From Trichoplax adhaerens (taxonomy: Eukaryota; Animalia; Placozoa): a DNA stretch of 64,000 nucleotides. Position numbers and translations under genes: made by a program. Of this stretch, positions 1 through 64,000 are shown in pieces (within the stretch, counting starts at the first letter, position 1; each line of letters begins with the position of its first letter). Location of the stretch: the NCBI RefSeq assembly GCF_000150275.1, contig NW_002060945.1:3495172-3559171 (forward strand), written 5' to 3'. The notes under the pieces were generated by a model, which ran no database searches, had not been told where the DNA came from, and saw only the letters and a program-made list of their open reading frames with translations.

Positions 1-78
1 CGAAATGCCTTATACTGTACGTACAGTATATCCTGCGTTTTGTACCTTATCTTATTATTTATCTAATTTATCATTTAG

Positions 79-344
79 AGCCAAACGATGAAAGTGGAGC
101 TAATGTGGATGCTTCAGTAAGTTTTAATACTACTATTATTATAACATCTAGAACTGTATTTGTACTGTATCGTAAGCTATATAGATTAAAGTGTTAGATC
201 TGGTTTTTAGTTGACATGCAATAGCAACGAATGATTAATTAATCTATCTAAATTCTAATTAATTACCAGAAAATGTGGCGCGAAGATCGTGAAGAATTCA
301 ATCGAGTTGCGAAGGATTGTGTACGAAAATCACTAGGACTGTGA
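79..344 (+). CDS. UBE2G2: Ubiquitin-conjugating enzyme E2 G2 (Ubc7), last two coding exons; 5' part lies outside the window
   Basis: Exons 79-116 and 270-344 joined by a GT-AG intron encode EPNDESGANVDAS|KMWREDREEFNRVAKDCVRKSLGL*, matching the UBE2G2 C-terminus. Confidence 0.93.
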
Positions 345-584
345 TAGTACAGTGAAATTGCAATGAGCGCGTAGTCGCTATTTATAATGCGGTTGTTACG
401 AATTAAAGATTGCATAGATAAAATTCAATGAAGGAATATAAACTTATAATACCGTACAGTGTACGTATTATCACTATTATCATAATGAATAGCTTTGAGA
501 TTATGACCTTATGTCCTCACTTTTAAGATTACAAAAAATTTCTACACATCGATGTGAGAACGATCGTCAGGGTATCAAATTGTG

Positions 585-1850
585 ATTTATGCAGAAGAAT
601 CTGCCATATTACGTTTTTGATCTGGTCTTGCTAGATCTACCAATTGGCTATTGAGTTGTACTTAGATTTAGAAATTAGAATAATAATACAGTGTGTAGCT
701 ACAGTTTTAGGTTTAGTATAAATTTGCTGCAAATATAGTGGTAGGTTTAGCTTTCTGATGATTCCATCTTGGTTCATTAGATTGTATCAGGGATTTAAAA
801 TGTAAATATCTGGTTGCAGGACGACCTTTGTTTAACGATACAAATGTCTTATTCTCCATCGGAAAATTGATTTATTAAAATTTTAGAATAATTGAAATGT
901 CGACTTTTTCTCAACCCTTTGATGTGACACAGAATTGTCAGTATTATTAGCTACAGAGACTTACAGTACTACTCATCGAGAGATTTGCAATATGAACAAA
1001 ATCCTGTTGATAGTCTTACATCTGCTTCTATAAGTTCTTTAGTTGTAGCGTACTAACTTTACACTGCTATAACTTGGTGCTATGTAAAATATTCATAGTT
1101 TTATAATTCATCATATTAACTCGACTAATTGCTCAACATTCTATCAAAAGAAAGTCCTATTGCAAACAAATGGAATAGAAGAGAATCAAGTAGAAAACTA
1201 CTTTCTTATAAATTCCGATAACATAATGGCTTAAGATTTATTCAATGCTTGATTACATAATTTATATTATCCACGATTATTACAGGATTTAGTAGTAATA
1301 AGCACATTGTTCTTGTTATATTAATAATTATGAAACCGCAGACATAATTAGCCGCATGCTAAAGTTATAAATAATGTTCCATCAATGATTTTCAAGACAA
1401 TTTTCAGCCAATACGATACACGCATGATAGCTACTACGTAATAATTCGAGAATGTTATGACAGCATAATATACAAAAGGAATATCTACGGGATTCTTCGC
1501 AAAATTGCATATTAAGTTAGTGATACGACTGTCAATAATATAAATCACATGCTTGAATATGAACATCTAACTAATAGTCTACATCGGCTAAATCTTGCTT
1601 GATGGATTCAAAGACGTGTATAGTCTTTGAAAGCCATTTTTTAACTGATTTCAATTCCAGTTATCGGTAAATTGTACCTTTTACTTCGACAGAAATTAAT
1701 ATCTGATCAATATCTTTGGTAAAAGCAATAGCGCATGTATAGTATTAGCCTATCTTAGTAAACCGTCTATTCGTTAGAAATATACGAGCCTATTCTATAC
1801 ACTACTACTACAAACGAATGCTTCGTCATCTATCTTGCCATTCCATCGGG
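585..1850 (-). pseudogene. Decayed DOCK3/4-like gene, downstream part (pre-C2 region and DHR-1/C2 domain)
   Basis: Minus-strand translations with stops and frameshifts: DGMAR*MTKHSFVVVVYRIGSYISNE (~1850-1770), YTCAIAFTKDIDQILISVEVK (~1740-1680), HQVIAV*S*...LTIL...KS...N...SDGE* (1079-849), VSLNKGRPATRYLHFKSLIQSNEPRW (~841-764). These are collinear with DOCK3 motifs as recalled: VIRIGRMLLND, YGCAVLSILDVLQSLTEVK, HGLIISLQ, ADGE, ISLGSGEPNRSSYHSFVLYHSNSPRW. Confidence 0.7.
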
Positions 1851-1901
1851 TTATGGTAAAATAATCGTTTGTATTTTGATAGTAAAAGCAATTTTTAGCC
1901 T

Positions 1902-4900
1902 TTAATTTTCTTCAACAAATTTTAAGCTTTCCTCGCTTAAGTACTCTTTAAGTAATCCGATAGTATAGTCCCATAATTTTTGCTGTTGTCCTGTGTTTCT
2001 AATTGATCAAGAAGATAGAAGAGAAAAAGAGAATTATTGAAATATTTTAAAAGCTAGCACATTGTCAGCATTGCAATTGGTATCGCTAATGTTACGCGTG
2101 TACATTACCTAGATAGCTTCGATGTTGCAACACATTTACGATCTGAGATATAAATGCCACTGCACCCTTTAAAAGCTGGAGAAACGGCTGCTATAATAGC
2201 GGAACTTGCACCGTCTTTACAATCCTTCATCATACCTTAATGATAAAAGAGAGGCAGTGAATTTATTGTACTATATTTAGTCAATTTAAATCAAATGAGC
2301 TTTACTATTGAATTTTGCAAACATTTTAAAATTACATAATACCAATAACGTTCAGACTATTAAGTTAAATTATGAAGTAAATAAATTTACCAATTCCTTT
2401 TAACACATTGTCAAAATTTCGCCAGAGGAATGAATCTTGAAAGTTGCGATTAATTTCTGTTGCAACCTGGCGTAATATCAATCATATTAAAACAAATGAA
2501 CGACTATGGGATACAATAAAGCTAAAAATACTTTGACTTCGCAATAGAAGATTAACAATATTTAAAAAGAAATTGCTACTCCAACTTTTATGGAAGGTAA
2601 TGAAAGTTATTAAATACTTGCAAATGACTCTGATAAATATAATAAGTATCAGTAATTACTAAATTATACAAAAGATTATTAAATAGTATACATTAAATGC
2701 TTTCAAATGATTAAAGAGACGGCGATCAATAATTTATAATAAGCAATTATCTTAAGTTTCACGTAAGGTAACTAAGTATATGAAGCAACTCAATTAGAAG
2801 AGAAGGTTATTAACAGGTTAAAAACAAGTAGTTATCAAAGTATACGAAAGATGACTAGACACATTAAGTACTTGCCACTCGCAAGAGAGTATTCTAGATA
2901 GTAAACTAGATATAGGCATACTGCATAGATGTATAGAAACTTCTAACATGCGGGTAATTTCTACTGTAAACTGATATCACATTTATCGTCATGGTTTATG
3001 CAAAAAGTAAATAATCAACTCTATATATTCACAAAGTAGAAAACGGTAAAAAATTAAATCTCGGTAAACACGAGTAAATGCAGAACATTAAGGGTTCTCA
3101 ATTCGTTGGTAAAGTAATGATATTTTTATTGCAGAGTAAGTATTATTCTATAGATATGCTGTGAGAAATTACTTTTTATTATTAACTACTGTAAAGTAGA
3201 TTTCCGATACTTGAAGATGCAATTATACTAAGTTTACTTACTACGCCTGGATGAACAGATAATATCCCAATGTTACTTCCTGTTATTTTTTGTTGTAATG
3301 AAAACATGAACATAATCTACAAAATCGATTTCAAGCAATTAAGAGTTCTTAATAAGAAATATTTGATTAAAAGCTTTAAACTTTAATTTCAACCATAATA
3401 TAAAACAGTAACTTACTTGAAAGAGCTTAGAATTACTATACATTTGTATTCGTGAGTAGGATTTATTGCCCTGAACATTATTAAAATCTAATTTTCCCAT
3501 TGAATGAGCGAGCGATGATACTTGAACTATTCGAATATCTTCACCACTCTTATTCATTATTGGAAGTAACTCAAGTGCTATTAAGCAGTGGCCTAAATAA
3601 TTGATCTAGTAGGATAGATAAAGAGTTTACCAAGAGAATATGTTTATCCTTTTTATAATGACAATGTAGAGTAGCTCTGTAGTAGATGGGCCATAAGCTT
3701 TAGCATAAAATTTAATGGAGACTTACCTGAAAATGTCTTTCATACCCATCTTCTGTATAACCTAGAATGATCAATGGTGTATAATTACGCTATAAATCAA
3801 TTATTCAATTTCATAGAACGGTTATATTATTTGAAAGCCACTACACTTAACTTAATATAATTGATAACATATATAAAATAAATCAATTTTTTAGAATCAT
3901 ATAATGACAATTGACCGATACTACAATTTTAATATACTGATGTCTAACGAGCATCACAAATACTTTATATTGGTGTAAAGCGATTATATATGTTAGACTG
4001 TCTATAACAAAGAAATCTCTTTTAATCTAAATTTAGATGCAGTGAAAGTTACCTTGAGAAGCATTACCAATACCAGCATTGCATATTAATAGCTGAATTG
4101 GCTTGTCTAAAGACTTGACGTCTTCAATAAATTTATAAATAGATCTTAACGAGCTCAAATCCAAGGGCATAAACTGTAATTTCAGTTCCTGAAATTCTTC
4201 CTCTATTCAGTTGTAAATAATATAAATAGATTATAAATTAAGGCTTTAGATAACTTAAAAATTTCATATGATGGATTCACCGGTCAAATTATAAGATAGA
4301 AATTATTTGAAATCATCGATATGTTTTACATTATTGTAAAGTAGAATAGATTTTTAAAATTTGCCTTCATTATTGTTTTCCCAAAGAGATTTATGTTCCA
4401 GCTGAAGGTTTTCAATTGCCTAACATTCAAATTAGATTTTAATGACAAATAAGCGATTAAAGATGTCCTCTATATTGCCATGTAGATCGACAATGAAATT
4501 ATTATTTGTGCAATAAAAAATTTGATCAAATTCATGATGCAACTTGACAATATTCTATATATATTATTATTAACAGAATATGTGCACTTTGGAATATTGT
4601 GAGAGTTAGTATATGACAAGGCTGAGTATCATTATGACCAATCTTAAGGGGAAAAATCGGTCTTAGGGAGGCCATAACATATATATATACATAAAATACG
4701 TCTATTTTGTATAATCAATAGAGATTAAAAATCAAATAGCGGTGTACCGTGTACAATATACGTTTGGCTTGGATGTTTAATGTGAATAAGTAATCGAATA
4801 ACTACATTTAAAAAATACCTCTATAATAGATGTTTAACATGAATTAATACTCCGATAACAAAATATGATACATATATATTGAATACCTATTTGGGATATT

Positions 4901-7900
4901 TAACATGACTTAACAATCGAATAAAACTAATATTTATAACATTCGTCCACTTTTGGATATATAGCTTACATTAGTACTCGTATGTGATAAGATTAAATAT
5001 TAACCCTCGTTGTATAAAATGTGTTTATTTATATACTTAAAGTGAATTAATAATCAAATAGCGATGTATCACATACCGCATAATATACAATATTCTCGTA
5101 TGCTACGCCTACTCTGGAAAATATATAACGTGTATTAGTATACGTACTAAACTATTAAGATTGCTTGGCAATATACATAATATACTCCCACACTAGATAT
5201 TTAATATACTACGTATTTAGTGATGACTAAAGATTAAATAATAATAATAATTAACATTTAAATTTATGTTCCATATAGAACAAAACACGACTATATTTAG
5301 AGTCGTCTTCCTCACTAGAATAACTGATTAATATTTTTATTCGCTACAAAATAGCCATTGACTGATCATGACATTTTTACTCATTGTTCCTAATTTGAAC
5401 TTTGATCATGGACTAGGTATAAACATTGAGCTTTAAGTGAAACCAGATGTGCATCTTGATTTATAATTAGCCCCATAAGAAAAATAAGCACGCAAAAAGC
5501 TTTTCCTTATTGTCCTCGAGAACAGTAGCGATGATGAAAGAATGAATAAAATAATAATCATCTGTAAATAACAGGGTTGTTCAAGATGAAATACATAGCT
5601 CTAACTCATAATTAATGGCCAAGTTCAAATTTTGTCGATTTAAACTTGTTAAAATCATCATCTACAGACTTTATATCAAGCCATTCACGCTTATTATTTC
5701 TAATTTAAATCGATAAATACTTTTATAGTCCTATATATAAATTTATCACCTTATTCGTAGATATATTTCCAATGTATTAAAGCAAAAGTTGATACAATTT
5801 AAGACAAAAATTGAAATTCGATTCATTAAAAAGCTACAAATCGAGGGCTTAATAGTGAGAGCAAATAGAAAACAAGCTACAATGAAGACATCCGAATTTA
5901 TTGAAAACTAAGTTATTAACTTGCTACATCAAATAAAGATTACGGTATGTTACGATGAAGAAATTAGAGCTGTTGAAAATAAGCTAGGGCAAGAAAGACG
6001 TAAATTGAATCTGTTCATAACTAGAGTCTCTAGGCAACTACAGTAGTAGTTGGTTAATTTATTACAAGAAATAGAGACCGTGTTATAATAATGTAAACTA
6101 AAGCCATTGGAAATAAATTAGGATAAGAATTAGAAGACGTACTATAAAGCTATTAAGGTTACCCATAAATCAAGAAATAAACAACGGGATATGAGGTAAT
6201 TAAAGCGTTAAAAAATGATAAACAAAAATTATCAAAATAGGAAAATCAGTTATTACGCTTAAAGAAGTAGCACTGAAAAGCTAATTTGTTGAAGGATAAA
6301 TACTCGTATGTATAAATTCGTAATATCGCGAAATTAATCTCGATAGTGGTTAGTCTATAAGATATGCGTAATCATGCCGCACAATTAATTGCAAATCCAA
6401 ATGATGAATGAAAGTTTCCCCCAAAAAAATCAATATTTATATAGAATCAGTGATAGATGATAAGGTAGTTAACTTTAAATGAAATGATGAAAGTATGTTT
6501 ACCAATAATAAAATAGATTTAATTCAGTCGGTACAATATCAATATCCATTTGAATACTGCCTGATGAAATAGATAAAAATTGAAACAACACTAGACAACT
6601 GCAGAATCATTTTTTGCAATAATCTTACTAGAAATAGTGTATTATAAGGTTAATCTATCTATAAAGGAATATTTGTTATTCTTAATATCAAATGAAAGGT
6701 GTAATTTAAAGCGAAGTGAAATTCTCCTCTTGGGTAGATAAATAATAATAGATAGGAATAAGGTATGTCTACAATGAAGAGACCAATGAATAGTTCACAA
6801 CTTCAATTTTGATTAGATCAAGAAACAATGAAATAATCAAGGCTGTAATGAATAATTGTTCTTAATGGTTTGATCAACATGGAATCGGCAGTTATAGAAA
6901 AAAAAGCTTATGGTGGATGACCTGCAGCGATGTTGTTTTAAATCCTATTTTCAGTCTAAAATCAGAGAATACACGATTCGCTATGCGTATTAATGACGAT
7001 ATAATCACAAGGTTGGTCTTGCTTTCCCATTTATGCGAAGCTAAATTCGATAGTCATGAAATTGACCTAAGTCATCTCGAGCTTCTTCGGCCGTATACAA
7101 AATGCATTACTAAACACTTGGAATTTATAATCTACTGGATTTATCTATTAATTGGCTGTGAAATAAATTACTATCCATTTCGACCCAATATCACTATTTC
7201 AATCATTTGGAGACTATTTTTTCTTTAGTCGATGTTCAAATGGTTTACAACATTTCGAGTTTGAAGCTAGGGATCGGATATTTGCACACCTTTTCTTTTT
7301 CTAAATCGTAAACTGTCTTGGATTCAAAATTAGGGAATGGGTATAAGATTAGGCGTTCATTAACAGCTTTAACTATTTGGCTAGCTAGATCGCAAAAAAT
7401 TATAGTTGTGGTACAAACTATTCCCCATTCATAAGCTAATTTGATATTTTAATAGTAGCAGGCATTTATTGAAGACTTAAAGACTTATTATGCGATCGTG
7501 TAGATCAGAAAATAAATATGGTAGAGCAGCGTTCAGTTTACGTATATCGTATTATCGGAGTAAATAACTTAGTCTGTGTGCTTATACATATAGCACACAT
7601 CGATGTGTTTAAGTTTAATAACTTCACGTATTACCATACTATTATGCGTGATGATCTTATAGCCTTATTACCGAGTGGTTCTATTCTTGCTAATTATTAG
7701 AAAGGTAGAGAATGAAAGATACCTCGAATGAAATTATTGTAATCTACTCAAATATAGGCAGATATTCACTCCCACAATAGTATCGAAGTTATAGATAGGT
7801 TTAATGTGCCAAGTGCTGCAATTTAAAAAATGCATAAACACATTCAATATCTCTTTTTCAGTACTAGTGTTAATAATTATTCTAACTTATCAGCCATTAG

Positions 7901-8268
7901 CCAGATATACGATAACGCACATCGAATAAAAATTTAGAACATAGATACAGATATGCGCATTGCATCTTTACTATGGTTCTTGCATACCAATCTTACTACT
8001 AAACAGTTATAATTTTACCGGACGTTGACGTATATAAAGAATAAAGCCTGTGAAGCAATAATGATTGTACTTAGCTCCAATGTAGAGAATTCGTTACCTC
8101 TTTAGCACTTTCTTGAGACCGACATGCTAAAATTACTGTAGCACCCATTCGAGCCAAAGCTAGAGTAATCCCATAGCCGATACCGCGGTTTGCACCAGTT
8201 ACGATTGCCGTTACATTATTTAAGGAAATATTTTCAGGTAAGGACAATTTGGTTGCTTTATTACCCAT
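1902..8268 (-). CDS. Short-chain dehydrogenase/reductase, retinol dehydrogenase 11-14/WWOX-like (SDR7C-type)
   Basis: Exons approx. 8268-8098, 4419-4365, 4202-4053, 3762-3728, 3606-3417, 3317-3241, 2466-2392, 2235-2109, 1998-1902. Contains TGANRGIG Rossmann motif, ILACRS, LDLSSL, ICNAG, VSS, catalytic YSNSK, VHPG and QQKLW, and the exon phases join into one frame. Confidence 0.9.
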
Positions 8269-8526
8269 AGTCTACCTATTAGTTGAATATTGTGCCTTAA
8301 AAGTAATTAATCGGCTTAACGTTGAAAACGTAGAGAAATAATTCAGCGAAAAATGGGATAGATAATAATGAAGGAAAGTAGTTAGCAGGTTTGTTAATGG
8401 TGACTACATCGACTGCACAATACTGTTTGCAACTGTCTACTCGTATAAATAGTCTAAGTTTTTATATAATAGAAAAACATAATCGAACTTCTATGTATGG
8501 AATGGCGTAGAAAATAAATCAAATTA

Positions 8527-9066
8527 CGATGAGTTAGGTGGGGCTGTCTCCATGACTTCGTCAGGTGTGTTTAATTGACCTTTTGTTGATGTGGGAAGAA
8601 AATCTATGAGTGTATAATGATAATAATAATAACAAGCATAAATATCAACATTGAAGATGGCCAATAAAATCTATAGTAACAGCTAGCTGTAGAGCTTAAT
8701 GACAATGATAAAAAATTCAATAGATATTGGTAATCTCGAAAATAAGAATTTAAAGACTCATCAGAGTGCTGGATACGCTTAAATACCAAAAATAGCTTTT
8801 AAAAGTTGCCGATGTAAATCTTTCTATTTGTAGTGGAAGTTCTCCTTGCGTTCAATCTAGATTTCATACAGCGTGATCTTAAATTGTTCAGAGTAATCTT
8901 GATCCTTCTACTTAGTCGTTAGGATATCATTACCGTCCCTTAATGACGTACAATCGTAGATTCTCAATATGTCTTCGGTCGATTTTCTCTCTAATCTTAA
9001 TCCAATTTTCTTATGATATGCATTGCACCTGCCAGGCTTGTACTGTAGGCAGGGATACCAATACAT
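8527..9066 (-). pseudogene. Decayed DOCK3/4-like gene, N-terminal part (SH3 remnant and helical region)
   Basis: One frame from ATG 9066 reads MYWYPCLQYKPG...GLRLERKSTEDIL...ITLYE..*IERKENFHYK*KDLHRQLL with three internal TAG, then DFLPTSTKGQLNTPDE at ~8604-8557. Collinear with recalled DOCK motifs MWTPTEEEKYG, GLVLEIGETVQIL, TLQE, KVDLFYK, DLRRQLL and DLVVRDDNGNILDPDE. Confidence 0.7.
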
Positions 9067-10718
9067 GGACCTAACTCCAAGTTTTTACAAAAATAAGATC
9101 ACTCTTATTTAAATATTAGTCGATCCTTCGCGTACTATATTTTGTATCTTTTACTTTGTATTATCTTCACTGCACGATGTTCGCACATTGTACGCTCGCG
9201 CAGAATATTTTAAAATTTTAATGTAAACTTTAACCGTATACAGAATAATAGCATTATTTCTTTAGAGGTTAACCCCTAAAGTCGATAGCATCTTTAAAGA
9301 AATGTTTTCTATTTTTACGACTAGGGATCTAGATAAATTCTAAATTCTATATAGATTATTAATTAGCTAAACTATTTTATTTTTAGTTGTACTTGCTGTA
9401 CACTGTGCAATGTTAACGTAGTTAAAAGTACTACGATGTAACACAGATACCACATCAATTTGCAGACTGTTTTCATTTTTGTAAATCTAGAATTCAAATA
9501 AACTAATTACTATCAGCTATACTGTACAGTACAGTAAACAGTTATTAAGATAAGCATCTTCAAAGTAATAGAAAGTAAAGTAAAACGCTTATACATCGTC
9601 ATTTCCGCAGATACATAAATATTGTTAACAATTAATATAAATTTCAAAAATCGTGCTGTAGAGTATCGTAATTTGCATGAAATGATTACATTAATAGCAT
9701 TAATAAATAGCCGAGACAAATATTTTATAATTATGATAAACGTAAAGTAAATTGAAAGTTGGTAATATCTTGCTCATTAAGAGATACTGCCATCATGTTT
9801 CATTTCGTTCCATGCGGTTAGGTTTACGAAAGTAATAAATTTCAATATGATACGCAAGAAAGACCAACTAGTATAAGTTAAAAGTTCAATTTGTTTATAA
9901 CAAAGATAATACAGCCGATGAGCAAGTCAAGTTAATCAAATTAAATCATAACGCATCAAGAATTAGCATAAATAGGCAGTTTTATCCAGATATTTAGATA
10001 AAACTTCCCAGTCACATAAGCAAAATTAGAGTTTACAGTATAAGCGATCTGAAAAAATTAGCACAATGTTAAATTTGTTAATAAAGCATATATTACAATA
10101 TGGTACAGTACCATACAGAAGAATACAAGTCGATCTCTGAACTGTAATTTAATATCTCTGGTATAATCAACGCTATAATAAGAATTATCTATTTCATAGA
10201 TAACTATATGGCGACCAACTGTAATCATATCAATGAAATCTCACAGCAACCAAAGTTATCGAGGCAGACTTAACAAAAACAACTTAAATTTTTTTCTGTT
10301 ATACTATCGAACTGTAGCAGTATAAATTTTCTAAATTTATTGTTGGCTAACAGTTTTTGTTGCTTTATACTGGATTCAGTTATCTTAAAGTAACGAATAT
10401 TGTATAGTATTTGAAATTACATTGACCAACTTGTTGCAATTATAAAAGGAAGACCAATGACAAGATCCTCTTTGTCGCATTGCGCTATCAATCATCTATG
10501 TCAGGTTAATAGTAAAATGTACAATCTACGCAAATTGTATCGGGAACTACGGCGCAATATCAGTAATTAGTATGACGGATTAATCAAAATCGAAACACCA
10601 CATCGGTGGTGAATATTACAACATGATATGTTGTCGAGAGTAATAAAACAACGAAAGTTAAAAGTGCAGGATCTCTCATCTATTCGATCCTGTAGCGTCC
10701 ATCCTAAAAAGGCAATCT

Positions 10719-15149
<4,431 letters not shown>

Positions 15150-15894
15150 AGTTTCATCGACGTGCGCGGGGCAGATATGTGTACATACAAGTCCACGGTC
15201 AATACCAACTCGATTTGTAAATTAAACTCCAGGGGCTATTAATATTGAATGGAAAGGAAGGAATAATCTATACAAGCACGAGAAATGATCGATCGTCTAA
15301 AAATATCTTGATTTCCTTATAGCGATAGCTATCTAAAAGGAAGAAGATAAAAAAAACAAAAACAATAACAATCAATTGAAGGATCCTTTGAAAAAGAAAA
15401 AGATCCAAGATAGATGATATTATTATATTTATTTTTTTTTAAGGTGGTTGCGGGTAGACGATCAGTTATGTGGCTATAATCCGTTACGTCTCCTTTTTTT
15501 GTGCCTTGTAAACTACGATCACGTACTCTATATTGGTTTACTCGTTTATCATGTCTGTTCTCCAGTATTGCCAACAACGACTATCCTACTTTGAAGCTAC
15601 TATCGTTCGTCGATAAAACACTTGAAAAGCTCTTGACCGAACTACAATCAAAAACTTACCGCACTTTTGTATCAAACTGCTGGTGTCCAAATCCAATGGA
15701 AATTAGATCCTCAAGCAATGTTTTTCGATCTTTTGCAAGGAAGAACAAATTGCTCAATCCAATTGGACTATGACTGAGAAAATGAAGATTTTTAAATAGA
15801 CTGGTTGAAGATGTGCCAACTTGCCCGAACAGCAAATAGTCAATGAACGTTGTTGAGCACGGGAGACTTTTTGCGTTAGAGTCTGTCCGCTGAA

Positions 15895-16440
15895 CGTTAC
15901 ACTACAGTATGATGTACTGTACACTCTACTGTACAGCGTCGACCATACAGTACAGTACACTGTACTGTACAGTACGTATAGTGAGAACTTTTCCCTTTAA
16001 GTCTGTGGCGCATTCAACCCTATTGTCAACAACTCTACGACTGCTAGCAACCAGTAAAATGACTGTAATTGAATACGCCTGAAGACGTCCCTTTTCATTT
16101 TCATTTATTCATTGGAAGTCCTAGCTACTGTATTTTCTGTAACCGTAGCTACTGATTGAACTGGATTATTACAGTATTGTAGCTATTGAATAATGGAACA
16201 GTACAGTACTACAGTATACAGTACAGTTAGTAGGAAAAGAAAAGTGGATTTGCATAGTAATATTGAAAGGATATTCCCACGTCAGGTCTATTCCCACTGC
16301 ATAACGCATTACTGTACAGTGTACAGTAGTGTACAGTAGAACTGCCAACGTACAGTGTACAGTACAGTACAGCATGTTACGGTGCAACGTACTGTGTGTT
16401 ACAGTCGAAAGTATTGTACGGTACAGTAGTACCGTACCGA
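15895..16440. promoter_or_regulatory. TACTGTAC/GTACAGTA-rich blocks upstream of DLK (divergent DLK/LSM5 region)
   Basis: Dense arrays of ACAGT/ACTGT units at 15900-15977 and 16170-16440. A promoter role is inferred from position only. Confidence 0.5.
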
Positions 16441-17229
16441 ACTAGGAAGAGCATGATGTAATCATCTCGATCATACGGCATTATTGACCGAGCCTACAGT
16501 ATAGGATGTCCGCAATGTAGGGAGATCCTTGGCTTGGCCAGGTATCGTCCTTCCAATGAAGGACTTCTAGGAGAATTCTAAAACTCCTTGTTCGGATGAA
16601 CAGACTACGTAGAATAATCTGCTGTTCCTTCTGGAATTTTCACTACAATCGACTCTTTCATTCAATGAGTGAGTACTGGAGTCTTCTACCATAGACTATT
16701 GTGCTGGACTACTAAAAAAAAACGAATACCTTCCGGTACTACAGTACCCATTCACTAGCACGATAGCAAGTCATTTGACTGCCTAAAAGTAATCGATCAA
16801 CCGTGTCCAATGTCTATCTGTCACATAAGGGCAACTACAGTCAAAAAAAAGAGGTTCGGTTTTTTTGTTTATTTAAATAGATATGTCATCGAGAGAGAAT
16901 CGTACGAGTGCTGCAATTAAAGGTCAGCAGAAATCCTCCATTGACCTCCAATCAAGTCTGTACTGACATATTGTTCCCATTCTATATATAGGTAAAACGT
17001 AGGATACATCTGATAGCTGAAGTACCGTACAATTAGAACGTATTAACGTAGCACAGTAATGTATCGTTTCAGACATACTAACGTTTCAGTGAATCTTTTT
17101 CACCACTTTTTTCATCTCTTCCCTTTAAGTCGTCTTTAAATTACCAAACGTACACAACGCTAATGACTATTGAGGATAGGAGAACGAAAGCGCGCAGTCA
17201 GCAAAATTTCATCTTGAACAACAGAAAAG

Positions 17230-17620
17230 AAGCTACAGTACAGTACTGTACAGTACAGTATGATTCTACCCTACAGTACAGTACTGTACTGTAGCGTAGC
17301 TACTACAGTATTGTATTGTACCTTCTGGATAGGCTATTCCGTCCGGCGGTATTTTAACCGCGGCATATTGACCGTGTTGGAGCTACGATACAACTCAGGC
17401 CTAGGGATGGAACGAAAGCAAGAACTAAGCGCATACTGTACTGTATACAGTTGTACACAGGAACTTGCAAGACTAATAGTGAAACTGTGAATAGATGTGG
17501 CACCTGCAACTAGTAAGACATTACAAGTTGCTGGTTCCGCATCTATTCACAGTTTACTGTATGCAACCATTTAGTAGTTCATGGTAGTACTAATGTACCG
17601 CATTCACTACATACTGTACA
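17230..17620. promoter_or_regulatory. TACTGTAC/GTACAGTA-rich blocks upstream of LSM5
   Basis: Arrays at 17234-17300, 17430-17460 and ~17550-17620. Confidence 0.45.
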
Positions 17621-18259
17621 TAGTTGTAGAAAAGCATGGACGATAAAGAATAATACTCCATGGCAAAACCAGTAACTACTCCACTACAATCGTGGAAAGA
17701 CCAGTAGAATGATCGGTGCCGCCACTAGGGTTTCTCGTCCGCACACTTTTGGCGGTGTCCCACTGTCCCATTGTCCGTATGTTAGAGCAGTCCATCAGGA
17801 CGAAGATCATCATAGTACTTACTATGCGGTAAACACTATGTTTTAAGTAGATACACTGGACATATTGAGTGATGACGAGCACTCTGTCTGTTTCTCTTTC
17901 TTTGCTAGAAGTTCCTCTTTTACGGATCTAAAAATGTCAAATTTGAAGGACCCTGGTATCAGGGACTACTAAATAGAAAGAGATGCGACAGGAAATGACC
18001 ACAGTACAAAATAATGTGCTAGCTTATCGTTTTTTCGGTCATTCTACTCTACGCTACCGATGAAACCGTCCACCATACCTGCACCAAACCAACTTTGCAG
18101 GCTAATAACAGCTTATAGTACTGTACAGCTTTGAGGTATCATACACATACTCCATCATTGTATGAAGTCTGCTCACGCAGTCTCCTTAGCAACTTAGTTC
18201 AAGCTAAAGCAAATATCGGACAAGAGACCCACAACTGCAAACAGCCTGCAACGATCAAA

Positions 18260-20140
18260 ATGGCGGGATCGCAATTACTACCTTTAGGTTTGAAGTGTAT
18301 AGTAATAAAGCTTTCCAACGATCATCATAGTTATACTCAGTTATTTCTAAGTAGTCAATGATTGATTGTAAAATGTCTTCAAAAATGAAACTTAGGGATA
18401 GAATTGTACAGTACTTGTAGCCATTGCGTCGTGGCGACAACAATTTATTTGCCATGTGACTAGAGAGGAATCCATTTCAAAATATGGTAATGCTTGACGA
18501 TAATTCTTCCTTTTGCTCATTTCTATTATAGAACTTATCGATAAATGTATTGGCTCAAGAATTCATATCATCATGAAAAGTGATAAGGAAGTCGTGGGTA
18601 CCTTATTAGGCTTTGATGACTTTGTCAGTATCCTTCATGCAGTTTGCACCTGGCTGTCTGTCAGCGATTTCTTTTTGTGCAAATTAGCATTAGCCAACAT
18701 AGACAGGGCTAACAGCGTAAAGATATACAGTATTGTACAATCGACGCGTATGCATGCAGTGAATTATAGGATATTCTTCAAGTGAAAAGAGATTACATTC
18801 ATTTATAACTTTGCTAAATAAGTCTATTTTGAGGGGAAAATTGACTACTTACGCGTAATTATCCATGAGTACAAGTTGAACTTAGAGTTTTACGTATGAC
18901 TTGAAATGATCCTCAACTCCATCGATCAGATATGGTATTAGAAGACGTCACGGAATAGTAAGTAACTGCAATGATTTAGAATTAATTTTCAACCAGTTCT
19001 CAAATGGAAATAACATCAGTAATCATAATTTTAGCATCTCGTAATTATTACTATAGGTTAATAATTATTTATTGTACCAATGATACGTACGAATGATAGT
19101 CTATTCAACTTGAATATGTAATGATCAATCAACTACACTATGGTTAGTAACCTCGATTGCAATCAGCAATTAGTATTCAAGCTCTAATGTTACATGTCAT
19201 ATAAGGAAAGACAGTTTTTTGCCTGTATCTCAGGTGGAAAATCTTTCCTTCATGATTATACTACACTGTAACGCCATTCACTGACGTGATTGAAATCAAG
19301 GATTAGTACTGTATACTAATTTCTATTAGAGGAAATATCAACTACAAATTACTTGGAAACTCATTCGTACACTATCTGACCGATTTCATTGTAGCATTTA
19401 TCAGCTATAGCGATACTTTACAGAATTATGCTGTCTTCGGGCGATAAATTACTGAGTATCAGTAGAACTTAGAAGCCAAGACATTGAAACTCTCTTGCAG
19501 TTTAAACTTGCGACTAGACCAATTTTTGTTGTCTCTAATTTACACGCAATGGATGTTTTCAGCGAGACGACCGCAGATGGACGAAGGGTTACAAAACTCG
19601 ATCAGATCCTGCTAAATGGAAATAATATTACTATGGTAAGTCAATTCAACTAGAATACGTTCACCTATTATTCTTACAACTCGTAAGAATAGTTTATCTT
19701 GTAAGTTACAACATTGTGAAAATTTACTACATTGTTAGCATGTAAGATGAACTGTCTATGAAACATTTTAATCATACCTAAAAGACTACAATAATTACAC
19801 TAACAGTTGCATGCTGTACTATATTCCCGTGCTATTTATGCAGTACTACTGATTGCAAGTTGTGCCTGCGTTTTAATGAAGTAAATCACCACTTCACCTA
19901 AAATAATCAGTCTCACCTTCTATATTTATGCGTTTTATTGCAATATTTTAGATGGTGCCTGGTGGAGAGTATCCTTTCTAATGCGTTATGTATTAAAGTT
20001 TTAACTCTTATCGTACGTTAACTAGACGCGTATGTAACGGCTTATGTTGTTATTCTAATATTCTATTTACTTGCAAGTATAAGCAAAGATGAAATTTTCT
20101 ATTAGTCCTTAACATTCTTTACAGGGGACCACAGGATTGA
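18260..20140 (+). CDS. LSM5: U6 snRNA-associated Sm-like protein LSm5 (85 aa)
   Basis: Exons 18260-18287, 18532-18627, 18930-18957, 19563-19635, 19952-19968, 20125-20140 give [85 protein letters not shown]. Confidence 0.96.
18628..18929 (+). other. U12-type (minor spliceosome) GT-AG intron, LSM5 intron 2
   Basis: 5' site GTATCCTT; branch site TCCTCAAC at 18910-18917, 12 nt before the end of the intron; no polypyrimidine tract. Confidence 0.88.
19969..20124 (+). other. U12-type GT-AG intron, LSM5 intron 5
   Basis: 5' site GTATCCTTT; consensus branch site TCCTTAAC at 20106-20113. Splicing restores the conserved GGEGP C-terminus. Confidence 0.9.
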
Positions 20141-22146
20141 TGATTTTGGATAAGAAACTTATCTAGCATCGATTTACTACGTTAGCCACTATTTAAATTA
20201 TAGGACTTTAATGATATAATTTGTATAAAATTTACATTATTGGTATTACCTTTTCTTACTGGTACGCGCGAACCTATCATATTGAATTATTGAAATACAA
20301 CTATGACAGATTATGCTATCTTCTACCGTAGCCTAATTATAGGAACCTGTTTATAATAATTTTTTTTCACCAAATCTCATCTGTTGTAGCACTATATTGT
20401 AACATTTCCTGATCGATGAAACACTGTCTGTTTCATATATTATTATTGGAGGGTATTTTAAATGGAAGCGATGCAATGATTTGGCATTCGTTTGTATTAA
20501 GAGTTTGGGTACTTCTTTTAATAAATTGATGCATCTGTACGATTGAAATTCCCTTGTTATGTCTAGATGACAAACTTTTCGTCCAAAACGAGTAATTGTA
20601 ACTCCAAAGGAGACCCTATACTCTCTACACGGTCATCTCCTGTTAAGTAACTATGCAAACACAGAATACTTCTTTCGATGCTTATTATGTATTGTAAATA
20701 TAATGCGTTCACTTTAATGCTAGTATTGTATACTATTTAAATACCTAAGATTTTAAAGTAAATTTTCCAAGTTCTCAAGTTACTAAATCATGTCACAATA
20801 GACTAGGATACACCTGCAATCTATTAATGAACAAGCTATTACTGTAGTGTCATGCAATAACATAAAGCTGGAATAGATATTTATCTATGGAGACTAACAA
20901 CGACGAATCGGATACCGATATCATTCATCGAAATACGCGTATACTTAACTGCGCATACGGTACAACTATTAACAGATATCATCACTGCACTAGAGTAAAA
21001 TCATGCAATAGATTGTAATTTTAATCTTAAATAGTACCAATACAAATCATTTTAAGCAGAAATAGATGGCAATCATAAGAAGATTAATCTCACCTACTCT
21101 CGTAGTAGGTCTCTTTATTCAAATATTGAATGTCAAACATGGGAAGTACAATTTCAAATCTGTATTCTTTATACTACTTTAAAATTACAGCACACAGTTT
21201 TAAATGCAATCTTAGCTTAATATATACTTTAGGGCAGCCATATAATAAATGTGTGTGCTCTCTCTAATCCTCTCTTCATTAAATTATTAGCTATGAATAG
21301 TCTGACAATAACGAGAGCTATAGTTCGTCATTTGCATATATAATTACATTCTTATAGTATCTCTATTACGACAAAAAAATTTCAGCTTACAATAGTTGCC
21401 ATTTGCCTTAAAAATCTTAAATTTTTGAACTTTAAAAACAGTCGACGTTAACCAATATCAATTAACCTTCAAAAGTATGAAATCTTAGCTTGCTTTACAT
21501 TATTTTAAATCTTGAGTTAAGTATCTTTTACACATAAATAAGTCAAAAGATCACTTCTATTGTCAAAACAGTTAATTTTAAACATAGAATATAATCATAA
21601 ATCAACAAGTTGGTACTATAGCTATCATGTAAGCAATAAATTAGTATCGTAAAAATGGTAATATGACTGAATCCATACGTCACGATATCAATGGATAATA
21701 AATTATCAATATTTCGGAAAATAAATAATATCTAGTAATGCGAAAGAGCAGTAGATAGATCATAAATAAGAATCTTTGTGGAATTTTTTACATCGACACG
21801 GAATACTGTAGAGCTAATGTTGATGTAAATAGGATGAGGTAGTTGCAATAAAATAAGGAAATGAAACTGTCATATACATTTATTTATCTATCATTATTTG
21901 CTGTAATTTTCGCAAGTTAAAGCGTTTATGCCATTGCAGCTGTTATAAATACTATAATTAGATAGTTAGCTCTCCTTCAATTTTTTAATATATGATAAGA
22001 CAAAGGACCAATATTCTTAAGAAATAGTTTAAATTATTAACACGATACCTTCAACTTTTAACACCACAAGCAACATACGACTATTTCGTATAAGCATGGT
22101 GTAATAGAATGTATAGAAATGCTGTAATTAGAGGACTTTTCTTAAA

Positions 22147-25100
22147 TTAATTCACTTGATCATCTCTTCGCTCTATGAAATTCTTTAAATTTGATGAGAT
22201 ATGTATTTCTTTTATAATATTTGGTGATAAATTAATCTATAAATTAAAATATCGTTGCATATGTTAGTCATAAAAAATTTCTTTAGATTAAATTATTTTA
22301 ATTAAATAAATAGCACAGTTGCTACAGCAGTTCGTATCCAATATATAAATACAGAGTAATTGACTTACAGTTAGCCATCCACTTGTAAGGCACCAAGATG
22401 CACTTTTACGTTTACTTTGATAAGGTGAAAGCAATAAAAAATTAGAACATCATTACAATAAGGGGCATAAAGTCTTAATACATAAGCAGTAATCTTTATT
22501 AGTAACTATTTAATGAAGGTGTTAATAAGAAATTAATACTGAAACAACCAATGAGAACATATTTACCAAGGATCGATGGCTAAGCAATGCTTAATAAAAT
22601 TTCGACAATCATCTGACATATCTTTGAGGAAAGTCGAGTCATAAGATCCACTGACAATCATTTTGCATGTATCCTTCTTCTTCTTCTTGTAGAATGGCGA
22701 TAAGCCAGTTAAGCTATATAATAAAAATCATTAATAAATGACATTAACGTAGCCTCTAGATAATATTAATCAATAGAAAACAATCTTGCATTTATTATTA
22801 TTTAAACTGAATCTACTGTATCGTGAAATTCGTTTATACTACAAGAGGAAGGCCCACTAAAATATTCTGGATGTATAAGCTTACCCCAAGTAGGTAATCG
22901 CTCCTAGACTCCTATATATATATACATATATGAACAAGAATGATAGAGTTTCTTGAATGACTAATTTCATAATAATTATATATATATATATATATAAAGT
23001 TTATATTTTGAAAGAATTTTCTCTACTCACCACATATCACTCATAGAAGAAATTCCTGATTGAGAAATAACTTCAGGTGCTACATAAAATCGAGATTTAT
23101 TGACAACTTTAGGTTCAATTCAAGAAAGGCATTAATGCTAAGCAGCTAAACTGATCAAATTCGCTAGTTAGACTCTGAAGAGATATAGGTTTGTTTTCGA
23201 TATTATGCAAATCATCATTTTTATCTACATTTTACCTGCAAATTCCACATCACCATCGAAATCGATCATATGGCAATCGTCAAGACAAATAGCATGACTA
23301 AAGCCAACCAATTTGATAAACTTATGTTCACAGCCTTCCAGTATAATATTTTCAGGCTATAAGAAATATAATAGCGAAATTAATTATTTTAGGATAGGGT
23401 TCTCATTCCACTGCTTATTTCAACATCTGACATATTAAGTAAGAGTTTACAAGAAAAAAGTAGCTAACAGTACAGGAATGGAAACAGATTTTGATTTGTC
23501 ACGACGACAACGTAGTTTAAACTATAAATAGGACTAGGAAATAATAAGCATAGTTTCTACCTTTAAGTTAACTTTAACGACACTCATTTGATGCAGAAAT
23601 CGGAGACCGTCACCAATTTGTTTCATGTAATTCTGAATTTGTAATTCATTTATGCAGTCGTTATCGCAAAGATAATCAAACAGTCTGCCACCTGGTAAAC
23701 TACAATATCAATTCAACGGAAGTTAGATGTATGGAGAAACATATTTACCAGTAGAACGTTTATTTTCTATAACTGGACATAACGATGATGCTAAAATCAA
23801 TGAAAAATAACCAAGGTACTTACTATTCCATCACAATCATATAAATGTCTTCACAGTCGTATACTTCATGGAAGGAGCAAATCTTCGCATGTTGCAATGG
23901 TTGCCATATGTCAAGCTCGCGCTGCACTCCAGCTTTAGAAATAATATCTTTTTGATATATTTTAACAGCAAATTCTTTTAACGTCTCACGATGAGTACAA
24001 TGTTTGACATCTGCAAATTTCCCTCTAAGATAATAAGTTGTAATAACATGAGTATATAGATTAATTAACATTATTTGATCTAGTAAGACATTATTAGCCA
24101 AAATGTTTAATCTTTTCTTAAAATTTAAATTCTTACTTTCCAATTTCATCATATAAATTATAACTATTATAAAAGTATTCCTTCCAAGACCAATTTATAA
24201 TATTGTCATAATTGTCATCTAATTGAAATTACGATAAAACGTAAAGTTATTGAATATATTCATACGCTCTTATATTAAATTAATTTATTGCTGTATATTT
24301 AATTAACCTCTCAACTTTAACAGAGCCGTAGTTGAAACTTCACCAGAAAAGTTTTTAGCATGGCAAGTATATTGGCCAATATCACCTTGAGAAACTGACT
24401 GAATTCTTAACTGATGTTCATTGTTATATGAATCAATCTGAATATTGTAGTTGGATTGTAATAGTTGATTGCCGTTTAAAAACCAGGTTATCGCAGGCCT
24501 ATCCATAGCTTGTATGACACATGTAAACATTGCTGACGTAGACGATAAGACTTCTTGATCAACTAGCGGTGTGTGCACATCAGGCATATCATAACCTAGG
24601 CAAAATTTTGTTATTTAATGGAAAATACTACAGTATAAACATTTTATTCAACTGCTAGCAAACGTGAAGACTTTATCGATATTATCAAGGATCAACACTT
24701 ACCATGGATGCTGTTTTTGCGCTTGCCTTTGTTAAGCTATTGTAAAAAACAAGATATTTATTTATATAACTTTTTAACTCAGCATTTTTATACGTTTGCA
24801 ACTATCATTTAAGCAAATTTAAAGTATACTCTTTGTAGGTGTCATCACATGCTATATCACAAGGTATACTTTTTATAATTGATAAAAATTTAAAGTAGCA
24901 ATGTAGTACCATTAATGCATCGATATGAGGAAAGCTACTAGTAGGATCCGACTTCTTTTGTGATAAATCATCTGCAGGATGATCTATTTTGAGGGATGGC
25001 AACGCGGTAGACAGGGGAAGGACTATAAAGACGTAAAAAGTGCATAAAGTGATGTTAATAATGTATAGTGCTGATGAATATATGAGCAGTATATATCGAT

Positions 25101-28100
25101 GATTATGGTAATAATTATTTTATATAAAATTACTTCATATTATTTGTCTCAAAGATCAGTATTTATGTTACCAATGAAAACAGATAAAAATATATGCAAT
25201 ATTTATATCGTTACCTGGATCACTACCTGATCTCTGAGTAGCCTGTGATAGTCTGAAAAATTTCTGAATTAGTCCAGGACTTCTAAACTTATCTTTACTT
25301 AGTTTGCGGGCATTGTCTAGGTCATTCATACGTTGCAAACTATATGCGTGATGAGATCTACGAATTCCTAACTCCAACTAAAGAAAACAGATACGACACA
25401 ATATTTATAAAATGATTTTTATCACGAAATAATCAGATTATTACAGGTTAATAATTGATACGGATAACCTAAACAAATTGCCTTCGAGTAGAGTATGGCG
25501 ATAAATTTACAAGCAACAAAGGCGTTACAAAAAGTAATCGCTATTCGACTGAGGAATTATAACAATAATAACAGTTTAAAATATGGTGTACATGTTACAA
25601 GATAGTTTATACTTATAAAATGATTGTTATCTAGATCTAAAATTCCCTTATCGACAATGCCATACAATATTGTAGAAAAAATTAAGGCAATGTATAATAT
25701 CAATTATCGGTATTATAAATAAGAAGTATAACAAGCATCGCAATTGACTTTTAGCATTTTCCTTCAATTCTTACCGGATCGTCTATAAAACATTCCATCG
25801 AAGATGGCAAGGACGAACTGGATAAGCTGAAATAGATAGAAGTAATATTTTTTTAAATCTAACTCTAAATGTATTAAAGGAATCTAGCTGGAATAAATAA
25901 TATTTCCATTTCCTCGTATTACCTTTTCTGTTTACTTTGGTAATCAATTGGGGACGATAAAGCTGAAATTGAAATGAAAATTAAGTTAATACTAATACTT
26001 TTAAAAGTATTTAAACATAATGAAATTCTATTCATTAGAATATCATAATCAAAGGAGAATTTATTTTTAATAAGTTAGAAAGGCGAGGGGTTAAAATTAT
26101 AGTCTGATTGAGCTATTTACACACCATCAGCAAAGCTACGCTGGTTGTCCATGATAAAACGTATACGATCAAGCCAAGTATTCTTAACATTAACTGATCT
26201 CGCTTGAAAATGATAGCAATCATCTCTGTTATTATTAAGTCCAGTTTCCCACATGGACCACCTTGTTAAATCTTCAGTATTTTGTTCCTCTAATCGGACG
26301 TGATTCATCTAGATATTAAAATATATTTTTAGACTACTAAAAAGAAAGTGGGGCAAAATGCACTTGCTATAACCATTTAATCCAGTATATACGAAAGAAA
26401 ACAGTAAGACAGAAATTATAATAAATTCAGCGTATATTAATAGATTAAAATATACCGCAAATTCCGCTTAGTTTTACTATTTATAAACTTACCTTAATGT
26501 GATTTTTATAAATATATTTCAAGGTTTCCGATTTACGTCGCTTATTAGTAATAGTATCAGCTAATATCATAGCTTGCTCAAATAAGAATACATAGCGTTC
26601 CTTTCCTTTCTTGATGGCTTTTCCCTCGTAAACAGTCAGATAATCATGTAGTAGTAACTTTCCTAATCTAAGAATATTGCCATCGTAACCTTCCAATTTT
26701 CCAACTTCGCTCATATATTCTACTTGAACTATGATCGATTCAACCAGATGCAATGCAGCCTGAAATATAGTACAATATTAGATTATGAGAATATTATCTA
26801 ACTATGGAGTGTTTAACCTTTAAATGATATCAAACATTTCACGTCATGCGAGCAAATATGAAAGTTACTCCAATATTCTTAATTAGCGAAAGTAAGTTAG
26901 GAGGTACATTATATTAGGTATGGAGAAAACTCCAAAGCGATAACGTAAAAATTACTCTCTATCAAAAAAGTGTTTTGTTAGTAAAGGCAATCAAACATTA
27001 GCACAGATACGATAAATTTTAGATTATTAATTGAGCAATCAAATAGTTTACATTACCTTAACATCGATAGCATTCAAGGATGCACCGACATAAGTCAATA
27101 GTCTGTTTAGCCATGATTGATATAAACGCAGTTGCTCGACGGGTCGAATAACATAATCTTGTAGAGAGCTTGGCAAATTTAACATTTTTTCACATTTCTC
27201 AAAGAAATCGTTATATTCATTGACCAATATTTGCGATTTTGGTATATTGAAACAGTATTCGACATAATTTAAACGCTGAGAATCAAATTTCAGAAAGACA
27301 GAACCTAGTTTCTCCGGTCTTTCCAAACAAGATTTCAAGCTTTTACAGAAGACACTAGATTAAGTTCCGAGAAAAAATGATCATTTCATTATATTAGCAA
27401 GAAATTATGCAACGTAATTAAAATAAGATATTTAAGAATGCATAAGAACGAGTTAATTACTGAAATAAAAAATTCGAATTAATCTGGTAGTGAATTAAAT
27501 AGCATAGGTAGTGTAATCAGTAGTGATAGAGAAATTGCTAACGTTGAGAAAAGTATAGACTAATCCCATCTATTAAATTTGTGATATGAGACTGTTTCCT
27601 AACATTCATAAATGCTTTATTTTTAACTATTGCTATAATAATCTCACTCTTATTGATTTATGATACTTAATCTTTATGTAAAGTTCCGTATTAGTTTATT
27701 GTTGTGCATAATTATTTGTATTGGCTATAATTTGATATAATTACAAAAAGCTCTATGAAAAACTAAAATAACTGATTCGATACGATTTCACATGATACTT
27801 AAGTAATCCTGTGTATTTCAAAAACTCAATCAATCATATTTTTTGTATCCGGTCTCTAATATAGTAGCTCATATTCTATTCTACTCATATTGTAAAAGCT
27901 AATAGATGACAAATTAATTTACTTTTTCGAATCGATTAATATAGCAATAATGATATTCTTTATTTCATGGTAATGAATTCCTTTTAAAATTATTTTAAAA
28001 TATTGTTTACGATCTAACTAATGAAATACTACGTCTATTTATATTTCATTACTTTTACTTTTTGCTTAAATTGGATCAGTACCAAAATTAATTTGTTTTT

Positions 28101-31100
28101 TGGTTTCGCTTTAAGAAACACTTTAATCAAAGCTAAATTATACGAATTTATTAAACAATTATTGAACAATCAAAAACATAAACTAATATATTCTTTATTA
28201 CTTACTTCTTATGCCAGTTTCGAATTTTCTCAATGTTTCTAAATATTGATTGTTTATTCTGTTTTAATGTTTCAGGGACTTGCCAATCATAATTATTACC
28301 ATCTTCGATTAATGTCATATAGCCATTAATCATATATTCAAGATCACGAACATACAACTCTTCGCATTTGATTAATTCTTGAATGATTTGTCTTTATAGA
28401 GTAAATAATTATCGTTAGTACTACCATACAAACCACAAGTTAACACTTTATTTAAAACAACAAAAATGGTATCCATCTAGGTTGGACATAAACTAACTCT
28501 CATAAAAGCATAATTCCAGAGAAAGCTAGTTGAATATGGTAAACAGTAGTTGTATTTCTACGACAGAATTTTCTTATGGATAAATAAAATATGGCACAAT
28601 TTGAATCAAGAACGAACAATGGCTATAATTTATTTCAATTGACTGAAATTTAACTGATCATGATAAACTACAACATCAATACTATAAATAACGCACTTTA
28701 AGTTAGCACCTAGAGCACCTAGTTTTGATAATTCTTTCAAGAATGTGCAAATCATTAAGTAAAATTATAGGCGAAAGAAAATGATTGTAATGAAAATATA
28801 AAAATAAGACATATACACGTAAGTCATTTCATCTGCTTATAAATGTATCTACTATAACAACTATTCTATAGCTAGGATCAAAATTTGTTCTCCAATCCTA
28901 ATCAAACAAAGTTTAGTTCCAAATAACTTTAAATAGCTATGACAACGGGGAACCATTAAATGGTACGGTATTATATAAGCAAATACTATAATCTACTACT
29001 AGATTGTTATATAAAGAGAAACTTGGGAAGACATAGAATTGCTGCATTCGTGTCTAATGGTTTAAATGAGTACTGGTATGACGGTTTATAGGACAAAATA
29101 TAATACTGCTTATATTACTTAGGCAGATGATGGGTCATGTGATTTAAATCGAAAAATTTTCTTGTATTTGGTCAGATTTTTCGCGTCTATACGTAATAAT
29201 TTAAACGAACACGATATTTTATACACAAGGTATAAGTACGGCTTATATGACTTAGGCAGGCTATGTGGCAAGTGATTAGAAATAAAGTCGTTTCAACCGA
29301 TTCGAAAATAAAAATCTATGATTAGAATACTATCCCTAACTTACATTTCTTCCTGTAGGAGTCTTTTACCTTTTTGACCATCAACATTCGAGTACCCTAT
29401 TTCAAATATGAAGAATTTATCTATGGTTGTCATTGGTCAAATATTCATGATATTATATATCTACATGTAATAGATGGTACGTTACTATTCATTTCTCCTC
29501 ATTATACAATATTTAAAAAGAATGAAATAAGAAAATACGTTTCTCTTCTTCACCTTCTGCTTTAATTGTAACCGGTGATATCGGCAGAATGTTTTTATCT
29601 AAGCTACGATTTCGTACAGCTTGAACATCGGATTTCATTTGCTTAGTATAATTGTTCTTATCAAAATATTAGGTAGTAGCCAAATTAGAACAGATTCATT
29701 AAATTAACAACCTGATGCTGTCTTTATAGACGTATAAAAGTGACTACGATTGAATGATTGCTTTTTGAACGTTAAAAGAGATACAAGATTAAACTATTTA
29801 TGTAAGTAATTATCTACAAAATACTGTAGTTATCTAACCTCTATAGCATGGGAGTCCATTGAGCTTTCGTAATAGTTAGAGGATGATGTTAAAAGCGAAG
29901 TCTGAATATCGTTCTGTGGTGGCGTTGAAAACTTTTTAGACTCAGTAAGCACTTTTTCCATATCCTCTGCCCAAAATTCCGATTCTAAGGTATCAAACTA
30001 ATTGAAAGATATAGAAGCGAACAAAAGGAGAATATAACTTAATATACTATGATAATAAATTTATAGCCTTTAGAATAGCATTCACTATCTGTAGATTCTG
30101 TAATATCATACGGTAAATATAAATCCTTTGCCATCGATTTATGCAACTGATGCACGGGTATAGTGTAAAAAACAAACAGATTATAAAATCTCCATGATTT
30201 TTGTGTTTCTATATTTTGTAGCATTGCAGTAAATAAAGTTTTAACATATATCATGAGTCTACTCATAAGTTATTTAGTAGAAGAATCACGAATCGATTAG
30301 ATAAAATATAAAATTTAGTTATTGAGATTTCGAATTTTCGTCGAACTTTCTTCCTCTCTACATTAATTAACTATTTAAAAATGAAGACAATGGCTACTTA
30401 CATCTTTTTGACTACGCGAAGATGGTAATTTAACGAATCCTGCCACTTCAGGAGCCTATCCAAGATCGGGTATAAGTTGTTAGTTTTCCAAAAATACAAG
30501 AAATATATATTGTTGTTATTAAGTCTGAGAATAACGATAACAGCCTACATCGTAATATTGGATAAAAAATAACACAAGTAGTCATACATTTCCTATTAGT
30601 TATTTAATCATTACCGAATGCTTTCTTAACAGATTTTGATGAGTAACAGATTCATCGAATGGTGGTGATATCCCCGCTTTAGTATTTTTATTACTACTGG
30701 ATTTCTTGATTAATGATTTAGCAAACTTATTGGTACTCCTGTAAAGTTATAAGATTGTGATTACGATGATTATTGCACTGATTATTAGCATTAGAACACC
30801 AAGAAAAGTATTACAAAACTTGAGAAAATAAAAAATTAAAGCACCAATGTTATGGTACTTCGAATTTATTAGGGGCGCGTAGATAAAGATCAATGTACTA
30901 TATATAAAGAGTTTATAGGTAATATTATAGAAAAATTTTAGCATAGAGGAAAGAGTACTGATAACTACGAGCTTTTATTTACTCATGTATTTAGAACCTT
31001 ATTAAAAGAAACTAAAAACATCAAAATGGAATTTACAATTAGATAAAAAAAATTGCTAGACTAAAAAACATTAGTCAACGCTTTTCTTATTATAAAGAAT

Positions 31101-34100
31101 GGTATCATAATTTTGAAATAGAAAGAATAAATAAAATAATTCAGTTACGTCCTTAAATATAATTTAACTTGATTTAAAAATAAAATAATTTTTTATGTTT
31201 TAGTATAATCATTACCCAAATCGCTAACAGTTAAATTGTAAAAAGTAAATGAAAGTATAAGACCAATGAAGGAAAATCATTTCTCAACTTAGATAATTGT
31301 AATCAATGAGGTTGGATTAAGACAATTGAATTGATTAAGAGCGAAAAATCCTGCCTAGCTTAATTAATTCAGTTAACTTTAATAATAATGTAAATTTATT
31401 TAAAATATCGAACTAATTGGTATCACAACCTATTCTTCATAATTAATAGAACCGGTTGGTACATAGACATATGATGTCTAGCAGAATAGATTAATAGATC
31501 TGAATTGAAATAACAATGCTATCATCGAATTGAATAGATTAAGGGAAAATGATTTGTCTGCGTAATAATAGACTTAGTTAATACACAATAAAAGCATGAA
31601 ATCTACAGCAGGTATTGTTTAGTCTATTCTATTCATTTTGAGATACTTCCAACTCCCTCTTTCATACCATAATTTTTGGATGCCCTTAGTCACGACTCCA
31701 TCGAACTGATTAATTATTGCTATTTCAACAATAGGTATGACAATGTATATTATCGTTTGTCAACTATGCAAGTGCAACAGCTGGACTATCATATTCTCAT
31801 ATCATCCTTTCTTTTTTTCTCTGTTTATGCGAAAATCTAGTAATGTAGCTCTCGTGAAGTGCAAAATAGTATTAATGCAATGTGTATCCGTGTAAAGTAT
31901 TAGATAAAAGATGAAAGTAGTAGGTATGTCTAATGATCACATTCATATCGCTTACACAATTCTTCTATAACCTTTAATGCAAATTCGATTAAATTAGAAT
32001 TAGTTATTTCTAAATGTAACGGAGTACATTAACGCTATTATTTTTGTTAAGCATGATTGCTAATACATTAATAATAACATGGGCACTTTAATAGATTTTA
32101 TATATCTTTTCTGTTTCCTAATTTATACTCGTCGACATACTGGGAAATGATATATCGTCGAATGGAAAGTAAACTTTAGTATAGTATATTTTATTTTAAT
32201 TTATTTTTGTTTTGCCATGATCAACTGCTATAGACTCGACGTGATATCTTAACTACAAAATTTAGAAATTATGTTTTTCTAACTATAGTAATTAATACAT
32301 AAAAGATGACTTGAACACTTTGCATAAATTTTATATTTTAGTTATAGTCATTACTTTTAGTAGCACAAATGTTCATATATTAACATATACGCTCGTACTG
32401 CGTTTCTCTATTCTAGATTATTTCTATGCGTACTCGTAATGCTGTTCATTATAATTATCAATTGAATCACGTTATTACTTAGATGTTCTTAAATAAAAAA
32501 CAATCCTAAAATTTTAAATGTACCAACTGTGCAAAGTTGTTAAACTAATAAAAATAGCAGAAAGAAATGATTCTATCAAGTTAAAATAATACTGCGCCTT
32601 TGTATAATGGCGATTATGAATCTTAACCTTTCCATAACTGATTAATTAACGTACTATAGACATATAGAGCAGGTCTCCATTACTATGCGTCATCATTATT
32701 TTGTTACTAAAGCCATCATTTCCTTAGATATATAATAATATAGTATTCTCAGTTTAATACACCATATTAACAAAGTTGTAAATCATTTCTCATAATAGTA
32801 ATTGATAATCTACATTATTCTTATATCATAATTACAATAATTTCAAGCTTGTTTATCATTTAGAGAATTAACTTACAAACAGTAACATATCCTGATAGTT
32901 TAACTGTAAAAATATAGAATAATATTAATTCTACTTCGTATCATACTTGTATCATTTTACTCATTTTAGTCCACGTACTGTTGATTACCCTATGCAACAG
33001 TACTTATCCGTAAGAGTTCTAAGAATAACATTAGGCTATTCTTTTTCCATATTTACTGGAATACAATACTAATAGACTAAAATGGTCACAAATATGAATT
33101 AGATTTTGTATTTTTATAAATTTGGGATTAGGCCTTAATACATTGTATACAGGCCTAGAAGGATATATACAGTACTGTACCGTAGGTAGGTTACATGATC
33201 CAAAACAGTGAATTTAACTTTCTAGTCTTACGGTAAATGTTTGAAGGGATATATGCGTCAGCTACAATTTATATCCATGTATACTGTATGTTACTGGAGA
33301 AAATGTGCGCTATTTTCTTAACATATTTTAGATAAAAGCCATAAGCTCAGCTTAAAATGATTAATTAACAGAACTGTAGCATTACTTTGATTTGAAAATG
33401 TTAGCAACAAAATATAGTGAAAGATTTAAGACTCACCCCGCATGTAAAAATACGTATGTTAGAATATATAAAGCATTTCAAAGCATTGTGAGAACTAAGA
33501 TAATACTGAGTAATAGAAAATAATATTATTGAATAAAGACCAAATTAAAATATCGGGAAAACAGCGAGGGTCATACTGCCATATTGTAATATAAGCAACG
33601 ACAGTAGTTGCTAGTATACAGCTGTTATGGTACATAAATAAACCTATGTAAAACGGCAGTTATAGTAAATAACGAGATGGATCTATGAAATGATACACTA
33701 ATAACGTTTTTACTTCCATATGAAAGCTAAAAAATATGTATTTCGTCTTTATGTTTGCAGTTAGTATTGAAGGACAAACTGCGTAGCTATAGAATAGTTG
33801 TTAGTGCGAAGTTTTTCAATCGCAACGTAGAATATTAGCAGATGTATACGTCATAGTATGTATTGATGAAGGTAGACTAGAAGCACTTAAAATGAAATAC
33901 TAAATAGATTTACTAATATATGTGTCTTGGTATAGTGTAAAAGAATAAAATTAGTAGAATTTTCGATAATAGAATTATACGAGTATAGTAATATTAGTTC
34001 AAAGTAGATGGCTGTAACCTGGCTGATAAAATAAAACTATATCAAAAAATTGAGCAGTAAGATCGGAGAAATTCGAATTGGATCGTGACTCATTTTTCAG

Positions 34101-37100
34101 GGAATATTTTCGAGAATTTTAACGTTACTATGAAGATAAATTAACTATGAGAGAGAAAAATTGATGAAAGTCAATTAAAGTAAAAAAGAATCAAAAGAAA
34201 GTGGGATCCAGTTATATAGATTCTGTCTTGTAAAAGGTGTAATAAAGCAACACATGAATGAAAATTAGGTAGTGAGTAAAAAGGGAAAACTTTTATATTA
34301 AGAATCAATGATAGGAGAAGAGAAATCAGAAAAGTTAGATATAAGTAGAAAGAGAAAGATTAAATTTGAATCTTTCTCTAGTATTGTTGTAATTTTTCTA
34401 ACCTCAGTATAGCTTTAGTTGAATTTGACCGATTGAATTTGCCTTTACTGGGTTCGGTGTAATAATATTGATTGATTTCAAAGGATGATGATGTTGATTC
34501 TGTATCGACTAATGTCCAAAAAGAAGATCACATTAGAAAACAAGTTCAATTCAAATTGAGCTTCCTAAAAGGTCTCTAATGTATGTTACAAAGTTAACGT
34601 TAAAATAAAATAACCCTTTACTGCTATATTCAGCGGTCATCTACGTCACAATTAAAAGCGCTTACATAATATTAACAGTTGTATGATAATATCAAATTGT
34701 TGAAAAATAAAATGAAACAACTGGATGAACTCCTTTACGTAGGCTATCACTGCGTGACAAAACAATCAACAATCGAGAAGTTTGTTCAACTCAAGACAAA
34801 AAGATGGTTCCAGCAGTCTTGTCTTCCTACCCTAAGGAATAATATTAACGTAAGGCAATCAACTACGTCAAATCCCGTTATCGAACCTTTTTATAGATCA
34901 ATTTTGTTGAACATCAATAGATGAAAACGAAAATTAATCGCAATTTATTTTGAAAGGGAAGAAAAGAAAGAAAAATATTCGCTTAGCCTGATTTGGAATA
35001 TTTGATGAGTTGTTTCATTGATTATCAATGTATATATATATATATACAAAAAGAAATTTTGAATGGGACTGGAGAAATAATCTTGTTCAATGTTATCATC
35101 AGCTATAAATAGATAGTGATCCAAATACAATAGAAGCTATCAAAGTTACTGTCTGTGATGTCATGAAAATATTATCAATATCTATCATCAAGTATTAATA
35201 GGCTAGTAATAGAAAAAAGAATATTAAATCAGCGCGAACGGTCGGCTAATTGAGAAATTAGAATTGTAATCGAAAGGAAAATATTGCACACAAACATTAT
35301 TGATGATTATGAGAAAGCATTACGAATTCTGCTACTGCTGTCATCTAAGTAAATATCGTGAAATGATACAATATGCAAAATTGCAGCCAACAACATGTTC
35401 AGTAGTCAATAGCGATAGAGAAGAATATCCAATCAGCGCTTACTGTATACCTCCTTCACCTTCAAATTAGGATTGTAAGCGAAGGAAAATATCGCACATA
35501 CAATATTTACTCTAACGTCATTACGCATAAATACATGTACATAAATATCATAGAATAATATTCTTAATAAGATAGACAAAATTGTAACTAACAACGTGTG
35601 TACTGTACAGTCATTAATAGCAATAAAGAAGAACGTTAATTAAATCAACGCAAGCCACTCATGAACTGAGAAACTGGAATTGTAATCGAAAGGAAAATAG
35701 CACACGCACAGTATTTATGCTAATGAGAAGGTATTGCAAATTCGGTTGTTGCTGTTATCTAAATAAATATCATGAAATGATGCTCTTAATATGGCATGCA
35801 AAATTGCAGCTAATAAAATGTATCACTCTTCTGCATTCGAGATTTTCTTAATGAAATATAGAGGAATATCAAAACAATACAAACTACTCATTAGCTAAGA
35901 AATTGGATTATACGTATTCTAGAGGAAATTATCACGCGTTCAAAAACTACTCTAATGAGAAGGTATTACAAATTATATACTACTGTCATCTAAATGAATA
36001 TCATGAAACAACTTTGTTAATGCGGCGTGTAAAAATTACGGCTCACGGTATGCAGTTATAGTACAGTAGATAGAAAAGAAATGATAAAGGAGGTGATTCT
36101 CCATTAATTAAGGATGATCTTTAGATTATATTTAATTAAAATACTATATTGGCTTCTTTATAGGAAGTATATACGTAAAAATTTGAATACGATGATATAT
36201 GAATATATGAATAGATACAATACACGTAGATTATATCAGGGGATTGTATTGTGTTGCTGCAATAAACTTGAAATACACAACAAATAATTGACCATAGATG
36301 TAAATTATCTTATTAGTCAGTCATTCAACATGATCGATTTCTGGAAAAAATTTTAATTTATCAATGATTTCAATCAAAGTAAAAGTTTCTTAAATTTTAT
36401 GCTAAAGATTACGAAATATATTAAAATGAGAACGAAAGTATGATTTATAAAGAATGTAATTGTAGCAGTAAGGATATTTATTGGGAAGCACTCCAAATGC
36501 TGTAAACTATCGTACTTTATTCAATCATGAAGAAAAAGCAATTTGATTGCATAAATGTAGAAATAAAGCGATAGAACAGTTAACCTGCTAGCACGACATG
36601 AAACAGAAAGGGCTTTTGTCCATTCTAATTGTTGAGTAAATCAAAAGATACATTTACTATATATCTCCTTAAGATTTACAATAGAAAGGCTGATTCGTTC
36701 CAGTAATATCATGACTCTGCAGTAGTCACAAAATAATTATCAAGTCACTCATAGGATGAGCTAACAATCCTTATAAGTACTGTATATACGTAATTTACTA
36801 ATACACTACATTATGTCTGTCTTGTTTTACAGCTTATTATGACATATCTTAAAGGGAAATACCAGTATTTCCTAAAATGACAGCTACAATTGGAGTAGAT
36901 TTTGACATTAACTAGGCTTGGAATAGAATGATAGGAATTCTAATGGAATGAAGGTGACTAATAGCAAATACCTATTGAATCAACTTATGGATCTGAATCA
37001 TAATAGTAGGTAATCACGTACATCTCATTGCGTAACATCGTCCGACTACAGCCAATTTCGTAGATGAGTAAGCAGTGACAATTTGATATGTATATATTCC

Positions 37101-40100
37101 TTTAAGTATTATAATAGAGGTAGAAGTGTACCTATTTCATTGTAGATCTGGACCTTAACATCATCATATTGCATTGTATTATGAGATGCAATAATCGAAT
37201 AGGTGATATAATAAGATTATGACTAATGGAAACAACGTATACTTGGCAGACACTTTAGTTGCGATGGCAATTTTATCATTTTACCTTTCCGGTCTTTGTT
37301 TAAAGACATTAGTATTTATTATTTGAAAGTTATTGATGGGAGTAGTTAAAAGTAATTAATTACAGAAAATGAGTGCTCTTCCACGATCTTTTAATACCCT
37401 CTGGAACGATATAAGTATCAATACTTTCCCATGTATACGTATATGTTATATAGTGATACATATACCAACTAAAAACCTATATTAAGGTACCTTACCATCT
37501 ATGCATAAGAAAGTACTAGTGAAAGATTTTTTGCAATAGTTCTCCATCCGCAGTATACTGACTGTAACGGTAGAAACAATATTACTATCATTTACTTATT
37601 CTTGAACTACAATAATCTAATCGGTGCCTAATATTGGGCAGCCTACCTTACTGTATATATCACTAAATTCACGATATTTTCTATTAGACGCTAGATAAGC
37701 CTTTTGAACTAATTTGAACCGATTAGTAGTTCGCCTAAATTTCCAGTTGATAGAATTTAGCTTACGATAATGTGATCACAGCGAAAGTTTTATCTTACTG
37801 TTTAAACACTCATAATTACCTTGCCCCAATCTTTGATAAATATAGTAACGGGCCAGTGTATGGCTTATTTAAACACTACCTTATAGTTCGAAGTATTCTA
37901 GGGATAATTATAGTTAATAATAAGATGCGAAATATTATTTTGTAAATTCAGACAGCTTCAGAAGATGTCTAATACCATTTTTTAGAAAACACTATATTAG
38001 ACATTATTCCTAGCAACGTTAAGAATGAGTGTACGTATCCAGGTAAATGACTATGAAATACAGAAACACTAAATTGGGCGAAAATAAACTTCAACAATTG
38101 AAATTTTAGTAAACCGAGCTGCCACGTTAAGCAGTTATTCTGATATTAAGATCAGTCTTGCGTGCGTAGCGCAAGATACCGAAGTCTAACGTTCAGATCG
38201 AAAAGCTATACAATTTTAAAACTGAGATTAAAACTGCAATATTGCTAAACGTAACTTACCGTCCGGGTCCTTAATAAATTCAGGTAAAGTGCTACTTCTT
38301 TTCAGTCCATAAGAACGCGGGATAGAATCATCAGATGAGTGTTGTTGTGAAAATCTTGATTTCGTTGATTTTTTTCTCCATTTCGTTTTTCTCTCTTGCG
38401 GTTCAGCAATACTACCTAAGAGTAATTCTTCTCCACTTGAGTAATCCTAAGCAATAGCAACGATTTAAGTAACAGGGATTATACTCGTTATTGATACATT
38501 GCTAACGTCGTCAATTCCATCTATAACAAAAGGTAACTATTTTAAAACTAACACGCGAAAATACTGACTTTTTCAGATCCAATACCACTTAAGCGAGGAT
38601 AATCGCCATCCGAGTCTTCTGGAGATACACTATATTGAAATATAGTTAAGAAGACGTTATCTTATTTTTATATATCGAAATCTTTGATACAACTATTGTA
38701 TATAAGATTACAACCAGATAACCAAAGACTGTTACTTTAAACTTACAATACTTCTGAGCCACTACCTGGCCTTGATTGTATACTAACATTGCCACCTGTA
38801 ATCATCGTAAATTGAATGTTAATAACGTTATATTTTACTGATGCAAGAAAGTAACACAGTCAATGCCCTCACGTAATTTAGCAATCCCAATATATACTAG
38901 CGGCTTTAAGCGCTTGATCCATTCTTCAGTTACGGATTCGCTATAAGACTAAAATCGCAACAAAACATGATCGAATCTTTATGATTGAGAAAGAATTACA
39001 TTGTAGTATATTCCGTATTTACTGAGTCAGTTTAATTTACTTTGAAAATTAATTTGCTATCTGAAGCCCTTTTCGAAATTATAACAAACTTAAGAGGCTC
39101 GTTTTCTATTCTGCCTACGGATGCAATATCGGCGACCTAATAAGATATCAACCGCAGAAAAATTATTATAGTACTCGAAAAGTATTAAAATTACAGATAC
39201 GCATACATGCGATAATCATCCTTAGTAACTTACCATGATCCTACTCTTAAATATGTAATTTTTAACGTTGCCATCCCCATCCTTTACTTGTTTGCTTAAC
39301 ACTAAAGCTTTCTCAAATAGAAATAGATGACGTTCTTTTTCTTTTCGTCGAATACTCTTTGAATCCATTAATAAGCACTCATCTTGCATAATAACTTTTC
39401 CTAGCCCTTCTATATCGCTATCTACGCCTGTTAAAAGGCCAGCATGCATTGCATCATTCGCCCGCCTAGGAACACTCAACATCACCTCCACACTTGCTTT
39501 AATTTCCTCTTTCCCACTATCAACACAGTCCATCAGATCTTTCAATAATAATTGATATTTTGTCATTCTTTGAACAGGTTTTATTAAATAAGATGATAGT
39601 GAAACATCACAACAAGAGCGCTGTTGTACATCATCAAAGAAAGTCTGGCCATATTCCATAACCACTGTGTTGGATCTTGATTTATTACGACAATAATCAA
39701 CATACATTTCGAAATGTTCAGCATGCGAAATAAAGCAATTACCAACATTTTCGGGACTATCAATACAGGCAGTAAGTTCATTACAAAATGTGCTTTTATG
39801 AAAATTGTAAATTTCTTCAATATTTCCAAAGATGACCTCATCTCTACCATATAATTCAGCTGGAACGTCGGGCCCATGCATGGCTTCCATGTATATATTA
39901 ATAACTTGTTCTAAATCTTTTACATATGTCTGCTCTGTTGTAATCAACTCGTTAATAACAAATTTCTTTCGTCGTTCAATTCGTTGCTTTTCATCATCTT
40001 CTGATAATTGTCTCTTAAGAGATCCTCGACTTCCAGATCTTTGCAAATCAGAACGAAGGCTAGATAAACTTGCTCTACTAGACATTTTATGGAGATAAGT

Positions 40101-43100
40101 ATGTTTATCAGGATATTCCGTTGTTGGTTCACCTTTAGTAATTGCTTCCAGGAGAAACTGATGTTTGCTCATGTTATAATCGCAATCATAATAGTTCGTT
40201 TCCAGCGAATCCATCATAGCTTTAACATTATCCGCATGATTATGTTTATTTTCAATTAATTCTACACCATCCTCGAGCAAATTTTCAATAGTTCGATACA
40301 TTTCTTTTAAACTTGCTTCATTCTCTCGGAATAACTTTAAATGAAGTTTTGCTTCAGATTCTGTTAATTTTTCATAATTTAAATTCATAGGTATATGGAA
40401 AATATTTGATTCATGAAGAGTATTTAAAGTTTTCTTAGCTTCAGTATCAAAAATTATAAATTCTTTACAGTGTTCTAAACTAATCATATGTGATCGCCAT
40501 AAGTTAAGAACATAACCCTCACGACGTCTTAGCTGTTCAATGATCAGACGAGGATGTTCTCTTGACGAACTGGTAACAATATCGTCTTTGGAAGTTTCAT
40601 TTATTGCCTCTTCGTTGGCGTAGGTATCTATAGCTTGAATTAACGATAGCAAGTTGGTAGAATAAACGCGAACAAGGCCGCAGGCAGCAATTATGGTATC
40701 TCTTTCCTTGTTATGTTTAGCGATCAATTCATAAATTGCTTCACTTTTATTAGTAACTCCTGTAAATTCACTAGCAATATCACATGGATCTCGGCCAGAA
40801 GAAAAATCTCTTTCCGCACTAGATAAAACTTGAAATATCTATAATTGGTTTATAGTAAAAAGTTAGCAGCCTTAATTTCCTTCTTTTGAATATATTATAT
40901 ATAATTATCAAAGAGAAAAATAATGTAATTCTATTAGATAAGATGAAATTGAATGTTAACGCAATTAAAGAATACCTCTTCCGAAGCTTCATGGAATTGT
41001 ACTGATGTGGTAAGAAGCTCATCCCGAAGGTTGCATAAACGGTTAAGGCAATCCCAACTTTCCATGATGTTATTGATACAATTGTTACAGGTTTCAAAAT
41101 TATGTAACCCACTCTCGTTTAATTTGGTGCCTTCTTTATATATGTTCTCAACACTTTGACCGATACACTATATCATGTGCCAAAATAAATATTTTAAATC
41201 CATAAGATAGATGGATTGATATATAATATCGCTATGGATACATAGACATAGGAATATTCAACACTGTAACATGAACAAATACAGCAAGTAACTTTTAGCG
41301 TTATGTCATTTACATCAATAGTCTTCTTAAATCCTTCGAATTGTTCTTGCAAAGACTTTGCTTCAATTGGATTTCTTCCAATCTCTGAGAAGTTGATTAG
41401 AGACAACTCCGCGTGACGTATCCATCCAGATAGCTAAAATAAATGTACAAGTTTTACATGTTGATATAGTAATATGAATGTCTAAATATTATCAAAATTA
41501 ATATAAAAGAACGTATAATGTATGATAAGCTAGGGTACCTCATTTCCTTTCTCTATAAACTTGACCAACGTTAAATGTCTTTTCATAAATGCTAATTTTG
41601 TCGAGTTGGTATTAACAAATTGCTGTTGTTTATCAACGCATAGCTGCATAGATGCGTTTAATGCGCTGACATGATCTTGTTCATTTTCATCTGAGGAACT
41701 AGGGATATTTATTTGTAGATCCTGTATCTGCGGAACAATATTGTCACGTAACAGCTGTAATTCCTCCAGTTGCGATGTAAACAACGTATTTTTATCTTCA
41801 TATGCATTTATAAGCATTTCCATTTGTTGGCTACTATCGGGATAGGTTGCATCTAATATTTCGCTTCGTTGTTGATCGCAATCTTGCATAAACTGTAAAA
41901 TATGTGAGTCGATAATTAGTTACAACGAATATGTATGCAGGTACTTATATACGACATTCTATATTCATATTTATGATGCAAATCTGACCTTATCAATGTT
42001 TTCTTTAAGCTCAAAAAAGTCAAGACATAGTTCCAGCTTGCTTAGACGCATTGCCCACAAACCGTCTACTGCGCGTCTTTTCTCTGATAAGCCAGCAATT
42101 ACTTCTTCCACAAGATCAACTGCTTCATTGAGCAGTTCTTCGGATGGCTCTGTTATCGATTTATAATATTAGAGGTTACAAAGTTACAAACTCCGGCTAG
42201 TAACTTATGATTTAAAGATTAAACGTATCAGTGCTTACTATTTTTATTCTTTAGAGCAGCAAAACTTTCGTAATGGTCTTTTAAGCTCCTAATAAGATTG
42301 TCACAGTCTCCTTTTGTTAATCGTTGAGCATTAAGTGCTGCCTTTTGCCTAACTTGGCATCCTTCCAGCATCTCTTTAGCTTCCGCTAGTGAGGAGGCAA
42401 ATGCATCCTGACACAACTTCATTTTAACACCATTTAACCATTTCGTAAACTAAAAATTATAATTATTAATTAGTATATGGCTTTATTGAACCTACATTAA
42501 TTACGCTTCTAAGATAGTAACAGTGAATACACTGTAATGACCAAACAAACCTCTTTAGTATGGCTATGAAAAACAATAGATAATTCTATCATTTCTCTAC
42601 GCTTGCATACACATTTACGAAAATTTTCCACAGTATCGAATAGCCTTTTTCTTAAATTTTGTACGGCACGCTTGTCGCATTCTGCTGTTTCAGTAAGGTG
42701 TTCGCAAGTCTTTAATAATTTCTCTGCATTATTGTACATAGTCTGCAATCAATAACAAGAATAATGTTAATCTATTTATTAAATAATACGAAATAATCAA
42801 ATACAAAAGGATTGATTGCCAGATTACTACTGTATGGAATCGTATCTGAAATATACGTGCAATATCAATGACGACTTTCACAGACCTCACACATCTTCTC
42901 GAATTCTTCATGTTTTCGTAAAAGCATGTCTGCTTTGCTTAGAGATTTTGCTATACGAAAATTTTTTATTAAATACATTTCCCCATGCAGTTCAATCCAC
43001 TCAATAACCTATGCAAATTATAATTTAGTAATATATTTCCATTCTATGTGATACACAGAAGTTTACAATTACACAATAGGCAATATCATTTAGGTATCAT

Positions 43101-46100
43101 CAACGTTTTCGCATATTGCTTAATTTACCCGATCGGAATCTTCATCGATTATACATAGCTGATATTTTTGATCAAGTTTTTTGACGACTGAGGACCATTT
43201 TCGTTCGAATTCTTCTTTTTCTATCTCGACAGTGTGCAACAGACTCAAAACATGATTTGCTGCTTCATTGTAAGTAGGACTAGCTGCGGTCCACATATTA
43301 CTGTTAATGACGATAGTACTAGGTGTATGAAGCAGTTGAGAAAGGTCTTTACCAATCCTTTTAATTTTATTATAAGCTTCTTTAAATTCTTCTTGAATGG
43401 TATTATGCTTTAATTGCAAATCTTGTAAGGTTGATAAACCTTGAGGTATTCTTTCTCTATCATGATGACAAGCTCTTTTAAGTTTGTCCACTAATCTGAT
43501 GAACTACATTCAACGATAGTTATTTCTTTAAACTTTTGAATTGCTTTGAAAAATTTCGAACACAATAACTATCATCCAATGTATACTTACATTTTCGTAC
43601 TCTTTGTGAAATAGAAGCGATTCGCGTACCAAGGCTCCCCTTTCTTCCAGACTGGCAGCGAAATGTTTCCATTCTCTGTCAAGTGTTTCACATTCCTCCA
43701 GAAGATCTTCTTTGGCATATTGCATGTTGGGAAATAATTTGTTACCTTGTTGCAATAGTTTACTAACGTTTACATATACGTTCTGCAATAGATTAGTGAT
43801 TTAAAGTTAGATAGACATCTTTAAATAAATCAATGCATTTCCGACGTGATAGAATTGACTACATTATACCATTGCACTCTCTTGAAATCTATGATAATCT
43901 TCTTTATGCCTCTTAGCAGATTCGATGCTAGTTCCAATGTCAGTGAGTTTCATCAAGAAATTATCTCTATTGCGTTTAATCCATTCCCTGACCTATAGTT
44001 CAAGAGATTAATGATAGAAAAAATACCAATGACGATATCCTCGAAATCATAGATGTAAAATTATCATTTTACTGCTGAAATATTGATGTAACTAGAAAAC
44101 CATAACAAATATTGCAGATCAGCAGCCTAAAAACTTCACACTAACTTTACCGTTTTATACAATAACTTACTTTTCCACTTTCTTTGACAAAAAGGCATAA
44201 CTGGTAATGTTGATCCAGGTTTAATTTTTGTTTTTGCCATTGGTCACGCAATTGTTGACGTTTTGTATGCATAATATTTATTAGTGTTTGGATTCGGCTT
44301 GCACTGGCAGTAAAGTCTTCTAAGGAAGTTCGAATAGGTCGTTCTCTTCAAATATTGTAAAAGTAGCACATTTTAGTAATCTTGCTAAATTACAATAAAC
44401 AATAGCAAAACATCTATATCTGTGTCGTTGAAGTTATAAAAGCGTAAAATTTATTTTTAATATTCAAATCTGTTGAAAGTAATCATAGCAATAGAAATTA
44501 TAGGCACTACACAGGTACCCTTGAATCAAATCTAGAATAGTTTGTCCGTTTTCTTCAAATTCATTAATGGGAAGATTGTGCATTAGTTGCTTTATTTTCA
44601 GATGATCTTTTTTCCTTTCTTTAATTGCCTCTAGTTCTTTTGGTAAATTAAGGTTGCCGACGGAATCGGATATTTTATCCATTTGATGAATAACACCTAA
44701 TGATTTTCTTGAAAATTCTTCCAACATCTACAATATTACATATGAGATGTTTTAAAACGAATAAATCATTTAACTATTTATGCTAGTATAATTTTATCGT
44801 ACATTTGCTTTTTATTAAAAAGTAACATTCATTAACTATGTACAAGTATTATATTAGCTTACTAGGCGCAATTCTATCCATTCTTCGTGACAGTATGGTA
44901 ATATTCCTTGCAATTCTTCCGTTAAGTCAGTAATATCAATTTGCTTGACTAAATTGGATATAGAAACCACCTGCATCTATAATATGTGATAAGAACAAAC
45001 ACATTTGAACTTATTATGTCGAATAATACATATATATTGTAGCGTGACAGACATTTTAAGTATTAAACTTCTACATGATTGGATTATATAATCACGATAG
45101 ACGTGTACATGTATTTGTACGCGTATAAATAGCGAATTAGAACATGGGAAAATATCCATTAGTAACTATTGGTATCCGAATCGGTTAAAAATGATCAAAA
45201 AGCGGAAATTTCAAAGTCAATAATAAATTACATTTAATTCGGTCTTCATTTGTGTAATCATTGCTTTGCCACGTTTCCAAAAGGAATCGGATTTTATAAC
45301 AAATACTTTAGCGATAGTATCTAAGAAAGCTTCTTCCAGTATATTCAGTAGCGGCTTTAAGCCTCTCCAATCGACAGATCTTCCATCAACAATGACAGTC
45401 AGGCCTTTGACTTTTACTTCTTGACTAGATGTTGTAATAGTTAGTGTTAAAGTAGCTTGATACCGTGATAGATAAATTAAAATGATTTATAGTAATCATT
45501 TCTATAGCACTAGCTGCTACTTCATGACATACTTTATTATACGATACCTGTAGCATTAAATCATGCACAGAGTGACATTTATAATTTATATTACATTAGT
45601 CTATGTCACAGAGTATGGAAATCTTACCACGGAATGCTTGCAAGATAGTTTATTAGCTTTATTAGACGTTCACTTTCGATGTCAACAAATGTTACCCTAG
45701 CTAGAAAAGTGATGATAGCTCTGCCACTTCTATCTCGACCACCTAATAATTGTAAGTAAATGGGAAGCAATTTATGTTATCCCTTATGTCAAAAAATTAA
45801 CAAGTACTTTTAATTTGTGTAGTACAGTTGTAACTTTTAGAAGAGATTCGATCGGAAATCCAGTACTTAAGCATTACTATGATTGAGTTTACGTGTATCT
45901 AGGACAGAATATTGTAGCTAGTTTAAAATTAGCGATCGTTACTGTCTCAATTGCAAAGTAGTTTATTTATTGTTAAGTCATCGGCACTTTAAATTTGCAA
46001 TAAGTATTGATTGAGAGACATACGCGTACATTAATGTTGATAATATTTACAGTAATACAACATCTTGCAAGTCAAGTACATAAAACTTAGTTGTCACATT

Positions 46101-49100
46101 TTTATAACTATTGAAATTTTAGTGGATTGATTTACGAAATGTTTGACAACAGAAATTTCCATATCTAGAATACTAACGGCAGAAACTGGCCTTAATCTTG
46201 AGAAATATGTATATATACACTCGTTGCGTATCCCATAGCATCATAATACAGTATCGTAGCTCATAAACTGTATTACAGTATACTGTAGTACTGCCTTATC
46301 GATGTTGAATGCTGGATTCAGCAATAATACGAAATGAGGAATTGGGAGTCTTATAATTATGCTGACCTTTATTGTCACCTAGGTCAGTAATTAAATTTAC
46401 TATTTATCCTGGAGAAGTGTATGATTTATATGACATATATCCGTCCAGTATGCTGCTTAGCCTTGACCAGTGTGCGATGTAGCGTACTACTTAAAATTGC
46501 CTCGATCAAGACTTTTCGAAGTAACACCGAAGCAGTTGATATGGTACTGCTGTACATAAATTGTCATATGATGATCATGCATTGTTCTGAAGTAGTTATT
46601 GATAAACTGGATGTTCCACAGTGATCATAAAATTAAGCCGTCTCAACGAGTAATTGTTATTAGTTATAGTGATAACGACATTACAGGCGATATCAATTTT
46701 ACATTATAAGTAGTACTGTACAAACAGTATAGTGCAATTAATTAATTGAACGCCATACGGACGCGGTAGTTTCACAGCAGAGAAGTTATGATATCTTGGA
46801 ATATATTGTTTCAAGTATCTTTTGATGTATGATATACTATAAGATGAATTACGGTAGGAATGAGAGTGTGGAAAAACTCGTACTTGGTATACTGTACATT
46901 TGTGCTACTCAATTAGAAAAAAGAAAGATCTGTATGCGTATAGTGTACAGTACTGTACTGTACACCAAAGCAAATCAAGCGGTTATTAAAAAAAGAAAAA
47001 TCTTGCAATTTTGTATTAATAAAACCACTTAGAACTAGGCTGCATATACTCAAACAGTTGTTGAAGAACGAGCTAGACGAAATTCTGAAACATTGACTTA
47101 GTTCAGTGCAGCAATCTTATGATGTTACTTGTACAAAAAAGGCAGCGCCACTAAAGAAAAGTCTTGTTCAATTTATATATGTACTATGTCTTTATCAAAA
47201 TTTAGCGATGGTAGGAAATTGTTACTACAAAGAAGGCTTCCATGAAGTGCATTAGTTATGTCATGTTAATGATAAACTGTATAGGATTTTTGTTTAAAAA
47301 AATCATGGTTTTTGTTAAAGCAGTAGTAACTACATACGATGATGCAAAATAAACATAGGACACACAATAATTTGCAACTGTAAATTACTCAAATTGGTAT
47401 TAGCAGTGCAAATCGAGGATTTCAAATAATTAGCTGGTACATATGTGAAAACGCACGTTGACATATACATCCGCTCATAATATTATTCATATAGTACAGT
47501 GTTACAGTATACCGATAGTGAAGAAATCTGATGGAAAAACTGTGACGTACACTCAAAGTAAAACGCCACAACCGCTCCTGCAGTCACCGTGGCGAAGGAT
47601 TACAATAAATTACATGCGTGCATCTAGTAAGTCATTAACTAGGTCGATCTTTAAATTTTTTAAGTCATCAAATTAAACATTATAATGATGTTGTTGAGAG
47701 GGGAAAAATAATAAGCAAGAAAATCTTTGTCTGAATTTAAAGGCATAATAATAACATAATGGAAAGCAATAAAAGAATGATTTGAAATTATTGCATCTTT
47801 TGTTTTACGAAGTTCTCTCTTGTCGAGAGCTACAAGGCACAAAGACACATAACATAGTAAAGTTTTCAAGCAGCAGAGACACATGATATCACTCACTATA
47901 CGGTAGAATTAATGATGCACCGGCTGCTACGTGCAGTATGCATACGGCACTGTATACCGGACATCTTATTACAGTTAAATATCAGTTACAAGTTAAGAAA
48001 TCATGGGTTGTTGTGATTACAGTAAACGTACAGTATAACTTGAAATCGAAGATATTTTTCAACATTATTCGTAACTTGTTCAATTTACCTGACAAGAAAG
48101 CAATCTTTTCTTTTAATATTTTTAAGACATCGTTAGCCTTTAAACTGTTGTCTTCATCAGTACCTAGAGTGTAGCATTAACAGTAAAGCTTCAAAAAAAG
48201 TTTTCCAAGGCTACAAATCCTACGATTTGTAGATCATTAATTTTAAAAAATATAGTAAAACTAAAATGCTTCTGGATATAAGTATCAAAGCTTTTGGCTC
48301 TCACGAATTAGTTTTATTTATTTTATTAACGTTATTTGCTAAACGATCGACAATTGCTCTTAGGTTAATCTCATCAAGTAAAAATTAAAAATAATAGCAG
48401 TGTACTGGCATACTGAATTTTACTTAAGATGAGTATTGCACTTTGTATAACTAAACTTTGAAAGCACTACAATTCGAGTTTCTAATCTTGTTATATATAT
48501 ATATTAAAGTTACAATATCGAGTCCACATAAGGATTTATAGTTAGAATTAATTCATATTACCATCGAGTTCGTAATAAAACGATTTTATATTTTTTTAAC
48601 ATTGATAGTGGAGTGTACAAAAATTCAGAACGATGGTGATGAATGCATTCTGTCGTGATAATCTGATCGATTATTTATTAATTAATTCATATATTCGTAT
48701 AGCACAACAGTGCATGTAAGGGTTGAAAGAACTAGTTACTACAGTAGTAGTGGTAGTAGTAGTTAGAATGAGAGCGAGTCGCGTTATAAATTTATACTCG
48801 TTAGGATTAACAACTTGCATCCTCCATGACAAAAAGTTCAATTGCTTCATATTAATCGTACTCTCCTGTTCACAGTATTGTTATAATCATGCAAACTTGG
48901 AATACTATTGGAAAGATAGCTAAGCAATATGAGTTATAAGCTGATATGATCGAATGGTAAAGAAATTGAGTTATATAAATCGAGCAACTATTACTGCACA
49001 TTGACATGCAAATTGAGATTAATCTAAATACTTGTAATTCTCTGGCTAATGATTTCAACGACTACGTAAGGTAATTTTTGGGGGGTTGGTTTAAGCGATT

Positions 49101-49503
49101 AATTAATCGTTTGCGGCTAAGATAGGTATACAGGATGGAGAATAGTGTAATAGAACAGTGTTGTGATCGATATTATGAAGAAATGAAGAGTACAGTAGTG
49201 AAAGATGGATGATAAGACCGCGTGCGGCTTTTCAAGTGACGTTTGTCGTGTATAACTGTACCTAAATACAGTCATGACTGTTGTACATCAATACGTAATT
49301 GTGAATTTTTATTTAATGGTTTGTTATTACAACGACTTGAAGAATGTAAGCTGGGTGTATTTATTGGTCAATTTTTAAACTGTTTATTATTTTAGTATAT
49401 TATTGAAGTAAATAGCTTGGATTAACTTACCTAATTCCATTAAACTTTTTGAGATATCATCGTCCGATAGTGTATTGACAGCAACAAGCGATCCTGCAGC
49501 CAT
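22147..49503 (-). CDS. TRIO: Trio/Kalirin-family multidomain RhoGEF: Sec14/CRAL-TRIO, spectrin repeats, DH1-PH1, linker, degenerate DH2-PH2, Ig, CAMK-type pseudokinase
   Basis: About 40 GT-AG exons. N-terminus KANDVLKILKEKIAFLSG|GRDRSG (48163-48089, 45742-45628); spectrin repeats ~44700-40100; DH1 ELITTEQTY, LIKPVQRMTKYQLLL, RRAND in exon 40838-39234; linker exons incl. 38446-38260, 34508-34403, ~30739-30615; DH2-PH2 28391-26125; Ig 24596-24308; kinase 24218-22147 ending NFIERRDDQVN*. No FN3 before the kinase, which is Trio-like. The start codon at 49503 and the final stop are best guesses. Confidence 0.9.
35200..36070. repeat. Degenerate tandem repeat, ~210 bp x 4, in a Trio intron
   Basis: Recurring GAAAYTRGAATTGTAATCGAAAGGAAAAT...TAAATATCRTGAAA...CAAAATTG units starting near 35252, 35463, 35668 and 35897. 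Confidence 0.8.
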
Positions 49504-50574
49504 GATGATCGGGAGCAATCTGTGATAGAAAAGCAATAGACCATGTTGTAGAATTGTATTTCACTAGTTTATACTATGCACAATTATCCATTTATGATGT
49601 TGTCTAGTGCATAAACTAGACTTGAAGTATTTCATGTACAGTTAAACCCCTGAAATTGAACTGCCAGCGTTTAGCATCCAGTCTGGCACTCCGTCAAGGT
49701 TAGAATTATTATAAAAATGACAACTATTTGCACTTTCGATAAAGATCGTTGGGCTGAGAATGAAAGAAAATGAAAATAGATTCTTATAATCCATTTTCAA
49801 TAAGCGATAAAAGACTAATTGCTTATGTTAACCCTTCCAATTATTGCATTCCAATTGAACCGATATGAATAAAGAAATATCTTGAAGTAGTACTAACCTC
49901 CAATGAGCTAAGCTAAGATGATGTCGCTTGTCTGCAATAGCTTAACAAATGATAACGAAGACGGCGACACTACATTACTGAAATGTTGGAACATTGAATT
50001 TGTCAAGTGGTTGAACAAAAGTCCTACTGTACTTTACGCAGTTTCAATCAATTAATTTGGCTAGTAGTAAGAATAAAAAGCAATCTTTCAAAGACAGTAA
50101 TTTTCCTAGGGTAGAAATTAGCCTCCAATTTTCTCTTTTTATTGTCCACCTTGGAGATAAAAATGGTGCGCCATCTTGAGAAGTAGGTCCAAGTTGTATT
50201 TACTTGTACTGTATTAATTATAATTTATCAATTGAACGAGTGGTGTGCACTATACAAAGTCAGCATAGCACCGGGGGCTCCTGTGGTGTCGCTGACTGCA
50301 AACCAATCGCATTGACAATGTCACTCCATGACACGTAGGATCAGTATAATGTATGTGTCAGCAGGTCGCTTTATGTGCGGTTGTCGCGTAGTACAGTGTG
50401 ACATGGATCACTCTGTTGACATGCTGGCTGATTCACCCATCATTACACGGTTCTCGAGCACTTGCTGCCACACTAGTGGTGAGATGTTGATGGTCTGAAA
50501 CAGGACCGATCATCTTGAGTGTCCAAGTCTATTTTCACATTTACTCCAAGCTTTGACTGCAATCAAGTAATGTT

Positions 50575-50745
50575 TTGTAACACTGTACCGTACCGGAACC
50601 GGAGAGTACTGTACAGTGTACAGTGTACAGTGCACAGAGATTCTTCTTGAAGTACTGTACACTGTACAGTACTGCCCAAGAATGCTTTGAAAAAAAATAA
50701 GAATTCACTAGTACGGTACGGTACTATTGCAGTACTGTACATAGA
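50575..50745. promoter_or_regulatory. TACTGTAC/GTACAGT-rich block, probable Trio promoter region
   Basis: GTACTGTACAGTGTACAGTGTACAGTG and similar arrays ~1.1 kb upstream of the Trio ATG; related blocks at 51030-51047, 51775-51850 and 53070-53092. Confidence 0.5.
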
Positions 50746-53348
50746 GATTCATCTTGAACTTTATTTAACACAGTATGACGAAATATTTTATTTATTCCAG
50801 TGTTGTACTGTAGCTTGTGCAACAATAGTTTACACTGTATTCATTCATAGCCTTGTATTTCTGCTATCTTGCTATGCCGTAATAGGTCATACTTGAGTAG
50901 CTAAGTTGTTTCGACTCAGAGAAATGGTTTTCCAAAACGTAGAGGGAAGAAAAAAAATTTTCTTTTCCTATCCATGGTCTCCATGATCGTGATTACACAG
51001 ATGTTCCCATTTGCTCCAGTATACAATGTCACTGTACAGTACTGTAGACCACAATCTGAAAAGAGAGTGACACCAAGTGGTCGTTCACTGAAGTGATTGA
51101 ACGCTGCCCGACTCGTTTTTCCCCTCATTCTACTCTCTACTCTACCACTGGAAGCGTTACCCTACTGTATCAAAAGCAATCTTTCTTGCAGCTCTGTATG
51201 CAGCGTTGCGGACATACGGTAGAGTTGAAATAATAATTAGCAATAGAATTGTCCTCCTCATTTTTAGTATATAGAGCGACCATTTTGCATCGCTAACGAT
51301 AGGTTGATCTGCAACTTGAAGTGGCCGTTGTGACTCGTTGAGTGCAAGAAATGGTGCTGAACATTTTGCTGATTATCATCTCTTTGAACACTCAACATGC
51401 ATACTACAGTTGCTTATAAACATTCACTACCAAAAAAGTAAAAATACCTGACCAAGGTATTTTTTAGTTGTCCGATGGAGTGTACTCCTATATACAGTAG
51501 TACAAAACCACCTTGGACATCGTGGACAGTAACAGACATACAGGGTGTCCATAAATTATCCCAGCGTACAAATTTAAAATTAGCATTGCCAAATCGAGCA
51601 GTAATTTGCCTCCAAAATCTACTGAAATGTACAGTAACAAATAACCTATCATAATGTGAAAACTTGAAAGCTGTACGGTTAACTTGAAATGACCATTGAC
51701 CAATACTGTAAATCGCCTGCGCGTTTTAGTGATGGAACTCATGGAAATCCCATTGTCCGTCCATCTCTCTTTCAACTACAGTACCAAATTACTACGAATA
51801 GTACTGTACTGTACAGTACAATAGAGTTCTGTACTGTACTGTATACTGTAAGTGCAAGTGGGTCACCCGCGCCAGCCGTAGTCTGCCACCGTGCTTTGAA
51901 AATCAATGGCTGATTCTGGGTATGCTGCTGGAGGTCTGCGTTCCAGTGCTTGCCAAGGATAATCATGATGGAATTCTGCTTGGCCATTACTATACTGCAA
52001 ATAAGAAGAGATTAATACAGTGTAAGAAGAGTTAAACTCAAGCCTACAATATCTTAAAAGAAATGAGCATGATATTGACTTTGACGGTAGTTTTGTACGA
52101 AGAAAGTGGCTGTGTAGACCTGTTGTAAAGAGTACACTGTTGCTGTTAGAAATGGATAATTCCTTCGTCAACCCTTCATTTCAGTCTTTAACCTGCTATG
52201 CGTTTACTGTATTTAGTGCTGTTGCAAAGCGTCTTAAAGCCTAAAACTTGAAATACTGTTTTTTCTTACAGTAATCCATTCAAGAGTAAAATTACACTCA
52301 TTTCTTCATCATTTTAACAGAGATTCTTGGATGAAATAAAGGTACGACTCTACTCTGGCTCTACCTTGAATATTTCAAGATACAGTAATCTACTCTTGGC
52401 CCACGTACGGTGGCTTTTACTGTATTTTTACTAACTGCTGGTTTTCTATCTAGATTTCTCTTGGTTTAATTCTCTTTAAAGTACACTTTTACAAGGTAGA
52501 TTTTATAGCATTTTGACACTAAGACAACCCAGTATCCTTATATCTCTTACTATAGCAAAATATTAATTATACAGTACTGTATATATGTGTATATACATAT
52601 ACTGTATTTAAAGTTCATTAATGATTAGTTACAGTGCATATTAGTCTTTGTTTTGTCGACGAGAGCAACGGCAGGCATACTGTACGTAGAAGATGGACTT
52701 GACTTCATATTATTGATGTAACGTATGTCGTAGGAAATAGTGCGGAGCCCATCCCTGTTCCATAGTGATTTTTCCTTCGTGCCAATTCTATAGTTTTACT
52801 TCTCGCACTGTAAAGGAAATCATATCATCTGTTTTACCTTCATATTTTCGCCACCATTTCTGATATAATCGACAGTGTTGCTGATATCGATGAGTGAGGT
52901 TACTGAGGTAAATACGCATAGCTTGCAATCCATAAAAATGAGCACCACACATACGACTACTGACTGACACTAAATTTTATTGCCGTTAAATCAATGGATG
53001 AAACGTATGTTGATCAATAGCAGAACCATAAGTCTTCTGTAATAATATCTTTCTTTCCTTTATCCGACTACTGTACTGTACAGTATACAGTATAACGGAT
53101 ATTTCGCAGTATTGATTACCTTGATATACCTGTACTCGTGACTAGTGCCGAAATATGTATGTATGCATGTAGGAATTATTTCTTACATGTGTAACGACTG
53201 TAAGTAGTTACTCGAATGGATCAATTGATGTAACAATTAGTGCCTGAATAGTGAAGTACCCTACGGTTGTTGATTTCTAATGACTTGAAGTAATCTCTAA
53301 TATTTGATAAATATTGACAGGAGAGACTTCTACAGCTCACAAGACGCC

Positions 53349-54516
53349 ATGAATTTCACAATCTTCTCTCGGTTTCTTAACCCCATAACAAAACACCGTC
53401 CTATTAACCTGAATGGTTATCATCGATATTATGCTACTTATTGGTTAAATCATAATAGGCCTTGCAAAAATCCAGAATCGACATTAAGTTGCTATAGGCA
53501 TCAGCATCACCATACCTGGATTCAAAAGGATGTTCTATCAAACATGAAAGGAGCTTTGGCTAACTTTGGTGGTAGTTTTTCCTTCTTGACCAATTCCACT
53601 TCCAACTACCTATCCGTCGCACAAGTAACTGATCTACTTCGACAGGAGAGAGGAAAAGATGTCTGTGCCATCAATATATCTCCTGAATATTGCTATGTTG
53701 ATCATATTGTTATTTGTAGTGGTTCATCTACACGTCATCTTAGAGGAATGGCAACTTCGTTGAAATCTCAGGTAAACATAGACAACAGTGAATACGGTAG
53801 TATTCAATTTTGTCGAATCTGTTTAAAATGTATACCAATACAGTAGCACCATCATTCTAAAATGAGATAATCAATTATATTATTAAGCATGGCTGTTCGT
53901 CCATCTTTACAAACTATGAAATGCTCTTTCGATCATTTATATAATTTAAATTTTACAACTACGTCGTATGCCTGTATTTCTCGAAACGTGTATCACCACC
54001 TTTTAGCATGAGTTTGTAAAAATGAAGCGTTAATATGCGCTAATTTTATACTGTACCATGGACTACTAGAAATAGCTGTACTAGGATCAATCAATTTTTA
54101 CCTAATGGTACATTTTTTACCAGAATCCTTGAAAATTTATACCGTGCATAAAATTACTGTTATAAACTTAAATTAGGATTTTCAACTTTTTTTCATAATG
54201 TTCGTTGATATCATCGCCGGCAAATTTTGTATTATAGTCCAATGATGCATTCCTTGTTAATAAGGTATCCTTGTTCTTGCCTCTGTAGTTTCGTGGAAAG
54301 CATCTGCCTGGTATTGGCAAAGTACTTATCGAAGGAGAGGACTGTCAAGATTGGATGGCAATTGATATTGGAAATATGGTAGTCCATTTTTTCTTACCGG
54401 AAACTCGCGAGAAATATCAGTTGGAAAAGTTATGGCTACTAGGACCGCAATATGATGATTTAACTATTTCAATGTCACTGACGGAGGATCTAATGAATAA
54501 GCACTGGAACAAATGA
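53349..54516 (+). CDS. MALSU1: Mitochondrial assembly of ribosomal large subunit protein 1 (RsfS/Iojap family)
   Basis: Exons 53349-53771 and 54289-54516. Arg/Ser-rich presequence-like N-terminus, then [69 protein letters not shown]. Confidence 0.93.
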
Positions 54517-56370
54517 ATATTGATGATACGGATTCTTCAGTGAGAATACGAAAGCTCCAACTGATAGGTAATTTTAGTACCATAATGGACAGGATGACAA
54601 TTACAATTGTGTAATAATTAATTAATGCGATATTTGCTACTTCTTGCATTAATCATGTTATTACTAGAGTGTAAGATAAATTAGGAAGCGAATGTATTAT
54701 AAATATCATAGACTAACATGCATTAAAAGATCGAAATGACGCATTAATATTTTATTATGTTGCATTCTATTGTTCTATTTTATTACGCCATGCTTGTTAA
54801 TATGACTTTATAATTTTCACCTTTTAAAAGAAACTTAAGGTGATTTTGTTGCTATAACATCAGTCTAATTGAGTGATTGAAATATACAAGTGATAGAGAC
54901 GTAAACATCACCGGAGATTTTATCTACGCCCAGCAATGTCTTATTTACCGGATTTTATTCTTAAAGTACAAGATATTAAGTGTAATTTACAAACAATGTA
55001 ATGAAAATTGTAATTTTCACTCCATAATGAAATGCAAAATGGAAGAATCTAAATAACCGAGTTTTAGAGATTTTATGTTTGTGGCAATAAAATAACTGGA
55101 TTGCATCTATTTATATGAATTATTTGACAATTGTTCAGATAATTACGACCTAATATTAAGAAATTACGTCAGCGGCAACGATGGCACAGCTAATACTTTT
55201 ATTATAGTCCAAAAAAATTTATTTGTGTGATTAGCGTGTGCAAAACATGTACAGTACTTTACTGTCAATCTTGGAGCAAGTAAAGTAGTACATCCGAACC
55301 TATTTCATACATTCCCAGGTACCGTACTTTAGATCATTTCTAATTTCTAATGTACAGTATATCATTTTTCGTTATGATTGCTATATTTTGGTCTTAATAT
55401 GCTATCTATCAATGTCTACTTATTGATTTATTACTTACTAGTCAATACACAGTGTTAGGTGAAAAATGACAAGAATTTCCTTCGAGAAAAATTACGAGTG
55501 TTATTTATCATAAACCAACATACTATGGGTCATCTTATTTATACCTAATCACAGATACTACAGTAGTCCTCAGTTCGTTAGGAAAGAAAAATTGAGAAAT
55601 ATACATAAACAATATTGATAATAAATCATCATTATTACTGTTAATGAGATTTTTTTCAAGTAATAACATTATAAGTATCCAGTAGTAATTACTAAATTCC
55701 ATTTTCATTTCTATCAATACAGCAGCACCTTTCTATTATAATTCCTTTCAATAGATTAAAAAAATACTAAGATCTGATAAACTTGCAGCAATTCTATGAT
55801 ACAAGCAAATTGTTAAACATAAGTATTTGTTACGCCAAACAGTCGCTAATCTTAAAAGCAAACGGGTATTTAGGACGATGAATGATAATGAATTATATTA
55901 TACGTACAAGCAGGTTTAGTAATTCTAGAAATTGATTGATTGATGTACTGTTAATTGTATAGTATATGGATTGACGATAGTTATTTTATATACCAGTGTA
56001 CATTATATACACTACTGTAATTTGTGATCATATATATGATGCTAAAATGGCTGTAATGGTAAATTTAGCATATACATACGCGTATAATAATGCATTTGTT
56101 TACTTTGTTGATTTATGACGAAGATCGTAGAGATTATCATAAGAGATTACAAATATTCAATATAACTGTACACTGTACAGTGTACACACGATGCATTACT
56201 ATAAGTATCGAGAAATTTTATAACACATTAGTAGGCGTGACGTTTACGCATTGCAACTTATTATTCATAAAATGTATAGAGTTCACTTTTTCTAATTTCA
56301 AAATCCTACATCGAAAAATTTAAAACATCTAGAGAAAAATTTTTTCCATTAATTAATTAACGTAGATCAA

Positions 56371-60686
<4,316 letters not shown>

Positions 60687-60869
60687 CTTTAGTATAAAGA
60701 ATGTGAAAGAAATTTTACATCGGAGATTTCAGCATATTAATATGAATTAGAATGCACTATTATGTCAGAAGCCTTATCAATTAATGGGGATTAAAGTTTT
60801 AGAATTTGCGAACAGCAGATAATTTATTAAATAGCGATATACAACTAGCTTTAAGATATTAGTTAATAC

Positions 60870-61670
60870 CGAGACTTAATGTCTATTTTTAACAACGATA
60901 GCTTATTTATTTATCGTATGATACTGTTAAGGATTAGGAATAAAATATCTGTCAGTAGTTCTAGATGATATAGAAAACATGGTGTTAGAAAGTAAAACCG
61001 AATTTTGACCCGTGTAGCCTAATTGCACTACGACATAGTTCACAATTAGAAATTCGAATGTCTATTAGTACTTCTTTATTCGCCAACATATTTAATTAAA
61101 GATAATATGGAAATGGCTGTACCAGGTAATAAGACCTATTATTAAGAACAGCAGCATATTTATCGGTGGGATACTGTTAAGGGCTAGAAATTAAAACATC
61201 TATCAGTAATTATACGGGTAGATTCGTCTATCCATCCCAATATGATACTGTAGTACTAGAAAATAAAGTATATTTTTAATAATTGCAGGGTATTTATGGT
61301 AAGTCACTACTAATGAATAGATATGAAAATGCCTGCCAGTAATTATAGATTATTTTATCCATCCAAAATTTAAAGATGATACGGATACGATAGTTGCAGA
61401 AAATAAAGCCGTTTTTAACATCGACATCGTGTTATTGTAGGACGCTGTTAGTAAAAGCTAGAAATTAAAATGACTATTCGTAATTCTAGATTCGTCCATC
61501 TACTCAAAGATGATATAAAGATGATAATACGCGAAAATCAGACAAAGTTTTAAGGACAGCACTTATCCAAAAATAAAACATTTTAAACAAGAGCAACGTA
61601 TTTATCGTAGAGCATTGTTAAATTTTAAGGATTAAAAATTAAAGTGTCTATCGGTACTTCTGGAATCGCC
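60870..61670. repeat. Degenerate tandem repeat, ~140 bp x 5-6
   Basis: Recurring TATTTATCG...ACTGTTAAG...AGAAATTAAAA...CAGTAATT...AGAAAATAAAG units near 60886, 61140, 61281, 61420 and 61580. Confidence 0.75.
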
Positions 61671-64000
61671 TTGTCCCACTCTGATTTACTGACAAAAATA
61701 TTATAATTATTTACTATATTTTGCGGTTTTTCAACATCTGTCATGTCCTATCAATCTCTTTTCATCAGTGTCCATATTCAAGACGAAATCTTGGAAATTA
61801 AAAAAACTGGCTGTTTAAGAGTTTGTAGTAGTTATAAATAACGGGTACAAGTGGGGCCTATTTGCTGGATCATTTCCGCATTTAATGGCGGTTAAAAAAT
61901 ATTATACCTTTACCGAATAGTATCAATGAAGGATTATTCAATTATCTACAAGAAAAGAGCTGTATCATTTCATAACGGTTAGACAATTTACGATAATGTC
62001 TCTTCAACAATTTCAATTGAGCTAATTCCACTATTGTCAATACACAACGGTCAGTCATTGTCCATTTTACGTTCTAATATCGCATATGGATGTCCTGCCG
62101 ATAATCATAAGGGAATCAAAATTGTCATATAATAGCTACTATTTGATCTGATGAAAAAACTACATGACATCATCATAGTCATCATAGTCATGATAGTGGA
62201 TTGATATATATATATAAATATAAACTATAAACTAGGCATATCCAAGATGATGGTAACAAATTAACCCGTGAGAATTTCATCGTAATGCAAGGTGCAGTAA
62301 AGGCTTAACCGTAGGTAAAAAACGTGTCTAGCTGCATAGAGTATCCTACTGGTTACAAGTTATTATCTTGAAAAGATTTAGGGTAAAGTACAATTGATCG
62401 AAAGTAAATGATAGCTAGTATAGCTTATAAAACATTAGTGTGGAAACTTTACCGTTAGATATTCAAGAAATAATTATTTCTACTGTTAGCTTACGGTTAA
62501 AAAATAATTAATAATCGATCCATGATCATTACGTTGATCTCTAGATTCTATAGATTGATTATCAGTTAATAAAGTGATGTAGATTAAATACTTAAATTAT
62601 TCTTCTAGGTTAAGTAGGAAAAGCTTGAAAAAGTGTAGGGATTAATTTAATCACTACCGTCTTCAAATAATACTTTTATATCGTTAGGCTAGAGCGTGAT
62701 GGGATACGCAAATCTTTCGGTTAGTAATGATTAAAATAAGTCATCCTGTATTAATTGGTAACCGATATCAAAGGAGGATCGAATTGTATAGCTAATCATT
62801 CTAGTAGAGTGAGTGATAATTATGAGAGCTAAAATAAATAGTGACGAATTTCTTTATCACTACAGTATATTTATTCTGCTATTTACAGTTGCAGCTAATG
62901 GTTCAATTGATTGATAATCCCAACCTTCTCCACGCTTTCTGAAGAAAAATTTTGATAACAATTATTATGCAGCAAGTCTTGAACTACAGAGGTGCAGCTA
63001 ACTCCCATTCTATTTTTTCATGATAATACTAAATGGTGTGACAACTTACAGAAGATCAATTAGCCTATTCTAGATGAGTGTACAAAGAATCTCTGCCGAG
63101 CAGATTAAAACATATCATTAAAAGTATTGAATTGAGTATTTTTTCTATTGATGGCATTATGAAAATACTTTTAGCGATTAATCTTAACATGATCAAAATT
63201 GTCTAACTAAGTTCGTGATGATGAACTATTATTTGATCTCGGTAACGCTAACTATATTTATGAAAGTAAAATTGAATTTGACCTTATTGCTAGCATAGCA
63301 TCAATGTACCTTAAAAAATAGAAGGTTTGAGTTAAACAAATAAATAAATGATTTCAATCTAGTTTTTATAGATATAATCAAAGTAAACGGTATCTGATGA
63401 TCAACAGTGATGATGATAATGATATTGCGTCTCGTTAAAAATAATAGAAAAACAGACCTGGAATCGCTTCGATGTAAGCAATCTTTTTCCACGCCAAGAA
63501 TATAAATAGGATACTGAAGGCAGTTATTACCTTCATATCTAGTAATGAACATCAATTAAATTTGATCGAGTAGGAGAATCAAAGCGAAAAGATAAAATCA
63601 AGAAATTCTTGTTCTCCACACTTGTTTTAAAATGTTCAAGGATGGGAGAAATTTATCGAACAGTTAATTAGATCCAGACTTTGCAGTACAGGATGGAGAC
63701 AGCAAACAGTGCTAGGTTATCCTAGTCTTCAGGGTATATAGTGACTTAGTAAATAAGCGATCAACATTTATGTTTACCTAATACATGTGTACAGTACACT
63801 AGACTATTCCATCCTGAATGGATGAGTAGTTGACAATTAATATACTTGAGTACTATGTTTTCGCACAGTAGCATACTATTGTTGAGTCAAATTGGGTGTG
63901 ATCTTGCTTCTCAATAGTACTACCTACATACTGCACGTATAGCTACTGCAAAACTTGGTGGGAACGACTTTAAGCAGGGCTTGGATAATTTTATTATGGG

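What the first reader, a model, noticed from the sequence alone, without database searches (positions are those of the whole stretch)
25923..28391. Degenerate second DH domain with a retained Galpha-q-binding helix: possible Gq decoy or rewiring to Rac
Seen: DH1 is canonical (TE, KPVQRMTKYQLLL, RRAND). DH2 has CE for TE, RPVEQLRLYQSWL for KPVQRxxKYQLLL, and IIVQVEY where the conserved C-terminal Asn is expected. PH2 is still followed by FAD|ALSSPIDYQ. Known: the FLNALxSPIEYQ extension is the Galpha-q docking helix of p63RhoGEF, Trio and Kalirin, which normally activates RhoA exchange by DH2. Inference: together with the pseudokinase, the whole C-terminal half may be catalytically silent, binding Gq without activating RhoA or relaying to DH1. 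The L-to-A change in the helix may weaken binding.
Basis: partly seen in the sequence, partly recalled or inferred. Interest (0 to 1): 0.8.

Follow-up and report, generated by a model that had tools for sequence, protein, structure and literature searches.

The report
Placozoan Trio with disabled RhoA switch
In the simple animal Trichoplax, the signalling protein Trio has lost most of the residues its second catalytic domain normally uses to switch on RhoA, yet keeps the short helix that docks on the G protein Gq in other animals, so Gq signals through Trio would likely reach Rac alone, which is untested.

Summary
Observation confirmed. The window holds the Trichoplax adhaerens Trio/Kalirin gene (TRIADDRAFT_54394, minus strand). 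Spliced RNA contigs support every DH2-PH2-helix junction, and an independent DNA run carries the same motifs. DH2 is the true TrioC orthologue but keeps only 1 of 9 core GTPase-contact residues; DH1 keeps 9 of 9, and 109 of 118 other DH domains differ at one position or none. The loss is selective: CR3 and helix 6 are eroded, the rest of DH2 no more than DH1. The changes hit positions whose mutation impairs human Trio (R1428, K1431, P1461, N2143/D2144). Fragments from a second, likely placozoan, lineage (83-85% identical) share the altered motifs, so this is old and maintained. The Gq helix keeps its four-residue core. Best reading: a pseudo-GEF module that likely lets Gq recruit Trio to the membrane so that DH1 activates Rac. 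Neither binding nor inactivity was tested. New variant of a known kind.

The parts
22566..49503 (-). Trio/Kalirin gene (TRIADDRAFT_54394, 2678-aa model): CRAL-TRIO, spectrin repeats, DH1-PH1, long linker, DH2-PH2-helix, Ig, kinase-like domain; no SH3 or FN3 found by Pfam; the transcript runs on past 22566
   Evidence: P0151 100% identical to the big exon, maps along the window by tblastn; Pfam; RNA joints
39432..39971 (-). DH1 (residues 1289-1468), canonical; groups with Rac-type TrioN
   Evidence: Pfam RhoGEF 133.7 bits; 9 of 9 core residues; trees
28206..28391 (-). DH2 exon 1: CR1 with Cys1899-Glu1900 (Thr changed, Glu kept) and CR2
27057..27354 (-). DH2 exon 2: altered CR3 RPVEQLRLYQSWL at 27146-27108 (K>R, Q>E, R>Q, K>L, L>S, L>W) plus K1989I and E1993Q
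   Evidence: motif identical in P0001
26493..26759 (-). DH2 helix 6 (IIVQVEY at 26735-26715: P>I, K>V, N>E, D>Y; M2068S) and first half of PH2
   Evidence: Asn>Glu also in P0337
26125..26308 (-). second half of PH2 and start of the Gq-docking helix (FAD)
   Evidence: P0339 also ends FAD
25923..25962 (-). 40-base exon with the helix-turn-helix core ALSSPIDYQ (Ala2202, Leu2203, Pro2206, Ile2207 = p63RhoGEF Ala474, Leu475, Pro478, Ile479)
   Evidence: RNA joints in X20 and X16; alignment to 2RGN chain B; PMC6499889 supplement
24308..24595 (-). Ig I-set domain exon
   Evidence: Pfam I-set E 2.7e-19; RNA joints
22566..24218 (-). pseudokinase-type domain: Gly loop, beta3 Lys and alphaC Glu kept; HLD>KVN (catalytic Asp>Asn at 23569-23567); DFG>GFS (23305-23297)

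Best explanation
The second DH-PH module of placozoan Trio has lost most of its Rho-contact residues while keeping the core of the Gq-docking helix, and is likely a pseudo-GEF that would let active Gq recruit Trio to the membrane, where the intact first module would likely activate Rac. Shown: sequence, splicing, orthology to TrioC, selective erosion of CR3 and helix 6, sharing with a second lineage, intact helix core. Inferred from human mutants: little or no exchange on RhoA (about 85%). Inferred from motif conservation only: Gq still binds (about 65%). Inferred from human Trio: recruitment, not allostery, links Gq to DH1, and DH1 acts on Rac by orthology to TrioN. The Gq-Trio branch would then give Rac output without the RhoA output it has in cnidarians and bilaterians.
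For: Core set T,E,K,Q,R,K,L,N,D: DH2 reads C,E,R,E,Q,L,S,E,Y (8 changes), DH1 has 0; of 119 DH domains with all nine columns filled, 82 have 0 changes, 27 have 1, 6 have 2, and one each has 3, 4, 5 and 8. Consensus positions kept in CR3 + helix 6: 35 of 44 in DH1, 11 of 31 in DH2 (Fisher p 2.3e-4); in the other DH segments 40 of 70 and 31 of 55 (p 1.0). End branch 3.2 for DH2 against 0.57 for DH1. By alignment to 7SJ4 and 6D8Z the changes fall on R1428 (same R>Q), K1431, P1461 and N2143/D2144, E2069, M2146 of human Trio: K1431M severely and P1461T partly reduced Rac1 activation, R1428 and K1431 were critical in an alanine scan, and R1428 contacts T1303/E1304 (PMC5605661, passages); N2143A/D2144A is a reduced-activity GEF2, and E2069/M2146 lie in the predicted RhoA site (PMC12309612, passages); CR1 Glu and CR3 Lys are the named catalytic residues (PMC5727386, section 9). 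Module 2 groups with TrioC at 100/100, and a DH1-duplicate origin is rejected (AU p 3.8e-5). Model pLDDT 91 with a C-terminal helix-turn-helix, top fold match 6D8Z. Fragments P0001, P0337, P0338, P0339 (83-85% identical) share altered CR3, Asn>Glu and FAD; a 38-residue identical run covers CR3 (shuffle p 0.005). The four helix residues shared by p63RhoGEF and PLC-beta3 are all kept, including the Leu whose loss abolishes binding (L475A, PMC3722567, passages). In cells Gq is thought to raise Rac1 exchange via Trio by membrane association (PMC9372627, passages).
Against: No activity or binding was measured. The CR1 Glu is intact, and K>R and Q>E are chemically mild. Position 472 of the helix is Leu in 41 of 49 distinct helix contexts and Ala in 2; from memory, L472A was among p63RhoGEF mutants that impaired Gq binding (paper not held). 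DH residues that I recall touching Gq in 2RGN (p63 Arg244/Arg245) align to Ser1977/Gln1978. The helix-core exon was not recovered from the second lineage, so its conservation is shown only for T. adhaerens and T. sp. H2. The 11 altered positions in exon 2 are all identical in P0001, but that alone is not significant (p 0.15). All 3 listed exonic variants in DH2 among Trichoplax runs change an amino acid (T1916A, K1967N, N2000S), a weak hint of relaxed constraint. Segment borders and the core set were chosen after seeing the sequence. The fold model leans on canonical homologues. Trichoplax Gq, Rac and RhoA sequences were not examined (no genome held).
Confidence: 0.45

Rival explanations
1. 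The remodelled DH2 face binds a new partner (an atypical placozoan GTPase, a GTP-bound Rho protein, or another protein or Trio domain), and Gq binding would control access to it.
For: The altered CR3 is letter-identical in a lineage 15-17% diverged, inside a 38-residue identical run; the changes are to specific residues (Trp, Leu, Glu), with no indels in CR3 or helix 6; the CR1 Glu is kept.
Against: That helix is also structural core, which can explain its conservation; identity at the 11 altered sites is not significant (p 0.15); helix-6 positions vary between lineages (VQVEY against NQVEN); no partner is known.
Confidence: 0.2
2. The module no longer binds Gq well and survives as a folded spacer or lipid-binding PH scaffold; the helix is kept as part of the PH fold.
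For: Leu>Ala in the helix; changed DH residues near the recalled Gq contact; SH3 and FN3 domains are also absent, pointing to general simplification; 3 of 3 listed DH2 variants are non-synonymous.
Against: Ala-Leu-x-x-Pro-Ile-x-Tyr-Gln is intact on its own 40-base exon while the sequence just after it is low-complexity; the same Ala is in octocoral Trios; the helix can be lost outright, as Drosophila Trio P0014 gave no match to the motif.
Confidence: 0.15
3. Gq decoy: the module binds active Gq mainly to compete with PLC-beta and damp calcium signalling.
For: Overexpressed p63RhoGEF delays Gq-PLC-beta calcium signals through this helix (PMC3722567, passages); the helix mimics PLC-beta3's (PMC6499889).
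Against: The helix sits in one chain with an intact DH1, so binding would bring an active GEF along; competition was shown with overexpression; expression level is unknown here; a weaker helix would make a poor decoy.
Confidence: 0.1
4. DH2 is a divergent but working RhoA (or Cdc42) GEF, weak or matched to co-evolved placozoan GTPases.
For: CR1 Glu, Pro-Val and Tyr-Gln of CR3 and the fold are kept; single core changes are tolerated in 27 of 119 domains; human N2143A/D2144A is called reduced, not null (PMC12309612).
Against: Eight simultaneous core changes; Gln2025 is Gln in 123 of 123 other rows and Arg2026 Arg in 122 of 123; DH1 of the same protein is canonical, which argues against globally altered GTPase switch regions.
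Confidence: 0.1

Closest known systems
Human Trio/Kalirin GEF2 (TrioC, PDB 6D8Z) and nematode Trio
   Same: Orthologous module, best sequence and fold match, same place between DH1-PH1 and Ig-kinase, same C-terminal helix.
   Different: TrioC is an autoinhibited, Gq-activated RhoA GEF; here 8 of 9 core residues and E2069/M2146/R2150 equivalents are changed, SH3 and FN3 domains are absent, and the kinase is a pseudokinase type.
p63RhoGEF/ARHGEF25 (PDB 2RGN)
   Same: Helix-turn-helix with Ala474, Leu475, Pro478, Ile479, also Phe471, Tyr481, Gln482, all matched.
   Different: Leu472 is Ala; DH catalytic face eroded; part of a two-GEF protein.
Pseudo-GEF DH domains (BCR/Bcr-Abl DH-PH and six other Dbl members named in PMC5727386)
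   Same: DH fold kept, key catalytic residues lost.
   Different: BCR's inactivity was measured, and it has a long blocking loop; here the CR1 Glu remains, and the dead-looking DH carries a Gq-docking helix in tandem with an intact GEF.
Engineered or patient GEF-impaired Trio alleles (K1431M, R1428Q, P1461T/L, N2143A/D2144A)
   Same: The same positions are changed, one identically (R>Q).
   Different: Here they are fixed together in a natural protein and shared across lineages.

Membership tests
Trio/Kalirin | CRAL-TRIO + spectrin repeats + two DH-PH modules + Ig + kinase domain | tested here: met
   Pfam on P0151; SH3 and FN3 not found
Trio/Kalirin | Module 1 orthologous to TrioN, module 2 to TrioC | tested here: met
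   DH-PH tree 100/100, duplicate origin rejected at AU p 3.8e-5; on DH alone the best tree agrees but the alternatives were not rejected (p 0.097 and 0.24)
Active Dbl-family RhoGEF (DH2) | CR1 glutamate | tested here: met
   Glu1900; preceding Thr is Cys
Active Dbl-family RhoGEF (DH2) | CR3 Gln-Arg and Lys | tested here: not met
   Glu2025, Gln2026, Leu2029
Active Dbl-family RhoGEF (DH2) | Helix-6 Asn-Asp/Glu pair | tested here: not met
   Glu2065-Tyr2066; Glu-Asn in P0337
Active Dbl-family RhoGEF (DH2) | Measured nucleotide exchange | not testable with these tools
   needs an assay
Gq effectors of the p63RhoGEF/Trio type | Ala-Leu-x-x-Pro-Ile core after PH | tested here: met
   helix-turn-helix in the model
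Gq effectors of the p63RhoGEF/Trio type | Phe-Leu before the core (F471, L472) | tested here: inconclusive
   Phe kept, Leu>Ala; Ala also in octocoral Trios
Gq effectors of the p63RhoGEF/Trio type | Activation-dependent Gq binding | not tested
   the complex-prediction queue was full; needs a binding assay
Pseudo-GEF DH domains | DH fold kept, catalytic residues lost | tested here: met
Pseudo-GEF DH domains | No exchange activity on Rho GTPases | not testable with these tools
   inferred from human mutants only
Pseudokinase (C-terminal domain) | Loss of catalytic-loop Asp and DFG Asp | tested here: met
   KVN and GFS in P0151 and P0290; exons RNA-supported

The most novel reading that the evidence does not exclude
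Early in their history placozoans turned the Gq-to-RhoA output of Trio into a Gq-gated adaptor: Gq still docks, RhoA exchange is gone, the signal goes to Rac through DH1, and the remodelled, conserved DH2 face binds a new partner. This would be a natural, lineage-wide rewiring of a core GPCR-cytoskeleton pathway in a muscle-less animal.
Probability: 0.25. Interest if true: 0.75.

Novelty: new variant of a known kind. Interest (0 to 1): 0.52.

Why it matters
Gq-Trio-RhoA is a conserved route from GPCRs to contractility, and in human cells Gq turns on both Rac and RhoA through Trio; how it reaches the Rac module is open (PMC9372627 proposes membrane recruitment). A natural Trio whose RhoA module is disabled but whose Gq dock is kept would separate the two outputs and test the recruitment model directly. 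It also bears on how placozoans, which lack muscle and nerves, couple GPCR signals to shape change. If Gq does not bind, it is still a clear natural pseudo-GEF, of narrower interest.

Tried and rejected
Sequencing error or mis-splicing: rejected. Decayed relic of one strain: rejected, the same motifs are in T. sp. H2 and in fragments 83-85% identical. Tandem duplicate of DH1: rejected on DH-PH, not on DH alone. Leu>Ala as a sign of decay: not specific. Protein search with exon 2 among 176-2000-aa proteins: 0 of 35 candidates scored. Metagenome scan for the DH2 exon: 335 pattern matches, none confirmed, so no genomic locus of another placozoan, and no helix exon from one, was obtained. No whole genome was held, so Trichoplax Gq, RhoA, Rac and other RhoGEFs were not examined. 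A complex prediction of the module with an invertebrate Gq from metagenome contigs was prepared but never ran because the queue was full; this says nothing about binding. A second structural aligner was busy. The p63RhoGEF mutagenesis paper PMC2655113 is not held, and no held paper joined p63RhoGEF with L472A. One search had a numbering slip, corrected. Earlier-findings look-ups returned nothing.
Full report
What the locus is. The window is AT-rich, intron-rich animal DNA. A minus-strand gene from about 49500 to below 22566 encodes a Trio/Kalirin protein: its 538-codon exon is 100% identical to P0151, the 2678-aa model TRIADDRAFT_54394 of Trichoplax adhaerens, clustered with Trichoplax sp. H2 'Kalirin' P0290. 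Pfam finds CRAL-TRIO, spectrin repeats, two RhoGEF and two PH stretches, an Ig and a kinase domain, and no SH3 or FN3. No whole genome was held.

The observation. The five exons of DH2-PH2-helix have GT-AG ends. Spliced contigs from X20 and X16 show each junction, including those of the 40-base helix exon, and one X20 contig continues into the kinase exons. The joined frame is open and matches P0151 at 359 of 359 residues. DNA run X10 covers 25848-29700 with one listed exonic difference. The motifs are therefore real and transcribed. The helix pattern appears once in the window and 0 times in 60 shuffles.

Orthology. The module's best solved relatives are TrioC (6D8Z, E 8.7e-53) and p63RhoGEF (2RGN, E 7.1e-52), ahead of TrioN (7SJ4, E 1.7e-37). 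In a tree of 22 DH-PH modules from 11 proteins, first and second modules separate at 100/100, and a sister relation between the two Trichoplax modules is rejected (AU p 3.8e-5). On DH alone (34 rows) the best tree agrees, but the alternatives are not rejected (p 0.097, 0.24). The DH2 end branch is 3.2 against 0.57 for DH1. The AlphaFold2 model from a 42-row alignment has mean pLDDT 91, a normal DH bundle, a PH domain and a final helix-turn-helix, and matches 6D8Z best; it leans on canonical homologues.

How degenerate DH2 is. I scored nine core positions (CR1 Thr-Glu; CR3 Lys, Gln, Arg, Lys, Leu; helix-6 Asn-Asp) in 125 distinct DH domains of the Trio, Dbs and related groups; 119 had all nine columns. 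82 have no change, 27 one, 6 two, one each three, four and five; Trichoplax DH2 has eight and its DH1 none. The set was retrieved with Trichoplax queries and is not the whole Dbl family. Among 29 non-placozoan second modules, 39 positions are at least 90% conserved; Trichoplax differs at 15, a divergent two-kinase Trio-like protein (P0075) at 13, and the next at 4. The loss is selective: against 28 non-placozoan Trios, CR3 plus helix 6 keep 35 of 44 consensus positions in DH1 but 11 of 31 in DH2 (p 2.3e-4), whereas the other segments keep 40 of 70 and 31 of 55 (p 1.0). I drew the segment borders after seeing the data. Mapped through 7SJ4 and 6D8Z, the changes fall on human R1428 (same Arg-to-Gln), K1431, P1461, N2143/D2144, E2069 and M2146. 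K1431M severely and P1461T partly reduce Rac1 activation; R1428 and K1431 were critical in an alanine scan; R1428 is modelled to hold T1303 and E1304 (PMC5605661, passages). So the retained CR1 Glu has lost its usual partner, and the Thr-to-Cys change sits beside it. N2143A/D2144A lowers GEF2 activity, and E2069/M2146 lie in the predicted RhoA site (PMC12309612, passages). CR1 Glu and CR3 Lys are the named catalytic residues, and DH domains lacking such residues are called pseudo-GEFs, with BCR shown inactive (PMC5727386, passages and section 9). I put loss of normal RhoA exchange at about 85%; it is inferred, not measured.

Age and constraint. Four unnamed fragments, 83-85% identical, were found. 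P0001 has the altered CR3 letter for letter, P0337 has Glu at the Asn position (NQVEN), P0339 ends in FAD, and P0337 and P0338 differ from each other. Their identity is far above that of any other animal (about 30-45%) and below that of T. sp. H2 (97%), so they are likely from another placozoan genus; that is inference. Mean protein distance between T. adhaerens and Hoilungia hongkongensis is 28.3% (PMC6067683, passages), so 15-17% would mean better-than-average conservation. P0001 differs at 14 of 94 residues, none among 11 altered positions (p 0.15), and shares a 38-residue identical run over CR3 (shuffle p 0.005). Against this, the three exonic variants listed in DH2 among the laid runs all change an amino acid, though outside the core.

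The Gq helix. FADALSSPIDYQ aligns without gaps to p63RhoGEF FLNALQSPIEYQ. The four residues identical in p63RhoGEF and PLC-beta3 (Ala474, Leu475, Pro478, Ile479; PMC6499889, passages and supplement) are kept, including the Leu whose mutation abolishes binding (PMC3722567, passages). Position 472 is Leu in 41 of 49 distinct contexts found with a pattern anchored on the core, and Ala in two: Trichoplax and the octocorals Xenia and Dendronephthya, whose DH2 is canonical. So the Ala is not tied to the DH2 decay. From memory, L472A impaired binding in p63RhoGEF and Arg244/245 of its DH touch Gq; I could not read those papers, and the latter align to Ser-Gln here. The helix-core exon was not recovered from the second lineage. 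The complex prediction did not run because the queue was full. Gq/11 predates animals (PMC12716839, passages); that Trichoplax has Gq, Rac and RhoA is my own knowledge. I put retained binding at about 65%.

The kinase. It keeps the Gly loop, beta3 Lys and alphaC Glu, but has KVN for HLD and GFS for DFG in both Trichoplax proteins. Placozoan and sponge Trio are reported to keep kinase-B while cnidarians and bilaterians keep kinase-A (PMC12198301, passages; it does not mention inactivity). In my 20-row tree the Trichoplax kinase falls outside the kinase-A group with moderate support (88/75), beside the second kinase of P0075, which also has Asn for the catalytic Asp. Activity of the human Trio kinase has not been reported either (PMC9372627). 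The pseudokinase is probably older than, and separate from, the DH2 change.

Mechanism. In purified human Trio 1284-2638, Gq raised RhoA exchange about 2.5-fold and left Rac1 exchange unchanged; the authors attribute Gq-driven Rac activation in cells to membrane association (PMC9372627, passages). Gq both recruits and activates p63RhoGEF isoforms (PMC5105084, passages). The simplest reading is that placozoan Trio kept the recruiting half and dropped the RhoA half: active Gq docks on the helix, Trio goes to the membrane, DH1 loads Rac (0.45). Rivals: a new partner for the remodelled face (0.2), no Gq binding (0.15), a decoy against PLC-beta (0.1), a still-active GEF (0.1).

Novelty. Trio, the Gq helix and pseudo-GEF DH domains are all known, and the gene is annotated. 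I found no account of a degenerate GEF2 in placozoan Trio in searches for Trichoplax+Trio+RhoGEF (3 papers), inactive DH evolution, CR3/GEF-dead, placozoa+Gq+Trio+RhoA and pseudo-GEF, nor in passages of PMC5499878, PMC12198301, the TrioNsight preprint and a sponge preprint. The library lacks most subscription papers, and preprint supplements were closed. PMC8305018 and PMC13327543 (passages) gave background on CR1, CR3 and the Thr and Asn residues. Verdict: observation confirmed, interpretation partly supported, a new variant of a known kind, interest 0.52.

Noticed in passing
P0153/P0291 (Xenia) and P0160/P0310 (Dendronephthya), Trio helix region: Annotated octocoral Trio isoforms differ by an acidic insert of about 20 residues inside the Gq helix, just before ALVNPIEYQ, where Trichoplax has its intron. 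It could be a splice switch for Gq docking; the isoforms are NCBI predictions and the exon was not checked.
   Followed up: no
P0014 (Drosophila yakuba Trio): Opposite pattern: DH2 core essentially canonical but no match to the Gq-helix motif.
   Followed up: partly
P0142 (unnamed, 563 aa): TrioC-like DH-PH with 5 of 9 core changes, a very long branch and no ALxxPI helix; possibly another pseudo-GEF.
   Followed up: no
P0075 (unnamed, 3387 aa) and P0065 (1039 aa): Trio-like proteins with altered kinase catalytic loops (HCN in P0075's second kinase, HLG in P0065); P0075's DH domains carry 4 and 3 core changes.
   Followed up: partly
window 22300-22712, minus strand: RNA contigs continue beyond the end of model P0151 (loose end at 22369 in X14 and X20), so the NCBI model seems to lack its last exon(s).
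   Followed up: no
window 10895-15221, minus strand: Neighbouring kinase gene with a leucine-zipper-like region (Pfam kinase); looks like DLK/LZK (MAP3K12/13), a label recalled from its motifs.
   Followed up: no
window 53301-54516 (+) and 56371-60714 (-): An RsfS/MALSU1-type gene (Pfam PF02410) and a likely receptor tyrosine kinase gene (label recalled from motifs).
   Followed up: no
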